Below are positions 1-64,000 of a stretch of DNA of 64,000 nt, in pieces. The stretch is from positions 446,308-510,307 of the forward strand of contig CP129477.1 of the NCBI GenBank assembly GCA_030583825.1, in the 5' to 3' direction. The notes beneath the pieces were generated by a model. The model ran no database searches, had not been told where the DNA came from, and worked only from the letters and a program-made list of their open reading frames with translations. Source of the stretch: Candidatus Dojkabacteria bacterium (lineage in GTDB: Bacteria; Patescibacteriota; Dojkabacteria; GCA-002793355). The translations under genes were made by a program, and so were the position numbers. Within the stretch, counting starts at the first letter, position 1; every line of letters begins with the position of its first letter.

Positions 1-996
1 TAAGTTCACTTCTTGTTTCAGCTTGAAGAAATCAATAATGCTTGAAAGTAGGTTCTTTTTGGGAGGAGTAGTTTCGTCGTCTTCGTCATCATCGCCAGGA
101 GTTGCCGATGGACGGAGTGTTACATTCACAACGGGAGTTGTAGATGTAGGCGTTGGTGCAGTTGTTTGGGTTATTGTCGGGGTAATTGCAGTATTTGCAA
201 ATAGAGGGAGGTCATCAATATCATTTGTGGCAATATCGAGAGACAAAGAAACAGGCGATTGCGATGATGGCACATCTTTTCGAGCAGCTTTTTCTCCTGT
301 GTCAGCAACAATATGCATTACTTCGGAAACAGTGACTGTTTGGGAGCCTGATAAGTCTTTTTTGTAAAATGACGCGGCATTATGAAACCATGTTAAATCA
401 TCTGTAACAACCGTAATGAGGGGGAATAGCGATGTCGTTCCATTGGCAGGGATAATGTAAACCAAAGAGTCGGTGGTACCACTGACAACTTCTCCAAATA
501 CACTAACAACATTTGGTGTTCCTTGTGCAGGTACAGCAGGAGTTTTAAACGAAAATGGCGTCTCTGCCGGAAAACGCGAAGCTCCCGACACTATTTTATA
601 GTAGTATGTTGTGTCAGGCTGCAAGTTGCGAAGAGTCACAATGTGAGTAAAGCGGCTGGAATTATCTGCTCTATCACGAGCATCAATAGCCACCGTATTT
701 ACATTACTTTGATCAGTTCCCCATACAAGGTAGCCTATTTGTTTTTCGCTTGGAGTAGTCCATGCGACAGTAAATGAGTCAAGAGCAACATTGCCAACAA
801 TAACCCGCTGCGGCTCTTCTAATGTGGCACGCGAACGCAAGTCTGAGTTAATTCTCAGCACAAAGTAGACAATCAATGGAGTCGCTATAACGATTATGAA
901 AAAAAGTACAACGATAACAATACTTTTTGTGGTTCTTTTCCATTCTGAAAGCCTTCTGACAAGATTTTGAATTGCGACACCCAATGGATTTGACAC
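1..996 (-). CDS. 3'-truncated (runs off window start) membrane-anchored protein with FN3 / purple-acid-phosphatase-N-like module; paralog of the N-terminus of 3694..7665
   Basis: Absent from ORF track (no stop in window). Manual minus-strand translation: ...RRLSEWKRTTKSIVIVVLFFIIVIATPLIVYFVL (TM) then PQRVIVGNVALDSFTVAWTT...DTTYYYKIV...PT-rich tail, open to position 1. Aligns with ENIRIANVGSNSFTISWTT...KYFFKIG of the 1323-aa protein. Start GTG at 994-996 or TTG at 982-984 (uncertain); in-frame stop upstream at 1027-1029. Confidence 0.5.
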   Translation of the reverse strand, partial: MSNPLGVAIQNLVRRLSEWKRTTKSIVIVVLFFIIVIATPLIVYFVLRINSDLRSRATLEEPQRVIVGNVALDSFTVAWTTPSEKQIGYLVWGTDQSNVNTVAIDARDRADNSSRFTHIVTLRNLQPDTTYYYKIVSGASRFPAETPFSFKTPAVPAQGTPNVVSVFGEVVSGTTDSLVYIIPANGTTSLFPLITVVTDDLTWFHNAASFYKKDLSGSQTVTVSEVMHIVADTGEKAARKDVPSSQSPVSLSLDIATNDIDDLPLFANTAITPTITQTTAPTPTSTTPVVNVTLRPSATPGDDDEDDETTPPKKNLLSSIIDFFKLKQEVNL

Positions 997-1150
997 TCCA
1001 CAGTAAGAAAAGTTATTAGAAGTAAGTTACAGCAAAATTGAAATAGTTTCCAGCTTTCGAAGGAATGCTATAATCAAAAATATTTCTTTGTCACAAGAAA
1101 TCATTATAAAAAACAATGTAAGCAATAATTAAAGGTATTAAATTGATTTA

Positions 1151-1798
1151 TTGAATGATATGAGCGAAAAAACATCTACCCGCATAGAAGCAGAAACAAA
1201 AAAAACTGAAACACCAGTTGCAACAGGAACACCTGTAACAAAAAAGAAAAGTAATTCTGGGTTGATTATTGCACTTGTCGTCCTTATTCTTGTTGTTGGA
1301 CTTTGCTGTGGCCTGCCATTTCTCTTTTTGAGATTCTTCTCAACTTTTATTTCTGACGAATCTATCCGTTCAAATATTCAAAATTCGATTGAACAGTCAA
1401 TTGAAGAAGAACTTCGTAATCAAGGCATTGATGGTGACCTCGATTTTAACTTTGATTCATCAAAAACACAGCCACTCCCGGCAGATTTTCCTGCAGAAGT
1501 GAAGTCTGTAATTCCTGCATCGTGGAAAGATCCCTACAATGTGAACAAGAATATTAGTGACTCTTCGCAGTATTTTGCGTTGTATTCTGTAAGTGGCACC
1601 GACTACAAAGCATTAGCAGGTGAGTTTGAAAGGAATCTTCGTAATCAAGGATGGAACGTTCAGGTTACATCAAACGACGAAACAAGCTCCACAATTGTTA
1701 CCGGAACAAAAACAATTAATGGAAAAGAGTTTCTTGTAAATATTAGCGCGACTCCGCAGGGTGATACTACTGCGATTACGTTAGTCGTGAATTTCTAG
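1151..1798 (+). CDS. hypothetical single-pass membrane protein
   Basis: 215-aa ORF with one TM (LIIALVVLILVVGLCCGLPFLFL); no family recognised; true start may be ATG at 1160. Confidence 0.45.
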   Translation: MNDMSEKTSTRIEAETKKTETPVATGTPVTKKKSNSGLIIALVVLILVVGLCCGLPFLFLRFFSTFISDESIRSNIQNSIEQSIEEELRNQGIDGDLDFNFDSSKTQPLPADFPAEVKSVIPASWKDPYNVNKNISDSSQYFALYSVSGTDYKALAGEFERNLRNQGWNVQVTSNDETSSTIVTGTKTINGKEFLVNISATPQGDTTAITLVVNF

Positions 1799-1838
1799 TA
1801 TAGACGTCACATAATCATATAAGCAGAGCAAATAAAGT

Positions 1839-3632
1839 ATGAGTCCTTTACGCAAAATTGGAATATTCATCGAGAAAGTTGAAGAACGCGTAGGGACTGC
1901 CTCTCTCCTTTTAATGATTCTAATGCTTATTGGGAAAGCCGCTGGCTTTTTCAAACTTCACTTAATTGCACGCTTTTTCGGTATTAGTACCGAATTAGAC
2001 GTCTTTTGGGCAGCATTTGCTCTTCCGGACTTTATCTTTTCGTTGCTCGTTGTCGGAACAGTCAATGCCGCACTTATCCCCGTTTTTATAAAAATACTGA
2101 AAAAAGAAGAAAAGAAGGTACTTTCCCAAACTCTTACCAGCGTCTTACTAATACTTGTCGCATTGCTGATTTTATTCGGAACTGTCTTTTATTTCTTGAT
2201 TCCATTTGTTGCCCATGCCCTCTTTTCCGGACAGGAAATTTGGGGTGTTATCCGCCTTGATCCGGTACTTTCTGAAGCAAGTACCGAAGAATATATTCAA
2301 TTGTACATAACACTAAGCCGTATGATGCTGGCTTCTCCATTCATTTTGTCGGTCAGCAGCATTTTGGGAGCGTATTTACAATCGCATAAGCGATTTCTAT
2401 ACGCATCTTTGGCACCAGTCGCGTACAATGTGGGAATTCTTGCAGCAATCGGTTTCTTTACCTTCTTTGCACCTCAATTTGGCATTTACTCTTTGGGTTA
2501 CGCAGTTATTTTTGGAAGCTTATGTCATTTGCTCATTCAACTGCCGGGGATTTTCGCGCTCTACACACCAACACCTATTCGACTGACACTCTCTAAACAT
2601 GTGCGAGAAATTTTTAAGCTTTCTATTCCAAGAGTATTAGGTCTCACTGTCGAACAGTTTGCAGTTTTGTTTAATACATTCCTTAGTTTTACCCTTGGAG
2701 CTGGAGCATTAAGTGCTTTCTCGTTTGCAAACTCACTACGTGCGCTGCCTGTTGATCTTCTGTCAGGAAGCTTTCTACAGGCGATGTTCCCTCATTTAAA
2801 TGAAGCAGCTCAAAAAGACGACGACAAAGAGGAATTAAAGGTGCTCTACTTCCGCGCATTGATGCTTATTCTCATTGTTGGCATTCTTCTCATGGTGCTC
2901 GTGCTCATTTTGCGAATGCCGATCGTCCGTATCATCTTTGGAGCAGGACGTTTCTCATGGTCGGCAACAGTGGTAACGTCCTTTGTCCTTGCATTCTTTG
3001 CCCCGACAATCCTCTTTCAGGCAATTGCTTCCCTTAATATTAGAACGTTTTATGCAATCAATAACACGAAAGTGCCCTTTGCGATAAGCGCCGTTGGCGT
3101 CGTTCTTTCTATTCTCTTCAGCGTATTTTTCACGAACTTTTTCTCGCATTATCACGACTTTACAAGGCTGTTTAGCGATTTTACGAGTAACCCTATTGCG
3201 TTTGACTATATTGGCAGCATTATCAGCATGTTTTCATGGTTTATTATCAGAAATCAATCATTTGCAGCAGTTGCAGGGCTCGCATTCGGACTTTCCTGTG
3301 CACTCTTTTTTGAAGTTGTCGTTAGTCTGGCATTGCTGTCGCGACAGATTAAATTCACTCCGTTCATTCGCAAAAATGAATATATCCTAAACGACATTTA
3401 TCTGCTTGTAGCATCCGGACTTGGCTCAATGGGCATTGGATATATCGTTTTTAGGACACTTGATGAATTTGTACTAAACACTGCATATACATTTCAGCTT
3501 ATTGTTTTGACAGTTATCGTCGGAATAGTTATAAGCAGTGTTTACATATTTCTCTCTAAAAATGTATGGCGGAAGTATATAATTATTGAGAAATACAAAA
3601 AATATTTTTCACGTTATTTTCACAGGAAGTAA
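1839..3632 (+). CDS. murJ: lipid II flippase MurJ/MviN family
   Basis: 597 aa, polytopic; N-terminus GKAAGFFKLHLIARFFGISTELDVFWAAFALPDFIFSLLVVGTVNAALIPVF matches the conserved MurJ N-terminal signature. Confidence 0.7.
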   Translation: MSPLRKIGIFIEKVEERVGTASLLLMILMLIGKAAGFFKLHLIARFFGISTELDVFWAAFALPDFIFSLLVVGTVNAALIPVFIKILKKEEKKVLSQTLTSVLLILVALLILFGTVFYFLIPFVAHALFSGQEIWGVIRLDPVLSEASTEEYIQLYITLSRMMLASPFILSVSSILGAYLQSHKRFLYASLAPVAYNVGILAAIGFFTFFAPQFGIYSLGYAVIFGSLCHLLIQLPGIFALYTPTPIRLTLSKHVREIFKLSIPRVLGLTVEQFAVLFNTFLSFTLGAGALSAFSFANSLRALPVDLLSGSFLQAMFPHLNEAAQKDDDKEELKVLYFRALMLILIVGILLMVLVLILRMPIVRIIFGAGRFSWSATVVTSFVLAFFAPTILFQAIASLNIRTFYAINNTKVPFAISAVGVVLSILFSVFFTNFFSHYHDFTRLFSDFTSNPIAFDYIGSIISMFSWFIIRNQSFAAVAGLAFGLSCALFFEVVVSLALLSRQIKFTPFIRKNEYILNDIYLLVASGLGSMGIGYIVFRTLDEFVLNTAYTFQLIVLTVIVGIVISSVYIFLSKNVWRKYIIIEKYKKYFSRYFHRK

Positions 3633-3693
3633 GCTTGCGCTCAGGGTCAAATTGTTCTACTATGATAATTAATTGACCTTTTTGAGCTGAACA

Positions 3694-6600
3694 ATGAACT
3701 TGCCCAAAATTTTCAGCCAGCAACTAAACAAACTTTCACGTTTTAAAGGAGCTTTCCTTTTCGCGTTGCTGACTATTGTCATTCTTACTGTTATCTACTA
3801 CGCAGGATACTTTCTTGGGCCAAAACCCGAAAATATTCGTATTGCGAATGTGGGCAGCAATTCATTTACCATCTCCTGGACGACAAAAACTCCTGACGTT
3901 GGGACTATTTACTACTCTTCAAGCGAATCATTCCTTAATGTTCCAGCACCATTTTCATTGTTTTTCTCTCAAAAAGCATTTGACGACAGAGATGTCGCTC
4001 AGTACGAAATTGAAAAAGTCACGAATGAAAAGGTCTCACTTTCTCAAGGTAAATACTATTCTCACTCTGTAACAGTAAAAGGACTGGAGTTTTCAAGCAA
4101 ATACTTCTTTAAAATCGGAAATAACTTTTTTGCATACGGTGGAAAAAATTTGCTCACTCGAGATGCATTTCTTTCAGAGGCAGCAATTTCTGACGAGCTA
4201 TCGGTAGTAACATTGCCGTTCTCAAATAACCTTCGCGCACCAGACCCGTCATTCGGACTGGTACTGAATCAAGATGGATCCCCGGCGAAAGATAAAATCA
4301 TTACAGTTCATTTTTTGAACGGGCAACAGCTTGATGTTCCTTTGACCAACATGCTCTCTACTATCACAGGCGAAGAAGGCGATTATTACATTGATTTATC
4401 TAACGCGAAAAGCTTTCTTACCGGTGAAGATATATTTCTTGAAGAATCGGGCGAGATTTTACAAATAATCACAATTATTGACGAACGAGGTATTCGCAAC
4501 GAGCAGCAGATTCCAATTACATTAAATGCGCCTGTAGGAGATATTTATCTCTCTGACGAATATACTGACGGTGTGACTTCTCAATTATCAGTGGAACAGG
4601 TTTTTGCGAACTCTGGGCCAAAGGCAAGCTATTCACCAGAAACAGCTGACTATATTTCTGCAATGTTACCAGTTCAAACAGTATATGGCCAAGGAACAAA
4701 CGACTGTACTAATAAAAACTGTGGTGCTGGACAATGTTGGACAGGTGACAATCCAAACGACGGTGGATGGGCCTGCCGATGTAATAATGGAACAATGATT
4801 GGGCCAAATACATCACCAAAAACATGTTTAGATCAGGCTCCATTGCCTCCTCCACCTTCTGGTGGGCCAACTGGCAACGATTGTACAGGAAGAAGTTGTG
4901 GATCTTACGGAACATGTGATCCTTGGACAAATCCAAATGACGGTGGATGGGCTTGTCGTTGTAATAACGGAACCATTATGGGCCCGGACAAAAATATAAA
5001 AACATGTCCTGCACCTGCAGTTGCGCCAGCTCCAACACAAGCACCCGCAAGTTGTCAGTGTAGTGGGGGTACATTTTATGGCGGAGCTGCTATTCCTCCA
5101 TCATCAACAAGATGTGGCTCAACACAGCAATTCTGTGGAGCAGATCGAAACTCATATGCGTGTACAGCCCAAGGATGGGCGTATGTAGGAGCAGGCTGCG
5201 CAAACGCAATAGGAGCGCCTGCACCGACGCAAATTCCACCAGTAAAAACACCAGTACCAACGCCAACACCGACTTCTCAAATAAAAGTCTGTCCAACAGG
5301 AAGAGCTCTTACAGCTCAAGAAGTCCCTTGTACTTGCGCTACTGCAAATATGTCAATTAGTGCAGCAGGAACAGTGTGTCCTGCTATAACAGCAACACCT
5401 GTAGTTCAGACATCTTGCCCTGCAAACACTCCTATAAATAGTGGCCCTATACAATTTGTCAGTAAACCTCAAGCAAGCTGTGTTTCAGCAACCGTTAATG
5501 GAACATCTGTTTGGTGTTGCCCTGCAGCAGTAGTATCTACACCAGTACCAACAGTTATTAACGACTGTACCGGAAAAACATGTGGTAGCTACGGATCGTG
5601 TATTACTGGCCCAAATCCAAATGATGGCGGATGGGGATGTCAGTGTAACAATGGATCAACGATTCAACCGAACACTCATCCATATAAAATCTGTCCCGCA
5701 CCAAACACGAATCTCGGCTGCGATGGGAATGGTGGATGTCTAGGCGGAGCAAACGGAAATACCTGCGTATACAATGGCACAGTGGGAAGCATTCAATATG
5801 CAGGCCAAGCATGCTACCAATGTGTAAATGGCGCATGGGGACTGGCTTCTGACCAAAATAAATGCCGTGTTCCAAACCCAACAAGCTGTCAGCCAAATCA
5901 AACGCTTCATAGTGGTACAAAGCCAAGTGGTTATAGCGCATCTCGTTGTACGGGAGGAGATCAAGGCCATACCGGTATTTCGGAATCGGGACAACAATTT
6001 CAATATTGGTGCTGTAACCCACTTCCAATTGCATGTCCAAATAACTTGCCTAGAAATCTTGGCCCAATAGACAGAGTACCTAATCGTCCTGCTGCAAGCT
6101 GTGTAAGCACCCAATTAAGTGGAGGAACATCATGGTGCTGTCCACCAGTAGTTGCGACTCCGACTCCTACACCAACACCTATTGTGACAGTAGTCGCAAC
6201 GCCAACTCCGGCACCAACTGTTGCAACATGTCGTCACAATGTAGTTCTTGGAAATGCTGAATTACCATGTTTCTGTGATGGAACACCACAAGGACAAATT
6301 ACAACACGCTCTCAAGAAAAAGTCTGCCGTCATTTGCTCGGATCAGGATTTGCAGCATGCGGAAACCGCGATCCTTACGGCGTCCCTATGATGTGTCAGA
6401 TTCGCACCGGAATGAACGCAACGGCAACACATTACAGTGCAACATGGGATGGAGATGGTATTCCAGAAAGAAGACCTCTCAACTCAACATACTGCCCTCC
6501 TTTTGATTACACTGGAAGCAACCCTCTTAACAACGACATTGCTCATGGAGCATCAACATTTAGCTTAACAACAGAGAGATATCGTTGTAATAATGGCACA

Positions 6601-7665
6601 TGGGAACGTATAGAAGGAAAAAGTTTCGAGTTTTATGTTCCGGCAACTCCTGGTAGTGATCATCTTATATTGGCCCTGATCCCTACATCTCGATGTGATC
6701 CTTCTATTGAACAGCGAAGCTCAACAAGTACATCGCCTTCATGTAGAAGCGTTACCCCAAGTGCAGCCGAAGGCCCTGGCAATTATTATTGTTGTCCGAA
6801 AATAAATCCTGATGTTCCGGCACAACCTCAATCAAGCGCGCCAAGCCTTATTGCAACAGCATATGCACAGGCAGAACAAAGCAATAAAGTCGTTGTTATT
6901 AATGACCAAAATGTTGCATTCTTGCAAGATGGAGTCTATCGTTTTACTCTCAATGGCAAAACATACGTGGTTGAGGTTGCAGGAGCGACAAGTGACTCGC
7001 GTATTTACCTCGATGAGAATAAAAATAACCAGAAAGACGCGAATGAAAAATATATTGATGAGATTCAAAAATTATCTGAAATTTCGATAGAATCAGTGAC
7101 TCAAAAATATACATACACCTTTAAGCCTGGATTCAACTTTGTGGCATTTCCATTTGTTATGCAGGAAGATATGACAAAAGCCTCGCAATTGTTGGCACAT
7201 CTTAAAAAATCAGGATCATTCGTATTAGTATCTTCATATGATGGTGGATGGAAAACTATCACTTCAGCAGATGATTCTGCCAATCAAAGCAGTAACTTTG
7301 CCATTCAACCCGGTAGAGGATACGTCATACGTTTACTGGATTCAGAACCGGTATCGGTCAGTTTCACAGGTTTTCCTGTAAGAAACTCTGCAGCGCTCAG
7401 TCTTAGTCGAGGATGGAACCTTATTGGCGTATACAATTCAAATAAAACGTACTTGGCAACAACCCTGATCAGTGACATTATGAAAAAGAACATAGAAGCA
7501 GTAAATGTCACTAGATTTGACGATGCATTGTATTCCGGTATTCAAGTTGAAGGCACACGAAAGTATGGTTTTGACTTCCCTATCGAGCATGATAAAGGCT
7601 ACTTTATCAATATCAGAACGCTTCCTAATACGAACGATAGAGCTCTCAATTGGAGCGCGGAATAA
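3694..7665 (+). CDS. giant membrane-anchored cell-surface protein: N-terminal FN3-like module, EGF-like Cys-rich repeats, Pro/Thr linkers
   Basis: 1323-aa ORF, N-terminal TM. Three ~43-aa six-Cys repeats NDCTxxxCGxxxCxxxxNPNDGGWxCxCNNG...C (nt ~4693-4830, 4876-5010, 5563-5700). Second repeat type ASCVS...WCCP(A/P)VV followed by PT runs (nt ~5470-5560 and ~6090-6230). Confidence 0.7.
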   Translation: MNLPKIFSQQLNKLSRFKGAFLFALLTIVILTVIYYAGYFLGPKPENIRIANVGSNSFTISWTTKTPDVGTIYYSSSESFLNVPAPFSLFFSQKAFDDRDVAQYEIEKVTNEKVSLSQGKYYSHSVTVKGLEFSSKYFFKIGNNFFAYGGKNLLTRDAFLSEAAISDELSVVTLPFSNNLRAPDPSFGLVLNQDGSPAKDKIITVHFLNGQQLDVPLTNMLSTITGEEGDYYIDLSNAKSFLTGEDIFLEESGEILQIITIIDERGIRNEQQIPITLNAPVGDIYLSDEYTDGVTSQLSVEQVFANSGPKASYSPETADYISAMLPVQTVYGQGTNDCTNKNCGAGQCWTGDNPNDGGWACRCNNGTMIGPNTSPKTCLDQAPLPPPPSGGPTGNDCTGRSCGSYGTCDPWTNPNDGGWACRCNNGTIMGPDKNIKTCPAPAVAPAPTQAPASCQCSGGTFYGGAAIPPSSTRCGSTQQFCGADRNSYACTAQGWAYVGAGCANAIGAPAPTQIPPVKTPVPTPTPTSQIKVCPTGRALTAQEVPCTCATANMSISAAGTVCPAITATPVVQTSCPANTPINSGPIQFVSKPQASCVSATVNGTSVWCCPAAVVSTPVPTVINDCTGKTCGSYGSCITGPNPNDGGWGCQCNNGSTIQPNTHPYKICPAPNTNLGCDGNGGCLGGANGNTCVYNGTVGSIQYAGQACYQCVNGAWGLASDQNKCRVPNPTSCQPNQTLHSGTKPSGYSASRCTGGDQGHTGISESGQQFQYWCCNPLPIACPNNLPRNLGPIDRVPNRPAASCVSTQLSGGTSWCCPPVVATPTPTPTPIVTVVATPTPAPTVATCRHNVVLGNAELPCFCDGTPQGQITTRSQEKVCRHLLGSGFAACGNRDPYGVPMMCQIRTGMNATATHYSATWDGDGIPERRPLNSTYCPPFDYTGSNPLNNDIAHGASTFSLTTERYRCNNGTWERIEGKSFEFYVPATPGSDHLILALIPTSRCDPSIEQRSSTSTSPSCRSVTPSAAEGPGNYYCCPKINPDVPAQPQSSAPSLIATAYAQAEQSNKVVVINDQNVAFLQDGVYRFTLNGKTYVVEVAGATSDSRIYLDENKNNQKDANEKYIDEIQKLSEISIESVTQKYTYTFKPGFNFVAFPFVMQEDMTKASQLLAHLKKSGSFVLVSSYDGGWKTITSADDSANQSSNFAIQPGRGYVIRLLDSEPVSVSFTGFPVRNSAALSLSRGWNLIGVYNSNKTYLATTLISDIMKKNIEAVNVTRFDDALYSGIQVEGTRKYGFDFPIEHDKGYFINIRTLPNTNDRALNWSAE

Positions 7666-7754
7666 TTAGTAAGCTTTACATCAATAGGATTGAAAGAGAA
7701 AACTGTTGCTTGCTCAGTTACGTATTAATACGAATACGGATTATGAAAAAGGCG

Positions 7755-10088
7755 TTAAAATTCCTCTCCTGAGCCCTTTTCTCCAAAGACATCTTCAAGG
7801 CCTGAAACGAGTACTTCACGAGGCTTACTGCCACTTCCTGGAGCAACAATTCCCATCTCTGTCATTTGATCAATAAGTCGTGCTGCACGGTTAAATCCAA
7901 TCTTTAAATAGCGCTGTAAAGACGATGCTGAAGCTTTCCCTTGCTGAGTGACTAAAGCAACTGCTTGCCTGAATAATGGATCGTCCATGCCGTCAACGCT
8001 CATAACACCGCCTGTGCCTGCTCCACCAGACTCAGATGCCTGCATTTCTTCCATAAGCCTTGGATCGTACCAATTTTCTTCAGCATTAAGCAATTTAGCT
8101 CGCTGTTTAATAAAGTCGGTAATACGGTTGATTTCTTTTGTTGAGATAAACGCTGCTTGTACACGTCGTGTTTTGCCTGCATTCGGACTTTTTACGAGCA
8201 TATCACCCTTTCCAATAAGGCTTTCTGCTCCAACGTCATCAAGAATAACGCGAGAATCTACCCCACTGGTTACTCCAAGTGCAATACGCGCCGGAATATT
8301 GGCTTTAATTAAGCCTGTAATAACGTTTACGCTTGGACGTTGCGTTGCGAGAATCAGGTGAATTCCAGTTGCACGTGCAAGTTGTGCTAGACGAACAATC
8401 TTCTGCTCAACTTCTGCCTTTTTGGTCAAAATAAGGTCGGCCATTTCATCAATTGCGAGAATCAAATACGGCAGGCGATATGGTGATTGCTCGTTAAATT
8501 CGTCAAGATTTCGGACGCCTTTCTCTTTAAATAGCTTGTAACGCTGGGTCATTTCCCAAATCGCCCAATCAAGCGCACTGACTACTTTATCCATATCTGT
8601 AATAACGGGTGCAACAAGGTACGGAAGGTCGTTATACACCGACATTTCGACCATTTTTGGGTCAACGAGAATCATTTTTAGCTCATCCGGAGTAAACTTC
8701 ATCAAAAAGCCCATTAACAGATCATTGATTGTTACAGATTTACCGGTTCCAGTTGCTCCAGCCACCAATAAGTGAGGCATCTGTTGTAAGTCTTCGACTA
8801 CAATATCGCCACGAACATCCTTTCCAATGGCAAGCGGTAAACGGCGTAAGTCTTTAGACATTTCTTTTGTCTCAAGGACTTCCCGTAAGCGAACCATCTG
8901 CGATTGCTGGCGGGGCACTTCAATACCAACAAGCGATGTTCCACTAATGCTCGCAATACGAATAGATTCCGATGCCGATGCGAGTGCAAGGCCAATATCT
9001 TTGGAAAGGCCTGTAATTTTCGAGACTTTTGTTCCCGGAGCAAGATTTAGCGCATACTGAATAATTGTTGGGCCGACAAAAATCTTTGCCACACGGGCCT
9101 GAATCTTAAACGTTGCCAGTGTCTGCTCTATTTGCTTACCTCTTTCGTACACATCTTCTTCTTTAAACTTGTCAGGACTGGATGGTTCGAGCAAGTCTAA
9201 TGGAGGAAAGACCCAATCTCCGAACTTTGGCGTGTATCGTGTGCGAAATTCTGCGTCGAGATCAGAAGCATCATCTTCGTTGTCATCGCCTGCTCCATCA
9301 CCTGATTTACCTTGCAAATCTGGGCCATACGACACTTTGATTTTCCCTCCTTTGTTGTCATCGTCTACTCCAAGCGCAGGAAGGTCAATTTCTTCGACTT
9401 CTTTTTCCCGGCTTGATATATGAAGGATATTTTCTTCATCGAGCTCATCGCTTTCTTTCTTTTGCCCTGAAATGATTTCTGCAGCATTTTCATCTTTTTT
9501 CTGATGTGCTACCAATTCTGGCTTCGGCATCTTTTCTCCTAATGCTGTAAACATACTAGACAAAATTCTATAGAAAAATGTAAACACCGTGTTCATAATA
9601 TCACCGAATTGTGCAAGCGAGATCCCACTTAAAATAGAGACAGCAACAATAAGTACCGAGAGTAAAATACCCAATTCTGCAGGTCTTCCTACAATATTAA
9701 ACAGCTGCTGGTGGAGAAATAACCCAATAATTCCGCCACCTTCACCTTGAGAGGCACGCAAAGATTGAACGTCCACCGGAATCCAGAAAGTCAGCATTGG
9801 CAGCAAAGTGAGTAATAGCAATGCAAGTCCGGAGATAAAACGCTCAGTTGTAAAAAATAGCTTTACACCAATAAGGCGAAATCCCATGCATACGAAAATT
9901 GCTCCTAACACATATGTTGTTTGACCAAAATTGCGCAAGATAAGTTGAGGAATCGTTCCTGTAAGAGAGTTGTTAACAAAAAGAGAAACACCAATAGCAA
10001 GAAAAATAAAACCCATAAATACCTGAGTTTCCCGGCTTTTTATTGTTATTTCTCCGCTTTTTTTAGGGGGGCGTCCTCGTTTTGCCAT
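7755..10088 (-). CDS. ftsK: DNA translocase FtsK/SpoIIIE
   Basis: N-terminal TMs, Walker A VAGATGTGKS, Walker B LILAIDEMADL, ATQRPSVNVITG motif, C-terminal winged-helix gamma domain (QAVALVTQQGKASASSLQRYLKIGFNRAARLIDQMTEMGIV). Confidence 0.9.
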   Translation of the reverse strand: MAKRGRPPKKSGEITIKSRETQVFMGFIFLAIGVSLFVNNSLTGTIPQLILRNFGQTTYVLGAIFVCMGFRLIGVKLFFTTERFISGLALLLLTLLPMLTFWIPVDVQSLRASQGEGGGIIGLFLHQQLFNIVGRPAELGILLSVLIVAVSILSGISLAQFGDIMNTVFTFFYRILSSMFTALGEKMPKPELVAHQKKDENAAEIISGQKKESDELDEENILHISSREKEVEEIDLPALGVDDDNKGGKIKVSYGPDLQGKSGDGAGDDNEDDASDLDAEFRTRYTPKFGDWVFPPLDLLEPSSPDKFKEEDVYERGKQIEQTLATFKIQARVAKIFVGPTIIQYALNLAPGTKVSKITGLSKDIGLALASASESIRIASISGTSLVGIEVPRQQSQMVRLREVLETKEMSKDLRRLPLAIGKDVRGDIVVEDLQQMPHLLVAGATGTGKSVTINDLLMGFLMKFTPDELKMILVDPKMVEMSVYNDLPYLVAPVITDMDKVVSALDWAIWEMTQRYKLFKEKGVRNLDEFNEQSPYRLPYLILAIDEMADLILTKKAEVEQKIVRLAQLARATGIHLILATQRPSVNVITGLIKANIPARIALGVTSGVDSRVILDDVGAESLIGKGDMLVKSPNAGKTRRVQAAFISTKEINRITDFIKQRAKLLNAEENWYDPRLMEEMQASESGGAGTGGVMSVDGMDDPLFRQAVALVTQQGKASASSLQRYLKIGFNRAARLIDQMTEMGIVAPGSGSKPREVLVSGLEDVFGEKGSGEEF

Positions 10089-10159
10089 GAACCATTATAT
10101 CACGATTTTACCGAGCGGATGGTATCAGAGAATATGAAATACAAAACTGTTTTTATGCT

Positions 10160-10804
10160 TTAGCGACAAGTATTTACAGTCTTAAAATCCGTTCCTGCAA
10201 ACAGAATACCGAGTGAGTTGTCCGCAGCGTTTCGGGCGTTTGTCATAAGTTCATCCTGTGAAGAGACATTCTTAGTTGCTTCTTCTTTAAGCTTGTTAAG
10301 GGCCAGGTTATAGTCGCGAGTTGAGTTTGAATCCAGAATTCTCTTCAAAATACCGCTTTTTGTTTCTGCCTCAATGTCACCTTCTACCTCAACGCTCGTA
10401 ATTTCTGCATTTGGGTAACGGAAACACACAGTCTTTTCTAAAGAGTTTACGATAATATCGTCTTCACGAAGTTTCGCTAGATCAACGCCGACATCTACTT
10501 TTACGTTTGCACGGGCACTTACTTCATGTCCCCACCAGAAATTTGACCATTCTGAACCTTGATCTGCAGCCATTGTTGCTTTTTGATCCACAATAACCGA
10601 CTGTGTCACAAGCATGCCTTTAGCAGAAACCTTTTCCAATACAGTTCGAGAGGTAATAATTTCTTTTTCTTGCGTTTTTGGCGCAAAAAAGAACCATCCA
10701 ACGAGGAGCCCAACAACAACTCCCACTAATAAAAATACAACATTAACCCAACTAAAAATTTGCATAATCATTTTCATACAAGATTGTACCACAGTTTTGG
10801 GCAT
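10160..10804 (-). CDS. hypothetical N-terminally anchored membrane protein (DUF4230-like size/architecture)
   Basis: 214 aa, single N-terminal TM then soluble domain; family assignment is an impression only. Confidence 0.4.
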   Translation of the reverse strand: MPKTVVQSCMKMIMQIFSWVNVVFLLVGVVVGLLVGWFFFAPKTQEKEIITSRTVLEKVSAKGMLVTQSVIVDQKATMAADQGSEWSNFWWGHEVSARANVKVDVGVDLAKLREDDIIVNSLEKTVCFRYPNAEITSVEVEGDIEAETKSGILKRILDSNSTRDYNLALNKLKEEATKNVSSQDELMTNARNAADNSLGILFAGTDFKTVNTCR

Positions 10805-10932
10805 GTGTACCTAAAATTTTCGATCATAATTCCAATGCTATACTGATGGGGGCGTTTCCTTTACAATAGAGTAGAAATCTTACAAATTTCTGACGCGCAA
10901 GTATCCGAATCTAAATTATAAGAGAGTAGGGT

Positions 10933-11484
10933 ATGTCGAGTAGAGGAGTAGAGAAGTTCTTTGAATCAGCAATCATAAACCTGATTTTTATGCCAATTTT
11001 TATCGTGTTACAATTCATTTTTGTATACATCGTCGTATTTTTCGGTATAAACCTCGCGGCAGCAGCCGTCTTTGAGGTCATTTTCATACTTATTAAAAGA
11101 AAGTTTGAGTTTAAGCTAAGTAGAGTATTGGTCACTGCGTTTGGATTGAACCTTGCACAAATTGTTGCAATTATTGCGGTCATTCTTTGGGATCTCTTCG
11201 CAAAGCAACAATCCTACCTTGTATCTATTGCCCGAAACTTCGAATTATTTACATCGAAAGCATTCATTGAGCAGTTTCTGAATTCAAATATAAATCTTAC
11301 GGAAGAGCAGGGTATGCACGTTACTAGGTTACTTGTACAAGCAGGAATTGGTATATTTATCGGTTTCCTGTTTTATGCAAAGATGAGATTGAAAAAGGCC
11401 TCGACAGCGAGTATTTCTGCGCCAGAAAAAGTTGTTGAAACGAAGAAAACTTCCAAAACGAAGGTCAAAAGCAAAAGGCGCTAA
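10933..11484 (+). CDS. hypothetical polytopic membrane protein
   Basis: 183 aa, 4-5 hydrophobic helices, Lys-rich C-tail. Confidence 0.4.
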   Translation: MSSRGVEKFFESAIINLIFMPIFIVLQFIFVYIVVFFGINLAAAAVFEVIFILIKRKFEFKLSRVLVTAFGLNLAQIVAIIAVILWDLFAKQQSYLVSIARNFELFTSKAFIEQFLNSNINLTEEQGMHVTRLLVQAGIGIFIGFLFYAKMRLKKASTASISAPEKVVETKKTSKTKVKSKRR

Positions 11485-11566
11485 TTCTCAGTACTGTCGG
11501 TATTTCTATTGTTTTTATAGTTATCTTATAGTATAATACGATTAGGTTTCTTAGTCTCAGAAAGGA

Positions 11567-11875
11567 TTGAACATCGTGATGTACCTTTATTTATTTGTTG
11601 GCGGTGAGCAGAACGCAAGAGGCTGTGTAGAATTTCATGAAATGAAACGCGCTGATTTCGCACATGCGATGACGAAAGTATTGCATGGTAATGATGACGC
11701 GAAAGAATTCGCAGTTGTCATCACAGATGAAGAGCAAGTTTTCATTCACGAAACCGCAGTGCAGGAACGCTGGAGAATTGAAACATATCCGGGGAATAGC
11801 CTCTTCGAGTCCTACTCCAGATTCTTTGATTTCATCCAGATTTGTCTGCGCCTTCGCTCTGACCCCAGCAATTGA
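11567..11875 (+). CDS. hypothetical small protein
   Basis: 102-aa ORF in otherwise unassigned gap; no motif recognised. Confidence 0.25.
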   Translation: MNIVMYLYLFVGGEQNARGCVEFHEMKRADFAHAMTKVLHGNDDAKEFAVVITDEEQVFIHETAVQERWRIETYPGNSLFESYSRFFDFIQICLRLRSDPSN

Positions 11876-12004
11876 GACCTAACCCCAAAACATGACTCGA
11901 GCCCACCATAGCAAACAACAAAGTAAACGCTCGAGTCATACCCCTCTTTTATACAGCCTTCATCTTGACTTTCGACCTCCAAAACCAGTATAGTTCAAAG
12001 TAAG

Positions 12005-12289
12005 TTGAACGAACCAATATTCAAAACACAACAGAGGCTTGAGACATTACTTAGTCCCGTAAAGCTACGTATTTTGCATTTTTTATACACACATCCCGAC
12101 GAAATTTGCGCATCAGACATTTGTAAAATGCATAACATGCCTAAAAATTTGCTCTCATACCACATAAAAGGTCTATTAAAAAATGGCTTTGTTTCCGAAA
12201 CAAAAAACGGAAAGTTCCGTCACTACGAAATTGCTAAAAAGGAATTTGATCGGGTAGAGCAACTTCTTCAATTATTTGAATATGTTTAA
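12005..12289 (+). CDS. ArsR/SmtB-family winged-HTH transcriptional regulator
   Basis: 94 aa (TTG start); LSPVKLRILHFL...EICASDICKMHNMPKNLLSYHIKGLLKNGFVSETKNGKFRHYEI has the ArsR HTH layout. Immediately upstream of trxB. Confidence 0.65.
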   Translation: MNEPIFKTQQRLETLLSPVKLRILHFLYTHPDEICASDICKMHNMPKNLLSYHIKGLLKNGFVSETKNGKFRHYEIAKKEFDRVEQLLQLFEYV

Positions 12290-12309
12290 TTAACATCACT
12301 GTTTCACTC

Positions 12310-13248
12310 ATGGATAACTCCAATAATAATTCACAATTGTACGACTTGATCATTGTTGGATCAGGATTTGCAGGCTACACAGCAGGTATTTATGCATCAC
12401 GGTATAAAATGAAAAACCTCCTGTTTGGGGAAGTATTTGGCGGCCAGACATCAGAAGCACACATTATTGGTAATTATCCAGGATTCGAAGAAATTAAAGG
12501 GCCAGAGCTTATGAACCGAGTGAGAGAGCAAGCAAAAAAGCTCGGAACAGAAGAAATTCTTGAAAGAGTAGTCAGTCTTTCTCGAGCAGAAGACAATTCT
12601 TATGTTACGGTTACTACAAAAAGTGGCAAAACCTATGACGCAAAATATGTACTTCTCACAATTGGAATGAAGCGACGTAAGCTTAATGTTCCAGGAGAAC
12701 TTGAGCTTGCAGGCAAAGGTATCACATACTGCGCAACATGCGATGGATTCTTTTTCCGCAACAAAAAGGTCGTTGTCGTAGGAGGAGGAGATGCAGCAAC
12801 AACTGCAGCGCTCTTTTTGAGCAATATCGCATCTGAAGTCATTATGCTCGTTCGTGGAAGCCGTCTCAAAGGTGAGCAAATCTGGGTTGACCAGGTACTT
12901 TCACACGAAAAAATTAAGGTGCACTTTAATACGAAAGTTGAATCGTTTGTTGGAGATATCAAGCTTGAAAAAGTTATTACTTCCGGCGATGTATCAGAAG
13001 TCACAGCGGATGGGGTATTTATTGAAATTGGTGCAGAACCTGACGCACAATTTATTTCTGCATTAGGCTTGGAAGCCGATGAGCGTGGCCATATCAATGT
13101 TGATGTAACTCAAGCGACATCACAGGAAAGAATTTATGCTGCGGGAGATGTCACAAGCAACTCAAATCACTTTGAGCAATTACTTACAGCGGGATCGGAA
13201 GCATCTATCGCGGTGAACGCGATTTTCGAGAAAATCCAGACTTCTTAG
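12310..13248 (+). CDS. trxB: thioredoxin-disulfide reductase
   Basis: FAD GxGxxG (IVGSGFAGYTAG), redox-active CATC (YCATCDG), NADPH GGGDAA, C-terminal YAAGDV. Confidence 0.9.
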   Translation: MDNSNNNSQLYDLIIVGSGFAGYTAGIYASRYKMKNLLFGEVFGGQTSEAHIIGNYPGFEEIKGPELMNRVREQAKKLGTEEILERVVSLSRAEDNSYVTVTTKSGKTYDAKYVLLTIGMKRRKLNVPGELELAGKGITYCATCDGFFFRNKKVVVVGGGDAATTAALFLSNIASEVIMLVRGSRLKGEQIWVDQVLSHEKIKVHFNTKVESFVGDIKLEKVITSGDVSEVTADGVFIEIGAEPDAQFISALGLEADERGHINVDVTQATSQERIYAAGDVTSNSNHFEQLLTAGSEASIAVNAIFEKIQTS

Positions 13249-14170
13249 GCCTAAACTTGCCTGAAAAAGATCTCTTTGCAGAGTCTCTTGTTTTTTCTTG
13301 AGGACGATACGTTGTTCGATGACGTTTTTGCAGCGTATCCTGGCGAGACTTTAATACCATCGAGGCTCCTTTAATTTTCTGAGCGGATGCAGGATTCTTC
13401 TCTAGCAGGCGAAATATTGCTTCCCATAGCTCAAATGGCAACTCTCGAATTGTCGCATTCAACGGCACTTTCAAGAGAGAAAGTTCTCGATTAACCAGCG
13501 CTTTTGGCAAAAATGCGTAAAATCCTTCTGCTGCGGTTTTCCACCACCCTCCAAACATAAATGCAAGCAAGTTATCAACTATTCGAGCTTCTTGAATAGA
13601 TAATTGCCACTTTCGAGAAAACTCAACAACAACGACATTTACTCTCGGCTGTGGAATAAAGTCCTCACGCTTACAGCGATGCAAAATATCAGCATTCCAC
13701 TCAAACTTTACTCGAAGCGACTGCATGCTTTCTTTATCGTGTGGCTGACCCAAAAACCGATACGCAGCATCTCTTTGCATGAATAATACGGCACTCTGCA
13801 CATTCGAAGATCCAAATAATACCTTTTTTACAATATCAGCAGTATACGCAAATGGAATATTTCCAATCATCGAGTACTTTTCGTATAGGGGGATTTTCAT
13901 GAATCGCACGTCTCCTTTTACGACATTTACCCGACCTTGAAACTCTTTTTCAAGCATCTCAAAAAGCTGTTTATCAGGCTCAATTGCAACTATCTTTTCA
14001 AACTCTGGTAATAATGTGCGTGTTATCATTCCTTTTCCTGCACCGATATCCACGATAGGAAATTTTCTTGGCAATGATGATTTTTTAAGAATCTTCTCAA
14101 TAAGTTGTGGAGAGCGAATAAAGTTCTGCGATAGCGACAATGGCGTGTGGTATTGTTTTGGCGAATGCAT
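13205..14170 (-). CDS. Erm-type rRNA adenine N6-methyltransferase with Arg/Lys-rich C-terminal extension
   Basis: SQNFIRSPQLIEKI...VDIGAGKGMITRTL...AIEPDKQL...YSMIGNIPFAYTADIVKKVLF...REDFIPQPRVNVVVVEFSRK parallels ErmC block by block (SQNFITS / IGSGKG / AIEID / GNIPYNISTDIIRKIVF). About 75-aa basic tail whose last 44 nt overlap the trxB 3' end. Confidence 0.7.
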   Translation of the reverse strand: MHSPKQYHTPLSLSQNFIRSPQLIEKILKKSSLPRKFPIVDIGAGKGMITRTLLPEFEKIVAIEPDKQLFEMLEKEFQGRVNVVKGDVRFMKIPLYEKYSMIGNIPFAYTADIVKKVLFGSSNVQSAVLFMQRDAAYRFLGQPHDKESMQSLRVKFEWNADILHRCKREDFIPQPRVNVVVVEFSRKWQLSIQEARIVDNLLAFMFGGWWKTAAEGFYAFLPKALVNRELSLLKVPLNATIRELPFELWEAIFRLLEKNPASAQKIKGASMVLKSRQDTLQKRHRTTYRPQEKTRDSAKRSFSGKFRPKKSGFSRKSRSPR

Positions 14171-15612
14171 TATGTCAATACGCCAACAAGGTTAATTCCA
14201 AATAATACGAGGTAGCAACAAATGGCAAAGACTAATATTGTTTTTATGAGTATCCCCGGACGATACGCCTGCGGAATATGTTTAGTATTTGTAATGAGAA
14301 GTAAGATCGCCAGAATTGCCATTGCAAATGCATTAATTACTGCACCAACGATGATTAGCCAGAGAGGCTCAGAAAATCCAATGAGAAAGAGAATAATGCC
14401 AAAACTCATTTGTACAAGCACTGCTTTTGTATAGACATCTCCCAGTGGAACATGACGGAACTTACGAGAAATCCTTGCTGCAAGCGCTGTAAATCTTCCC
14501 ATAATATCAAGCGCTCCAAGTTGTACCGACATTAATGCAAATGCACCGATAATAACAAAGAGAACTCCAAAAATTGCTCCAGTACTGGCCGTGATAACCT
14601 GCGACTCAAAAATAATGAACTCAAAAGATTCCGGAATATCTGCCATTCCTTGTAACAATACGCGAGAGAGATAAGAAAGAATAAAGATCATCAAAAAGCC
14701 AAGAAGCCAGAAGACAATCGCGCTTTCCCGCAATTGAAAACCACGGGCTTTTTTAAAGTTAGCAATACTCTCTGGGTCATCGCTAATAACAATATTCTCT
14801 TTAATAGAGTCAACATGTTTTGGTGCTGGAGTATGCAATGACAACTTTTCTGCATACTTTGCGTTACCCGTTTCTTCTTCAATGACATAAAAACTCTGAC
14901 CAAGCAAAAAGTTTCCTCCAGTCCCTGCATATGCAAATGCTCCTAAGAAAACAGCAAAATCAAGCCCTTGTGGGAGTCCAAAATATCCATTTCCAATACC
15001 AACAAGACCTCTTGCAGCTTCTGCGATGCTATCAAGAGAAAAATACCTAATAAAAAGAAAGACGAGAAGCACAAAGCTAAATGGAACAACTATTTTCTGA
15101 ATTAACTCCACTTTCGAGTAGACATTTTTGCCTGCCAACAACAGAACCGCACAAAAAACAAGGATTCCAATAGCAACAAAACGTGAATATTCCGCAGGAA
15201 TACCAAAAAGATGAGAGAGTAATGCTGCAGCTGTTGCAGCAAATCCTGGCCAGCCAAATCCAATGAGTGTCGAGAAAATAAGCCAAAACGGTAAATACTT
15301 ATGGATACGGGCAAATCCATGCACAATGCTTTCCCCTTTCACCATTGTGTAGCGAGCAATCTCTGAAATAAGAACAAACTGTAATGTAATACCAAGAAGA
15401 GCTCCCCACAAGATTCCAAATCCATATTGAGAAGTCATGTACGGCCAAAGGACATACTCACCACTACCAATACCAAGTCCCAGTGTCACAAGGCTTGGGC
15501 CGATTGTTTGCCAAAAGCTTTTTGTAAAAGGTGGAAACTTCCTTACTTCTGCTGTCATATTGAATAAGAGTAGCATATTTTTCACAGTTTTGAAGAACCT
15601 TCTTTGTTCCAC
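14170..15612 (-). CDS. NRAMP-related divalent-cation transporter-like membrane protein
   Basis: 480 aa, ~11 TMs. N-terminal GPSLVTLGLGIGSGEYVLWPYMTSQYGFGILWGALLGITLQ resembles the MntH GP..a.iDPGN...G..FGY.LLW block but lacks DPGN. Confidence 0.45.
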   Translation of the reverse strand: MEQRRFFKTVKNMLLLFNMTAEVRKFPPFTKSFWQTIGPSLVTLGLGIGSGEYVLWPYMTSQYGFGILWGALLGITLQFVLISEIARYTMVKGESIVHGFARIHKYLPFWLIFSTLIGFGWPGFAATAAALLSHLFGIPAEYSRFVAIGILVFCAVLLLAGKNVYSKVELIQKIVVPFSFVLLVFLFIRYFSLDSIAEAARGLVGIGNGYFGLPQGLDFAVFLGAFAYAGTGGNFLLGQSFYVIEEETGNAKYAEKLSLHTPAPKHVDSIKENIVISDDPESIANFKKARGFQLRESAIVFWLLGFLMIFILSYLSRVLLQGMADIPESFEFIIFESQVITASTGAIFGVLFVIIGAFALMSVQLGALDIMGRFTALAARISRKFRHVPLGDVYTKAVLVQMSFGIILFLIGFSEPLWLIIVGAVINAFAMAILAILLLITNTKHIPQAYRPGILIKTILVFAICCYLVLFGINLVGVLT

Positions 15613-15813
15613 TTTGTTTCCACGGATTTAATTGATTTGTGGATAAATAGATATAGAGCAAAACGTTTCATTGTTGTTCCACGTTTTCTATAAATATGTT
15701 GATAACTCGCCCTAACATTCTACACGCTTGTTTCACTTGGGACTTTATTAGTAAAAAAAATACTACAAATAAAAAGGCGCTTAAATGCCAATTGTCTTAG
15801 TAGAAGAGAGAAT

Positions 15814-17154
15814 TTACGCTGTGAGAAGCGTTTTCAGAGCAAAAAGAAGGTCTTTTGGAACTCGCTTAGCATACGTTTTATTTGTAAATGCTCGGTATAG
15901 CCATACCAAACGCATTCTTTCTACAATTTTAGGCTCTTTTTTCTGATATCCGGAAATAAGGTCAAATGTACGTCCAAGACCAAATCCAAGACCGAATTGC
16001 ACACCTTCTTTTTTAAGACGATGAATAAACTTTTCCTGAGTTGGAGCAGCGAGACATGCAAAAATAAGATCAGGATTCTTCTTGGCAATATCCGCTTTTA
16101 CCGCAGAGTACACTTCGTCATTTTTCATAAATCCCACAGGTGGAGAGCTTATTCCAACAATGTTTTGGGCCATATGTGGATATGCACTCACAAAATGATC
16201 TCTCACTTTCTGCGCTGTTTGACCAAATCCACCAACAAAATAAATCGTAAAAGGCAACGAATCCTGGCCAATTTTGTTCATAAGCGAGACAAATACATCT
16301 ACACCGCTGACTTGCTCGATCGTTTGGTATCCAAGCGATTGTTTTGCGTATTTCACAAGAGGAGGATAGCCGTCTGCTGTCTGCAAAAATGCCTGTGCGT
16401 AGACTTCCTGAAACTCTTTATCGTCTTCTTCGATAAGCATGCGAAAATGATCCAAATTTGGAGTTACAACTGCCATTGGTTGAATAGTTTTACCCGATCG
16501 TTGCTCCTGAAATCGCTTTTCCAGTCGGCTAATGATCATTTGTATTGCTTCGGCTCGTGTTCCCGGAAAAACATTAACATATTTCTGCCGAAATAATGGA
16601 TACTTATGCTTCCAGGAGAACATAAAACTTTCTTCTATCTCCTTCCATTCTTTTATAAATTGCTGTGCTGAGTCGTTTTCAACAAGAATTTCCGGCATTG
16701 CCGAGGTCAATCGCAATCTTCCCGTTCCATTTGTGGAAGTTTTGTATCCTTCTACAATATCGAAGATCTCGCTGTTTTTATCGTGCTTAAATGTAATAAG
16801 TGGCCGGCCAAGCGTGCTAACAAATGATTGCTCTGTATCAGAATGAGGAAGGCGAATCGTAACCGTATCTTGGAATAAATCTTGAGTAAAGTACTGTACG
16901 CTTTTTGCAAGAATAACGACTTCAAGAGGAGAAATCCACATATGTGAAAGGACTGCCTGCTGTTTTTTTGTAATTGTTCCAAATCTAAAAATATCACCCA
17001 CAGAAGGGAGCATTACAGCAATGTCAGACTGTTGTTTTACAAATTCATTTACTGCTTGTGATTGGAGTGCTTCAGGAAAAATTCCCAAAAAGGATTCCCC
17101 CGCACGCTCGATAAGAAATGCGGTAGGAGACTGATCAGCTGCTGTTACTTTCAT
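15814..17154 (-). CDS. WecB/TagA/CpsF-family glycosyltransferase domain fused to an unknown ~210-aa N-terminal domain
   Basis: C-terminal half (YFVGGFGQTAQKVRDHF...NPDLIFACLAAPTQEKFI...GLGFGLGRTFDLISGYQKKEPKIVERMRLVWLYRAF) matches the WecG/TagA core; N-terminal domain unassigned. Confidence 0.55.
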   Translation of the reverse strand: MKVTAADQSPTAFLIERAGESFLGIFPEALQSQAVNEFVKQQSDIAVMLPSVGDIFRFGTITKKQQAVLSHMWISPLEVVILAKSVQYFTQDLFQDTVTIRLPHSDTEQSFVSTLGRPLITFKHDKNSEIFDIVEGYKTSTNGTGRLRLTSAMPEILVENDSAQQFIKEWKEIEESFMFSWKHKYPLFRQKYVNVFPGTRAEAIQMIISRLEKRFQEQRSGKTIQPMAVVTPNLDHFRMLIEEDDKEFQEVYAQAFLQTADGYPPLVKYAKQSLGYQTIEQVSGVDVFVSLMNKIGQDSLPFTIYFVGGFGQTAQKVRDHFVSAYPHMAQNIVGISSPPVGFMKNDEVYSAVKADIAKKNPDLIFACLAAPTQEKFIHRLKKEGVQFGLGFGLGRTFDLISGYQKKEPKIVERMRLVWLYRAFTNKTYAKRVPKDLLFALKTLLTA

Positions 17155-17165
17155 GCTTGATTATA

Positions 17166-19007
17166 CTATCTTTGCTCAAGTTTCCGTAGTCTCGAGTAAT
17201 ATTTCTGTAATTCTTTGCCAAGGATGTCCGTTTCCTCAGCATTTTCATCTTCGTCTATCGCTCCCAGTTTATCGCGAAGTTCCTGAATCCTTAGTGTGAT
17301 CACTCCTTTTTTCAGCCTGCTTGTGGCATTTTGAAAATCTTTCACAACTTCGTCCGTAATTTCAAGGCTCATTGTTGCCTCAAGAGTACCGAGTTTTTGG
17401 ATAGTTGCTGCAATTTCAGTATCTTCTTGTATATTCTGTATATAGGCAGAATATGTATTTCCAATTGCTGTGTAAAATTCTGTTGCAATGCTATTCCAGT
17501 TTTTCTGCGTTCCATCGGGAAGAGTCGAAGATTTTAAAAAATCTTTATACGCAAGTGCAAACGAATACAGGGACAGATATAACTTTTTTTGAACATCTGA
17601 CAGGAAGTATTTTTCACCTCCTGGTTTTTTAGTGATAAATAACGCAAATAAGGGAAATTGCAGCATCAAACTTAATAAATATTCTGCTGTTGTCACTGCA
17701 CCTTGTCTCTGCTGAATTCCTTGCTGCAACTGCTCTGGCACTGTCCTTCGCTGCACAGAAGAGAGGAGTACTGACTCTTCAATATGAAGTCTTTGCGAAA
17801 ATTCTTTAATCAGCAGAGCTTTTTTCAGATCCGGCGCATGAGAGATGACTTCCAACAACTGTTGTAATTTCTTTTCAAAAAGAGAAAAATCCTTTTTCAT
17901 AACGGTTTCTAGTCCTTTGAGTGCTTCGTCGAAGAACTCCTTGGGTTTTTCAGCAGTTTGCTGCCAAAGTTCAGGGTTTTCCTTTACCAACTCATCAATA
18001 TCCTTAAATTGCGATGGAATAGAGAGAATATACGGTGTCATACCGATTGAAAGTGCCATTTCCACGCCACGGAGTAAAGACTTTTTGCCTGCAGTATCGT
18101 TATCAAATGCAAAGGCAATATTTGGAGTGATTCTTTTAACCAAAAGTAATTGAGTATCAGTTAGTCCCGTTCCCAATGGTGCAATAATGTTTTCTACACC
18201 TGCCTGTGCCGAGCTAATCACGTCGAGTTGACCTTCACACATAATTGCCATATCTTTTTGGCCAATTTGCTGCTTTGCCTGCGAAAATCCAAATAAAATA
18301 AGGCGTTTTTTAAATATTAGTGTCTCCGGAGAGTTCAAATACTTCGGCCGTTCATCTTCCGCGCGAATGACTCGACCGCTAAACCCAACCACTCTGCCTG
18401 AATTATCACTAATTCCGAACATAAGTCTATCTGTAAACTTGTCACGCTGTTTTTCGTTGAGTAATCCTGCTGCATACATTTCTTTTTGAGAATATCCTCG
18501 CTTTGTAAGAAACTGAATAAGGTCGTTTCCAGATCGTGGAGCGTACCCAATATGAAATTTTTCAATACTTTCTGCAGTAAGTCCTCTTTTTTCGAGTGCA
18601 TATTTCTTTGCATATTCCCCAACTTTGTGAGACATCAGCAAATGCTGAAAAAATTTATCTACAAGCTCATGCATTTTTCGCTGCTTCTGAATCTCTTTTG
18701 TTTGTGCGTCGTCACGTGACCGAGAAAGCGTTACTCCCGCTTGTTGTGCAAGTTTTTCTAATGCTTCCGGAAACTCAATATGCTCATATTCCTGCACAAA
18801 AGTAAAAATATCGCCGGTCTTTCCACAGCCAAAACACTTATAAATACCTAGTTGAGGATTTACATGAAAAGATGGAGTTCTTTCATTGTGAAACGGACAA
18901 TTTCCCATCCACGTTTTGCCCGCACGACGGAGCTCTACGTACTGAGAAACAACTGTGACTATGTCCAATCGTGATTTTATTTCGATAATATCGTCTTTTC
19001 CTGCCAT
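17166..19007 (-). CDS. dnaG: DNA primase
   Basis: CHC2 zinc finger (CPFHNERTPSFHVNPQLGIYKCFGCG), TOPRIM (MCEGQLDVIS...DND), 613 aa. Confidence 0.9.
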   Translation of the reverse strand: MAGKDDIIEIKSRLDIVTVVSQYVELRRAGKTWMGNCPFHNERTPSFHVNPQLGIYKCFGCGKTGDIFTFVQEYEHIEFPEALEKLAQQAGVTLSRSRDDAQTKEIQKQRKMHELVDKFFQHLLMSHKVGEYAKKYALEKRGLTAESIEKFHIGYAPRSGNDLIQFLTKRGYSQKEMYAAGLLNEKQRDKFTDRLMFGISDNSGRVVGFSGRVIRAEDERPKYLNSPETLIFKKRLILFGFSQAKQQIGQKDMAIMCEGQLDVISSAQAGVENIIAPLGTGLTDTQLLLVKRITPNIAFAFDNDTAGKKSLLRGVEMALSIGMTPYILSIPSQFKDIDELVKENPELWQQTAEKPKEFFDEALKGLETVMKKDFSLFEKKLQQLLEVISHAPDLKKALLIKEFSQRLHIEESVLLSSVQRRTVPEQLQQGIQQRQGAVTTAEYLLSLMLQFPLFALFITKKPGGEKYFLSDVQKKLYLSLYSFALAYKDFLKSSTLPDGTQKNWNSIATEFYTAIGNTYSAYIQNIQEDTEIAATIQKLGTLEATMSLEITDEVVKDFQNATSRLKKGVITLRIQELRDKLGAIDEDENAEETDILGKELQKYYSRLRKLEQR

Positions 19008-19009
19008 AT

Positions 19010-19561
19010 TTATGGTGAGATACTGCTATAGATAAGAAGGGCAGTACCATCAATCTCCAGCCTGTCGAAGTTTCGGCTGACATTTGCATTAGTTTGGAAG
19101 TATTCATCAAAAGCCTGTTTTAAAGCAATGTTTGTTTGTAACTCAAAGAGTCCTGGAATAGTAATGTTGTTCCAATGAACACGCGAGATTCGAATATATG
19201 GCTCATTTTCATTTGGCACAATGTCTGCTTGCACCCATACGTACGGATTTCTTTCAATAAAAAGCTGCATCTTGTTATTTTCCATTTTGACGCAAGAATG
19301 GAGTCCATCTTGCTCAAGAATATTATTGAGAATTGACTGAACCTCTCCCGCTTCAAGACGAAGCACTAAGTATGGCTCAGCGCTGGTATTTGCGACTTCT
19401 ACGCGGTCTTGTAGAGAAACAATGTCAATATCGGTACTTTCGATTGTACAGTTTTCCTGACGTCCGACTTCATACGAGATTCTTACAATAACGAAAAGGC
19501 CGGCAAGTAATACTACGAAGAAAATACCGATTGTGATGAAAATTTTACCAAGTCTTTGCAT
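19010..19561 (-). CDS. hypothetical N-terminally anchored protein
   Basis: 183 aa, one TM (IFITIGIFFVVLLAGLFVIV); 3-nt gap to dnaG suggests co-transcription. Confidence 0.4.
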   Translation of the reverse strand: MQRLGKIFITIGIFFVVLLAGLFVIVRISYEVGRQENCTIESTDIDIVSLQDRVEVANTSAEPYLVLRLEAGEVQSILNNILEQDGLHSCVKMENNKMQLFIERNPYVWVQADIVPNENEPYIRISRVHWNNITIPGLFELQTNIALKQAFDEYFQTNANVSRNFDRLEIDGTALLIYSSISP

Positions 19562-19575
19562 GCTTCCACATTATA

Positions 19576-19950
19576 TCATTCTCCCGTGGCTTTTCCCAAA
19601 GCGTAAAGGCCAATAAGTACGCACATCTTTCTTTTGCTATCTGCGGCAACTCCCGTGAGGTTAAGGACATCTTCTTCAGGAATATCTAGTTCCGAGATCT
19701 CTTTGCCCAGGATTTTTTCCGAGAGAAGCGACATAGAAGCAATACACAGTGAGCATCCGCTTCCTTCGAAACCGATCTCTTTCACTTTTTCCTGCGAAAT
19801 ATGTAAATATACAGTAATTTCGTCGCCACATGAGGGGTTAGAGAAGTGACCCTTGTGAGTGTACTTAGAAAGCTTTCCAAAATGGCGAGGATTCATGTAA
19901 TGGTCAACAATGCGCTCGTTATTAAAGACTGGATTTCCCGACATGTGCAA
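19576..19950 (-). CDS. IscU/SufU-like Fe-S cluster assembly scaffold
   Basis: NPSCGDEITVYL...GSGCSLCIASMSLLSE has the three scaffold cysteines in the NifU-N/SufU pattern. Confidence 0.7.
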   Translation of the reverse strand: MHMSGNPVFNNERIVDHYMNPRHFGKLSKYTHKGHFSNPSCGDEITVYLHISQEKVKEIGFEGSGCSLCIASMSLLSEKILGKEISELDIPEEDVLNLTGVAADSKRKMCVLIGLYALGKATGE

Positions 19951-19977
19951 TTATACTACGGTATGCTATCATAATGT

Positions 19978-20556
19978 ATGAAGTATTTAGGATTTCTTTT
20001 CAATATTTTAAATGGTTCTTTCTCCGTAATGGGCTTTTTCAAGCAAGTTATGATCGAAAGAAACATGATTTCCCACGCAAACAAAATTACCTCGGTAAAT
20101 ATCACGGCAATGAAGGTCTGGCTCGCTTGGGCAGCAGGAAACATTGTTCTTGGGGGAGTTCTTATCTTTTTTAGCAGCGGTATTCTGTTGGCATTTGCAG
20201 AGCTTATGGTTATTTGGAATATTGTCTCTGCAGTCTTAGCATTTCTGGGACTTCAGGTTGCAAAAAGTACAGCCGTAAAGCTTCTCGCTAACTTAAGCCC
20301 ATTGTCACTTATCCGTTATCTTCATTCTTTGGAGAAACTATTCGTATTTGGCGCAGGATTAGATATTGCATATTCGATTTTGGGAGTATATCTCATCGAA
20401 AAAGGAACAACCATTGAGAGCACAATGTGGGCAGGATTTGGAGCAGCAGTCATTGTCCAGGCAATGTTTTTACTCGGACTTGATAGCGTTCTCTATTTTC
20501 TTAACAGAAAGGCATCACGACAGGTATTCGCAGAGTTGGAAGAACCTGAAAACTAA
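19978..20556 (+). CDS. hypothetical polytopic membrane protein
   Basis: 192 aa, 4-5 TMs; start uncertain. Confidence 0.35.
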   Translation: MKYLGFLFNILNGSFSVMGFFKQVMIERNMISHANKITSVNITAMKVWLAWAAGNIVLGGVLIFFSSGILLAFAELMVIWNIVSAVLAFLGLQVAKSTAVKLLANLSPLSLIRYLHSLEKLFVFGAGLDIAYSILGVYLIEKGTTIESTMWAGFGAAVIVQAMFLLGLDSVLYFLNRKASRQVFAELEEPEN

Positions 20557-20597
20557 AGTTCTCTTACTAAATATTCACTAGGAATTTATCATCTCTC

Positions 20598-22022
20598 TTA
20601 TTGAAGAACAGCAAATGCACCAACTTTTGTGTTTATGATTGTTGTTGTTTCTCCGTTCACAACAGAAACCGAGACCAAGCCTTTGTTTTCAAGGGGGTAT
20701 TTTTGAGTTGCTTCCCGATCAGTAATATACGCGACGACGTTTGTTGCAGACGAAAAAAGTCCTCCATGAGCCAAGTCTGTTATCTTTTTAGATGAGTCTG
20801 CAGTTGCATAGTGAAGTGCTGTTTGTTTTGTTGTGGTATTAACGGTTGCGTAGATGTAGCCTATGTCAAAAACATTGTGAGCGAGATGAATTCGAACATC
20901 ATTATTAGCAATTTCTCTCGACTGTCTCAATGGAATATCAACTTGCATTACTTTTTTATCAGCAGTGTAAATATAGGCCTCGTCCGAAACAAAGGAACCT
21001 TCCAGTGCAGGGTAGGTATGTTTTGCAGTTTTGGAGCCAGCATCATCAAATATTGCAACAGTTTCATGGTTTGTAAGATCGTCGGCAAATGTTGTCACGT
21101 ACATTACGTATTTTCCTGATTTTGTGTATGAAAGCGTAAATCTATCCGTGAAAGTTTCTTCTCGTGGGGAAGTACTTGGATAAGTCATAAGCACTGTTTT
21201 CTGGCCATCAAAGGCAAAGTATCCTGCCACTGTTTCTCCAAATACGTCTAAAGCAAGAAATCCCATTCTTTCTCCATTTGGAGACCAATCGAGAGCAAGT
21301 TTTTGAACAAGCGGCAACGTATATTCCTGCCCGGTCGTTCTTTTTATCATGTTAAAGGTTCTTATTTTGCATTCCGACTCGCAGAAAGCATAGGTAATTT
21401 CCTCAGTATTTCTCCATGCAACTGCATGAATTTTCGAATATGCATCTAGCATTGGAACAACTTTTGCTTCTGCTGTGCCAGTTACAGAATTAGCATAGAT
21501 TCCATCTTCTTTAACATAAAGCACCGCAAGAGGTATTGTCCCGGAGGTATCTGTATTGTTTCCTGACGGAGCGGGAGTAGGAGTTACCGACGTCTCCTGG
21601 TTTACAGCACGCGAAAACATTCCCAGTTGAGTAATATCTACGCCAAGCTGCTTGAGGACGAATTGAACAAGGAAATATGCCGAAATAGCCACGATAAGAC
21701 CGATGATAACATTCATGATTGCGGATTGAGCTTCTTTTGTTTTGCCGGCATCGCCGCCACTTGTTATATACTTTAACCCTGCAAGAACGAGGTAAAACAC
21801 GGAAGCAATCACAACAATAATAAGAAGAAGGTCAAGAAAACTGCTAATGATTTCAAAAAACTCAATATTTTGCAGGTATTTGGTATTTTTTATGTCCGGG
21901 ATACTGAAATTTAACCCCGATTGTGCGTACATCATTAAGACATTGTAAGGGTTTTTGGGGATGGATGCAAAAAGGATAAAAAGAGAAAGTATTTGTTTCA
22001 GAAATACACCTTCTAGTTTCAC
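20598..22022 (-). CDS. TrbC/VirB2-like pilin module fused to PT linker and ~330-aa extracellular domain
   Basis: Residues ~60-130 (LLIIVVIASVFYLVLAGLKYITSGGDAGKTKEAQSAIMNVIIGLIVAISAYFLVQFVLKQLG) are near-identical in pattern to the pilin-like protein at 30137..30517; then TPTPAPSGNNTDTSGT linker and a large beta-rich domain. Confidence 0.55.
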   Translation of the reverse strand: MKLEGVFLKQILSLFILFASIPKNPYNVLMMYAQSGLNFSIPDIKNTKYLQNIEFFEIISSFLDLLLIIVVIASVFYLVLAGLKYITSGGDAGKTKEAQSAIMNVIIGLIVAISAYFLVQFVLKQLGVDITQLGMFSRAVNQETSVTPTPAPSGNNTDTSGTIPLAVLYVKEDGIYANSVTGTAEAKVVPMLDAYSKIHAVAWRNTEEITYAFCESECKIRTFNMIKRTTGQEYTLPLVQKLALDWSPNGERMGFLALDVFGETVAGYFAFDGQKTVLMTYPSTSPREETFTDRFTLSYTKSGKYVMYVTTFADDLTNHETVAIFDDAGSKTAKHTYPALEGSFVSDEAYIYTADKKVMQVDIPLRQSREIANNDVRIHLAHNVFDIGYIYATVNTTTKQTALHYATADSSKKITDLAHGGLFSSATNVVAYITDREATQKYPLENKGLVSVSVVNGETTTIINTKVGAFAVLQ

Positions 22023-22168
22023 TCATAAAAAGGTAGAGAGGGATGGCACTCCGTTACTGTCGCTTTTTATTGAAATTCCTATTGTAAAGCTCCAGAGCGA
22101 ACCTTTTCTTTTAGAAAGGTTACACTCCTAATATCTTTCCGCGCTAATCACCTTTCAGGTGACCACCA

Positions 22169-22258
22169 CGGAAAGAGAGGGATTCGAACCCTCGATACCC
22201 AAAATTTAGGTATAACGGTTTAGCAAACCGTCGCCTTCAGCCACTCGGCCACCTTTCC
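22169..22258 (-). tRNA. tRNA-Ser(GCU)
   Basis: Minus-strand cloverleaf: acceptor GGAAAGG/TCTTTCC, anticodon arm ACGGT-TTGCTAA-ACCGT (anticodon GCT), long variable arm, T-arm GAGGG-TTCGAAT-CCCTC, discriminator G. CCA not encoded. Confidence 0.85.
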
Positions 22259-22297
22259 AAGGGCAAGAAGCCCTTTCGGGCTTCTTAAAAAAACTTG

Positions 22298-22651
22298 TTA
22301 CTTCTTTGAAGCACTTTCAACCTGCTGTTCTGCCCAGTCTCCAATTACTGGAAGTTTCCACATTTCTCCCTGGAATGCTTTAATGACTCCAAGAATCCAA
22401 ACAACGAATACTGCCAATGGAACAATGCATGTCCATGACAACACTGCGTTTGCAATGAATGCTACGATTCCAAATGCCAATGACTGCCATGCATGAAACT
22501 GGATAAACTTGTCCTTTTTATAGTTATCCAAAACGATCAACACGATTGAGCTGATTGGGGCCAACAACCATGCGACAGCTGCAATGAGCTTTGTGTTCGA
22601 ATCGGAGGTTGCTACAACAGTTGCTTCTGTTGTTTTTGTTGTCTCATCCAT
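22298..22651 (-). CDS. small two/three-TM membrane protein (DUF4870-like)
   Basis: 117 aa; hydrophobic core with KDKFIQFHAWQSLAFGIVAFI motif. Confidence 0.4.
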   Translation of the reverse strand: MDETTKTTEATVVATSDSNTKLIAAVAWLLAPISSIVLIVLDNYKKDKFIQFHAWQSLAFGIVAFIANAVLSWTCIVPLAVFVVWILGVIKAFQGEMWKLPVIGDWAEQQVESASKK

Positions 22652-22799
22652 GATTAATGAAATAATAAAGTTATACTCGTTGCATTATATCATTAAAGAA
22701 TGAAATTGACGACAACATCGTGACGTACACAAAGACTTCCTGCATCACAAAACAAGAGAAATATAGAAAATTTCCTTCAGATGTTCGAAGAAGAGAAGA

Positions 22800-23150
22800 C
22801 TAGGTCGTTGGCAACGTGCCTGGCAAGTCTACATCGAAGACTCCAAGAATGAACCCCGCAATCGCGAATGCAGCAAGGACAACGATAAGTCCAATAATTG
22901 CGTTAATTATAAGTTGTTGTGCTGATTGAAGTTCACGAGGATCACCGCGAGACATGATAAATTTGTATCCACCGTAAATAATCATTCCTACGCCGACAAC
23001 GATAATAAGAGAAATTGCTGCAGTAAAAAGTCCTCGAACTGCTGCATCGCCACCACTAGGGCTAAGAAAACCTGCAGTTGGGCCAACTGTTCCAATAACA
23101 TCTACTGTATAACCAAAGGCTCGTGTAAGGATACTTCCCATCATGTTCAA
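22800..23150 (-). CDS. TrbC/VirB2-like pilin-family protein (tandem copy 3)
   Basis: Two hydrophobic helices flanking IYGGYKFIMSRGDPRELQSAQQLIINAIIGLIVV; same module as 23157, 23484, 30137, 30647 and 20598. Confidence 0.6.
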   Translation of the reverse strand: MNMMGSILTRAFGYTVDVIGTVGPTAGFLSPSGGDAAVRGLFTAAISLIIVVGVGMIIYGGYKFIMSRGDPRELQSAQQLIINAIIGLIVVLAAFAIAGFILGVFDVDLPGTLPTT

Positions 23151-23156
23151 CTCTTC

Positions 23157-23462
23157 TTATGTTATGGCATTTATAATAATCGCACGAATAACAAACGCAA
23201 ACAGTACTATTGCAATACCAATAACGGCATTAACGATAATACCTCGAGCTTGTTCTACTTTCTTTGGATCGCCCTGGCTCATCATGTAAGTATATCCGCC
23301 ATAAACAATCAATCCAACAAAAAGAATCGAAAGCAAAGGAAGAACAACGCCAAGAGCGTTGGTTACAAGATCACCGATTGTTCCTGGTGCTCCAGGAGCT
23401 GGAGTAATTTGGCTCAAATCTATAGTTGCGCCTGCGTTTAAACTTGGAAGACGATTTGTCAT
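23157..23462 (-). CDS. TrbC/VirB2-like pilin-family protein (tandem copy 2)
   Basis: LIVYGGYTYMMSQGDPKKVEQARGIIVNAVIGIAIVLFAF; 6-nt gap to next copy. Confidence 0.6.
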   Translation of the reverse strand: MTNRLPSLNAGATIDLSQITPAPGAPGTIGDLVTNALGVVLPLLSILFVGLIVYGGYTYMMSQGDPKKVEQARGIIVNAVIGIAIVLFAFVIRAIIINAIT

Positions 23463-23483
23463 GACCTATTATACAGAAAAGTC

Positions 23484-23909
23484 CTAGCTAATGCCAAGTG
23501 TGCTGAAAACCATGGAAATAATTGCTGTTGCGGTTAAAATCAGTCCAAAACCGAGTAAAGCATTCATTATTTGTTCTTTACCATCTTGAATCTTTTTTGA
23601 TTCTCCGCCACTCATCATAACTTTGTATGCACCAATAACAACAAGTACTAATGCAACGAGGGCACCAACAACGCCAGCTGCGGCTGCAATTTGTGTAACA
23701 AATCCAACACCACCGGTACTTGTATCAAAACAAATTCCAAAGTCGAATTCAATACCGCTACATCCACCGGCGGAAACTGTATATTGAGGAAGAGTCCGGC
23801 CTGTAATAGTTGAAACTAAGCCCGGAAGTGCCTGAGAAACCACTCTCCCCACTGTAGTAAATGATTCTGGCATACTTTGTATTATACCATTTGCTATCCC
23901 TATTTTCAT
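23484..23909 (-). CDS. TrbC/VirB2-like pilin-family protein (tandem copy 1, longer N-region)
   Basis: VIGAYKVMMSGGESKKIQDGKEQIMNALLGFGLILTATAI; 2-nt gap to upstream methyltransferase. Confidence 0.55.
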   Translation of the reverse strand: MKIGIANGIIQSMPESFTTVGRVVSQALPGLVSTITGRTLPQYTVSAGGCSGIEFDFGICFDTSTGGVGFVTQIAAAAGVVGALVALVLVVIGAYKVMMSGGESKKIQDGKEQIMNALLGFGLILTATAIISMVFSTLGIS

Positions 23910-23911
23910 TT

Positions 23912-24958
23912 CTAGAATGTTACTTCTTCTGGTTTAGGATCTCTCAAGTCGAAAATATCTTCTCTTACAAGAAATGTTTCCTTGCATTTTTCACACTGCA
24001 ATACATCCGGTTGAGAGTAAGTCATTCTCGCAGAACAATGCGGACATTGCAAGGTATCGTTAATAGCAAAAGATGCACCTGAAGCAGAAAGAATTCCCGG
24101 TTTTTCAAAGACAAACAGCAAGCTTGGAGTGATTCTTGTCCATGATAAAAGTGCTTGCGCAACTTTCTCTAAGCCGAGTAACAGTGATGTTGGAAATAAC
24201 TTTTTAACCATCGGCAGCCTAAAAAATGAGCAGGCAACGACTTCTTTAAGAGAAAATCCCGTACTTTTAGCAACTTCCACAATATGATCAGCTGTAAAAG
24301 AAAACATTATAGATTCTTGCCCCTCTTTAATTCCTTGCGATTCTGACGGATTATGCGCAACTCTGTGAGGATCATTTGCAAAGAATTCCGAAAGCTTTCC
24401 TTGGAACAATGCTTTGAAAAAGCCGAGTATGTGCTGCTTATGAGCAGCCTCAAGGATAAAAATGCCTCCGGGCTTTAGGATTCGGTACATTTCTTCCATC
24501 ATAATCTCCGGAGAGGCAATATGGTGGATTAAACGAACACTCATAAGCGTGTCAAAAGTATCATTTTGAAACGGTACTTTGTAGACATTCATGGCAACAA
24601 GATTCATTTTTTCTTTATACTTTTCTAAATCTTTTGCTGCATGTCGCAACTCAATCGTTGAATAATCTGAAATAACAAAGTGTTTAAATGTATCCCTATA
24701 GAGTGGAGAAAGTCGGCCGTATGCACCACCAACATCCATAATCACTTTATTTTCTTGATTTGGAGCATATTTTTGCAATAAGCGAGAAATACAATGAATT
24801 TCAGCAAGGTGCTCGTACTCTCGACCGGCCCAAAATGCATCGTAGGTGTAATCATTAAGTTCGTAGTTTGCAATAAAGTGTTTTATATTTCCACTCCCGA
24901 ATGAAGCAGAACTCTCTTGCTCAGGAGGATTTCCGTCGTTATTATTAGCGTTTGTCAT
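23912..24958 (-). CDS. class I SAM-dependent methyltransferase with C-terminal Cys4 zinc ribbon
   Basis: Motif I IMDVGGAYGRL, motif post-I/II consistent with MTase type 11; C-terminus CPHCSARM...CEKCKETF zinc-ribbon (Trm112-like). Overlaps upstream gene by 14 nt. Confidence 0.6.
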   Translation of the reverse strand: MTNANNNDGNPPEQESSASFGSGNIKHFIANYELNDYTYDAFWAGREYEHLAEIHCISRLLQKYAPNQENKVIMDVGGAYGRLSPLYRDTFKHFVISDYSTIELRHAAKDLEKYKEKMNLVAMNVYKVPFQNDTFDTLMSVRLIHHIASPEIMMEEMYRILKPGGIFILEAAHKQHILGFFKALFQGKLSEFFANDPHRVAHNPSESQGIKEGQESIMFSFTADHIVEVAKSTGFSLKEVVACSFFRLPMVKKLFPTSLLLGLEKVAQALLSWTRITPSLLFVFEKPGILSASGASFAINDTLQCPHCSARMTYSQPDVLQCEKCKETFLVREDIFDLRDPKPEEVTF

Positions 24959-26123
24959 TAGTTTTTAGCGTCACATATAAAATAATCAAAAAGACGAGTG
25001 CCCAGGCAATCACAACAAAGACAGTTTTCTGCGTTCCCTGAAGAAAAATAGCTAAACAGCCAAGCACTGCAGTGATAGTATATTCAAAAATAGCGATTTG
25101 AGGTTCATTTAGGCCCAATTTCATAAGCTTGTGATGGAAATGAGATCTATCACTGATAAGCATTAGCTGAAAGAGTGATTTTGGCTTGTAGTCAATAACG
25201 CGCTTAACCAAAACCCAGAACATATCAATAAGCGGAATAGCGAACACAATTAAGCTGATGGCAAATTTCGCATTACTGATAATTGCCAAAGTCGCAACAA
25301 TAAATCCAACGACCGTTTTTCCTGCAGACGCAGACATTATCTTTGCAGGGTAGAAGTTATACACAATGAACCCAAGCAACGATCCTGCCAGAGTAATGGA
25401 GAAGAGTGCCGATGCCGGTTGAGTAAACATAAAACTCACGACAAAGATGATAATAAGTGCGATAAATACATTCCCTTCCATAAGTGCGTCTGTTCCTCCC
25501 TGCCACTTAATCGCATTGATAAGCACAAGAATCCATAAGAATAAAAAGATGTCTCCCGGCAAACTGATACTGAGTAAAACGCCTCCAAATTGAGCAGTAA
25601 ACTCGCTCGCACGAATGATTAACGGCATTCCCGTAAATGGGTTTGTTAAAAAGTCCAAGTCAATTGGCGACAAAACAAAGAGAAACGCAGCAAGCATCTG
25701 AAACATAATCTGCGTTTTACCCGTAAGTTCGTATTTATCGTCAATGACACCCATTGCAAACAAAATAATGATGCCGAAAAACCAGAAAATGTAATTGTTT
25801 ACCTCTTCGGGAGAAATATTTATTGTCTTCGAGAGTAAAAGAGTGCTAATACTAATAACGATAAATGGGGTAATATATGCAATTCCTCCCCAATTTGCCA
25901 TCGGGTGCTTTTCTAAACGACGTCTTGCTGCGATAATTTTTGCCTCTAACGTTGTCGCACTGACTTTTTTGCTCGGCATCGTCTCAGGCAAACGCTTTAA
26001 ATGCTCAGAAGGAGGATACTGAATAACATCAAACATATTGGCAAGCTTTCCAACCCATGGAGTAAATAATACAGTTGCAATAAAAGAGAGTACAAAGATT
26101 GGGAGAAATGTTAGTAAATCCAT
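24945..26123 (-). CDS. MraY/WecA-family polyprenyl-phosphate sugar-1-phosphate transferase (WecA-like)
   Basis: ~10 TMs, GVIDDKYELTG (DDxxD), SDRSHFHHKLMKLG (WecA-type DRxHxHHxLM). The NxxNxxDGxDG and VFMGDxGS blocks look divergent (NAIKWQGGTDAL; IMSASAGKT). Confidence 0.6.
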   Translation of the reverse strand: MDLLTFLPIFVLSFIATVLFTPWVGKLANMFDVIQYPPSEHLKRLPETMPSKKVSATTLEAKIIAARRRLEKHPMANWGGIAYITPFIVISISTLLLSKTINISPEEVNNYIFWFFGIIILFAMGVIDDKYELTGKTQIMFQMLAAFLFVLSPIDLDFLTNPFTGMPLIIRASEFTAQFGGVLLSISLPGDIFLFLWILVLINAIKWQGGTDALMEGNVFIALIIIFVVSFMFTQPASALFSITLAGSLLGFIVYNFYPAKIMSASAGKTVVGFIVATLAIISNAKFAISLIVFAIPLIDMFWVLVKRVIDYKPKSLFQLMLISDRSHFHHKLMKLGLNEPQIAIFEYTITAVLGCLAIFLQGTQKTVFVVIAWALVFLIILYVTLKTNDKR

Positions 26124-26138
26124 AGTATTTCCGTCATA

Positions 26139-26621
26139 TTAAAGGCTCCATATCCAAACGCCTTGGATCATTATCTTCAAAACCAGAATATTTATCAAAA
26201 ACAAAATAAATAGTACGGCATCAACGATTTTTGTGCGCTGTAACGAAGAAATTTGGTAACAGATAAGTAAAAACACAAGGTTTACAGTAACGATCCCAAG
26301 AAGCATATATTGCATGACTTCCGCACCACCTGTGGCTAACTCGGTAAAACCGGCATAAAAAAATCCGGGAAACAAAAATATTTCTGGAACATGCTCTTGA
26401 ATTGAAAAGAATCCCCAAAACCTAACAACAATATACAACACCATACCAATGTTTATCCAAAGTGGGAGCTTTCCAAACAGAATCGCAAATGGAGAAAAGC
26501 GCATTTCAGATAAAGATTTTTTGAGTCGGATAACAAATTGAGACCACGGAGAAATAGAAACGCCTAATGACAATTGCTCTTCAGCTTCCGAACGGATCGT
26601 ATTGGGTGAATTTACCCCCAT
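26139..26621 (-). CDS. hypothetical membrane protein
   Basis: 160 aa, 3-4 TMs; 3-nt gap after dnaN stop. Confidence 0.4.
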   Translation of the reverse strand: MGVNSPNTIRSEAEEQLSLGVSISPWSQFVIRLKKSLSEMRFSPFAILFGKLPLWINIGMVLYIVVRFWGFFSIQEHVPEIFLFPGFFYAGFTELATGGAEVMQYMLLGIVTVNLVFLLICYQISSLQRTKIVDAVLFILFLINILVLKIMIQGVWIWSL

Positions 26622-26624
26622 GTT

Positions 26625-27758
26625 TTAATCGTCTAACTTAAGAGGCATCATCAAGTGCAGAAATGTTTCCATAGTTGGCTGATAAAACACACCCGCTGCA
26701 TTTTTATTTATTGCCTTCAAGATGACTGTATCATCTTCAATGTGAGAAAGAATATCCAATAAGAATTTCAACTGGAAAGCGATTCGTAATGGTTCTCCAT
26801 CCATTTTGACTGGCATTACTTCTTTTACTTCTCCTACTTCTGGAACATTTGCTTCCATTGTGAGTTGGCCTTTTTCAAATCCCATAATGACTCGCTGGCT
26901 GATTGCTGACTGTGCGAACACACCAACTCTTTTTAGAGAATCAATAAGCTTTTGTTTTTCGAGTGAAATTTCAATTTGATGGGCTGCTGGAATTGCCTGC
27001 TTATACTCTGGAAAATCTCCTTCGATAAGACGGGCATAAACCTGAACATCTCCATATTCAATGACACAGTAATTGCCGGTTGCAGAAAGCTTAATAATCA
27101 CATCTTCATTCTCTGCAGTAGAGGAGACAAATGCATCTTTCATAATTCTGCTTGCATGATCCAATGCTTCTGAGCTAATAACAATCTGCTTTCGCTGTGA
27201 TGCTGTTTTAATCGGTACAGAAATCTTTGACAATCGGAATGTATCGAGCGCAACCATAGTCACAAATCCTGCATCAACTTCAATATTTACACCTGTAAGA
27301 ATTGGACGAATATCGTCTTTTGCACAGGCGAAAATTGTTTTATCCACCATTGTGATGAATGTTTCTCGAGGAATATCACACAAAACTTCGAGATCATTGG
27401 TTTCAAAAAGAGGAAACTCTTCTGCATCGCGGGTAGAAAAAGACGCACTTCCTGACTGAGATGTAACAAACAGCGTGTTTTTATCTAAAAGAACCTCAAT
27501 AGATTCTTCTTTTGGAACTGTATTTATATACTGAGAAAAAAGTTTTGCATTAATTGTGACTTTACCTTCATCGTCTGCTGAAAGTGCCGTTGCTGCCGAA
27601 ATCTGAACATCGAGATCTGTTCCAATAACAGTTACTTTGTTCTTTTCGACATCAAGAAGAATATTGCTGAGAACCGGGAGGTTCGCCTTTGAACTTACTA
27701 CTTTACTAACAAGGTTAATGTAACTTGCGAATATTTCCGCATTGATTCTAAAGCGCAT
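26625..27758 (-). CDS. dnaN: DNA polymerase III beta sliding clamp
   Basis: 377 aa; MRFRINAEIFASYINLVSKVVSSKANLPVLSNILLDVEKNKVTVIGTDLDVQI is the classic DnaN N-terminus; three-domain length. Confidence 0.88.
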   Translation of the reverse strand: MRFRINAEIFASYINLVSKVVSSKANLPVLSNILLDVEKNKVTVIGTDLDVQISAATALSADDEGKVTINAKLFSQYINTVPKEESIEVLLDKNTLFVTSQSGSASFSTRDAEEFPLFETNDLEVLCDIPRETFITMVDKTIFACAKDDIRPILTGVNIEVDAGFVTMVALDTFRLSKISVPIKTASQRKQIVISSEALDHASRIMKDAFVSSTAENEDVIIKLSATGNYCVIEYGDVQVYARLIEGDFPEYKQAIPAAHQIEISLEKQKLIDSLKRVGVFAQSAISQRVIMGFEKGQLTMEANVPEVGEVKEVMPVKMDGEPLRIAFQLKFLLDILSHIEDDTVILKAINKNAAGVFYQPTMETFLHLMMPLKLDD

Positions 27759-28366
27759 ATTCTCATCCTTAATCTAAATTACTATTGAGTAATTGTATCA
27801 CACTTATCCCTTTCTTTTGTTCTTAAGTTATTCATTATTTAATTGTTTCTTTTTTTAAGATGAAAGATAAATGAGCTACCCACATCTTAGTGTTATATAT
27901 CTATTTATAAAAATAGAAGTATTAATAGAGAGTGTGGGTAAGTGGAAGAGAGTAAAGAAAAAGTCCAGATCGCTGAATTAAAATAAACTATTTTTTCTGT
28001 CGGTAATTTGTGGATAAGTGTGGAGGAGCACTTTTAGTATTGTGGGGTTTGCTCTGAATGGTTCTTTGGAATTTTGTAAAAGATTGCTCTCTCTACCGGA
28101 ATTCCCGCAATAAACATAAAAAGTATGCTTATCAACAAGTTGTGAATACTTTACCAATAGGTTTCCATATCACTGCTTGTGTTATACACATGTTATCCAC
28201 AAAATGTAAAAGAGTCCCCAAGTTATGAAGAAAACATTCAACTTTTCTTTTTGCGCAAATTTGTACTATAGGAAAAGCATTTTATATATGCCACTAAATC
28301 TGAAGTATTTTTTCTGATACGTAAGGAAAAATTTTTGCGTGAAATCTTTTTTGCAATAGAGAAAGT
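27759..28366. promoter_or_regulatory. candidate chromosomal origin (oriC): DnaA-box cluster plus AT-rich unwinding tract upstream of dnaN
   Basis: 608-bp non-coding, very AT-rich (27781-27930). DnaA-box-like 9-mers: TGTGGGTAA 27933-27941, TGTGGATAA 28009-28017 (perfect), TTATCAACA 28127-28135, TTATACACA 28182-28190, TTATCCACA 28193-28201 (perfect), in both orientations. Confidence 0.5.
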
Positions 28367-30034
28367 CTACTTTTCCTCTGACTCTACCTTTTTCACAAGG
28401 GGTGTCACCTCTTTTAATGTGACACTTTTTGGTAATCCTGACCAATTCCATGCTACTTCATTTTGCTCACCAAATGTAATAGAAAGCTTTTCTGTTACTG
28501 AAGGAATAAATGGCCCTATCAAAGTGCGAAGAGCATACACAACCGCGACGGCTTGAGATACTTTATCTTTTGCCTCTGCATTATCTGTAATTTTCCATGG
28601 CTCATGCTCGTTTAAGTACTGGTTTCCAAATTGCGCAAGAGCCATAACCTCCTGAATCGCGCTTGCAAAGGAAACGTTTTCAAGTAGTGTCCCTACTTTC
28701 TCAAATGTTCGGACTATTTTTTGCTCGACAGCTGGATCAATAGCCGTAAATTCAAAGCTATCGCCAAATCTCTTTTGAGCATACGAAAGAACTCGGTAAA
28801 CAAAGTTTCCGAACGTTGCGACAAGCTCATTGTTATTAAGAGTAATAAGGTCTTTCCACTCAAAGTCTATGTCGTGGTTTTCAGGCGCGTAGCGAACAAA
28901 GAAGTAGCGTACAAGCTCAGGCGAGAATGTGTCTATTAATTCCTGTGCTGTAATGAATGTTCCTTTGCTTTTAGACATTTTTTCTCCGCGGATATTCAGA
29001 AACATGTTTGCGACAACATTGTAAGGAAGCTTTAATTCACGGTTTGTTTCTTCTCCTGGCAAAGGAGATTGCAATTCACTACCTGTATATTTCGAGTTAT
29101 ATGCAATAAGCTGTGCTGGCCAAAATAATGAATGAAATGGAATATTATCTTTTGCAATAAAGTAGTAGTGTTCGGCAGTGTCATCTTTCCAAAAGCTTTC
29201 CCATGCGCTTGGTGTTCCATTATTCTTTGCCCATTCAATTGCTGCTGATAAATATCCAATAACGGCTTCAAACCACACGTAGACAACTTTGTTTGTAAAT
29301 CCTTCAATTGGTACAGGAACTCCCCAGTCAATATCTCGTGACATTGCTCGAGGTTCAAGTCCTTCTTTTAGCCATGCTTTGCTGAATTCAAGGGTATTCT
29401 TTCTCCAATATGTTTTATCTTTGATATATGACTCTAGCGGTTTCTGTAATTTTGAGAGGTCAAAAAATAAATGTTCTGATTTTCTCATAACAGGCGTTGT
29501 ACCCGTAAGTTTGCTAACTGGATCAATAAGCTCTTCTGGAGTGAGAACGTGACCACATGAATCGCATTGGTCTCCTCTTGCTGGAATGTATCCACAGTAT
29601 GGACATTTACCTTCGATGTAACGGTCAACCAAGAATCTTTGGGCTTTTTCGTCATAAAACTGTTCAGTCTCTTTGCGGAGCAAGTAGCCTTTTTCGTCGA
29701 GGATTCGAATAAAATTTTGAGTGACTTCTTTGTGGTTTTCTGTGTGGGTATCAGTAAAGAGATCAAATGATACTTGTAACGTTTTAAAAATCTCCAGAAA
29801 GTTTTTGTGATTTTCTCTCCAAAACTCTTCGATAGGAATGCCTTTTTCTTCAGCCTTAACTGTAATTGGAGTTCCATGAGTATCGCTTCCAGAAACCATA
29901 AGAACATCATTTCCTTTCATTCTGTGAAATCGTGCAAACACATCGCATACAATATTTTGGCCGGCAAGATGGCCTATGTGCATTGGCCCGTTACTGTATG
30001 GCCACGACACTCCGATAAGAATTTTCTTTTTCAT
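28367..30034 (-). CDS. metG: methionine--tRNA ligase
   Basis: HIGH (PMHIGHLAG), KMSKS (KMSKSKG), Zn knuckle CPYCGY...CDSCG; 555 aa. Confidence 0.92.
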   Translation of the reverse strand: MKKKILIGVSWPYSNGPMHIGHLAGQNIVCDVFARFHRMKGNDVLMVSGSDTHGTPITVKAEEKGIPIEEFWRENHKNFLEIFKTLQVSFDLFTDTHTENHKEVTQNFIRILDEKGYLLRKETEQFYDEKAQRFLVDRYIEGKCPYCGYIPARGDQCDSCGHVLTPEELIDPVSKLTGTTPVMRKSEHLFFDLSKLQKPLESYIKDKTYWRKNTLEFSKAWLKEGLEPRAMSRDIDWGVPVPIEGFTNKVVYVWFEAVIGYLSAAIEWAKNNGTPSAWESFWKDDTAEHYYFIAKDNIPFHSLFWPAQLIAYNSKYTGSELQSPLPGEETNRELKLPYNVVANMFLNIRGEKMSKSKGTFITAQELIDTFSPELVRYFFVRYAPENHDIDFEWKDLITLNNNELVATFGNFVYRVLSYAQKRFGDSFEFTAIDPAVEQKIVRTFEKVGTLLENVSFASAIQEVMALAQFGNQYLNEHEPWKITDNAEAKDKVSQAVAVVYALRTLIGPFIPSVTEKLSITFGEQNEVAWNWSGLPKSVTLKEVTPLVKKVESEEK

Positions 30035-30136
30035 AGTTCTTGGTATTTTACCACCGGATTGGACAACCCGGCAATTGACCGTCTTACTCTAATCATATAT
30101 AATCAAATTAAGATAATTTATCTTTGTCATTTGATT

Positions 30137-30517
30137 ATGAAAAAATTTCTCGCAACAGTAGGAACAGCAATTGCCTATGTCAGCATGATCCCATCTACTT
30201 ATGCTGCGACAAACTGGGCACCAACGCAAATTGGAGACGCAAGTGTTGGCGAAATTATTCAAAATGTTTTGAACATTCTTTTGATTATTGTTGTTATTGC
30301 AGCAGTTATCTATATTACTCTTGCAGGTTTGAAATATGTAACCAGCCAGGGTGATGCAGGAAAAGCAAAAGAAGCACAAGCAGCAATCACTAACGCAATT
30401 ATTGGTTTAGTTGTTGCATTCGCAGCATACTTTGTTGTTACTTTCGTCCTTGCACAGCTCGGATTGAATGTAGAAGACTTCGATGTCGAATCAGTAGCTC
30501 GCGCACTGATTGCATAG
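30137..30517 (+). CDS. TrbC/VirB2-like pilin-family protein with signal peptide
   Basis: ATG at 30137 (MKKFLATVGTAIAYVSMIPSTYA|ATN). IAAVIYITLAGLKYVTSQGDAGKAKEAQAAITNAIIGLVVAFAAYF. The ORF-track 29807 start is an antisense extension into metG. Confidence 0.65.
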   Translation: MKKFLATVGTAIAYVSMIPSTYAATNWAPTQIGDASVGEIIQNVLNILLIIVVIAAVIYITLAGLKYVTSQGDAGKAKEAQAAITNAIIGLVVAFAAYFVVTFVLAQLGLNVEDFDVESVARALIA

Positions 30518-30544
30518 AATTCTTTAATTAGATTAGCATTTATT

Positions 30545-30576
30545 AAGAGGCTTTCTTCGGAGAGCCTCTTTTTTTA
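30545..30576 (+). terminator. rho-independent terminator
   Basis: AAGAGGCT-ttcttcggag-AGCCTCTT followed by TTTTTTT directly after the pilin-like gene. Confidence 0.6.
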
Positions 30577-30646
30577 TAAATTTTTCACCGCGATTGTATT
30601 GTGCGGCGATAATGTGTAATAAAAAAAGACGTGCTATAATTTCGCT

Positions 30647-30982
30647 ATGATAAATGCAATTGCCAAGAATCTTCCAACACTTCTCGCAATTAATGCGGGC
30701 CAAGTTATGCAGGGTACCCAAGAACCTCCATCACTTGCAGGCATAATTGCTTTGTTTATTACCCTTTTTAATACATTTGCTTTTACACTTGCACCGATTG
30801 TTATCATCGTTATGATTGTGTATTCAGGAGCCCAGCGAATGATGGGTGGCGATAATCCTGGCAAAGTAGCAGAAGCAAATGCTCGTCTTATGTGGACAGT
30901 CATTGGTGCAGTGTTGCTTTACTTAAGCGTGCTGCTTGTAAACCTTGTTGCCAGCACAGTTGGTGTCGCAACTCCTTTTTAG
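30647..30982 (+). CDS. TrbC/VirB2-like pilin-family protein
   Basis: IVMIVYSGAQRMMGGDNPGKVAEANARLMWTVIGAVLLYLSVLLV; same two-helix module. Confidence 0.55.
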   Translation: MINAIAKNLPTLLAINAGQVMQGTQEPPSLAGIIALFITLFNTFAFTLAPIVIIVMIVYSGAQRMMGGDNPGKVAEANARLMWTVIGAVLLYLSVLLVNLVASTVGVATPF

Positions 30983-31261
30983 TTTAGTAACAAAGGACTC
31001 ATAAAAAGGAATGCTCGGTTTCTTACGCTGAGCTTTTAACGGCACCCCTTGCCGAAAATATGAAATTGTTCATATTTTCCGCTACGGTTCCACTTTTTCA
31101 TCAAAATTCTTGCTGAATGCAAAAGCTCGCTGAAACCTGCGTGCTTTTTACTCATACTTTATTACTAAATGAGACTCTCGTATTTTTATTCTTCAGCGAA
31201 TAAACGGAATTTTACCGCTAATTATTCAGGTTACTATATCCTATATATGCTATAATAGAGT

Positions 31262-33517
31262 ATGAATGTATTGACTGCCCGTCGTACAACATTGTCTTTT
31301 CTCCTGAGCATTATTATATCCGGTATCATTATTGCTTCTATTCTTGTATTACACGGAGCATTTTCTAATACTGCATTTGCGCAAACTGAAGCAGAGATCC
31401 AGGCAGAGAAAAATCAAAAACAGAAAGAACTAAATGGTGTCATTGCAGAAATTAACTCGATTGTTGCATCACGTAACTCTCTTAGCACGAAAATTAAAGA
31501 GCTTCAGGCAGAAAAAACAAAGCTTGAAAACCTTGTGGCTGAAATGAATAAAGACCTCGCAGAAGCAGCAGAACAACTAAAACAGCAGGAAAAAGATCTT
31601 GAAACACTTTCTCAACAGTATGCTCTAAACCACGCTCTCTACTATTTGGAAACTAAGAAAAATGCGGGTGTAGTATTGTTTGAATCACGTGATTTGCGTG
31701 ATTTTCTCGACAGAATGCTATATTTTTCGGTACAAGACAAAGTGATTGCCACTCAAAAAGAATATATCGTTGCAAAGCAGGATGGACTCAAAAACCAAAA
31801 AGGAAATATTGAAGAAGAACAAAAAAAGCTTCAGGAAACAATCGAAGATGTAAATCTGAAACTTTCACAGCTATATTCTGAGCAGGAAGCATTGAATGCA
31901 AAATATAGTCAGTCATTGTCGGCAAGAAGAATGCTAACAAGCGATCTTTCAAATCTCTCCAAAAAAGAGCAGGAAATTCTTAACCAAAAAGCGCAGTCAA
32001 CTGCACCTTCGGGGAACTCAGGCTCATCGGGATCTTCCGGGTCATCGAGTGGGAGTGGAACAACAACAAATCCCGGCACAGTTATTACAACAAGAGGAAT
32101 TGATATTTTTGTCGGCAGCGAGCGAATTGCCAGCACAGATGCTGAAGTAAAAGTTCGAGCAAAAAATAACGGAAGTGTCCTTCTTAACAAAAGCTGTGGA
32201 GGATGTATGGCTCCGGAAATTGCTTACCAGGGATTTCTTGTATTTGATAAATCAAAGCGCCGCACATTCACTGGGGTAGAAGGAACAAAAACGGTAAACG
32301 TAATTAATGACATTAGCGTTGAACAGTATCTTCGAGGACTTGGAGAAATGCCTGCATACTGGGGAAGAAATGAAAAAGGTGGAATCGAAGCACTAAAAGC
32401 TCAGGTGGTTGCAGCACGAACATATGCCTATCGGAAAATGGAGAACTATAAAGGCATTGGCTTTGATTTATATGACACGACTGACGATCAAAACTATGTT
32501 GGTGTGAATAAAGTCGCAACCGGCGATGGTCAGCATTGGGATAGAGCAATCAATGAAACAATTAATATGGCAATCGTTGCAGGAGGAGTTCCTATTTCAG
32601 CATTTTATTCATCTAGTGCAGGTGGACACACAATTGCAACTGAAGAATCTTCAAGCTTTGGTAGTGTTACTTCTTACGCAAAAGCTGTTCCGGACAGATA
32701 CCAAACAAGCGAAGGAAACTGGAGAGACTATGGAGAAAATGTTCCAGATGAGCCAGGAACAGCAGAAACCTCATACTGGCTTCCTTCAGGCAACCGTGCG
32801 CTGAGTCCTGCAGAAGTTACTGAACTTTTGAATGTCGCTATTTTTCTTGATCCAGAAGCAGATGGAACACTTATTTCTGCTAGTCAGCGATACCGTGTGA
32901 CAGACCCTTCAAGCTCAGGATATCTGAATGCTCAGGCTCTTGCTGACCATCTTGGGCCAAATTCAGTACAAAGCAAAGTAGGAACATTAACGTCGGTAAA
33001 ACATGTCTATAATACTGGTGACCAGACTATTCAGCAGGGAACTAAAAATACTCGTTATTTGGAACTAACTGGAGATAAAGGGACAATGCGAATTAGCGGT
33101 CAGGCGTTTAGAACAGGGTACAACTTCCGATCTCCGGGAACAAATGTTATTTGGTCGTCTGCGAATTTACCGCTGTACGATGTCGTTCAGAAAGCAAATT
33201 GTAATGTCGGAGGGACTAATCATTCTCCATGTTGGGAATTTTGGTCACGCGGATATGGACACCGAGTAGGAATGAGCCAGTATGGCGCATATGGAAGAGC
33301 TCGCGCAGGACAGGACTACAGAACAATCCTGAAAGCTTACTATACTAACGTAGATATAGTACAATACTCAATCGGAAGGAATGTAAAAGTTGCAATTACG
33401 AAAGGTGGAAGCACTCAGTCATATATGAAATCTTCTCAGGAGATTGAAATTTATGAAGGAGGAAACCTTATCAGAACAGTTCCTGCCAATACGACAATTA
33501 AAATTGCTTACAACTAA
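31262..33517 (+). CDS. SpoIID/LytB-domain protein with N-terminal TM and coiled coil
   Basis: VEQYLRGLGEMPAYWGRNEKGGIEALKAQVVAARTYAYRKM...DLYDTTDDQNYVG and SRGYGHRVGMSQYGAYGRA match SpoIID/LytB motifs; residues 40-240 heptad-rich; Ser/Gly linker. Confidence 0.65.
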   Translation: MNVLTARRTTLSFLLSIIISGIIIASILVLHGAFSNTAFAQTEAEIQAEKNQKQKELNGVIAEINSIVASRNSLSTKIKELQAEKTKLENLVAEMNKDLAEAAEQLKQQEKDLETLSQQYALNHALYYLETKKNAGVVLFESRDLRDFLDRMLYFSVQDKVIATQKEYIVAKQDGLKNQKGNIEEEQKKLQETIEDVNLKLSQLYSEQEALNAKYSQSLSARRMLTSDLSNLSKKEQEILNQKAQSTAPSGNSGSSGSSGSSSGSGTTTNPGTVITTRGIDIFVGSERIASTDAEVKVRAKNNGSVLLNKSCGGCMAPEIAYQGFLVFDKSKRRTFTGVEGTKTVNVINDISVEQYLRGLGEMPAYWGRNEKGGIEALKAQVVAARTYAYRKMENYKGIGFDLYDTTDDQNYVGVNKVATGDGQHWDRAINETINMAIVAGGVPISAFYSSSAGGHTIATEESSSFGSVTSYAKAVPDRYQTSEGNWRDYGENVPDEPGTAETSYWLPSGNRALSPAEVTELLNVAIFLDPEADGTLISASQRYRVTDPSSSGYLNAQALADHLGPNSVQSKVGTLTSVKHVYNTGDQTIQQGTKNTRYLELTGDKGTMRISGQAFRTGYNFRSPGTNVIWSSANLPLYDVVQKANCNVGGTNHSPCWEFWSRGYGHRVGMSQYGAYGRARAGQDYRTILKAYYTNVDIVQYSIGRNVKVAITKGGSTQSYMKSSQEIEIYEGGNLIRTVPANTTIKIAYN

Positions 33518-34132
33518 GTGCCGGATATCAAACAGGGACAATCGTCCTTCGAGAAGCTTAAAAGACTTTCTCAAATCAGCCTTTTTCGGTCTATTAAAGT
33601 TTATCCAAAAGTCGCGCGCTTTGATGGCCAAGATACTCACGAAACAATTATTCTCTTTCTTAGACAACATCCTGTTGTTCTTGTTCCCGCAGTCTTTCGC
33701 TCGTTAATGATTTTCGCAATCGGATTGATTATATCTCTTGGAATTGGCGCAATCGCCGATAGCTCAGGCCTAAAAATGGGAGCATCAATTTTTGTTTTGA
33801 TGACTTTTGTTGTTGTCGTTGCGGTCACCAATATGTTTTTCTCATTTTTGCAGTGGTACTATACAGTCTTTATTATTACGACAACTCGATTGATTGACAT
33901 TGATTTCCTCACACTTTTTGATGCAAGCATGAGCAGTACTCTTTTGGAAGTCATTCAAGACGTATCGAAATCCTCACCGGGATTTTTCTCAACACTGTTT
34001 GATATGGGCTCGATTATGATTCAGACAGCGGGTGAAAATAACAAGTTTGAAATTTCAAATGTTCCTCGACCACGTGATGTTCTCGATATTCTCATGGACT
34101 TAATTGAAAACCTTAAGAAAAATGATTCCTAG
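33518..34132 (+). CDS. membrane protein with bacterial PH (bPH_2/DUF304-like) architecture
   Basis: 204 aa; two TMs (LMIFAIGLIISLGIGAI; IFVLMTFVVVVAVTNMFF) then soluble beta-rich domain; family call tentative. Confidence 0.4.
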   Translation: MPDIKQGQSSFEKLKRLSQISLFRSIKVYPKVARFDGQDTHETIILFLRQHPVVLVPAVFRSLMIFAIGLIISLGIGAIADSSGLKMGASIFVLMTFVVVVAVTNMFFSFLQWYYTVFIITTTRLIDIDFLTLFDASMSSTLLEVIQDVSKSSPGFFSTLFDMGSIMIQTAGENNKFEISNVPRPRDVLDILMDLIENLKKNDS

Positions 34133-34380
34133 TAACGGTTTAGGATTTCCTCAAATTGCATTTGATATGTCTTCAGTTTCGGCGACGGCATTGAAAGCGC
34201 TGATATTTATCTTTCTGATAATGTATGTCTTTTTCTGCCTGTTTCTATATTTGCGTGTGAGGATTTTGTCACTGACAATGCAGACTGAAAATTCTCCTGT
34301 CACCAGCGTACTTGCTTTGCTCAACTTTGTTTTTGCTGTGGGGTATGTTTTTCTAATGTCATTACTGCTACTATTGTAGT

Positions 34381-37269
34381 ATGAATGTGCCCTTTCTTGT
34401 TAAACAATATTTGTCGGAAGACTTAGAACAAGGATCGTTTTCAAAAATCTTTTGGTATTTCCCGTTAAAGCGTGATATGGCGGCCCTTGGCGGCATTGGT
34501 ATGTTTTTTGAGGTGCTCTATGGCGATGTAGATTACGAAGTATACGAACAGATTTCAAAACGTTTTTGGGATACTTTTAGCGAAAATTTCTATACGTTCG
34601 AGTTTGAGCAGGCACTACGAAAATCAATCCAGGCCTTTACGCAATTATTGCGTGGTTTCGGTGTAGAAGAAGGTCTCGATGTAAATATCGTACTTTTTAA
34701 TGCTCGCAAAGAAGACAACTCTTACATATTGAGAATTGTGTCCTTTGGTGAGTCTGATATGTACGTTGTTCGCGGAGGAAAGCTTGCAGACATTTCAAAA
34801 TCAGTGCCGCAAAACAAAACACTCCGTGATATTAAATTTTTGGAAGTTGACCTTGAAGAGAGTGATATTCTTCTTTTGGGAAACAAAACATTGCTGCACA
34901 ATGCATTTGAGTCAGATATTATTGCGCTAGACTCAATGGATGCAGTGCTTCAATCAATGAGCCAATTCAAGGATAATCTTTTTGGAAACAAAAAAGTGTT
35001 TCTTGTCGCAGCGTTAGATAGTGATTCGGCAAAAGAAAAGGAATCTGTAGACGAAGAAGATTCGGCCACATCGCCATTAGCAGGTGTATTGGGTGGAGTT
35101 TCAGCATTTTTTGGTAAGACGGCAACTTCTGTCAAAGATCTGACAAGTAAGTTCCAGACAAGGTTTGGTAAGAAAGATTCTGTTGAGATGGATGCGTTAG
35201 AGCAACTGACAGAAGCAACTCAAAAGCTTCCTGAAGGCATGCCTCTTGCGACAGAGATGAGTCAGCCACAGTTGCCAAAGCGCGATGGCCAACAGTTACG
35301 ACAAGATGATTCTGTCCCGCTTATTAAACCTCCTGCAGATGTGGAAAATGAGAGTGTTGACGATGAATTACCTGTAGGCTCTGCTTCGAAGCAAGAAAAC
35401 GAGTCTATTTTAGAGCCTGTTGCACCGGTTACTTCTCAGCCAAAAGAAGCAGAAGAAATTACCAAGCCAATCGGCAAAGGAATGCCAATGATGCCACCTG
35501 AAGTGCAAGATCGTCCTGAATTGATTATTGCCTCGGAGCAGCAAACTGAAGAAAAAATTGCCGAAATTACATCACCTCAAGAGCCAAAAGGTGTGGAAGA
35601 GAGTTCTCCTGAGACCGAAACAAAAGAAGTTCCAATTATTATGCCGACACCTCCTCAGAAGGAAGATGATGGTATCGAAGCATTGCCAAGTTATCCTTCT
35701 GACATAGATATTGAGCCAGAATTAGAAGTTCCTGCAGCAACTATTTCAGAGAAAAAACCATTAATTCAAACACCAAGTATCCCTGAAGTAGACGATGAAC
35801 CTCCAACGATGAATACGCCGCGTGCTGATGAATTTCGTCCGTATTCAACAACCGTTATTCCCCAAAAGCCTGCAGGAAGTGCAGCCGCAGATTTTCGTAA
35901 CAGACGGTCTCCAACATACAAGCTGGCGGGTGGATTACTTGCAAAAGTTATGCCATTTTTGTCCGGTGCAAAGCAAAAGGTGAGTGAACTGCTTTCGAAA
36001 GTCACAGGAGGGCGATTTAAAGTAGGCAAAATTTTTGTTGGTCAGTCACCAAAAGATAAAAAGGTCATGTATATTGGTATTGGGATTTTTATTCTCGTTG
36101 TGTTCGGGCTTGTATTGTATATTCGGGGACAGTTTGTTCAAGCAGGAAAAGAACGCGATGCACTTGCACAATACGATGCTGCAGTAAATCCATTGCAATC
36201 ATTTTATGATACAAATATCGCGAGTATTACGGTGGAAGATCCAGGTAGGTATTTAGACAAATGTTTCTTAGAGATTTCAACAGCAGAGTCGAAGATTCAG
36301 CAAATTCCTGACGTTATCAAGTCAGAAGACAGTAAGATAAAGCGTGAAGAAAAGGCTGGAAAGTTAGCACAAATAAAAGAGAACTGTACGACAAAGTATG
36401 ACAAGATCAATGGCATTGTTCGCGTTAAAACGGCAAATTTGATTACCGACTTTAGAGTATCTCTTGGCAGTGATGCAGACCCTATAGATATGGCAATTAA
36501 GGGTGGATCGCTTGTTGTTGCAGATAAAGGAAGAAAAGCGATTTATCAGGTGAATCCTGCAAATTCCAGTATTATGAAACTTGAAGATCCTTCAGGACTT
36601 ATTACTGATCCTGTAAGTGTTGGAACCGGCGAAGACATTGTGTTTGCCTGTGATAAAAACAGCGGAGTGGTGTATACAGATACGCAGGAAGGTTTCCGCA
36701 GAATTGTAGGATTGGAGCCTGGAGCCGTGGGAGAATGTTCAATTGTGAAAGGATTCGGTAAGAATGTCTACGTTATCCCAAGCACAAAAGACAGAGTGTT
36801 GCGTTCATTGTACCAAAGCAATGCGTATCAACAACCAACTCGATATATTGACGGCCTTGCAGACGTTCGCGATGTGGTTATTGATGGAAATATCTATATA
36901 GTGTCGGGTGGCGTAGAAAAAGCTGAGGTCTGGAAATTCTTTTCGGGCCGACGAGATACATTTTCACTCGAAGACTCTATCGAAATAGGAAATGCCACAA
37001 GTGCCTACACAAATCCTTCTGATACATACAATATTTATGTGTATGACAAAACAAAGAATCAGGTTATTGGAGTAGAAAAAGCAACTGCGCGTCGTCATCC
37101 GGGAATTGGAACTCAGGCAAGAACGTTTATTTTCGAAAATGCACAGATGTTCAATGATGTCCGAGACATCGTTGTTGACCTCCGTGACGCTCGGGAAGTA
37201 TATATGTATGTGTTAAATGGCTCAACCATTTGGCAGGTTTCGGTTCCTCGTGTAGAGACGGGAGAATAA
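34381..37269 (+). CDS. large bitopic protein: degenerate PP2C-like N-domain, acidic disordered region, TM, extracellular C-domain
   Basis: 962 aa. N-domain has PP2C-like blocks (MAALGGIGMFF; FGESDMYVVRGGKL; DILLLGNKTLLHNA) without the metal-binding Asp residues. E/P/D-rich ~300 aa. TM IGIGIFILVVFGLVLYI. Then ~400 aa beta-rich. Confidence 0.5.
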   Translation: MNVPFLVKQYLSEDLEQGSFSKIFWYFPLKRDMAALGGIGMFFEVLYGDVDYEVYEQISKRFWDTFSENFYTFEFEQALRKSIQAFTQLLRGFGVEEGLDVNIVLFNARKEDNSYILRIVSFGESDMYVVRGGKLADISKSVPQNKTLRDIKFLEVDLEESDILLLGNKTLLHNAFESDIIALDSMDAVLQSMSQFKDNLFGNKKVFLVAALDSDSAKEKESVDEEDSATSPLAGVLGGVSAFFGKTATSVKDLTSKFQTRFGKKDSVEMDALEQLTEATQKLPEGMPLATEMSQPQLPKRDGQQLRQDDSVPLIKPPADVENESVDDELPVGSASKQENESILEPVAPVTSQPKEAEEITKPIGKGMPMMPPEVQDRPELIIASEQQTEEKIAEITSPQEPKGVEESSPETETKEVPIIMPTPPQKEDDGIEALPSYPSDIDIEPELEVPAATISEKKPLIQTPSIPEVDDEPPTMNTPRADEFRPYSTTVIPQKPAGSAAADFRNRRSPTYKLAGGLLAKVMPFLSGAKQKVSELLSKVTGGRFKVGKIFVGQSPKDKKVMYIGIGIFILVVFGLVLYIRGQFVQAGKERDALAQYDAAVNPLQSFYDTNIASITVEDPGRYLDKCFLEISTAESKIQQIPDVIKSEDSKIKREEKAGKLAQIKENCTTKYDKINGIVRVKTANLITDFRVSLGSDADPIDMAIKGGSLVVADKGRKAIYQVNPANSSIMKLEDPSGLITDPVSVGTGEDIVFACDKNSGVVYTDTQEGFRRIVGLEPGAVGECSIVKGFGKNVYVIPSTKDRVLRSLYQSNAYQQPTRYIDGLADVRDVVIDGNIYIVSGGVEKAEVWKFFSGRRDTFSLEDSIEIGNATSAYTNPSDTYNIYVYDKTKNQVIGVEKATARRHPGIGTQARTFIFENAQMFNDVRDIVVDLRDAREVYMYVLNGSTIWQVSVPRVETGE

Positions 37270-37437
37270 TATTTCACTAAGCACTGAGTCATTTGAACGA
37301 GCCCACCATTTTTCGTCGCAGATATACCATTGATAATTCAATAATGATTTGCGTAACGATAAATGCGTGCTGTGAGTGAAAATTACATAGTGCTTATATT
37401 TCCCGAATATCGCGCTTGTTGTAGTATAATCAATACA

Positions 37438-37902
37438 ATGAAAGTTATTTCCAAAAACAAAAAGGCGTTTTTTGACTACGAAATCATAGAAAAGTTTGTT
37501 GCCGGAGTTGTATTGCAGGGACACGAGGTAAAGTCTATAAAAGCCGGACATGTCAGCCTTGATGGAGCATATGTATTTGTAAAGCCAGGCGAAGCAATTT
37601 TGCGAAACGCAATTGTTCCTCCATGGACTCATGCTAACAGAACCAGTCTTGCAGGATACGAACCAGCCCGCGATCGAGGACTTCTTTTAACAAAGAAACA
37701 AATTAATCTCATTGTGGGGAAAAGAAAAGAAATCCGCGCAATTGTTGTGCCACTCGCAATCGGAACAGAGAAAAATCTCGTAAAGCTTGAGATTGGACTT
37801 GCTCGTCCACTCCGAAAATACGACAAAAAGAATCGTCGCAAAGAGCGAGATGAAAAGTTGGCAGTGCAACGAAAAAAGAAAACTGTCGAAACTCGGTGGT
37901 AA
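37438..37902 (+). CDS. smpB: SsrA-binding protein
   Basis: MKVISKNKKAFFDYEIIEKFVAGVVLQGHEVKSIKAG... canonical SmpB N-terminus; ATG 37438 preferred over ORF-track 37363; basic C-tail. Confidence 0.85.
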   Translation: MKVISKNKKAFFDYEIIEKFVAGVVLQGHEVKSIKAGHVSLDGAYVFVKPGEAILRNAIVPPWTHANRTSLAGYEPARDRGLLLTKKQINLIVGKRKEIRAIVVPLAIGTEKNLVKLEIGLARPLRKYDKKNRRKERDEKLAVQRKKKTVETRW

Positions 37903-37950
37903 AGTTCATTTCACTTTCTCCCCTAATAAAACGCGTGTATAATCGCGAAT

Positions 37951-38919
37951 ATGATTTTTGCGAAGGATCTCACTAAAGAATTTCCTATTTTCAAAAGAGG
38001 TAAAGGGTTTCCCGGTGTGTTTTTTATCAAAGAGAGAAGTAAGTTTACTGCAGTTAAATCACTTGACCTCTCAATAGAAAAAGGCGAGTTTGTTGCATTC
38101 CTTGGCCCAAACGGCGCAGGAAAAACAACAACTCTAAAAATGCTCAGTGGCGTACTTCATCCCACAGAGGGAGAAATTTCCGTAAATGGATTTGTTCCTT
38201 ATGAGCGAAAAAAGCAATTCAAACGTGATATCAGCTTTGTCATGGCACAGAAGACCCAGCTTTTCCTGGAGCTTCCTGTTAAAGATACATTCACCTTTAT
38301 TGGAGAAATCTACGATGTTCCTAAATCAGAATATGACAAGAGAATCTCACACATGATTGAGCGTTTTGATCTTGGAGATAAGCTTGAAACTCTTGGCAGA
38401 AAGCTAAGCCTCGGACAAAGAATGAAATGTGAACTAGTATGTGCACTTATTTATCAGCCAAAGGTTTTATTTCTTGACGAGCCAACTATTGGGCTGGATA
38501 TTAACAGCGCAAAAGAGGTTCGAAATTTTCTTACAGAAATTAATAAAGAATTCGGCGTTACGATACTTTTGACTACTCACAATATGTCCGATGTTGAGGA
38601 ACTTTGCAATCGCACAATTGTGATTAATAAAGGAGAGAAAGTCTTTGATGGAAGTACCTCGGAGCTTAAAAAACTTTTTGGAACTAAGCGTGAAATAGAA
38701 TTTGTAGTAGAGAATCCGAAGCAATTAATTGCTCAACTTCAAAGCAATAAAGATATTGTGATAATGAATTCAACAGAGAGCTCGGTGAGAATTTCCTGCG
38801 AGAGATCTGGCGCTTCAAAAATAATTGCAGAAATTATGAATCAGGTTGAGGTTTTGGATATAAATTTCTACGATGCAGATCTTGCTGACATTGTAGGAAA
38901 ACTATACAGACAAGTGTAA
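37951..38919 (+). CDS. ABC transporter ATP-binding protein (ABC-2 type)
   Basis: Walker A GPNGAGKTT, signature LSLGQRMK, Walker B LFLDEPT, H-loop TTHNM. Confidence 0.85.
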   Translation: MIFAKDLTKEFPIFKRGKGFPGVFFIKERSKFTAVKSLDLSIEKGEFVAFLGPNGAGKTTTLKMLSGVLHPTEGEISVNGFVPYERKKQFKRDISFVMAQKTQLFLELPVKDTFTFIGEIYDVPKSEYDKRISHMIERFDLGDKLETLGRKLSLGQRMKCELVCALIYQPKVLFLDEPTIGLDINSAKEVRNFLTEINKEFGVTILLTTHNMSDVEELCNRTIVINKGEKVFDGSTSELKKLFGTKREIEFVVENPKQLIAQLQSNKDIVIMNSTESSVRISCERSGASKIIAEIMNQVEVLDINFYDADLADIVGKLYRQV

Positions 38920-38928
38920 TTCAGGCTT

Positions 38929-39702
38929 ATGAAAGGACTACAATCTTTTGTTATTGCGCATTTCAAGTACGCAGTCCGCGTTCCGTGGGGTGCTGTGACG
39001 TCGTTTTCTGTGTCGGTTGGTTACAGTGTTGTAATGACTCTCCAAATATTCTTTACGTATAAAATTACACAAACACCATTTCCCGATCTTCCATTTGAGT
39101 TATTTCTCCTGTGTTTTTTTATGAATCAGGTTATATTTTTCATAGGACTTGCCTGTGGAGTTGGAAATATAGGCAGATTTTGCCGTACTCTTATCAACGG
39201 CGGAATTGATATGATGTTGCTTCGTCCTGTTCCTATGGCCTTTTACATGTTTGCGCAAAGAATCCGAGTAGATCATATCACTATGCTGGGCATTTATGTC
39301 ATTTTATTTCTCTATCAATCTATTGCAATTGGCCTCGATTTCCCTCGTATCCTAATGCTTTCTCTGTATTGCTTTATTAGCGGGATTCTTTATTTTCTTC
39401 TTGTTGTTTTTTATAACGGAATAGGGTGCTTACTGAGAAATGTTGATAATATAAGAAGAGTTGCGACAAGCGCAGACGAATTGCTCCAAAACCGTCCACC
39501 CGAGATATTTCCTAGGCCTGTACAGTTCTTTTTTACGTTTGTTTTTCCTATGATGTTTGCCGGAAGCTATATTTTCGACCTTGTCCGCAATCGAGAGTCA
39601 CTGTTTATTTGGGTTATTCTTATATTTTGGCTAGCCGTTATATCCTTCCTGAATTGGGGATTGTGGCACCATATATTTAAAAACTACGAGAGTATAGGCT
39701 AA
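38929..39702 (+). CDS. ABC-2 family permease
   Basis: 257 aa, 6 TMs, directly downstream of ATPase. Confidence 0.5.
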   Translation: MKGLQSFVIAHFKYAVRVPWGAVTSFSVSVGYSVVMTLQIFFTYKITQTPFPDLPFELFLLCFFMNQVIFFIGLACGVGNIGRFCRTLINGGIDMMLLRPVPMAFYMFAQRIRVDHITMLGIYVILFLYQSIAIGLDFPRILMLSLYCFISGILYFLLVVFYNGIGCLLRNVDNIRRVATSADELLQNRPPEIFPRPVQFFFTFVFPMMFAGSYIFDLVRNRESLFIWVILIFWLAVISFLNWGLWHHIFKNYESIG

Positions 39703-40460
39703 TGAAGGCATATTGGTTTATTGTAAAAAACAGTTTTAAGTCATCTTCTCAATTTTTTATTGACCTTGTGTTTGCGGTGGCTAATCCCATCTTGCAGGTA
39801 CTTGGTTTGTTACTATTCTATTCTTTTGTTTTAAACCAGCAGACGGGACTCGATAGCTCTGTTGTTTTGTATTTTCTCTTTGTTATGATGACTTCCGGTG
39901 TAGAGCTGTTTCGTTTTGCAACAGATATTGGTCAGGATATAGAAAGTGACTACTACCTCACAATTGATAAATTGCCAATAAATCCGTTTGTTTATTACAT
40001 GCTCCAAAACTTAGGGAAAAATCTTGCTCCAATCACATTCTTGGGCATAGGTGTCTTGCCGATACTTATCTTTTACAAAGTTTCTGCCGCAATTATCATT
40101 CTCTTTTATATTGCAACTCTTCTCGCTCTTGTTATTTCTTATCTCATTTTCTTTATAGTAGGAGCTGCAAGGTTTTTTACCAGTGCACTTGAGCCGTGGC
40201 TTTTTGGAATAATTTTCCAATTTCTGAGTGGAAAATTGATCCCCATAACGTTTCTTCCGAGTCAATATTTCTCGTTGTTTTTAAGTTTTATGCCTTTCAT
40301 TTACGCTTCTGGTGCGTATGCAACGTACATTAGTGAGGGAAATCTCACAGGTTTGCTATTTGGAATGGGAATCGGAACATTGTGGTGCGGGATTCTCTTT
40401 GTGTTTGCTACCTTTTTATGGAACAAAGGAGTTTCTCGATATCAGGAATTAGGAGAGTAA
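39702..40460 (+). CDS. ABC-2 family permease (second subunit)
   Basis: 252 aa, 6 TMs, start overlaps previous stop. Confidence 0.5.
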   Translation: MKAYWFIVKNSFKSSSQFFIDLVFAVANPILQVLGLLLFYSFVLNQQTGLDSSVVLYFLFVMMTSGVELFRFATDIGQDIESDYYLTIDKLPINPFVYYMLQNLGKNLAPITFLGIGVLPILIFYKVSAAIIILFYIATLLALVISYLIFFIVGAARFFTSALEPWLFGIIFQFLSGKLIPITFLPSQYFSLFLSFMPFIYASGAYATYISEGNLTGLLFGMGIGTLWCGILFVFATFLWNKGVSRYQELGE

Positions 40461-40581
40461 GGTTTCTTGTCATAAAGTGAGTGGAAGAACGCCGAACTTA
40501 TTACCAAATATACGTGGATTATTGACGTGAATGCCTAGTTAGCTGACTGTATTTACAACACGCTTTCCTTTATAATGAAAT

Positions 40582-41460
40582 ATGACGATGAATCCAAATG
40601 GGGGATCAACTCCAGAACAACAGGGATATTCCACACAGCCGGGAATTGAGCCGGGTGCATTAGAATATTCCGGTCGGGATGCTCCTACTTTACAAGAAGA
40701 AGCGCCGGCACTTGGCGCTGAATTTCAGGCACCACCACAGGAAATGCCTCCTCAAGGCCAAGAAATGCCGTATTTACCCCCGGAAGCAGAGCAGCCGCAG
40801 TATGAGAGCACTCCGATGCAAACTGAATATCCAGGGCAGCCTACAGAAGCGCCTATGCCCAACATAGAAGGCACTTATGGGCCTCAGGAAGGCGCCACAG
40901 AGCCACAGAATGACCCAGAGGGCTATACAGAAACACCACAGACATTTGAACAGCCAGAAACCTATACGGTAACGCCAGATGGGCAAGAAGTCGTTACTCC
41001 AGAAAGTGCGCCAGTCCCTCAGCAGATGTATCATTTTCCTCAACAGGAAATGCAGCCACAGCAAACACCTCAGGTTGAAGCTCGACCTCAACAAATCCCA
41101 CAGCAGGAGTTATATACTCAGCAGGCAGAACGATTCGTTGAAACAAGCAGAACTCCGGAATTTCAAACACAGTTACGTGCAAGAAAGAGCAAAGAGGGGG
41201 AATTAGTCTATGTAAATCCGAATCTTGATCCATCTCTTGGACAGCAGGGAAGCTCTTCATCACAGGGACAGGTGACAACACAGCAAGTTACTTCACAAAT
41301 TGGGGGATATCCGGTAAGTCACACAGTTTCGGGTAATCCGCAGGCAGCACTTATTCAGCAAATTGTGCAAAGCGGAGATCCACACTCTGCAAATACATGG
41401 CATGCGGTCATTGTAAACAAGCTAGTAAAAGTATTGCTTCGGATGTTGCCGGGAAGCTAA
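40582..41460 (+). CDS. Pro/Gln/Glu-rich low-complexity protein
   Basis: 292 aa dominated by PQ(E) repeats; no TM; upstream of the coupling-protein gene, same strand. Confidence 0.4.
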   Translation: MTMNPNGGSTPEQQGYSTQPGIEPGALEYSGRDAPTLQEEAPALGAEFQAPPQEMPPQGQEMPYLPPEAEQPQYESTPMQTEYPGQPTEAPMPNIEGTYGPQEGATEPQNDPEGYTETPQTFEQPETYTVTPDGQEVVTPESAPVPQQMYHFPQQEMQPQQTPQVEARPQQIPQQELYTQQAERFVETSRTPEFQTQLRARKSKEGELVYVNPNLDPSLGQQGSSSSQGQVTTQQVTSQIGGYPVSHTVSGNPQAALIQQIVQSGDPHSANTWHAVIVNKLVKVLLRMLPGS

Positions 41461-41524
41461 CGTTTACTTCACCTCGCGGAGCATATTCAAAAGTTACAAA
41501 AGATAAAGGATTGTCGGGGGAAAT

Positions 41525-43984
41525 ATGATATACTTTGAGCAGATGACTGCCTCTTATTTAGTCGCACAACTGGGAACAAACGTATCACGATCGGCTGGGA
41601 CTTCAGGCAATTCCGACATATTTGTCACAATCATTTTTGTTATTATTTTCGTTTTAGCACTGCTTATTGCTGGTTTATTAACCTATTTATTGGCAAAAAA
41701 CGTACAAAACAAAGATCGTGAGGAAAAATCCTTACACTACACCATTTTTATTGTCAGAATGGCTCATGGAAATGAATCGCAGATTAAAGCAGCAGAGCAA
41801 ATGTTCAGCAGTTTGTATGGAATTTACGAAAAGAAGGGCATTATTGATCAAATGACGAAGGCCGACGAGGGGCTTTCTTTTGAAATTATTGCGTATCCAG
41901 AGCATATTGGCTTTTACGTATATGTCCCAGAAAGATTTGCACAACTTGCAGAAAAACAAATTCTTGGAGCATATCAAGATGCCGAAGTATTGCAGGTTCC
42001 AGAGCCAAACTTTTTTAAGGAGGGAGCGTCAGTTGTGAGTGGAACATTCGAAATTACCGACGAGCAATATCTTCCTGTAAAAACATATGCAGACTATGAA
42101 GAAAAAGCCGATCCTCTGACTTCAATCACAGGAGCATTCGCAAATATGATTGACGGTGAAGGTGGAGCATTGCAAGTGTTAATAACTCCGGCAGGTTCAG
42201 ACTGGTCATCGAGTGGGCAGAAATATATTCAAAAGATTAATGAGCATAATAACGATCCTGAAAAAAAGAATAAAATCACTGTTCCACAGGAGAAAATCCA
42301 GGCAATTCAGAAAAAGACAGCAAAAGTAGGATTCAAAGTAAATATTCGTGCCGTAATGTGTGCAGATACTCAAGACATGGCAATGGCACGATTAAATACA
42401 CTTGCAGGGTCAATTTCACAGCTTGCAAATCCGGGTCTAAACGGGTTCAAGTTCAAAAAGGTCGAAGGAAACGGGCTTCGTGAGTTTATGAACGACTTTG
42501 TCTATCGCCGAGTGTCTCCAACCAAAACGGTTTTGAATGTTGAAGAGCTTGCGACGATTTATCACTTTCCAAACCAGAATACGCAAACACCGAATATTGA
42601 ATGGCTTATTGCACGAAAAGCTGCTCCTCCTCCAAACTTACCGAAAGCTGGGTTGTGGGTTGGTGCATCTGCATACCGAGGCATTAATCGTGATGTATTT
42701 ATGGGTGATGACGACCGTCGCCGTCACACATACATTATTGGACAAACCGGTACAGGTAAATCATGGTTCTTAGCAAATATGATTTTGCAAGACATTTATA
42801 TGGGCAAAGGACTTGCATTGCTTGATCCTCACGGTGCAACAGTTGAGCAAGTTCTTGAGCGCATTCCTCCTGAAAGAGCCGAAGATGTCATTTATTTTAA
42901 CCCTGCAGATGTACAACGTCCGTTTGGAATGAACTATATAGAATTCCGCAACGAATACGAAAAGCACGAAATTGTGAACGGATTTCTTGGCTTGATGAAA
43001 AAGATGTTCGATCCGCACGATCAGGGTATTGTAGGCCCGCGATTTGAGCGTGCTGTACGAAATGCCATGCTTACGGTTATGGCAGAGCAGGGAAATACAT
43101 TGGTTGAAGTGTTGCGGTGTATCGCAGACGAGCAATTTGCTTTGTCATTCATGGATAAAATTGATGACGACGAAGTCCGAAACTATTGGCTGAAAGAAAT
43201 GGCCTCGACCGAGAAAAAAGATAAATCTGAAATTCTTGGATGGCTTACGTCAAAGTTTGACCGTTTTGTTACAAATATTTTAATTCGCCACATTATTGGG
43301 CAGAGTGAGTCATCGTTTAACTTCCGCCAGGTGATGGATAATAAGAAAATTTTGCTCGTAAACTTGTCGAAAGGTTTGATCGGCGAAGAAAACGCTCAAT
43401 TCTTGGGCTTGCTAGTTATTCCAAAGATTTTACGCGCAGCGCTCAGCCGCGAAGATATTCATGAATCCGAGCGTCAAGACTTTTACTTGTACGTTGACGA
43501 GTTTCAAAACTTTGCGACAGAAGACTTTGCGCAGATTTTGTCTGAAGCACGTAAATACCGCCTGAATCTTATAGTCGCGAACCAGTATATTCAGCAGATG
43601 TCTGAAAAGATCCGCAATGCGGTCTTTGGTAACGTTGGTACATTGGTCAGTTTCCGCGTTGGCGCAGGTGATGCAGAGTATCTTTCCAAAGAATTCGCCC
43701 CGGTATTTGAGGATCAGGACTTGATTAAGCTCGAAAACGCAAATGTGTACATAAAAACATTGATTAATGGTGTTGCAATGCCGCCATTCTCGATGAGCAC
43801 ATTTTATAACATTAATGAGCGCTATCCAAAGCACGAAAGAGTAGGCGATTTGATTAAGCAGTTGTCACGAACAAGATATGGCCGTGATGAGCAATATGTA
43901 AAAGAAGCTATCAAAATGAGGGCAGCCCGACCGGAAGTAGCAAAGCCTGCCCAACCGGCAATGAAACCTCCGCTTGTTTTCTAA
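41525..43984 (+). CDS. VirD4/TrwB/TraD-like type IV coupling protein (membrane-anchored FtsK-HerA-superfamily ATPase)
   Basis: N-terminal TM; HTYIIGQTGTGKSWFLANMILQDIYMGKGLALLDPHGATVEQ...VIYFNPADVQRPFGMNYIEFRNEYE parallels TrwB GATGTGKS...IVDPNGD...ILNPYDQRT...FFNEIRNDYD; Walker B YLYVDEFQNF; RKYRLNLIVANQYIQQ (RK...Q sensor). SD GGGGGAAAT before ATG. Confidence 0.6.
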   Translation: MIYFEQMTASYLVAQLGTNVSRSAGTSGNSDIFVTIIFVIIFVLALLIAGLLTYLLAKNVQNKDREEKSLHYTIFIVRMAHGNESQIKAAEQMFSSLYGIYEKKGIIDQMTKADEGLSFEIIAYPEHIGFYVYVPERFAQLAEKQILGAYQDAEVLQVPEPNFFKEGASVVSGTFEITDEQYLPVKTYADYEEKADPLTSITGAFANMIDGEGGALQVLITPAGSDWSSSGQKYIQKINEHNNDPEKKNKITVPQEKIQAIQKKTAKVGFKVNIRAVMCADTQDMAMARLNTLAGSISQLANPGLNGFKFKKVEGNGLREFMNDFVYRRVSPTKTVLNVEELATIYHFPNQNTQTPNIEWLIARKAAPPPNLPKAGLWVGASAYRGINRDVFMGDDDRRRHTYIIGQTGTGKSWFLANMILQDIYMGKGLALLDPHGATVEQVLERIPPERAEDVIYFNPADVQRPFGMNYIEFRNEYEKHEIVNGFLGLMKKMFDPHDQGIVGPRFERAVRNAMLTVMAEQGNTLVEVLRCIADEQFALSFMDKIDDDEVRNYWLKEMASTEKKDKSEILGWLTSKFDRFVTNILIRHIIGQSESSFNFRQVMDNKKILLVNLSKGLIGEENAQFLGLLVIPKILRAALSREDIHESERQDFYLYVDEFQNFATEDFAQILSEARKYRLNLIVANQYIQQMSEKIRNAVFGNVGTLVSFRVGAGDAEYLSKEFAPVFEDQDLIKLENANVYIKTLINGVAMPPFSMSTFYNINERYPKHERVGDLIKQLSRTRYGRDEQYVKEAIKMRAARPEVAKPAQPAMKPPLVF

Positions 43985-44120
43985 AAACATCGCTCGATTT
44001 CGCCTCGAATCCGCAAATATTGCTTAACGCTGCTTTGCAGCTACAAAATCTGCGGGATCTCGCCTCAATCTCGCTCTGTTTTGATGTACGTGTTTTCGGA
44101 ACAAATTGCGGGATAAGGGA

Positions 44121-44149
44121 TTGAATAAAATCCTATAGTATGATATAAT
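44121..44149 (+). promoter_or_regulatory. sigma70-type promoter
   Basis: TTGAAT - 17 bp - TATAAT upstream of CDS 44189. Confidence 0.4.
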
Positions 44150-44188
44150 ATTGCATCATTCTTTTTGTTCCACAAGGAGTTCCGGCAC

Positions 44189-44542
44189 ATGCAAATCCCA
44201 CAAGAAGTTCTCGATATACGCGATGTTCTCGTAGGTGAAAGTGACTATGGTATGTCAGATATTCCAGAAGATTTTAGTCTTGCGACTCATGTGCAAGATG
44301 AAATGCAAGGGATGTTTGAGCATATTGCTTTTACCCAAGAAGACGTTGCTTTGTTTCGTGAATTTCGGGAACACTTTCCTCAGGTTAGTGACATGATTCG
44401 AGTTATCGGCTGGAGAGTATTTCTCGAAGACAAGTCTTACGTAATATTCATTGACCAACGCACCAACAATTACGTGGGCTATGCCTATCTTCTAAACACC
44501 GATACCTTTGAGTGGATTCTCTCAGAATTCAAAAACCTCTAA
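44189..44542 (+). CDS. hypothetical acidic cytoplasmic protein
   Basis: Start chosen at ATG 44189, preceded by AAGGAG SD 8 nt upstream (ORF track begins at 44165); no motif recognised. Confidence 0.45.
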   Translation: MQIPQEVLDIRDVLVGESDYGMSDIPEDFSLATHVQDEMQGMFEHIAFTQEDVALFREFREHFPQVSDMIRVIGWRVFLEDKSYVIFIDQRTNNYVGYAYLLNTDTFEWILSEFKNL

Positions 44543-44560
44543 ACTCCCCTCGGAACCCAC

Positions 44561-44634
44561 TGCAGACTGCGCGGATTATTCCGTTCTTATCCTTATTCGC
44601 AGCCTGCAGTTCCCCTCTTTTTAAAATTCTGTCT
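44561..44634 (+). terminator. possible terminator (long-loop hairpin + T-run)
   Basis: ACTGCAGACTGCG...CGCAGCCTGCAGT inverted repeat (1 mismatch, ~36-nt loop) then TCCCCTCTTTTT. Confidence 0.3.
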
Positions 44635-44754
44635 ATCTTTTTTTCCTACTTCGTCGAAATTACCTTTGTATTTCTTATAATGTAGTACTGTCGGTAAAAG
44701 CTTAGTCATTGTATAATACCGTTGATAGTGGGCAACTGTTTACCAGAACGTAAA

Positions 44755-44826
44755 GGGCGTATAGCTCAGTGGTAGAGCACTGTTCTTATAAAGCAGCGGT
44801 CCATGGTTCGATCCCATGTACGCCCA
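44755..44826 (+). tRNA. tRNA with anticodon UAU (nominally Ile, decodes AUA)
   Basis: Acceptor GGGCGTA/TACGCCC, D-arm GCTC-AGTGGTA-GAGC, anticodon arm CTGTT-CTTATAA-AGCAG (TAT at 44787-44789), T-arm CATGG-TTCGATC-CCATG, discriminator A. Confidence 0.8.
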
Positions 44827-44865
44827 CTATCTTGTGTTTTTATCGAATTTAGGACTATAATTGTC

Positions 44866-45282
44866 ATGCAAGTCAGTAACGGTTTTCAAACTACCCAACA
44901 AATGCCTCAGCGTCCAGATATGCCGCCTCAAACTGGCGGTAATACTGCAACTTCTGCTGTATACGGCGTGGAATCACGAAAGTGGAACAGAATGGCACTT
45001 ATCAGCCTGGGAACGGCAGTTCTTTCTCTTTTTATTGGCATGTGTGGAGGACTATTTGCTATTCCGTTTGTTGTCGTATCGGGATTATCTGCATTTGCGG
45101 GCTTTTACCAGTTAAGAAAAGACAAAAAGCGTGGCCGCGAGCTAATTATCGCTGCTGTGATTATTGATGTTATTGCTGTAATTATTATCCTTTCAACGAC
45201 GTCACTTTTCCTTTTATTTGCGCCAACAACCCCACGAGAAGAAAGAGATACACCAAATGTTATCCAAAGTATTGATTATTAA
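44866..45282 (+). CDS. small Pro-rich N-tail / two-TM membrane protein (DUF4190-like)
   Basis: Start moved to ATG 44866 because the ORF-track start overlaps the tRNA; GMCGGLFAIPFVVVSGLSAFAGF and IIAAVIIDVIAVIIILS helices. Confidence 0.45.
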   Translation: MQVSNGFQTTQQMPQRPDMPPQTGGNTATSAVYGVESRKWNRMALISLGTAVLSLFIGMCGGLFAIPFVVVSGLSAFAGFYQLRKDKKRGRELIIAAVIIDVIAVIIILSTTSLFLLFAPTTPREERDTPNVIQSIDY

Positions 45283-45400
45283 TCCTCATCGCTCCTTCAG
45301 ACGTAAGTTCTCGGTTGATATACAGCTTACAAGTTCGCTGCAACCTGCGAGACGTCTTCAGTCACTTTTCGGATTATCATTTTTAGAGACTACTTACAAT

Positions 45401-46450
45401 CTATGATTGGGGATTCCTAAGAGGTTTGAGTGCTTCCAGCACTTTTTGTAATGCTTTTTCACTGTCGTCGGCGGAAATTCGTACTGCTGAGGCTTTGTCG
45501 TGACCGCCACCTCCAAGTTGTTCTGCTGCCAAACGCGCACTAAATTCATCTGTTTTTGAACGGAAAGATACTGTGTATTTGCCAACTTCATTCAAGTATG
45601 GGTACATAACAAATCCCCACTTTGAAGAGTCAATTGCAAGCATAATATGACTCATAACAAACTTTGCAGCAACGGAAATTGCTGGTTTTTTCAGCTCATG
45701 GCGGATTACGTCGTGGTCGTGAATGACTGCGTATGTTAAACCATCTTCGTCGCAGACCATGTTCGAAAGAAAGACCTCAAGAGACTTTACCCCGTATGCT
45801 GGGTATGTTGTCATGATTTCAGTCAAGTCCTGAATAGTGAACGTTGCACTCGTAAGCAGTTTCGGCATCGTGGAGAATGTATATTCCAGTGAGGGATGGT
45901 GATACTTAAATCGTTCAGTGTCACTCAAAATGCCGGCAAGAAGACAGTTCGCAATGTCTGCGGTAAGTGGGAGGTCTAGTTCATCGTGGAAAACTCTAAA
46001 TAATGTTTGTGCTGTAGAGCTATCTTCGCGGTTAATGAACAATGTAGACTCAATATTCTTGATTTCGACAGGATGATGGTCAATGACAATGGTAGGAATT
46101 TGATATTCGAATGCTGACTGCTTAATTTGTTCCGAAAATCGTGGAGAAACCATATGCCACATGTTAAAGTCGAGGAAAATCAATGCGTCTGGACGCTCGT
46201 GCATGAGTGTTTTGAATAGTCCATGCGTGTTAACACTACTAATTCCGGGCAAAAAAGAGAGCATTGCTGACATAGATTCGGCAAAGATACGAACATCTTT
46301 CACTTTGTAATGTGTCAGTAATATCTGGCGCAATGCAAGCAAAGATCCCATCGCGTCAACATCTGGGCTGGAGTGACAGGCAATAAAAATGCTGTTACTC
46401 TCTTTAATGATCTGGTCAAGTTGTTGTGTGGTCGTTGTGATATTCCCCAT
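45401..46450 (-). CDS. DHH-family phosphoesterase, NrnA-like (DHH + DHHA1)
   Basis: DHH motifs ACHSSPDVDAMGS, VIDHHP; DHHA1 GGGH near C-terminus. Confidence 0.7.
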   Translation of the reverse strand: MGNITTTTQQLDQIIKESNSIFIACHSSPDVDAMGSLLALRQILLTHYKVKDVRIFAESMSAMLSFLPGISSVNTHGLFKTLMHERPDALIFLDFNMWHMVSPRFSEQIKQSAFEYQIPTIVIDHHPVEIKNIESTLFINREDSSTAQTLFRVFHDELDLPLTADIANCLLAGILSDTERFKYHHPSLEYTFSTMPKLLTSATFTIQDLTEIMTTYPAYGVKSLEVFLSNMVCDEDGLTYAVIHDHDVIRHELKKPAISVAAKFVMSHIMLAIDSSKWGFVMYPYLNEVGKYTVSFRSKTDEFSARLAAEQLGGGGHDKASAVRISADDSEKALQKVLEALKPLRNPQS

Positions 46451-46471
46451 CTTGGTATAGTATTATATGCA

Positions 46472-47599
46472 ATGGCAGAAGTAAACACGGGAAAAACGAT
46501 AATAGTTCATCCGTTCCTGAAATACTACGGTGGAGCGGAGGCGATGCTCTCGGTACTTGCTCATAGTGTCTTTCCTGAATCTGACATTTTCACATTTGCA
46601 TATGACAAAGCAGTTCTCGACCAGCTAGGAATCGTTGAATCGAGGGTAAAATCCCCATTTAGGGACACTATGTGGTCAAAGTATTACCGCGAAATGTCAC
46701 TCTTTTATCCATCACTTATTGAGTCTGAGCTTTGGGAAGGGTACGACAACATTATTTCTCTCTCCTATGCATATGTTCATGGGCTTATTTCGCAGCCGGA
46801 TCAGTTTCACACGTCTTTTATTTTGACTCCAATGCGCTTACTTTGGCTTGGGGAGGAAGATCGTTTCTGGGCAAATAAATATCCAGTAATGCGGCATTTC
46901 TATCAAAAAGTTCTTTCACAGCAGCGATTGTGGGATGCAGCTGCGGCTAATCGTCCTGACCAGTTGGTGGCAATTTCGGAAGAAGTACAGTCACGAATAA
47001 AAAGTTTCTGGGGAAGAGATTCACAAGTAATTTATCCTCCAGTAGATGTGGAGTTTTTCCGTCCAAAAGAGCAAGTCAAAAAGAAGGACTATTTTATTAC
47101 TCATGCACGGCTTGTTCGGCATAAACGAATTGATTTGATGATTCAGGCATGTATTGCCCTTAAAAAGAAGCTTATTATTATTGGAGAAGGGCCGCTTTTT
47201 CCCGAATTGCAGGAACTTGCCGGCAAAAGTGAATATATTACGTTTTCTGGCTTTCTTACTGATCCTGACAAACGTTTTCTTATCCAGCAGGCCAAGGGAT
47301 ACTTATTCGCATCAAACGAAGATTTCGGTATTAGCCCTGTGGAAGCAATCTCTGCAGGTACTCCGGTACTTGCGTATCGCAAAGGTGGAGCATTGGAAAC
47401 TGTGCAGGCTGGAGTGAGCGGAATGTTTTTTGACAACCAAACGATTGAAAGTATTACCGAAGGAATTGTCCGCTTTGAAAAAGCCATAGACGCTGGTAAA
47501 TTCTCTTCAAAGATGTCGGAGACAACAGAGAAATTCAGCTCAAAACATTTTATAGCAAGCGTTCAAAAGCTTTTCACCTCAACCTCTAAAGGTTTATAA
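46472..47599 (+). CDS. GT-B fold glycosyltransferase (GT4/GT1-like)
   Basis: ATG 46472 (ORF-track GTG 46373 would overlap divergent gene). C-terminal EDFGISPVEAISAGTPVLAYRKGGALETVQAGVSGMFF is the canonical E-x7-E GT1 motif. Confidence 0.7.
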   Translation: MAEVNTGKTIIVHPFLKYYGGAEAMLSVLAHSVFPESDIFTFAYDKAVLDQLGIVESRVKSPFRDTMWSKYYREMSLFYPSLIESELWEGYDNIISLSYAYVHGLISQPDQFHTSFILTPMRLLWLGEEDRFWANKYPVMRHFYQKVLSQQRLWDAAAANRPDQLVAISEEVQSRIKSFWGRDSQVIYPPVDVEFFRPKEQVKKKDYFITHARLVRHKRIDLMIQACIALKKKLIIIGEGPLFPELQELAGKSEYITFSGFLTDPDKRFLIQQAKGYLFASNEDFGISPVEAISAGTPVLAYRKGGALETVQAGVSGMFFDNQTIESITEGIVRFEKAIDAGKFSSKMSETTEKFSSKHFIASVQKLFTSTSKGL

Positions 47600-47603
47600 G
47601 CTC

Positions 47604-48710
47604 TTACTCTGTGAGTACGATCCCTTCAAGAATTTTTGCAACGTCTCGCACGCGGTCTTCCGAAATATACTCGTTATTTCGCGGCTCACTTAATGTTGCT
47701 CCTTCTACACGCAGGTTGTAAAGCTGGCCTTTGTGAATAAAGAGGTAGTGGAAGTCTTCGCCGGCTGTATCTGCTCCGCCTTCAATTTTTGAGCTAAGCT
47801 TTTTAGCGCGAGTATTTGCAATCATTGTTGATCCTAAGTCTGTAACAGTGACACTCATTCCATCACCTGTGTGGTTTTTCTTGTAGAGGTCTGCTGCATG
47901 TTGTGCGTAACTTTCGAGGGTGTATTCCTCGTGAGCTTCTTTTGTGCAGTATGCCGATACTCCAACCCCAAGTGTTCCCCAACCTGCACCGATTCCTGCT
48001 GGTTCACCTGGAATATTATCTTCTGACGCATTGTATCGAACCTCAAGGACAGAAAGATTGTCTGAAACTTCTGCAACAAGAAGCTGCATTCCCATTGGCG
48101 AGTGACTGTCGGTTCTAAGCCACCATTTCATGTATGAGCCGAGTGGGCCAGCAATAATATTTTGAGTGACATCGGGAACCGGAATTTTTATATGACATGC
48201 AGGGTTTTCTGCATATCTCCACCCTGCAGGAAGCTCAATGCCCTGAGTTGGCGTTGCTGTTGGAACTGCTACGTTATTAGAGTCATCATCGCCGGAATTG
48301 TTTCCTGTTGTGTTTCCGCTCTGAGACTGATTATTCTGTGAATTCTGATTTGACTGTTGCGGGTAAATAAATACGAAGTAGGCTCCAACAAGAAGTGCAA
48401 CAATAATAATGCCACCAACGATAATGAGCGGTAATGATGATCCTTTTGCGCTTGCTGGAGATGAAGCAGGAGGAGCCGGATTTTCCGGTGGCTGTGGAGG
48501 AACAGGTGCTGGTGGCATAGTTGTTGATGCTGTGGGAAAGGTTGAAGCCGTCGGTGTTGCCGGCATTGCGGATGGCGCGACAGGCATTCCTGTTGGGTTC
48601 GTTGGAGAAGCTGTTGGCTCGGCAAGTGGGGCGCTTGGCATTGTGGGCTCAGGAAAATTGGTTGCTTGTGACCCCGAAAAAGGTGATGGCTGTGATGATA
48701 CTGGATCCAT
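47604..48710 (-). CDS. bitopic protein with Pro-rich N-terminal region and extracellular domain
   Basis: 368 aa; PT/PA-rich first 95 aa, TM LPLIIVGGIIIVALLVGAYFVFI, N/Q/S-rich linker, ~220-aa globular domain; unknown family. Confidence 0.45.
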   Translation of the reverse strand: MDPVSSQPSPFSGSQATNFPEPTMPSAPLAEPTASPTNPTGMPVAPSAMPATPTASTFPTASTTMPPAPVPPQPPENPAPPASSPASAKGSSLPLIIVGGIIIVALLVGAYFVFIYPQQSNQNSQNNQSQSGNTTGNNSGDDDSNNVAVPTATPTQGIELPAGWRYAENPACHIKIPVPDVTQNIIAGPLGSYMKWWLRTDSHSPMGMQLLVAEVSDNLSVLEVRYNASEDNIPGEPAGIGAGWGTLGVGVSAYCTKEAHEEYTLESYAQHAADLYKKNHTGDGMSVTVTDLGSTMIANTRAKKLSSKIEGGADTAGEDFHYLFIHKGQLYNLRVEGATLSEPRNNEYISEDRVRDVAKILEGIVLTE

Positions 48711-48822
48711 GTTTCACTGGAATGAATTTAGATGCGGTGTTACATAGAGACTAGAAAGATATGATTATAATGGCATTGATGGTACATATTGTCAATTAAC
48801 GGCGTGAAATATTGACTTCCAC

Positions 48823-49584
48823 GTGCTAAATCGCCATAATGGAGTAGATAATTTTTTGTACTGCCTCTCTATGAAAAATCAATCCGAAAATGCGAAATTT
48901 GAGCAGATTTCTCCAGTTTTAGAGCTTATTTACTTGATGGTCACAAATATGCAGAAATATCTTCGTGTATATGCAGAAGATACTCAGGCAGAGAATTTGA
49001 AAGAATATAAAGAAACCCACGAAGCATTGCAGAATTTACGCCGTGTACTCGATAGAATCTATGGCATTGAAGAAGCCCCTCAGGCGCGCCAGAATGCCCA
49101 AAAACAGGCTCCACAACAGCAAGTGCCACATAACGCTGCAGAAACCCGACGTGAGGTCGAGAGTGCCTTCCAGGGCTTTACAGACCCATCTCCATCGGTA
49201 TTTAGTGAGCCTACACGAATTCCACAAGGGATGAATCAGCCTCAGGTACCACCTATGCCGCAGAACCAGCCACAAGCACCGCAAATGTTTTCGCAGCAGA
49301 ATTCTGTACAATCACAGCCGCAGGCATTTGGCCCGCAAACGAGTGTTCCAAACCCAGAAATGGATGAATTCGTTCTTCCGGCAGGAAATAGTCAGCAATC
49401 CCAGCAGTTTGGTGCACCGCAACAACCTCAGCAACCTATGAATAACGAGCCAGCTCCGCAAATGAGCCAAGCTCCGGCACAACCTCAACAGCAGCAAACA
49501 CAGCCACAGGCATCTCAGGCAAGTGAAATTGATTCAATTCTTGCCGAATTGAGAAAGCTACAGGCGAATAACAGAGATCAATAA
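48823..49584 (+). CDS. Gln/Pro-rich low-complexity protein
   Basis: N-terminal ~90 aa ordered, remainder Q/P repeats (QPQ, PQQ); start may be ATG 48874. Confidence 0.35.
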   Translation: MLNRHNGVDNFLYCLSMKNQSENAKFEQISPVLELIYLMVTNMQKYLRVYAEDTQAENLKEYKETHEALQNLRRVLDRIYGIEEAPQARQNAQKQAPQQQVPHNAAETRREVESAFQGFTDPSPSVFSEPTRIPQGMNQPQVPPMPQNQPQAPQMFSQQNSVQSQPQAFGPQTSVPNPEMDEFVLPAGNSQQSQQFGAPQQPQQPMNNEPAPQMSQAPAQPQQQQTQPQASQASEIDSILAELRKLQANNRDQ

Positions 49585-49662
49585 ATGGTATAATACTCTG
49601 TTTGGCATTGCTTTCGTTTCCCATATTTAGGGCAATACTGACAATAACTTCGCAACATATAT

Positions 49663-50754
49663 ATGTCCTCTCATATTGAGATACCGGATCATATAACTGC
49701 TCGCACAATTACCCCTCCATTCGAGGCTTCGTATCCTTCTTACCCTGAACAGTCGCTGGATAAAGGTAAAAACCCATTTGGAACTTTCTATGGTGAAGCA
49801 AAACAGCTTGCCGCAACTGGCGATTACGAAGGAGCTCGACAGCTTTGTGCAGAAAAAACTACCGAAGTTGCAATAGAAACAATTTCTCATTTTGAACAAG
49901 CTCACACTGTTGAAGAAGGTTTACGTTTTTATTCATACGCACTAACCCTCGCAAATAAGGGGATTACTATGCAATGGATGAAGAATGTCGTTCCGGGCGG
50001 AAGAGAAGGCCAGGACTATGACCAAAGTGTTCCAGGGCAACCCAATCGCGGAGAGGAAATACTCTGGCGCACATCGGAATATATGCTTCTTCGGTTACAC
50101 GAAAAGTTCGGATATTCTTTGCAAATGGCACTGCAAATTCCCAATGGAGTACCAGACAATACAATGACAATTCCGTTGTATAACCCTGTTTCGGTTGACT
50201 ATGACAAGCTTGCCGAAGCCTTTCCTTCGCAAGAAAATGAAATAAATCCAGTTGAGCGTTTTTCCCAAGGATTGGCACACGATCGCTCCGGTGGATATCA
50301 CTATAGAATTGAGACAGTGTCTCCAAGTCATAAAGATGACAACGGAATTAACCGTTATTGTATTGATATCGTTGTTCCCGAACAAACTCTATTACAGGCT
50401 CCGTTTAATGGGAAAGTTGTTCACTTAGTAACTCACAATACAGAACACGGTATTGGCCAACAATATGGAGATAAAGATAATCGAATACTTGTAGAATATG
50501 CACGTGCCAATGGTATAAGTATCACTGCGGCACTTCGCCACCTCGCTCTGCATTCTTCAGTTTCAGGTAGTAATGCCTTGCCAAGACTGCAAGTAGGTAC
50601 AAAAGTAGAGGCAGGAGATGCATTAGGGCATATTGGCATGACGGGATGGACAACAACATCACATCTACATCTGGAGATTGGGGCATATCGTGAAGTCTCT
50701 CCTGGTCAGTTTGTACTATTGCAAACCTATCCGATTGTCATGCTTGCATCGTAA
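49663..50754 (+). CDS. protein with C-terminal M23/LytM-like domain (possibly degenerate)
   Basis: GDALGHIGMTGWTTTSHLHLEIG (HxH block) and CIDIVVPEQTLLQAPFNGKVVHL; expected HxxxD appears as RYCID; no signal peptide/TM detected. Confidence 0.5.
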   Translation: MSSHIEIPDHITARTITPPFEASYPSYPEQSLDKGKNPFGTFYGEAKQLAATGDYEGARQLCAEKTTEVAIETISHFEQAHTVEEGLRFYSYALTLANKGITMQWMKNVVPGGREGQDYDQSVPGQPNRGEEILWRTSEYMLLRLHEKFGYSLQMALQIPNGVPDNTMTIPLYNPVSVDYDKLAEAFPSQENEINPVERFSQGLAHDRSGGYHYRIETVSPSHKDDNGINRYCIDIVVPEQTLLQAPFNGKVVHLVTHNTEHGIGQQYGDKDNRILVEYARANGISITAALRHLALHSSVSGSNALPRLQVGTKVEAGDALGHIGMTGWTTTSHLHLEIGAYREVSPGQFVLLQTYPIVMLAS

Positions 50755-50793
50755 GTATATGAGAAACCTCTGACATGCTATACTTTTCTTACC

Positions 50794-51384
50794 ATGCCGA
50801 AAGTATATTTGTTTAGACATGCCCAAACAGACGATAACGCGAACCACATATTTTCCGGTACGCGTGATGTAACACTCAACGAAACGGGAATAAAGCAGGC
50901 ATACGACTTACAAAAACTGCTTGCCGAAGTGCAAGTAGATGTTGCCTTTTCTTCTCCAATGCGCCGAACTGTTGAAACTATTTCAATTGCGCTAAAACGC
51001 CATACAGAAGTAAAAGTCTGCCTTGATCCTAGAATTCGCGAGCGCTCCTACGGCGAACTCCAAGGGAAAAATAAAGATGACATTGCCCGGGAATCTTTGC
51101 CACTTTTTAAGTTGTACCACCGAAGTTATTACACAGCTCCGCCGAAAGGAGAGAGTTTGTATTCTGTTGATATGCGTGTTCGACCGTTTATTCGCGACCT
51201 TGTTAAAAATCTTAATGAATTTAATTATTCTGCCGCAATTTGCGCTCATAGCAATTCGATGCGGGGAATGCGAATCTTTTTTGAACAGCTCCCTCAGTCG
51301 GCATTTAATAAGATAGAGACATCGGTTGGGCAGCTTTTTGTCTACGATATTGAAGGGTTTTCTCCTTCAGACGTAACGTTCTAG
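50794..51384 (+). CDS. histidine phosphatase family protein (phosphoglycerate-mutase-like)
   Basis: N-terminal LFRHAQTDDN (RHG-type catalytic motif), 196 aa, second His near C-terminus (CAHSNSM). Confidence 0.65.
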   Translation: MPKVYLFRHAQTDDNANHIFSGTRDVTLNETGIKQAYDLQKLLAEVQVDVAFSSPMRRTVETISIALKRHTEVKVCLDPRIRERSYGELQGKNKDDIARESLPLFKLYHRSYYTAPPKGESLYSVDMRVRPFIRDLVKNLNEFNYSAAICAHSNSMRGMRIFFEQLPQSAFNKIETSVGQLFVYDIEGFSPSDVTF

Positions 51385-52634
51385 TGTATTTGCTCAGCGC
51401 GCTTTATCAGTGATTCTATATGTTCAATAAGACGTATGCGTAGCAAAAACGTAACTAGTGGCCATATTGCGAGCATAATCATAATAACTTGTGCAATAAT
51501 CATGTAGTTTTGTCCGGTCGCATCGTAGGCAGCAAGAAAAATAATCGTTGCAAATGCTCTTGCAACAAAAAATGCTGCTTCCCTCAATAGTAATAACTCA
51601 AGCCCTACACTTTTTGACTTACCGATAACTGCGTGGATTGCAGTATACTCATCTGCATCGCTTTGTGGAATATAAAAGATTTCGCCAATAGGGAGTAGAA
51701 TCGAGCGAATGATGAGCGCAAGTGGTGTCCAAATAATACCAAAACCCAAGTTTACGATAGTGATAAAAATTCCCCCAAGGATGGAATACTTCGTTGTAAT
51801 GTGTCGTTGTGCATTTCGGAATATCCATGTGACAATGCCGCTTGAAAGAGCAATCCCGCTGAGCAATAGTCCAATATTGACCTCGCTTTTTAGTAAAAAG
51901 AAGAATGGGATAAGCAAAAAGGCTAGGTTCCGGACTTCGTTCATAGCTGCGGCAACAAATACAAAGAGCAGATATTTCGGCATGTACGGATTATTCATGA
52001 TTTGCTGAAATTCCTTGATTGAAAATGTGTCCGGCGCCTTGAGTTTTAGTTGAAGCGGCACAGCCGCTGCTAACATATAAATGATGCCAACTGCTGCAAA
52101 CACAAGTTCGTATCCACCATATAATATGGCAACACCCGCAACTATCGGAAGAATCGTTGCCATAATTCGGGAAACCCCGAATACCGAAAAAATAAGTGAT
52201 TGTCTGTCCTCAATAGTGTTAATGAGTGTTGTTTGAAATTGGTGCTGGCTAATAAAGTAAAGACCTACCGGAAATCCATACAAGAATATCAAAAACGGGA
52301 TAAATTGAGGCGCAAAGTAAATACTTGCAGCAATTGCTATAAAAATAACTCCTGTGAGAAAGAAGCTACTTTGAACAGTTGTAAGAAAGTTTGCTCGTTT
52401 AGAAAGTAATGCCGCAATAATTGTTCCGATAAAAAGCCCAAACAAGTATAAAAGCATGCAAAATACGGTTGCGATAATACTTTGTGTCGTGCGAAAAATA
52501 AAGATAATTAAGAAGCTGCCAATAACGAGATCGGAGATCGCCTTTGTAAAGAATATCCGGGCGTATACCTGAAATATTTTGTCACTTTGAATTGATCGGG
52601 CAGCTTTTTTCATCGTATTTAGTGCATAAAACAA
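51381..52634 (-). CDS. MFS-like polytopic transporter
   Basis: 417 aa, ~12 TMs in 6+6 arrangement. Confidence 0.4.
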   Translation of the reverse strand: MFYALNTMKKAARSIQSDKIFQVYARIFFTKAISDLVIGSFLIIFIFRTTQSIIATVFCMLLYLFGLFIGTIIAALLSKRANFLTTVQSSFFLTGVIFIAIAASIYFAPQFIPFLIFLYGFPVGLYFISQHQFQTTLINTIEDRQSLIFSVFGVSRIMATILPIVAGVAILYGGYELVFAAVGIIYMLAAAVPLQLKLKAPDTFSIKEFQQIMNNPYMPKYLLFVFVAAAMNEVRNLAFLLIPFFFLLKSEVNIGLLLSGIALSSGIVTWIFRNAQRHITTKYSILGGIFITIVNLGFGIIWTPLALIIRSILLPIGEIFYIPQSDADEYTAIHAVIGKSKSVGLELLLLREAAFFVARAFATIIFLAAYDATGQNYMIIAQVIMIMLAIWPLVTFLLRIRLIEHIESLIKRAEQIH

Positions 52635-53669
52635 TTACTGTATTATTTGCAGTAGTTCTGATGCCTTCTTTTGCAAGTGAGCGTGTTCGGCAAGTGTCTG
52701 TTCCTGCATAATCTCCGAAATAAGTCCTTTTGCGGTGACTGTATCATGTTGTGCAAGCGCAATTTGCGCTGAAAGATAGAGCGCATCTCCCATTTGCTCG
52801 GCAATACCAAGCGAGTGCGCACGCTCAAGCGCATTGTCTGAAAGCTTTTTCGCGAGAGTAAGGTGATCCTGCTTTAATGCTACTGCAGACTGCAAAATAA
52901 TGCCGCGAACGTAGTCGCGCCCGAACTTTTGGTTATCGGCGAGCGCAAGTGCTCTATCTGCGTGATGTGCTGCTTTTTCAACTGCTGTGTGAGTGTCCAT
53001 ATCTGTGCGCTCAATATATAAGCGTGCCAAAAATGCGTGAATCATGCCTTCTGGCTGATAGTCTACTTTCTTAGAATAGTCTTGCCAAAAAGAGAGGGTT
53101 TTCGTTAAGTGCTCTTCGGCCTGCGTAAAGTTACCACTGAGTGTTTCAATATGTCCTAATAGTCGTAACACGATATTTTGCCAATATGCGGAGGTTTCCG
53201 CTGGAGTAATTGCTTCTGCGGCAGAATATGCTTCTTCTGCCAGTTGTTGAGCCTTTTCAAGTTCTCCTGCAATGCGTAGAGGGCTAATAATGTCACAGAC
53301 TGTTTCAACGTATTCGAGCGGTTTTACACCTTTAAACACCTCGAGTGCACGGCCTAAATAGGTGATTGCTTTTTGTAATTGTCCTTTGTCTTTGAGTGCA
53401 AGCCCGTACAGTACGTAAAAATCTCCAGATTTTCCTTCGCTAACGAGCGGTTTGTCTGACTCATCGCAGAGCAAATCGAGTAAAAGCATGACTTCTGCGG
53501 CTTTGCTGTCTTTCCAAAGTAGGATTTTCCCATGTGCCGGAAATGCTGTTAATACTTCAAGTGCCGCATTATAGTCCTGTTGCTCAACTTTTGACAAAAA
53601 AAGCGGAAGGATTGTCTCAATATCGCCTGAAAAGTTTCCTTTTGATTGCAATATTTCTTGTAGTGTCAT
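52635..53669 (-). CDS. TPR-repeat protein
   Basis: 344 aa, repeated A/L/Y-rich 34-residue helical pairs (e.g. AITYLGRALEVF, AEEAYSAAEAI, LARLYIER). Confidence 0.45.
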   Translation of the reverse strand: MTLQEILQSKGNFSGDIETILPLFLSKVEQQDYNAALEVLTAFPAHGKILLWKDSKAAEVMLLLDLLCDESDKPLVSEGKSGDFYVLYGLALKDKGQLQKAITYLGRALEVFKGVKPLEYVETVCDIISPLRIAGELEKAQQLAEEAYSAAEAITPAETSAYWQNIVLRLLGHIETLSGNFTQAEEHLTKTLSFWQDYSKKVDYQPEGMIHAFLARLYIERTDMDTHTAVEKAAHHADRALALADNQKFGRDYVRGIILQSAVALKQDHLTLAKKLSDNALERAHSLGIAEQMGDALYLSAQIALAQHDTVTAKGLISEIMQEQTLAEHAHLQKKASELLQIIQ

Positions 53670-53733
53670 CGTAAGTAAGTTTTAAGTTAGTTATTGTAAA
53701 TATTCTTACGGTTTTATGCGCAGCTTCATATAT

Positions 53734-55299
53734 TTACCGCTGCTTTACCGCAACAGAAAGGGAGAGTAACGTAATTAATGACCATACGGCAAGCAATATA
53801 AGGGAAATCTCTCGTCCGGTGGCGGCGTATGTGTATATGTTTCCTAACACTAATATTCCCGCAATAGCTGCGAGAGTAAGTGCCACAAAGAACCATAATT
53901 TGGTTGCTGTGCGTATTATTGAGAGGTTTGCAGGGCTACCATCGTACGATGTTATATGCGATGATGAGCCGGAAATAACGTAGTTTGCTTGAACAACTTT
54001 CGCGAGGTACGTTCCTTTTCTCAGCTTTCCTTTAAGTTCTCCCTTGTTTAAAGTGAAACTTTGCAGTACTTTTTCTCCTTGTGCAGTAAATAATGCCATT
54101 TCTACGCCGTCTACACCTTCATTTCCGGTGGTAACGGTTAAAATAACATCTGAGGAGCCTTTTGTCAGTTGAGCCCATAAATACCGCAGTAGAGTACGCA
54201 AAGAGGCTAATCCTAGGATGGCCATGAGAGCCGCCAAAATGCCCAAAATTGCCATTGAAAGTGTATCTACAAGAGAAACGGCGGCACCGTTGTAAAGTAT
54301 CGAAAAAAGGGCAGAATCTTTTCTTTCAGAGAGGTTTTTGACGATAGCTTGCGTACATGGAGTCCAAATACCGTTGGTATCTTGGGTATTTTCAGCAGGG
54401 CAGGTAGGAGTTATCGTTTGCCCTAGGTTAAAGCTAATTGTATGAGTGCGCGTATTTCCGGCAAAGTCGCTAATCTGCACAGAAATACTTGATGGCTCGT
54501 CTTCCGGAAACGGTGTTGTTGGCATGACTGTCACAATGTAACTACCGCTATCTCCGACTATACTCACTGCTGGGTGGGTTTCTGTATATTGTACGCCATT
54601 AATTGTGATTACTAATGAGTCAATATCTACCCCAGATCCCGGGTCTGTGATTGTAAAAGTGACAGCACTATTTGATGGAACGTTCTGCGCCATATGCTGC
54701 GGTGTTTGAAAGTTTACCGTTGGTGGAGTGGTATCTTGTGCACATGCTCCTGATCCAAATGTAATGGTTGTGTTCTGCACCGCACTGAGTACGTCATTGC
54801 TTGTTGCCGCATCTGCGATATTGCTGTCGGTCGTATTCATTGGACTTGCGCCAAAGAATACAAAATTAAGTGGAGTGTTGCCGGTACCTGTTTTTGCTTT
54901 TACTGAAATTTCGGCAAATACAGCCTTTTGTCCGAGAGTTGAGCCAAATCCTGTTAATCTGATTGTTCCAGTTGATGGATTGACGACGTTTCCGGCGTAA
55001 ACTGGAAAAGCTTGCCCATGAGCGATTTGTGTTCCAGGCTGTGTCGAAATGGAATCAAGGATCTCAATTTTAGAGGAATCATAATTCAAGAAAATTTCTG
55101 CTGCGTTTGATGCGTATCCACCGGGGTCAATCATGATTTGGACTGTCCCAATACATGCATTATTCAGATCATAATTGGTCTGCGAAAATGTGAATGACGG
55201 TGTCGCTGCGTGTGCTGGTGGGGTAGCCCAAAAGAGAAGGCTTATTACGAGAAAAAGAAAAGTATAAAGCTTGAACAGGGCAGTTCTGTTACTCATCAC
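53734..55299 (-). CDS. secreted Ig-like/Big-domain surface protein with C-terminal TM anchors
   Basis: Signal peptide (…LFWATPPAHA|ATP), beta-rich T/S/N-rich domains, two C-terminal TMs. Confidence 0.45.
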   Translation of the reverse strand: MMSNRTALFKLYTFLFLVISLLFWATPPAHAATPSFTFSQTNYDLNNACIGTVQIMIDPGGYASNAAEIFLNYDSSKIEILDSISTQPGTQIAHGQAFPVYAGNVVNPSTGTIRLTGFGSTLGQKAVFAEISVKAKTGTGNTPLNFVFFGASPMNTTDSNIADAATSNDVLSAVQNTTITFGSGACAQDTTPPTVNFQTPQHMAQNVPSNSAVTFTITDPGSGVDIDSLVITINGVQYTETHPAVSIVGDSGSYIVTVMPTTPFPEDEPSSISVQISDFAGNTRTHTISFNLGQTITPTCPAENTQDTNGIWTPCTQAIVKNLSERKDSALFSILYNGAAVSLVDTLSMAILGILAALMAILGLASLRTLLRYLWAQLTKGSSDVILTVTTGNEGVDGVEMALFTAQGEKVLQSFTLNKGELKGKLRKGTYLAKVVQANYVISGSSSHITSYDGSPANLSIIRTATKLWFFVALTLAAIAGILVLGNIYTYAATGREISLILLAVWSLITLLSLSVAVKQR

Positions 55300-55921
55300 C
55301 GGCTACATATAAATTAGATGTCGTTATTGATAAATCAAGAGAATTCACTATGCCGTCGCGGTTTTGATCTCCGCGCAAGTTATCATTATAAAGATACAAA
55401 AGAATATAAGAGATATCCATGGAGTTTATGAAGTTGTCATTTGATGGATGTGCATCTCCTGCGATAAGCCGAGGGAATACGAGGTCAAACATCTCTGTTG
55501 TTTTTGTGCCAATGAATATATTTGGGTAGTTTCTACGTAAATGAGAAAGACCTTTCACGCTGATTGTGTAATTTCCATTTGGAATTTTCCCTCCGGAGAG
55601 ACCGGGAAAGTCAACGAAGCCTTGATTATTTGTTGTACCGGTAATAGTAAACGGCGCTGCAAAATTTGTTTCCGGTCTAAAAGTAATGCTTATTTCTAAA
55701 GAGTCGTTTCCAGTTGCAGGAAGGCGATTTGCCGGCTTAAAGTAAAAGCTTAAATTTCGGGGGATTCTCGCTCCAACAGTGACATTTTCTCCAAGGACAG
55801 AAGTTTCTTCGTGAGGTGCGTAATATTCCGGTTGGGTAAAGTAGCCTGTTTGATAAATAACGATAGCTCCAAACATTAGAGATGCGATAATTCCTGTGGC
55901 ATAAAAAACAGCACGATTCAT
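55289..55921 (-). CDS. membrane-anchored protein with dockerin-like Ca-binding repeat pair
   Basis: C-terminus GDQNRDGIVNSLDLSI fits DxNxDGxVNxxD exactly; preceding HPSNDNFINSMDISYIL is a degenerate first repeat; 11-nt overlap with downstream gene. Confidence 0.4.
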   Translation of the reverse strand: MNRAVFYATGIIASLMFGAIVIYQTGYFTQPEYYAPHEETSVLGENVTVGARIPRNLSFYFKPANRLPATGNDSLEISITFRPETNFAAPFTITGTTNNQGFVDFPGLSGGKIPNGNYTISVKGLSHLRRNYPNIFIGTKTTEMFDLVFPRLIAGDAHPSNDNFINSMDISYILLYLYNDNLRGDQNRDGIVNSLDLSITTSNLYVAGDE

Positions 55922-56283
55922 ATAGACATATTACGGAATTTGCACATGATTTGCAATGTCCGAGGAGGTGGAAATGCATTCAAATATTGTTTGAAGTATA
56001 GCTATTGTGACCAATATTATCTGCAGTAATGTCTATAGCGTGTAATCTTCCTTATTGCCAATAGATTTTGTAGGAGGGGGAAGTATATCTTTGGTGGACG
56101 GATTTATTTACCAATGCTGCGAAGTAAATTTGTGCATGCTCTCTAAGTGTAAAAAGAATGGAGCACAGTTATTATTTTTCTTGATATTGCCTTATAGACT
56201 GCGAGAGAGCCCCGGAGTTAGCCAAGATGCGAGTAAATATAGTAAACTAATCTCACAATATTTATGGCTCACTTCTACGCTAA

Positions 56284-59200
56284 ATGAAACTCATTAAGAG
56301 CGTATTGCTCACTATTGTTGTTTTCTCGCTTTTTTTGGTTATACCGCTTGTCTCGGTTAAACTTTGGGAAGCATCGCAGAAATATGATAATACCGGTGGA
56401 GGAGAAGTACTAGGATTAGGAACGATTAACTCTCCTTCATTAGAGCAGTTACGATGGATTTATGCGAATGGATACTTTGAGGATATAGCCGTTGCTCCCG
56501 ATGGAAGCTACTATCTGTTTGGAATTTATCACGACACGATGGATGCTGACATGACGGCCGGCGAAGACATTATAGAAGAAATTAATATCAGTGGAATAGA
56601 TGCTACTTCGTTTGTTTCCCGATATAACGCAGATGGTTCTTATGCATGGACATACGTCGTTGCAAATAGTCAGCAAGGAATCTCTCTCAAAGACATTGAT
56701 ACAACTCCTTCCGGAGAATTGGTACTATTCGGAGATTTTGAAGTTAATACTTTTGATTTTGATCTCACAGATGGTGAAGATATACGAACTAGAGTCGGCA
56801 ATAGCAACGGATTTATCACAGTTATAAACAGCAATGGAACATATAACAATACGTACCTTATTGGGCAAACAGTTGGGGCACAGATGGATATTGTCACGGG
56901 AAAAATAGATCAAATTACAGGAGATATATACATTTCTATACATAAAGGAACGGGTACGTCTATAGATTTTGATCCAGGTGCGGGAACATCTCTTAGTGGA
57001 ATTGGAGCCGGTTCATATCTTGTGAAATTAAACTCATCGTTTGCCTTTTCATGGTCAAGGTATATTACCAGTGGGTATACTCACGACATAGTCATTGATT
57101 CTCAAAACCAGAACATATACATGTATGGAAGGTTCACAGGAACTTTTAATTTCAACAACTCCGGCAGTGGAAGTCCGGATAGTCGTACAGCAACAGGCTC
57201 AGATCCTGATCGAAGCTTAACAAAGTATAAAACTGATGGCTCATATGAATGGACAGGCGTCGTCGAAGATGAGAGCGTTATGTGGTTTATTCCCGCGTTT
57301 ACAAAATCTATGATGGCGGTATCACCTGACACGGGAAATGTATATGTATTACATCGCCAATTTAACGACACTATTGATGTAGATTTTGGAGCAGGAGTAC
57401 ACAATGTGAACAAGGTAAATACAACTGTTCGAGGATATGATCCATCTCCATATAACCCTGTTCTTCTACAATATACTCCTGATGCGGAATTGGTGAGCGC
57501 AACTCCTCTTGTTACGGGACAATATAGGCTGGATCCCACAAATTTGGGGTTTAATTCAGAGGGAGATATGTATCTTGCGGCCATGATCACATTTGCAGAT
57601 GGCACTCCTGTAGATTTAGATTGGTCGCCGTCTGGAAGCCACCCATTTACACCAACATTTTTCTCAAACTATTACTATTCGTTCCTATCAAAAACTAATG
57701 AAAATGGTGTTCCTCAGTGGATATATCCGATTCTTGGCGGGCCGTATGCTGCATTTGTAGGACTTGATTTACATAATGATAATGTCTACGTTTCGGGGCG
57801 ATATGGCGCTGGCAATATGGCTGATTATGACCCTGCACCTGGTGCGCCAGTCTCTCCTCCTACGGGCTTAACGCATATTCCTGTATTTGGAATTTATTCC
57901 GAAACAGTCATGACGTATATAGCCAATTTGAGCGGGTCTCTTAATGTTATTGATGTTGCTTCATCATTGGATGCCACAGTTGCGTCGGAAGTATTTACAT
58001 CCCCGGCAATTCGAACAGTGCGCCTTCTTGATGACAGTACCGGACTTGCTCTTTCAGATATATTTACTAACCTACAGGAAATTCGTGATTGGACAGCAGT
58101 CCAAGGGCAAACCTCTCTCGCAGAAGAGAAAGTATATCTTGGTTCAATTCAAGGAAATGATGGTGTCAGCAATATGAATGCCTGGATTCCCATTGACGAT
58201 GTTAATGACAATTCTGTTGTGCATTGTCCGAATGCTATCTCGATTGCCGAAGTCTCAGTATCGTGCCCTAATGCTACTAAAATTCCTGGGAATGATTCCT
58301 CGCTTTTGAAGATGGAAATCTCTGGACAAGATTATTGGAGAGTGAGTGATAGCCAAAATGGTGGATATGTTTCAAGCAGTGAAGTTATTACTCCTCCTAC
58401 ACCTACCCCAACACCGACTGTAAGTCCTTCACCTACAGCTTCTTTAAGTCCCACTTCGAGTCCTACTACTACGACCTCGCCAACGCCTTCTGGATCTGCA
58501 ACACCAACTCCTACACCGACAACTACCGATACACTATTTCCTACCTTTTCGCCGTCGCCTACACCATCGGACGGTTTTGTTCTTGTTCCAACGCCGACTC
58601 AGTCATTTACTTCCGGGGATACTACACAATCATGCCCAACCATCGTTACCTTTGCGGCAAACAAAACAGTTATTACTCCCGGGACAGAGATTATTCTTAG
58701 TTGGAGTGTTGCAAATGCAACACATGTAGATATTGTCCCGTTTGCAAGTAATGCTCCATTCTCCGGTAATAGAACCGAAACGATTAGCACTAATCAGCAA
58801 ATTACCCTCATTGCCACAAATGGAACTTGTGTAAGAGAAAAAGTGCTGACAGTTACGGTTCAGCCGATTGCGCCGGAAACTATTACTTCAAGTTTGGTAC
58901 TTGGATTCGCAGCTATCGAAGTTGCGACTATCGCGGCATCGTCTGTTGCTCCGGTTGTCTCGTCAAGCCACAATATGTTTTCCTTTGGATTTGCAATGGT
59001 AGATAGGCTTCGCAGACGCTACCCGTGGGGAGTTGTGTATGACTCAAAAACGAAAAAGCCGCTTGGTCGGGCTATTGTGAGAGCTATCAATACAGAAACG
59101 AAGCAGATTGTTACTAGTGTAACCGATGCCCTTGGAGTATTCCGTATCTTTTTAAAGCAGGGAACGTACACGATTACCGTTACTAAACAGGGGTACGAAT

Positions 59201-59802
59201 TTCCATCAAAGCTTATTACTACAAATGACGATAAACAGTTTATGAATGTCTATCACGGAGAAGAATTTACTATTCAAACAGACGGTGAGCTTGTTCTAAA
59301 GAGTTTTCCAATGGATCCAGCAGGAGAAACAGCATTATCGTCACTTTCGAACCTTTGGATACGAGTAAGCCCATACTTAGAGTACATTAATTCTACCATT
59401 TTGTTGTTAGGTATTGGGACAAGCCTGTACACAGTTATTGTTAATCCTACGTTGCCAAACTTCCTGCTGATTGCATTTTATTTGGGACTTGCGGTTACGA
59501 AGTTACTTTTGTTCCAAATTCCAACGTCTGGAACGGTAAAAGATGAAAAAGGAGAAAAGGTTGCGGGCATGGAAATTGGTCTCTTCGACGGAGAGTTCAA
59601 AAACTTGGTTACAACAACGTTTACGGATGATAAAGGCCAGTTTTCATTCTACGCTAAAAACGACGAATATACGATAAAAGTGCTGGATTCTCACTATGAA
59701 TTAATAACGGATAGCGTTATGGATGGTGTGAGAGTTCCAAAAGAAGGAGGAAATAACGGAGGAAGAGTCATTATGACTGATTTGAAGGTAAGAAAGACGT
59801 AA
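56284..59802 (+). CDS. large surface protein: propeller-like N-domain, PT linker, TM segments, two carboxypeptidase-regulatory-like (transthyretin-fold) domains
   Basis: 1172 aa; N-terminal TM; TPPTPTPTPTVSPSPT...TPTPTPTTT linker; C-terminal hydrophobic helices interleaved with GVVYDSKTKKPLGRAIVRAINTETKQIV...YTITVTKQGYEF and SGTVKDEKGEKVAGMEIGLFDGEF...YTIKVLDSHYE. Confidence 0.5.
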   Translation: MKLIKSVLLTIVVFSLFLVIPLVSVKLWEASQKYDNTGGGEVLGLGTINSPSLEQLRWIYANGYFEDIAVAPDGSYYLFGIYHDTMDADMTAGEDIIEEINISGIDATSFVSRYNADGSYAWTYVVANSQQGISLKDIDTTPSGELVLFGDFEVNTFDFDLTDGEDIRTRVGNSNGFITVINSNGTYNNTYLIGQTVGAQMDIVTGKIDQITGDIYISIHKGTGTSIDFDPGAGTSLSGIGAGSYLVKLNSSFAFSWSRYITSGYTHDIVIDSQNQNIYMYGRFTGTFNFNNSGSGSPDSRTATGSDPDRSLTKYKTDGSYEWTGVVEDESVMWFIPAFTKSMMAVSPDTGNVYVLHRQFNDTIDVDFGAGVHNVNKVNTTVRGYDPSPYNPVLLQYTPDAELVSATPLVTGQYRLDPTNLGFNSEGDMYLAAMITFADGTPVDLDWSPSGSHPFTPTFFSNYYYSFLSKTNENGVPQWIYPILGGPYAAFVGLDLHNDNVYVSGRYGAGNMADYDPAPGAPVSPPTGLTHIPVFGIYSETVMTYIANLSGSLNVIDVASSLDATVASEVFTSPAIRTVRLLDDSTGLALSDIFTNLQEIRDWTAVQGQTSLAEEKVYLGSIQGNDGVSNMNAWIPIDDVNDNSVVHCPNAISIAEVSVSCPNATKIPGNDSSLLKMEISGQDYWRVSDSQNGGYVSSSEVITPPTPTPTPTVSPSPTASLSPTSSPTTTTSPTPSGSATPTPTPTTTDTLFPTFSPSPTPSDGFVLVPTPTQSFTSGDTTQSCPTIVTFAANKTVITPGTEIILSWSVANATHVDIVPFASNAPFSGNRTETISTNQQITLIATNGTCVREKVLTVTVQPIAPETITSSLVLGFAAIEVATIAASSVAPVVSSSHNMFSFGFAMVDRLRRRYPWGVVYDSKTKKPLGRAIVRAINTETKQIVTSVTDALGVFRIFLKQGTYTITVTKQGYEFPSKLITTNDDKQFMNVYHGEEFTIQTDGELVLKSFPMDPAGETALSSLSNLWIRVSPYLEYINSTILLLGIGTSLYTVIVNPTLPNFLLIAFYLGLAVTKLLLFQIPTSGTVKDEKGEKVAGMEIGLFDGEFKNLVTTTFTDDKGQFSFYAKNDEYTIKVLDSHYELITDSVMDGVRVPKEGGNNGGRVIMTDLKVRKT

Positions 59803-59816
59803 TTATAGGGGAATAA

Positions 59817-62800
59817 TTATTGCTCAATACTGGCTTTTGATTCTTCGAGAAGTCGCTGAATTGCAAAGAATATTTCTGGATGTACCTGCGGATCATTTAA
59901 TCCAATACCATTTCCTTGCCGAAGGCGGAGGAGGGTTGCCTCATTTGTTATTTGATCTAATTGCTTTTCAATTTTGCGAAGCTCTTCATAAAATTCGCCG
60001 GAAGATATTGCGCCCGAAGAAAAACGGCTGGTTGCAGACATTATCCTTTGCAAAGGTGTTCCCGGCTGCGTAGATTGTCTCCATAGTACATCGAGCTTAA
60101 CCTGCGAATGAGTACTTGGCTGTCGGCGAGATAGATATCCTCCTAATTTCTCATCGAGCACTTCAAAAAAGGTGTTTCTTGATACCTGGATTCTCTCAAT
60201 TGCTTCTCGATTCATTTGGCGTTGAACTTCGTTAAAATCAATAACAGAAGGAGTTTCTTCTCTTTGTTCAACTTCCCGAATAGCTTCATTGTTATCCCAC
60301 ACTGTTCTTTCTGGAGGCAGAATGACCATATCCTGCACTTCAATTGATTCCTCTTCTGCCAACCTTCTGTCGAATTCTTCTCCATAGACTTGCTCTCGTA
60401 CGTGAGATGGAAGGTAAAAATTCATAGCACGAGATCCTTGCGCAAGAAAGTGAGGAACACCATCAAGATAAACACTTTTCCCGTGTTTTATAACTTTTAC
60501 AATAGCGTGTGATTGTGCCTTGCTCACCGCATATAAATCGCCCTGCTTTTCGGACATACTTACAGAGTGTCCACTTGCAACGTAAATACCTACATCAGGG
60601 TCGTGAGCGAGTACTTGCCCCACTATATGTGCAACAATTTGATTCGAGAGATTACACTGAACTTTTAACATTCCATTCCGTGGATCAATAAGTGACGGAA
60701 GGTCAGGGACAGGATCGTCGAGGCTAACAATATTTCTTGTTCCATCTACGCTATACCGAGAACTATTTGCGACTGCTCGTGCAAGCATATACAGTGGAAT
60801 CATTTCTGCTCCGTCTGACTTTCTTATTACTATCGCGTTTTCCAATTCTTTGGCAAGTGTTTCTAAATTAGGATCGGTGTCACGGAGTTTTTGAATAAAG
60901 TCTCGCAATGCTTTAATACCTCGTGGATCGGTTATATTTGTTTCTTCTTCCGACAGCATTTCTTGCGCAGATTCCATTGTCACAGCGTAAGAAACATTAG
61001 CTCTGTTTTTCATTTGTTCTGTAACAGGCGCGTAATATGTTCCATCTTCAGCTCGCTTGATCTGCTCTCGAGGAATACGGATACGTTCTGGAGGCTCTCC
61101 CTCTATGGTAATAATAACCTCGACCGGAACCGCCATATGTCCATGGACAATACCAATATAGCTTTGACCTGTTGTGGTAATTGGAGAAGCAGAGTAGACC
61201 GTGTATCTATTCATTCCATTGAGTTGAGGCTCAGGATTGTCCGGCTTGCGGGGCTTTTTATGGACACGTGTGTGGGACTCAATAAAATGTGGCGGCCACC
61301 CTTCATGTACTTTCACGGCGAGGTGGGGAACTTGTGACATTCTTTCAAAAAACTCAGGGGGAAGATTTGAAGCTTCTATTTGGTTATTTGTCAGGTATGC
61401 AATTTCACCCGGCTCATTACCAAAAGGAATACCTATTTCTCCCTGTGCCGGAATTTCGCCTAGCTTTCTTCTTATAGGGTTAAATCGGTCATCGTAGCCA
61501 GGGTAATCATTAGCGCCTCTTCGTACCAATTCGAGATAGCCCGCCATATATGCGACTTCATCTATGTTGTCTGGAGTAATCTCTGTTTCTATAAGGTAGG
61601 GTTCATAAAGATGTTTCAGATTCTTTCTATATGGAGCAACTATTTTTACTGCTCGCTGAAGCGCTATATGTGTTCGGTTTTGCTCTTTTTTAGGGATAGT
61701 TGTAAGAACTCTGTGAACATTCTGAATAGTGTCTGCCATTTTTTGTGCGAGTGTGATCTGTACTCCGACTTTTTCGAATTCATAATCAAATTGCATATCT
61801 CTTGCTGCGGACATGTGAGCCATTCTCAACACGTTAAAAATATTCTTTTCATGAGGGATTCCTGGAAGAAAAGACAAAAATATCTGTTCGCCATCTTCAT
61901 TAAAAAGCTCTATTCTCCCGTTTTCCCGATTTATTTTGACGCTTAGTCCGTTAATTTGTTTTGCAATGGCGAAATCTCTTCCAAATGTATCGAACTGAGG
62001 AGAATCAGTATCCCGCAGTCCAACAATATTGCATTGTGGGCCGATTTGATGAAGAATATCTTTTACTAAATATTCCATTGTTTCTTCACAGGCCTGGATG
62101 AGAACTTCTCGTGGATCTGCCGATTCTACGCCTTGAATTGGTATTTCAACAAAATTTTCGAGCCTGAGCATTGCTGTTCCAATCTCTTTTTCGTACTCGT
62201 GCGGTTCTTTTTCCCGAAATTCTTGAGGTTCTTCTTGTGTGTTTGGGTCAAATTGAGGGCTAGCCTCATCTTCTGGATTACCTGAGCCTTCAGGCTTTTT
62301 CTTCGCTACAGGCCGATATTTCGAGACTTTTGATTCTGCGGCAGACCGTAAAAAGTATTCCGGAGGTGTTCCAAGTACCATAGTTCTTTTTTCTGCTGCA
62401 CTTAAGAGGTGAACAACTCGGAAAAGCTTTTCTACTCTGGGAGCAACAGTCATCTCATCGAGTACTTCTTGATAGAGCCTTTCTTGAAAGTCTTTGCAGA
62501 TTTGCAATCGTTCTTCGTACGCTTCTGTGAGTATCTCGCAGGTCTCAGGTTTAATGGCTTTTCTTCGTCTTTCGAGTGCCTTTTCAAACTTTTCTATGTT
62601 TTGCTCTCGAATGATTTTATTCATTCGTCGCTCGCGATCTGGGATATCGCGTAAGCTTTCTTGTGCCTCTTCTTCTCGGAGCCCTTCGATTTCTGCCTGA
62701 GGAAATGGCGTGTATTGTTTTACTGGGATACCTTTTACATACTTTTTCGCGTATGTTGGCTCAGCCTCTGCATCGTTAACTCCAAGTAATAATTTTGGCG

Positions 62801-63068
62801 AACTAAGTACAGGTGCAGCGGCCTGATAGGGTTCAATGACAATAATTGCTGGCCCTTCGAATGCGTGAACAACGGCATGAGGGAGGAACGCGTCTCCATA
62901 GATATCTTGACCAGGACGGCGATACTCACGGTCAACGTGTTCCATAGCATCTTTTGTAGTCACTTTTTGTGGCTCAGTTTCTTGGCTTGGTTGTGGGTTT
63001 TCGTCGTAATCTGGATTGGGCATATTGCAGTGTAGCATCCCATTCGCTTTTGGCAAACATCGTGACAT
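59817..63068 (-). CDS. large (1083 aa) soluble, charged protein of unknown function
   Basis: Single uninterrupted ORF, no TM, no P-loop, no motif I can assign; E/R/K-rich; codon usage consistent with neighbours. Confidence 0.5.
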   Translation of the reverse strand: MSRCLPKANGMLHCNMPNPDYDENPQPSQETEPQKVTTKDAMEHVDREYRRPGQDIYGDAFLPHAVVHAFEGPAIIVIEPYQAAAPVLSSPKLLLGVNDAEAEPTYAKKYVKGIPVKQYTPFPQAEIEGLREEEAQESLRDIPDRERRMNKIIREQNIEKFEKALERRRKAIKPETCEILTEAYEERLQICKDFQERLYQEVLDEMTVAPRVEKLFRVVHLLSAAEKRTMVLGTPPEYFLRSAAESKVSKYRPVAKKKPEGSGNPEDEASPQFDPNTQEEPQEFREKEPHEYEKEIGTAMLRLENFVEIPIQGVESADPREVLIQACEETMEYLVKDILHQIGPQCNIVGLRDTDSPQFDTFGRDFAIAKQINGLSVKINRENGRIELFNEDGEQIFLSFLPGIPHEKNIFNVLRMAHMSAARDMQFDYEFEKVGVQITLAQKMADTIQNVHRVLTTIPKKEQNRTHIALQRAVKIVAPYRKNLKHLYEPYLIETEITPDNIDEVAYMAGYLELVRRGANDYPGYDDRFNPIRRKLGEIPAQGEIGIPFGNEPGEIAYLTNNQIEASNLPPEFFERMSQVPHLAVKVHEGWPPHFIESHTRVHKKPRKPDNPEPQLNGMNRYTVYSASPITTTGQSYIGIVHGHMAVPVEVIITIEGEPPERIRIPREQIKRAEDGTYYAPVTEQMKNRANVSYAVTMESAQEMLSEEETNITDPRGIKALRDFIQKLRDTDPNLETLAKELENAIVIRKSDGAEMIPLYMLARAVANSSRYSVDGTRNIVSLDDPVPDLPSLIDPRNGMLKVQCNLSNQIVAHIVGQVLAHDPDVGIYVASGHSVSMSEKQGDLYAVSKAQSHAIVKVIKHGKSVYLDGVPHFLAQGSRAMNFYLPSHVREQVYGEEFDRRLAEEESIEVQDMVILPPERTVWDNNEAIREVEQREETPSVIDFNEVQRQMNREAIERIQVSRNTFFEVLDEKLGGYLSRRQPSTHSQVKLDVLWRQSTQPGTPLQRIMSATSRFSSGAISSGEFYEELRKIEKQLDQITNEATLLRLRQGNGIGLNDPQVHPEIFFAIQRLLEESKASIEQ

Positions 63069-63083
63069 ATATTACACTCGTAA

Positions 63084-63926
63084 ATGAATATCACAATACT
63101 TGGAAATGTCTGTATAGACGAGAATCAGTCCGAGAATATTTCTTACCATGGAGTTGGTGGGCCACCGTCATTTATGCATAAAATTCTCTCTCAATTTCCT
63201 TCGGTAGAGCTTTCTATTATTGCTCCGTACGGCGCGGATTTTTTACCGTACAAAAAAGATCTTCCCTTGGTTAATCACGCTACAGAGTTGGAAACATTGA
63301 AATATAAAAATATTACCCAGGCAGGAAAAAGGTCACAGTACGCGTTTAATAGAGAATACGCCATGTTTGAAGACCTTATTCATAGCTATAGAGCAAAGAA
63401 TACCGATGCGGTTGTTATTGCTCCATTGCACGCAGAGCTGAATGCACAGCAGATACGATCATTTCTTGGAGATTCAAATGTTCCGGTTTTTCTTTTGCCG
63501 CAGGGATATTTTCGGGCGTTCGAAGCTGATAATAGGGTTACTCCTCGCGAGTTTGAAGAATATTCTGAAGTATTGAGCCTTGTTAACTTTGTGATTATGT
63601 CAGATCAGGATCACCCCCAATGGATGGAACTTGCAAAGCAATGGTCAAATAATTCCGGTGTAACAGTGATTGTTACCCGAGGGCCTGATGGTGCAACGAT
63701 TTTTAAATATGAGGATGTCATTGATGTTCCTACTGTGCCGGTAAATGAACATGATATTGTTGATTCTGTTGGATCAGGAGATATTTTCAGTATTTCTTTT
63801 GCGTACTGGTTTATTAAAAGCCGAGATATTGTAAAGTCTGTTACGTTCGCAAATGCCATTGCAAGGCAATGTCTTTTTTATGCCGCGGAGAATTTGAAAG
63901 TAGATGTAGGGGAAGCTGGGGTTTGA
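63084..63926 (+). CDS. PfkB-family carbohydrate kinase (ribokinase-like)
   Basis: C-terminal VTRGPDGA and DIVDSVGSGDIFSISFAYW (DTxGAGDxF-type anion hole/catalytic base motif). Confidence 0.6.
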   Translation: MNITILGNVCIDENQSENISYHGVGGPPSFMHKILSQFPSVELSIIAPYGADFLPYKKDLPLVNHATELETLKYKNITQAGKRSQYAFNREYAMFEDLIHSYRAKNTDAVVIAPLHAELNAQQIRSFLGDSNVPVFLLPQGYFRAFEADNRVTPREFEEYSEVLSLVNFVIMSDQDHPQWMELAKQWSNNSGVTVIVTRGPDGATIFKYEDVIDVPTVPVNEHDIVDSVGSGDIFSISFAYWFIKSRDIVKSVTFANAIARQCLFYAAENLKVDVGEAGV

Positions 63927-64000
63927 TCTCAAGAAGTTTTATATTGCGGGACACTGGATGATGCCCTCCTTTCGTCGAGAGCGAACCTCCTCGACAATGT

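Follow-up and report, generated by a model that had tools for sequence, protein, structure and literature searches.

In Escherichia coli, oriC lies between gidA/mnmG and mioC, approximately 40 kb from dnaA, and has a cluster of DnaA boxes that flanks an AT-rich unwinding element. In Bacillus subtilis the incC region has an AT-rich element that follows the DnaA-trios and precedes dnaN (PMC6669920). The sequence signals involved have been described as the basal unwinding system, or BUS (Richardson 2016, Pelliciari 2021), which comprises a DnaA box with no more than two mismatches, a spacer of up to 16 bp and at least three trios of the form 3'-NAN-5', and where the boxes form a tandem pair the weaker of the two may have up to four mismatches (PMC8287927). 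The trios, preferably GAT, are found downstream of the box on the strand complementary to 5'-TTATCCACA-3'. The region between box and trios is defined as GC-rich, with a length of 4 bp on average (PMC8287927). The trio notation used below is that of the supplement of the same paper, from which the B. subtilis reference, AATAGGTGT TTAGGTGT CCGG GATGATAATGAAGATGAT, is also taken; the entry for Synechococcus elongatus combines a tandem box pair with GAT trios across a 4-bp spacer, AAAAGGTGT AAAAGGTGT CGGG GATGATGATGAC, and that for E. coli reads AATAGGTGT CCCGTCACGC TAGGATTAT (PMC8287927 supplement). For the cyanobacteria an ancestral dnaA-oriC-dnaN order followed by translocation of dnaA has been proposed, and origins that adjoin dnaN alone, both predicted and confirmed, form an accepted class (PMC4009838).

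What does an origin look like when dnaA is no longer its neighbour? The window, as the whole 64-kb stretch of Dojkabacteria DNA analysed here is called, contains a gap of 608 bp (27759-28366) between the minus-strand genes dnaN and metG; judged from its sequence, this gap is very probably the chromosomal oriC, of the Bacillus incC type and with dnaA no longer adjacent. The features by which an oriC is recognised occur here together, namely a cluster of DnaA boxes, an AT-rich flank, a switch in skew, adjacency to dnaN and conservation in relatives, and nothing comparable is present elsewhere in the window. The classical dnaA-oriC-dnaN arrangement is absent, since metG and not dnaA lies upstream of the gap.

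The gap between dnaN and metG

The features of the locus are listed in the table below. The protein identical to the DnaN of the window is named 'DNA polymerase III subunit beta [Candidatus Dojkabacteria bacterium]' and is encoded on a contig of 1,090,595 bp. The organism is present in the metagenomes DRR779146, DRR859392, DRR859400, SRR24948965 and SRR29109021. The leftward replichore begins with dnaN, directly downstream of the proposed origin, and the fork moving right would meet transcription of metG head-on. A preliminary description of this DNA had called the gap the longest non-coding region in the window, which is plausible given that the two larger ORF-free stretches hold small genes, an ArsR/MarR-like ORF of 94 aa in 11485-12309 and a 125-aa ORF together with tRNA-Ile in 43985-44802. 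The gap itself has no Rfam match at the gathering score, no tRNA and no conserved ORF, and scans of it for promoter and terminator consensus sequences gave results at or below shuffle expectation. Outside the gap there is a weak L20_leader match at 30486-30582 (E = 0.16).

Features of the dnaN-metG locus, in window coordinates
Feature	Position	Strand	Basis or remark
dnaN (DNA polymerase III beta clamp, 377 aa)	26625..27758	-	TIGR00663, 238.6 bits vs cut-off 137.65, full length
dnaN leader, putative	27759..27819	-	read from sequence
AT-rich stretch, 78% AT	27820..27907	.	composition
Seven phased DnaA-trios, 3'-GAT AAT TAT GAA GAT AAA AAT-5', read from 27928	27908..27928	+	sequence
4-bp spacer, CTCT on the dnaN-sense strand, proximal box to first trio	27929..27932	-	4 bp in 35/35 aligned loci
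Proximal DnaA box TTACCCACA, 1 mismatch, pointing to trios and dnaN	27933..27941	-	positions invariant in alignment A1
Degenerate tandem partner TCTTCCACT, 3 mismatches	27941..27949	-	8-bp offset from proximal box
Middle tandem pair, TTATCCACA perfect (28009-28017) and TTACCGACA with 2 mismatches (27998-28006)	27998..28017	-	11-bp offset
One-mismatch box TTATCAACA	28129..28137	+	weakly conserved
Distal tandem pair, TTATACACA (28182-28190) and TTATCCACA (28193-28201)	28182..28201	+	11-bp offset, orientation opposite to the other pairs
Distal boxes to metG stop codon, 165 bp	28202..28366	.	unconserved in alignment A1
metG (methionine--tRNA ligase, 555 aa)	28367..30034	-	NF001100, 589.3 bits vs cut-off 587

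With respect to DnaA boxes, the gap contains five of the 24 in the window that have at most one mismatch, where 0.163 would be expected (Poisson P = 8e-7), and the maximum elsewhere in the window is three per 608-bp stretch. Only three boxes in the window are perfect, against 0.52 expected from shuffles, and two of these are inside the gap, one in the middle pair (-) and one in the distal pair (+), in opposite orientation and at the positions originally reported. Three one-mismatch boxes had also been reported, two of which, in the proximal (-) and distal (+) pairs, are confirmed where they were placed, while the third was placed 2 bp off, at 28127-28135. The degenerate partner of the proximal box keeps its TCCAC core in the clade of the window, and the middle pair, which has the same orientation as the proximal pair, falls in conserved columns of alignment A1 and has equivalent boxes in both Dojkabacteria clades considered below. 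The single box between the middle and distal pairs is present in only two of the loci mapped (L001 and L006), and the distal pair is the far border of the origin. Beyond it, local alignment of the last 165 bp to DnaA C-termini, compared with shuffles, gave no convincing trace of the 3' end of a dnaA. A second, small box pair occurs at 15.6 kb, where it aligns poorly with its counterpart in L008; the 446-aa ORF beside it (15814-17154) was considered and rejected as a DnaA, being a WecG-type glycosyltransferase.

The dnaN-proximal part of the gap forms an unwinding module, a feature that the preliminary description had missed. The order is tandem boxes (27941-49 and 27933-41), 4-bp spacer, seven trios and AT-rich DNA, beside dnaN, and in the side-by-side form used for the known systems the module reads AATGGGTGT GAGA GATAATTATGAAGATAAAAAT. 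All the sequence features of a BUS are present and well surpass its thresholds, with one mismatch in the box and three in its partner, a spacer of 4 bp and seven trios of which the first is GAT, and the strand and side of the trios are correct when checked against the B. subtilis entry (PMC8287927 supplement). The loose published rules are unspecific in the AT-rich DNA of the window, giving 75 matches where about 62 are expected, so that it is the strict match, together with conservation, that carries the weight. The strict scan gave a single match in 64 kb, which is this module, and none of 100 simulated windows contained any match.

The whole gap is 69.7% AT compared with 59.0% for the window, and the 100 bp from 27828 reach 81%, tied for the highest value in the window. 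The more than 80% AT initially given for 27781-27930 was not reproduced, the measured value being 76.7%. The AT-rich stretch next to the trios is probably where the duplex is unwound and the helicase enters, a role that its composition and its incC-like position suggest. Between this stretch and dnaN lies the putative leader, where a Shine-Dalgarno sequence, AAGGA, can be read about 9 nt ahead of the dnaN ATG and TGTGATACAAT, at about 27789-27799, is a probable extended -10 element, with a consensus scan of the leader giving no full sigma-70 match. Part of the leader is an insertion specific to the window, the segment being missing from the other six sequences of alignment A1.

Taken together, the arrangement suggests how initiation might proceed. 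DnaA, produced from a gene elsewhere on the chromosome, would bind the distal, middle and proximal pairs (the last at 27933-27949), and ATP-DnaA would oligomerise from the proximal pair across the 4-bp spacer onto the trios of the plus strand, the one that a DnaA filament would capture in single-stranded form. By stretching and capturing this strand the filament would open the adjoining AT-rich stretch, where the helicase would be loaded, and forks would then leave leftwards through dnaN and rightwards through metG. Of this scheme, the elements with their order, spacing and orientation are observed, as are their enrichment, conservation and homology and the switch in skew and gene orientation, while the binding of DnaA, the opening of the duplex at precisely this site and a functional dnaA elsewhere in the genome are inferred.

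Conservation and the dnaA-linked clade

Alignment A1 comprises seven gaps, from genomes with 45-100% DnaN identity, in which invariant positions number 26 of 82 within the box pairs and trios and 6 of 526 elsewhere (Fisher p = 2e-19). Searching GTDB genomes with DnaN alone returned no close relatives, whereas an alignment query succeeded. Over 35 aligned loci of both clades, whose counts, coming from related genomes, do not represent independent events, the first trio is GAT without exception (35 of 35) and the central A is kept in trio 5 in 35, in trio 2 in 34 and in trio 4 in 32, while the run of trios is interrupted at trio 3 in several relatives. The module and the layout of the boxes persist even where DnaN identity has fallen to about 44%. 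The gene order metG-gap-dnaN recurs in L006, L007, L013, L008, L009 and L016-L019, and metG is inverted in L012. In the L010, L011, L022 and L032 lineages it is apparently dnaN that has parted from the origin.

The same layout is found in about 15 loci of the window clade and in the dnaA-dnaN spacer of some 23-35 loci of a linked clade, dnaA being directly upstream of dnaN in about 35 more distant Dojkabacteria loci. In this spacer a distal inverted pair, middle boxes, a proximal tandem pair, a 4-bp spacer and trios are all present, with the module 117-256 bp (mostly 130-150) before the dnaN ATG. The distal pair of the window is homologous to a TGTGGATAA-nn-TGTGnnTAA pair that comes right after the dnaA stop codon. 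Upstream of dnaA, linked-clade genomes have only one or two boxes, so that the dnaA-dnaN spacer represents the whole origin.

On this reading the order dnaA-oriC-dnaN is ancestral and is retained by this other large Dojkabacteria clade, whereas in the subclade of the window it is broken on the dnaA side to give metG-oriC-dnaN. Since the linked clade has the same architecture in its dnaA-dnaN spacer, and metG replaces dnaA in the subclade of the window, the whole origin has stayed with dnaN. The earlier statement that metG stands in place of dnaA holds for the present neighbourhood, where the linked clade has dnaA, and not as a demonstrated mechanism. The broader proposal, that the origin kept dnaN and lost its linkage to dnaA, finds support in the box cluster, the unwinding module, the conservation, the layout of the linked clade and the switch in skew and gene orientation.

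Strand asymmetry, dnaA and other readings of the gap

Could the boxes serve dnaN expression and nothing else? DnaA regulates the dnaA-dnaN operon in B. subtilis, and the cluster could likewise be a promoter or operator through which DnaA controls dnaN and nothing more, with the true origin elsewhere, for example beside a relocated dnaA. The dnaN promoter must sit in the gap, DnaA boxes are frequent in the promoters of replication genes, the linked-clade dnaA genes and an orphan dnaA in the related genome L176 each have one to three upstream boxes in a manner that resembles autoregulation, and the dnaA of the window genome was not located in the window or among the matches listed. However, one or a few boxes would be enough for regulation, and it does not account for three tandem pairs over 270 bp combined with seven phased trios at a fixed distance of 4 bp. 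The layout is, moreover, homologous to the entire dnaA-dnaN spacer of the sister genomes, which have no other cluster nearby, and the switch in skew and gene orientation maps here, and exactly here in L012, L016 and L019. The orphan dnaA of L176, in the order dnaA-tsaC-dnaE, has promoter boxes only, with no origin-type skew switch and no unwinding module, and the denser box cluster beside dnaA that the preliminary description had named as a counter-indication was not found at this locus, the only one examined and in a related genome. A solely regulatory role is very improbable, although the origin boxes may also regulate dnaN, as the two roles are not exclusive.

Plotted over the window, the cumulative skew forms a V whose bottom is flat between 27.5 and 32 kb; its minimum, at 31,642, is 3.7 kb to the right of the unwinding module, and the least-squares breakpoint is at 31.4 kb. 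The genes diverge from 30.0 kb, their orientation switching at 30035-30137. These values, together with a 74% AT stretch at 30073, could point to an origin 2-3.5 kb further right, in the divergent zone between metG and the plus-strand genes (30035-30137 or 30983-31261). Yet no DnaA box with up to one mismatch occurs between 29597 and 32502, nor any BUS-like match, and over the flat interval the skew does not discriminate between the two positions. The offset is explained by one head-on gene, metG, just as it is by dnaA in the linked clade, where the minimum lies at the dnaA start, 1.8 kb from the spacer, in nine of 12 control loci. The relatives L012, L016 and L019 have their minimum within the dnaN gap, at 9,890-9,932, and in the first of these metG is inverted. 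A rightward origin is very unlikely, and skew and gene orientation coincide with the dnaN-metG gap at a resolution of about 4 kb. At the scale of the window, then, the GC-skew check envisaged at the outset puts the minimum and the switch in gene orientation within approximately 2-4 kb of the gap, and in the three relatives the minimum is in the gap.

Where, then, is dnaA? It is not in the window, which extends 28 kb to the left and 36 kb to the right: no ORF of at least 150 aa matches the DnaA family, and six-frame tblastn with DnaA gave no match. Nor do about 15 relatives of the window clade have it less than 10 kb from dnaN. The genome of the window may therefore have another, stronger box cluster outside the stretch covered. 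A protein search with linked-clade DnaA gave at least 120 matches, and among those listed all belong to the linked clade, with at least 64% identity. In a metagenome scan with the candidates P0246, P0256, P0250, P0244 and P0249, two known window-clade JGI contigs were unmatched among the matches listed, and with a profile of P0241-P0244 no window-clade genome was recognised among the matches listed. One candidate for a window-clade dnaA, P0413, from a genome of 1.04 Mb, proved to be of the linked type. Dojkabacteria in general encode DnaA.

DnaA-independent replication occurs in some cyanobacteria and endosymbionts. DnaA-independent pathways are mentioned in PMC8287927. The failure to find dnaA in the window, near dnaN in the relatives or, among the matches listed, on large window-clade contigs might suggest that the gap once was an origin and survives as a relic, or that it titrates DnaA in the manner of datA, and in either case no longer fires, dnaA having been lost or initiation proceeding otherwise, but this is scarcely credible, as the missing dnaA reflects the scope of the search rather than absence, a dead origin would not hold GAT trios invariant at a fixed spacing down to 44% DnaN identity while the surrounding spacer is scrambled, and the skew still switches at the gap. 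It is likewise very unlikely that the subclade lost dnaA and that the conserved origin is fired by another factor. With the gap taken as a functioning oriC, it is conceivable, at somewhat less than even chances, that the initiator gene of this Dojkabacteria subclade was relocated to the interior of a replichore, at a distance from any origin, with the origin keeping every DnaA site; the single orphan dnaA inspected, that of L176, is arranged in this way.

Significance and comparison with described origins

A literature search found no earlier description of an origin for this Patescibacteria lineage, for which, uncultured as it is, the locus provides a base-level annotation of boxes, spacer, trios and unwinding zone. 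With it, the range of the Bacillus-type basal unwinding system would come to include the Candidate Phyla Radiation. On the proposed reading, genome starts and origin calls based on dnaA are wrong for this subclade, and both dnaA-anchored tools and growth-rate estimates that compare coverage at origin and terminus ought to take the site beside dnaN. The presence of linked and unlinked states in one class dates the break and gives a clean comparison. If dnaA does lie in the body of a replichore, then, given that dnaA-oriC-dnaN persists in sister genomes of the same class, the two together would constitute a natural experiment on what the linkage of dnaA to the origin is for, be it gene dosage, timing or autoregulation, the last by way of the distal boxes adjoining the dnaA stop codon. 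The setting would be one of ultra-small, slow-growing episymbionts.

The incC region of B. subtilis (DnaA-boxes 6/7), which lies between dnaA and dnaN, shares with the window the order and orientation of upstream distal boxes, tandem boxes with an 8-bp offset, a 4-bp spacer, trios, AT-rich DNA and dnaN. The likeness extends to the trios themselves, with the first being 3'-GAT-5' in both and the fourth and fifth identical (GAA GAT). The differences are that metG takes the upstream place of dnaA, that trio 3 is unconstrained in Dojkabacteria and predicted to be dispensable, and that no second cluster corresponding to incA/B lies upstream of dnaA in the sister clade, such that the Dojkabacteria origin appears monopartite; the window origin is, in addition, known from sequence alone. 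With E. coli the window has in common a DnaA-dependent origin that is not beside dnaA and boxes that flank an AT-rich element. The E. coli oriC is, however, not beside dnaN, and with IHF and 13-mers, a 10-bp spacer and few trios its layout is unrelated.

A dnaN-linked origin with dnaA elsewhere is already well known from the cyanobacteria, and since they show the same outcome the biology is in this sense unsurprising. There too the origin adjoins dnaN, as has been confirmed experimentally in Synechococcus elongatus PCC 7942 and Anabaena sp. PCC 7120. What distinguishes the Dojkabacteria case is that it concerns another phylum and an independent event, and that the box consensus in the cyanobacteria is TTTTCCACA as opposed to TTATCCACA in the window. 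Furthermore, linkage of the origin to dnaN is almost phylum-wide in the cyanobacteria, whereas in the Dojkabacteria both states are found within one class.

The dnaN-metG gap and its DnaA boxes

The 608-bp gap between dnaN and metG (27759-28366) is very probably a replication origin, a prediction made from sequence. That it represents an origin which has kept dnaN and lost its linkage to dnaA, as the preliminary description proposed, is supported by its cluster of DnaA boxes, a predicted unwinding module, sequence conservation and homology with those Dojkabacteria in which dnaA lies directly upstream of dnaN (the linked clade). The claim that this gap is the longest non-coding region of the window is plausible, since the two bigger ORF-free stretches hold small genes (an ArsR/MarR-like ORF at 12005-12289, a 125-aa ORF and a tRNA-Ile) and shrink once these are counted.

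Features of the dnaN-metG region (window coordinates)
Feature	Position	Strand	Remark
dnaN	26625-27758	minus	TIGR00663, 238.6 bits (cut-off 137.65)
Seven consecutive DnaA-trios	27908-27928	plus	
Spacer	27929-27932		4 bp
Proximal box	27933-27941		1 mismatch
Tandem partner box	27941-27949		3 mismatches; 8-bp offset from proximal box
Perfect DnaA box	28009-28017	minus	
DnaA box	28129-28137		1 mismatch
DnaA box	28182-28190		1 mismatch
Perfect DnaA box	28193-28201	plus	
metG	28367-30034	minus	NF001100, 589.3 bits

The two perfect DnaA boxes lie where they were first reported and all three one-mismatch boxes exist, although the middle one of these had been placed 2 bp too far to the left. Perfect boxes number 3 in the 64-kb window against 0.52 in dinucleotide shuffles, and boxes with at most one mismatch 24 against 17.2 expected. 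The gap holds five of these 24, where 0.163 would be expected (Poisson P = 8e-7), and every other 608-bp stretch of the window contains at most three. The AT content given for 27781-27930 (>80%) was too high, the actual figure being 76.7%; the richest 100 bp, starting at 27828, reach 81% AT, the joint highest value in the window.

The ribosome-binding site of dnaN (AAGGA, ~9 nt before the ATG) is located inside the gap. The dnaN promoter has to be there too, so the boxes may have a second role in regulating dnaN. Of a perfect 11-nt inverted repeat (CACACTTATCC / GGATAAGTGTG), one copy falls in the dnaN leader (27799-27809), within a window-specific insertion, and the other at the middle DnaA box (28012-28022). 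Four base pairs past dnaN there is a 160-aa ORF (26139-26621, minus) with no family match; loci of the window's clade, and L010 from another Dojkabacteria lineage, keep an ORF of 155-160 aa at this position, so it is a conserved, uncharacterised partner of dnaN. The third perfect box of the window (15638-15646) is accompanied by a one-mismatch box (15697-15705) in a 201-bp gap (15613-15813) directly upstream of a 480-aa ORF (14170-15612, minus) that has no Pfam or NCBIfam match. The box density here is the second highest in the window (3 per 608 bp). The gene may be under DnaA control, or the pair may have arisen by chance; alignment with the counterpart gap of the related locus L008 is poor.

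The predicted unwinding module and its conservation

When the gap is aligned with those of six relatives, the conserved positions cluster in three box pairs and one short segment beside dnaN. Invariant positions make up 26 of 82 in the box pairs and trios and 6 of 526 elsewhere (Fisher p = 2e-19), counts that come from related genomes, so that the loci are not independent events. Such a contrast between conserved sites and the scrambled spacer around them is what selection on binding sites would predict. On the dnaN-sense strand the segment reads TCTTCCAC TTACCCACA CTCT CTA TTA ATA CTT CTA TTT TTA, with AT-rich DNA beyond it. In the convention of Pelliciari et al. 2021, where the complementary strand is written 3'->5' (PMC8287927), this becomes AATGGGTGT GAGA GAT AAT TAT GAA GAT AAA AAT, which can be set beside their B. 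subtilis entry, AATAGGTGT TTAGGTGT CCGG GAT GAT AAT GAA GAT GAT (PMC8287927). Their rules for a basal unwinding system (BUS) allow a box with at most 2 mismatches and a weaker tandem partner with at most 4, a spacer of at most 16 bp with a GC-rich part of 4 bp on average, and at least three trios of the form 3'-NAN-5', GAT being the commonest (PMC8287927). The window module agrees with all three rules, and the offset between its tandem boxes is that of B. subtilis. These loose rules are not discriminating in such AT-rich DNA, with 75 hits in the window where simulated sequence gives 62 +/- 8. Stricter settings (box with at most 1 mismatch, spacer of at most 6 bp, at least five trios, first trio GAT) find a single match in the window, the gap module, and none in 100 simulated windows.

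The dnaN neighbourhoods gathered from metagenomes and GTDB species representatives result in two groups. In the window's subclade (~15 loci, DnaN at least 44% identical) no locus has dnaA within 10 kb of dnaN, and metG, pointing the same way as dnaN, is usually the gene upstream, across gaps of 399-608 bp; metG is inverted in L012 and lies 8 kb downstream of dnaN in L020. The linked clade is larger (~35 loci, DnaN 30-34% identical), with a dnaA-dnaN spacer of ~455 bp. The module recurs in both groups, and its distance from the dnaN ATG is similar: 68-205 bp for the window's clade and, for the linked clade, 117-256 bp, with most values at 130-150. One linked-clade example reads GTTATCTAC ATATCCATA CTCT CTA CTA CAT CTA TTA CTT. 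Across both clades the 4-bp spacer and GAT as trio 1 are each present in 35/35 loci, and the central A is found in 34/35 loci at trio 2, 32/35 at trio 4 and 35/35 at trio 5. Trio 3 (27920-27922 in the window) is free, with a central A in only 15/35 loci, and may represent a lineage-specific way in which the DnaA filament reads the strand.

Both clades also share a pair of distal tandem boxes that face the other way (TGTGGATAA-nn-TGTGnnTAA) and that begin, in linked-clade genomes, directly after the dnaA stop codon. Next come at least one middle box oriented toward dnaN and then the proximal pair. Only one or two boxes are found upstream of dnaA in the linked clade, ~30-110 bp from the start codon, so its origin is the dnaA-dnaN spacer alone, and the complete origin set is therefore present in the window's gap.

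By analogy with the layout of incC, the origin unwinding region of B. subtilis (PMC6669920, PMC8287927), a DnaA oligomer would grow from the proximal tandem boxes over the spacer and onto the plus-strand trios, with the distal and middle boxes assisting by raising the local DnaA concentration. Duplex opening by the DnaA filament would then extend into 27820-27907, a stretch of 78% AT where the helicase would be loaded.

Two other Dojkabacteria lineages (L010 17701-17951 and L011 11565-11829) lack a box/trio module before dnaN and have no dnaA in the vicinity. Their box pairs and local skew minima (the latter at 18,097 and 14,372, respectively) lie 2-8 kb downstream of dnaN, and dnaN, too, may have become separated from the origin in them. 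Loci L009/L015 contain a block encoding a serine recombinase, a Replic_Relax protein and an HTH_36 protein (15360-20585); it lies 5-10 kb downstream of dnaN and is probably a mobile element that integrated near the origin.

GC skew and gene orientation

What does the skew add to this picture? From the left end of the window, cumulative G-C declines until ~27.5 kb; it is then flat to ~32 kb and climbs from there to the right end. Its minimum is at 31,642, and a least-squares fit puts the breakpoint at 31.4 kb. Between 13 and 30.0 kb most genes are encoded on the minus strand, and between 30.1 and 44 kb most are on the plus strand. Such divergence is the pattern of an origin, not of a terminus. 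Since the flat zone has the module at its left boundary, the skew supports the neighbourhood and not the exact gap. The divergent region at 30.0-31.3 kb encodes two small T4SS-pilin-like proteins and has no DnaA box with at most one mismatch. In window-clade relatives, where dnaN starts at 10,001, the local minima fall inside the gap, at 9,913 (L012), 9,890 (L016) and 9,932 (L019, a complete genome). In 9/12 linked-clade loci the minimum is at the dnaA start, ~1.8 kb left of the classical spacer. From these two controls it follows that the skew minimum tracks the nearest gene-orientation switch, one head-on gene beside the origin (dnaA in the linked clade, metG in the window) shifting it, which removes the apparent conflict between skew and module.

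The origin genes are found near the middle of three complete or near-complete records, at 0.53 of the length in L019 (CP129470.1), 0.46 in L175 (CP129478.1) and 0.51 in L016 (BOKM01000001.1); evidently, neither dnaA nor the origin was used to set the start of these records. T4SS pilin-like genes occur on both sides of the window's origin, with a VirD4/TraG-like coupling protein nearby (23157-23909, 30138-30517, 30647-30982, 41525-43984), an arrangement that fits the T4SS genes remarked near dnaA/dnaN in Patescibacteria (PMC12102498).

The location of dnaA and comparison with known origins

The absence of dnaA beside dnaN, with metG on the far side, was confirmed: no DnaA family match was found among window ORFs of at least 150 aa, nor any match in the window by six-frame tblastn, a search that detects dnaA in 65 other loci. 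No significant relic of the dnaA 3' end lies between metG and the distal boxes. Among the matches listed from two protein searches, a representative library and a metagenome scan, dnaA of the window's subclade was not found, the matches coming from other lineages. A 1.04-Mb genome considered as a candidate for a separated dnaA was rejected, being of the linked type.

A separated dnaA does occur in L176 (9745-12407), a 376-kb contig of 33.7% GC (against 41%) whose DnaA is named Dojkabacteria by NCBI and which is only a possible member of the window's subclade. The order is His_Phos on the minus strand, then dnaA, a tsaC-like (Sua5/TsaC-like) gene, dnaE and efp. Cumulative skew rises steadily over 21 kb, with a brief dip over the one gene on the minus strand next to dnaA. 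The dnaA start has just three boxes around it, and no trio module follows them. This is what an origin at dnaN predicts for a relocated initiator gene. The L176 dnaA has a perfect box 67 bp before its ATG, and its stop codon is followed by a GC-rich hairpin-like sequence (CCTGCCCGCCCG...CAGGCAGGCGGG).

Several DnaA-like representatives (P0245, P0247, P0248, P0251 and P0243; 585-1990 aa) have an AAA+ match split in two, suggestive of inteins or fusions. One Dojkabacteria DnaA type, 613 aa long, has a ~130-aa low-complexity insert in domain II.

The literature searched contained no described origin in Dojkabacteria and no oriC architecture in Patescibacteria. The value of the prediction is in annotation and in allowing linked and unlinked origins to be compared within one class, and it would not surprise a specialist. 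The window locus can be placed with the dnaN-linked origins that are the rule in cyanobacteria, a class with experimental confirmation in S. elongatus PCC 7942 and Anabaena PCC 7120. For that class Gao proposed an ancestral order dnaA-oriC-dnaN, disrupted when dnaA was translocated (PMC4009838). In function and architecture, the gap would correspond to a Bacillus-type origin unwinding region.

Follow-up and report, generated by a model that had tools for sequence, protein, structure and literature searches.

Type IV coupling proteins (T4CPs) such as TrwB, VirD4, TraD and DotL combine an N-terminal membrane anchor, canonically of two transmembrane (TM) helices, with a nucleotide-binding domain (NBD) that carries conserved Walker A and B motifs and an all-alpha insertion. 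VirB4 ATPases such as TrwK possess a VirB4-specific N-terminal domain (residues 15–400 of TrwK; PMC9259494), followed by a RecA-type ATPase with a helical insertion, and their membrane element is a separate protein, VirB3. [quoted passage not shown] According to that survey, thousands of VirD4-like genes of this phylum lie far from virB4 and without relaxases; VirB4 occurs in 80% of the genomes, Dojkabacteria included, and T4CPs in 96%, with about two T4CP homologues per genome, relaxases are nearly absent from the phylum, and 148 of 5,713 T4CP genes are near virB4. The Patescibacteria VirB4 proteins form their own well-defined clade and are encoded with TrsD, VirB3 and VirB6. The survey also states that T4CP genes are often apart from virB4 in ordinary systems too and that Southlakia epibionticum cannot lose its T4SS genes, which are essential, its T4CP homologue being reported as non-essential; the exaptation of Patescibacteria T4CPs is raised by the authors as a possibility. 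A T4SS locus without a recognisable coupling protein was described by Wang et al. (PMC10633639). An orphan T4CP with neither relaxase nor VirB4 as a neighbour has already been published and is not new. Since the general phenomenon is in the literature, the finding is less novel than the first-pass annotation of the present DNA assumed.

The window analysed here, a 64-kb stretch of the chromosome of a Ca. Dojkabacteria (CPR) bacterium, encodes an 819-aa ATPase identical to NCBI entry WKZ30603.1. The gene and its parts are as follows.

41525..43984, + strand: gene of the membrane-anchored DUF8128 + T4CP-type ATPase; 819 aa, ATG start, AF2 model with pLDDT 87.4
41624..41695, + strand: TM helix (residues ~34–57) with a basic stretch after it; hydropathy 3.27, model helix 30–68
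41732..42559, + strand: DUF8128 N-domain, alpha/beta (residues ~70–345); PF26449, predicted fold VirB4-NTD-like
42653..43924, + strand: T4CP-type nucleotide-binding domain (residues ~377–800); PF02534, PF10412 and PF12696, hhalign and Foldseek to TrwB
42740..42763, + strand: Walker A GQTGTGKS (residues 406–413); G406, G409, G411 and K412 invariant
42953..43339, + strand: all-alpha insertion (residues ~477–605), located where T4CPs have their all-alpha domain; model helices, spanned by the PF10412 and TrwB alignments
43487..43501, + strand: Walker B LYVDE (residues 655–659); D658 and E659 invariant

The open reading frame is a genuine gene, conserved and part of the core of this ultra-small (CPR/Patescibacteria) bacterium; at E ≤ 1e-3 its homologues number 22,113 cluster representatives. 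All six motifs that had been read from it at first pass were located in the translation: GQTGTGKS (406–413), LLDPHG (432–437), NPAD (459–462), FRNEY (474–478), LYVDEFQNF (655–663) and RKYRLNLIVANQ (676–687). Among 61 homologues of 31–70% identity, R676, K677, Q687 and Q691 are invariant together with the Walker residues listed above, a pattern of conservation that favours catalytic competence. The single N-terminal TM helix previously proposed was likewise found as one hydrophobic helix, and the basic segment KNVQNKDREEK that follows it suggests an N-out/C-in topology. Two relatives carry an amphipathic helix in place of the TM helix.

The assignment of the core to the T4CPs stands. PF02534 scored 41–43 bits on the ATPase half (cut-off 20.1) and PF10412 (TrwB_AAD_bind) 26–29 bits (cut-off 20.5), the latter spanning the all-alpha insertion, which the model places after Walker A and before Walker B; PF12696, at 27.1 bits, was also over its gathering cut-off. 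In hhalign, TrwB was aligned with 93.5% probability (E 2.2e-7) across 274 columns of the NBD and AAD (R388 sequence NC_028464), and the probabilities for two VirB4 proteins, TrwK and PrgJ, were 2–8%. It had been asked of the first-pass reading whether HerA or VirB4 might be the best profile match instead, and neither was: in a profile search of the PDB, TrwB (8.9e-8) and DotL (1.5e-6) ranked first and were followed by HerA, and no VirB4 chain appeared at E ≤ 10. Foldseek matched the ATPase model to TrwB with a TMt of ~0.6, and also to Cag-beta (PDB 8dol) and HerA structures. The curated NCBIfam cut-offs for full-length T4CPs were missed (SXT_TraD, 50 bits against 366; CD1115 VirD4-like, 36 against 250; TOL TraD, 26 against 648). 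As judged by these sequence comparisons, the ATPase half groups with the TrwB/VirD4/TraD coupling proteins and not with VirB4, HerA or FtsK.

The region between anchor and ATPase had been described as a long linker. It is instead a conserved folded domain, PF26449/DUF8128, the domain-only AlphaFold model of which has a pLDDT of 92.6 and a pTM of 0.90. The PF26449 label is the precomputed Pfam assignment of the protein identical to WKZ30603.1 and of all 120 homologues listed; our local copy of Pfam, from which this entry is absent, gave no match to the region at E ≤ 10. A literature search on PF26449/DUF8128 returned no paper. When the domain-only model was compared with the PDB by Foldseek, TrwK/VirB4 filled the first 14 places (E 5e-8 to 8e-5, probability 1.0, TMq 0.40–0.49, ~385 columns), and the next match had a probability of 0.6 and a TM-score of 0.18. 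Because no other RecA-type ATPase is among the matches, the likeness is to the VirB4-specific N-terminal domain. In predicted fold the DUF8128 domain resembles this domain, a structural, model-based link with moderate TM-scores; a sequence link to VirB4 was found neither in the local Pfam (E ≤ 10) nor by hhalign or the PDB profile searches. When two profiles of the family were run against TrwK and PrgJ in hhalign, the alignments covered the ATPase motifs alone and no N-domain. In BFVD, the matches of the DUF8128 model included proteins of the Bacillus phages JL and Slash and gp156 of phage G, with TMq values of 0.71–0.73.

The 819-aa protein is an ATPase of the T4CP lineage and a distinct subtype of it: one TM helix, DUF8128 and a TrwB-like NBD with an all-alpha insertion. 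It shares with TrwB, VirD4, TraD and DotL a homologous NBD with this insertion, the N-terminal anchor and the conserved Walker motifs, but it has one TM helix where canonical T4CPs have two, inserts ~275 residues of DUF8128 between anchor and ATPase, and is encoded by a chromosomal core gene adjoined by neither a relaxase nor a T4SS gene. Like the Patescibacteria T4CP homologues of Quinonero-Coronel et al. (2025; PMC12102498), it is VirD4-like and has no virB4 near it. It resembles R388 TrwK/VirB4 (PDB 7o42, 8rtd, 8rtb) in the predicted N-domain fold and shares with it the order of membrane element, N-domain and RecA-type ATPase with helical insertion. It differs from TrwK in that sequence similarity is undetectable past the ATPase motifs, the ATPase half is nearer to T4CPs, and the TM helix is part of the same polypeptide and not a separate VirB3. 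The available text of the 2025 survey makes no mention of the N-domain or of an upstream partner gene, and the entries listed from its supplement do not include KKR06440.1, a homologue from WS6 (PMC12102498).

Of the first 600 pattern matches listed from GTDB species genomes, 593 encode a relative of the ATPase, and it is found in hundreds of CPR species at 36–71% identity. In CPR the gene is a vertically inherited chromosomal core gene with no relaxase nearby. Its recurrent neighbours encode a Xer-type recombinase (26 of 83 loci), DivIC (17), RNR (14), NrdR, SmpB and FtsH, and among Dojkabacteria the synteny with SmpB, SpoIID and pilins is conserved. Relatives are also found on haloarchaeal plasmids and in SPO1-like phages. 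Outside CPR, a homologue with the full architecture is the 913-aa 'DUF87 domain-containing protein' of Bacillus subtilis plasmid NZ_OX419581.1 (hhalign 100%, E 2.9e-50, 657 columns). Its gene is directly upstream of one for a 'replication-relaxation family protein', inside a TcpC/TcpD/TcpE/TcpF-VirB4 cluster, and the plasmid carries a separate TcpF/AAA_10 VirB4; the 913-aa protein is the presumed coupling protein of this Tcp-like plasmid. The neighbour has no Pfam or NCBIfam match, so its identity as a relaxase is taken from the RefSeq name. Plasmid pLS20 was considered as the origin of the Bacillus homologue and rejected, its T4CP having 786 aa, two N-terminal TM helices and another gene order (PMC8557374). 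In SPO1, the relative gp27.4 adjoins gp27.3, annotated as 'replication initiation by nicking'. The plasmid protein, SPO1 gp27.4 and phage G gp156 share the full two-domain architecture with the CPR protein, but they belong to mobile elements and the first two lie beside an annotated relaxase or nickase, whereas the CPR gene has a small partner gene with a conserved Trp helix. The occurrence of this architecture in a Bacillus Tcp-like plasmid, SPO1-like phages and haloarchaeal plasmids appears to be new.

The neighbours reported at first pass, a PQ-rich protein upstream, a tRNA, an ABC-2 exporter and pilin-like genes, were all located. The ABC-2 exporter is at 37951–40460, and tRNA-Ile is at 44755–44827, 770 nt downstream of the ATPase gene; an Rfam scan of the window found two tRNAs and nothing else. 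The ORF at 7755–10088 is a complete FtsK, with alpha, gamma and 4TM domains. Among the window ORFs that lack a Pfam assignment, one reads from its sequence as an Nramp-like transporter, one is MFS-like by a weak Pfam match (E 0.063), and the others appear to be unknown proteins, soluble or with a single membrane pass; a 962-aa and a 1083-aa ORF gave no PDB sequence match. The pilin-like genes are PF18895 T4SS_pilin (VirB2/TrbC-type) ORFs, 10.9–20.9 kb upstream of the ATPase gene, and are listed here with a further pilin-like ORF.

30647..30982, + strand: T4SS_pilin (VirB2/TrbC-like) gene; PF18895 38 bits
30137..30517, + strand: pilin-like ORF; signal peptide, two TM helices; matched by the pilin HMM built in this analysis
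22800..23909, − strand: three tandem T4SS_pilin genes (22800–23150, 23157–23462, 23484–23909); PF18895 34–36 bits each
20598..22022, − strand: protein of 474 aa, T4SS_pilin domain at the N-terminus (PF18895 40.5 bits over residues 55–122) and a long extension after it

The pilins had been read as a sign of a dispersed T4SS-like apparatus. Their presence holds, but their pairing with the ATPase is seen in 5 of 83 loci alone: pilin-like ORFs occur within 10 kb in these five, all of Dojkabacteria type, and a general ATPase–pilin association was rejected. With the synteny specific to Dojkabacteria, proximity is weak evidence of a functional tie. The pilin at 30647..30982 possibly belongs to the same apparatus as the ATPase, an association that would be lineage-specific, and the idea of a dispersed apparatus rests on the literature (PMC12102498). 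VirB4, VirB6 and VirB8 were not found in the 64-kb window, T4SS core genes were never seen beside the ATPase across 83 related CPR loci, and no relaxase or VirB4-containing cluster is linked to it in either set. These results agree with the first-pass statements that neither a relaxase nor a VirB4 accompanies the gene and that integrase, relaxase and direct repeats are missing from the window; no att-like repeat was found there. The neighbours are housekeeping genes and the GC content is flat across the window (0.42–0.43), in keeping with the view that this is not a mobile conjugation module.

A candidate partner gene precedes the ATPase gene.

40582..41460, + strand: candidate partner gene, 292 aa, P/Q/E/T-rich and disordered; 64 nt upstream of the ATPase gene, same strand

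The four residues P, Q, E and T make up 48% of the 292-aa protein, and its C-terminus is a Trp-containing basic amphipathic helix (...ANTWHAVIVNKLVKVLLRML). No terminator-like site was identified between the two genes by a promoter/terminator scan that performed no better than on shuffled sequence. In 65 of 84 loci the ATPase gene is directly preceded by a small co-directional gene, and the two often overlap. A motif HMM of the small partner collects 26 members, each upstream of the ATPase or fused with it; four of four independently retrieved members precede a DUF8128 gene at a distance of −1 to 75 nt, and two loci (L032 and L048) hold in-frame partner–ATPase fusions. This CPR partner family is unnamed and is marked by the C-terminal helix '...S..RWLAEW..R.IK'. 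The 292-aa protein has a clear homologue in one related locus (L006, 1.6e-17) and was not recovered by the partner-family HMM. It has position, composition and the Trp helix in common with the Microgenomatia partners, and hhalign of the Dojkabacteria-type against the Microgenomatia-type partner alignments gave a weak match (38%, E 3.4e-4, 27 columns) with the C-terminal helix in register. Sequence comparison thereby links the window's protein weakly to the well-supported Microgenomatia family. In CPR, the ATPase gene and that of a small disordered Trp-helix protein probably share a transcript. That such a protein is encoded upstream of the ATPase in most loci and fused with it in two appears to be new. 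Several T4CPs have small dedicated partners, as in Cag-beta/CagZ, F TraD/TraM and pIP501 TraJ/TraI. By analogy, the CPR protein may be a small companion that binds, regulates or anchors a coupling ATPase; the likeness is positional, the CPR partner being mostly disordered with a short conserved C-terminal helix alone, in contrast to CagZ, TraM and TraI.

The most likely role, in which we place moderate confidence, is that of a domesticated monoderm-type coupling ATPase serving a relaxase-less CPR type IV apparatus. The TM helix would tether the protein, presumably a hexamer, to the membrane on its cytoplasmic side, and the N-domain may dock it to membrane components, as the N-terminal domain of R388 VirB4 binds VirB3 and VirB8 tails. 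Using ATP hydrolysed at its invariant Walker A/B site, it would hand over a non-relaxase substrate, a protein or possibly a nucleic acid, to the chromosomal, pilin-rich Patescibacteria T4SS, whose genes would lie in other parts of the genome. An adaptor, a regulator, a membrane tether and a substrate are possible roles for the small partner.

The best-surviving alternative, although a doubtful one, is that ATPase and partner form a stand-alone membrane translocase or remodeller, exapted to work independently of any T4SS, for example in uptake, division or host interaction, on DNA or protein. The few T4CP genes near virB4 and the non-essential Southlakia homologue beside an essential T4SS fit such a machine (PMC12102498), but ordinary systems too often have their T4CP gene apart from virB4 (PMC12102498), and the non-essentiality can be put down to paralogues, of which a genome has about two. 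By our arithmetic, the 96% for T4CP against 80% for VirB4 is what two copies against one would give at ~80% detection. The dedicated partner gene, the absence of T4SS genes alongside and the recurrent division and DNA-metabolism neighbours point the same way as exaptation, yet the neighbours may be mere conserved core synteny in Microgenomatia and the window has a bona fide FtsK. The same architecture moreover stands in the Tcp-like conjugation module of the Bacillus plasmid, at the place expected of a coupling protein.

It is unlikely that the protein is a divergent VirB4, that is, an assembly or pilus-biogenesis ATPase with a fused VirB3-like TM helix. The order of TM helix, VirB4-NTD-like domain and ATPase with helical insertion mirrors VirB3–VirB4 fusions, full-length TrwK/VirB4 gave the best Foldseek E-value for the whole 819-aa model (3.9e-16), TrwK/VirB4 is the sole credible PDB match of the N-domain, and pilin genes lie upstream in Dojkabacteria; all sequence-level methods nevertheless group the ATPase half with T4CPs, and VirB4 models match its P-loop alone (TIGR00929, E 0.008 over 20 residues; AAA_10, 15 bits). 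Neither VirB3, VirB6, VirB8 nor TrsD is beside the gene in the window or related loci, the Bacillus homologue coexists with a VirB4 of its own plasmid, and Patescibacteria have the VirB4 clade noted above. A HerA- or FtsK-type helicase or translocase for repair or chromosome segregation is very unlikely: some relatives are named 'DUF87 domain-containing protein' and HerA is among the Foldseek and PDB profile matches, but DUF87 (26 bits) and a weak FtsK_SpoIIIE match cover residues ~394–437 alone, ~40 residues round the P-loop against ~330 aligned by the T4CP models, no NurA-like or Mre11/Rad50-like neighbour was seen, and FtsK is encoded separately. Least likely of all is that the gene was left behind by a conjugative or mobilisable element integrated next to the tRNA gene, for although tRNA-Ile is close by and relatives reside on plasmids and phages, the window lacks integrase, relaxase, T4SS core genes and att-like repeats, its GC content is even, and the gene is syntenic among Dojkabacteria and present in hundreds of diverged CPR species.

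Beside the role as a coupling ATPase, an evolutionary reading can be offered tentatively: the DUF8128 ATPases may be a lineage that kept a VirB4-like N-domain, either as an evolutionary intermediate between VirB4 and canonical VirD4-type T4CPs or as an old domain chimera, and that was domesticated in CPR, with a Trp-helix partner, into a phylum-wide relaxase-free core ATPase for a non-conjugative substrate, perhaps independent of a T4SS. The architecture of the protein bears in any case on the relationship between the VirB4 and T4CP families. CPR/Patescibacteria are obligate epibionts. The one CPR species tested cannot do without its type IV apparatus, and what is at stake is the cargo of this apparatus and how substrates are chosen in a system with no relaxase. 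The DUF8128 ATPase family, encoded in nearly every CPR genome, is an obvious candidate for the substrate receptor. Experimental handles are offered by the predicted VirB4-like N-domain as a possible docking module, by the consistent pairing, sometimes fusion, with a small unannotated protein, and by the full-length homology with what is presumed to be the coupling protein of a Tcp-like plasmid from Bacillus, and with nickase-adjacent proteins of SPO1-type phages.

The ATPase of ORF 41525-43984 is identical to WKZ30603.1, which is encoded on a 1.09-Mb Candidatus Dojkabacteria contig (WS6, Patescibacteria/CPR) and is named by NCBI as a 'type IV secretory system conjugative DNA transfer family protein'. 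The six ATPase motif blocks described in the first-pass annotation are all present with the expected spacing, and the Walker A and Walker B residues, Arg676, Lys677, Gln687 and Gln691 are invariant among 61 homologues (31-70% identity to the window ATPase). The single N-terminal transmembrane (TM) segment proposed there is one strongly hydrophobic helix (residues ~34-57) followed by a basic stretch, which fits an N-out/C-in anchor that would leave the remainder of the protein in the cytoplasm.

Features of the ATPase locus (window coordinates) and motifs of the ATPase (residues)
37363-37902, SmpB
37951-40460, ABC-2 exporter
40582-41460, + strand, small upstream (partner) ORF, 292 aa, 48% P+Q+E+T, 64 nt upstream of the ATPase
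41525-43984, + strand, the ATPase, 819 aa
44755-44827, + strand, tRNA-Ile(TAT)
Residues 406-413, motif GQTGTGKS
Residues 432-437, motif LLDPHG
Residues 459-462, motif NPAD
Residues 474-478, motif FRNEY
Residues 655-663, motif LYVDEFQNF
Residues 676-687, motif RKYRLNLIVANQ

An orphan type IV coupling protein (T4CP; VirD4/TrwB/TraD) with neither relaxase nor VirB4 beside it is already known, being reported in the Patescibacteria survey of Quinonero-Coronel et al. (2025; PMC12102498), which gives 5,713 VirD4-like T4CPs in 2,918 of 3,035 genomes, 148 of them near virB4, with relaxases in 103 genomes only and VirB4 in 2,417, Dojkabacteria included. Three of the homologue loci retrieved here carry two paralogues of the ATPase in tandem or a few kilobases apart (L064, 1128-6163; L074, 9920-18548; L081, 9944-17281), in agreement with published data, in which Patescibacteria genomes carry on average roughly two T4CP genes. 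With slightly better than an even chance, the ATPase serves a relaxase-less chromosomal type IV secretion system (T4SS) as substrate receptor or energiser, the small upstream protein being an adaptor, regulator or substrate. That it works independently of a T4SS is a distinctly less probable alternative. The survey raises exaptation of t4cp as possible, the Southlakia homologue being nonessential, and no recognisable coupling protein was seen in an essential T4SS locus (Wang et al., 2023; PMC10633639). The surveyed prevalence does not demonstrate such independence, since by our own arithmetic T4CPs in 96% and VirB4 in 80% of genomes are what two copies against one would yield at ~80% detection per gene.

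The C-terminal half (residues ~377-800) has the T4CP-type core assigned to it at first pass, on which Pfam, profile alignment to TrwB and the PDB profile search agree. PF02534 (T4SS-DNA_transf) scores 41-43 bits across 330 residues and PF10412 and PF12696 also exceed their cut-offs; its scores fall short of all curated NCBIfam T4CP models, so that the gene product is, as judged from its sequence, a remote member of the T4CP lineage. The possibility that it is a divergent VirB4 draws on the whole AlphaFold2 model (pLDDT 87.4), for which the best structure-search E-value belongs to full-length VirB4, but is improbable: the family profile aligns with TrwB at 93.5% probability over 274 columns versus 2-8%, through the ATPase motifs only, with the VirB4s TrwK and PrgJ, and VirB4 is absent from the matches of the PDB-sequence profile search. 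A HerA/FtsK-type enzyme is less probable still, as HerA follows TrwB (8.9e-8) and DotL (1.5e-6) in that search and the DUF87, FtsK and AAA_10 Pfam matches are limited to the P-loop.

The N-terminal half departs from the first description. What had been called a long linker (residues ~60-380) is conserved throughout the family, corresponds to Pfam DUF8128 (PF26449) and is modelled confidently by AlphaFold2 as a separate domain (pLDDT 92.6, pTM 0.90). The only credible PDB matches of this N-domain model are 14 TrwK/VirB4 chains of the R388 T4SS (E 5e-8 to 8e-5, probability 1.0, TMq 0.40-0.49, ~385 aligned columns), after which the next match falls to probability 0.6 and TM 0.18. As this list contains no other RecA-type ATPase, what is matched is the N-terminal domain (NTD), the portion peculiar to VirB4; in TrwK it comprises residues 15-400, and VirB3 wraps around it (PMC9259494). 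The likeness was undetected by Pfam, profile alignments and PDB profile search, and the suggested link to the VirB4 NTD is a structural one between predicted and experimental folds. The architecture is best described as a T4CP-type ATPase, interrupted by an all-alpha insertion, that is preceded by a VirB4-NTD-like domain and, N-terminal to that, a single TM helix. Our literature search turned up no account of DUF8128, of the partner gene or of a VirB4-like N-domain in such proteins.

The disordered protein, ABC-2 exporter and tRNA first noted around the ATPase are as described. The window is an ordinary stretch of chromosome, with genes for FtsK, DnaG, DnaN, MetRS, KsgA, MurJ, SmpB and NrnA-like proteins and a flat GC content; as first noted, it holds no integrase or relaxase, nor att-like repeats near the tRNA; an ICE remnant is thus the least probable origin of the gene. 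Housekeeping genes recur as neighbours across 83 non-redundant CPR loci, namely those for a Xer-type recombinase (26/83), DivIC (17/83), ribonucleotide reductase and cobalamin adenosyltransferase (14/83 each), SmpB (12/83), NrdR (10/83) and FtsH (8/83), and none of the 83 contains a VirB4, VirB6, VirB8 or relaxase cluster. The DUF8128-T4CP gene is a core gene in CPR. The tRNA-Ile has the anticodon TAT (UAU), which is uncommon in bacteria, where AUA is usually read by a modified CAU tRNA. The small ORF downstream of the ATPase is probably transcribed as a unit of its own: its likelier start, ATG 44190, is served by a ribosome-binding site (AAGGAG) and by a separate extended -10 promoter-like site (44121-44190). 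Three very large proteins (3694-7665, +, 1,323 aa; 56284-59802, +, 1,172 aa; 59817-63068, -, 1,083 aa) carry no domains beyond those of fn3, purple-acid-phosphatase-N or CarboxypepD_reg type and are likely to be surface proteins of the kind that typifies CPR epibionts.

A co-directional small gene lies immediately upstream of the ATPase gene in 65 of 84 loci, frequently overlapping its start. The Microgenomatia partners are clearly one family: their N-terminal part is disordered, they share the motifs 'PE[IV]..WL.KVE' and 'LP[LI]T', and their C-terminal helix reads '...S..RWLAEW..R.IK'; an HMM of these motifs recovered 26 members among ~1,500 ORFs, each upstream of or fused to the ATPase. A database search added 194 unnamed members, none with a Pfam domain; for four of four of these, on previously unused contigs, a DUF8128 gene follows at a distance of -1 to 75 nt. 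In two in-frame fusions (L032, 9515-12256; L048, 233-2773) the partner replaces the TM helix, the disordered region and a 'RWL...R..KKL' helix being joined directly to the DUF8128 domain. As the hydrophobic helix is missing there, the amphipathic one may substitute as a membrane-targeting element. The upstream protein of the window has partner-like position, composition and C-terminal Trp helix (TWHAVIVNKLVKVLL), and a related genome encodes an evident homologue of it (1.6e-17). To the Microgenomatia family it is linked weakly by hhalign (38%, E 3.4e-4), the helices aligning in register. The ATG of its gene follows a perfect TATAAT by 5 nt (40571-40582), so that the mRNA may be leaderless. In Saccharibacteria (L077-L085) the small protein encoded upstream is another conserved one, with the motif 'IEKEWV..AK.IV.QTK.DPY...Y', and the ATPases are longer, at 950-1030 aa.

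The genes first taken as pilin-like are ORFs of the T4SS_pilin (PF18895, VirB2/TrbC) type and do not belong to type IV pili. Six such ORFs (20598-23909, -; 30137-30982, +) flank the apparent replication origin, which is suggested at ~30000-32000 by the cumulative GC-skew minimum and a switch from minus-strand genes on the left to plus-strand genes on the right; this agrees with T4SS genes often lying close to the origin in Patescibacteria, as stated in PMC12102498. The gene adjoining dnaN (26625-27758, -) encodes MetRS, not DnaA. One pilin ORF (~30137-30517) is missed by simple ORF listing because a longer ORF overlaps it, and another (20598-22022, 474 aa) has an N-terminal pilin domain and a long C-terminal extension. 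Pilin genes occur within 10 kb of the ATPase in 5 of 83 loci, all Dojkabacteria-type, with the conserved order pilins, SpoIID, a 780-960-aa protein of unknown function, SmpB and, further on, the ATPase. In the window, the protein between the pilin/SpoIID genes and SmpB, a synteny conserved in Dojkabacteria, has 962 aa (34381-37269, +), one predicted TM helix and homologues in nine loci. Sequence comparison with Pfam, NCBIfam and the PDB gave no match, and the protein could be a component of the envelope, or one associated with the T4SS, that has escaped recognition.

The family comprises 22,113 representatives (50% clustering, E<=1e-3; 5,610 at E<=1e-30) and, among the matches listed, extends over Dojkabacteria, many Microgenomatia lineages, WWE3, Berkelbacteria, Falkowbacteria, Portnoybacteria and Saccharibacteria. 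Metagenomic long forms of 1,400-2,000 aa (P0127, P0144, P0147, P0150-P0153, P0192 and others) also carry the ATPase, in some at the extreme C-terminus behind ~1,000 unrelated residues. Outside CPR, tblastn found full-architecture relatives on haloarchaeal megaplasmids and Bacillus plasmids and in SPO1-like phages, phage G and phage D6E. Both domains have relatives on the megaplasmids (such as Halorubrum salinarum pHAR01; L093, 8797-16020; matches H1-H15 and H26-H55), one of which is a 2,407-aa giant beginning with the N-domain; because several records annotate N-domain and ATPase as two genes, the haloarchaeal gene may be split. A BFVD search with the N-domain gave TMq 0.71-0.73 to proteins of Bacillus phage JL, phage G and phage Slash (S5MSQ0, G3MBM2, U5Q0H6), large proteins that share the DUF8128 plus T4CP-like architecture with SPO1 gp27.4 (906 aa; L094, 3770-7307). 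The gp27.4 gene follows a 'partition protein' gene and overlaps gp27.3, annotated 'replication initiation by nicking', a grouping that suggests a plasmid-like DNA-processing module within lytic phages. The most informative relative is a 913-aa 'DUF87 domain-containing protein' of B. subtilis plasmid NZ_OX419581.1, matched over both domains (100% probability, E 2.9e-50, 657 columns), the gene of which clusters with those for TcpC, TcpD, TcpE and a separate TcpF/AAA_10 VirB4 and lies immediately 5' of a 'replication-relaxation family protein' gene, a RefSeq name that our own domain scans did not reproduce. From the Bacillus plasmid and SPO1 contexts, the architecture occupies the expected place of the coupling protein, beside a DNA-nicking enzyme, in mobile elements of monoderms, on which the DUF8128/VirB4-like-N-domain subtype thus appears to act as coupling protein; the CPR genes resemble domesticated versions, derived from or akin to those on the mobile elements, in which the nicking partner has been lost.
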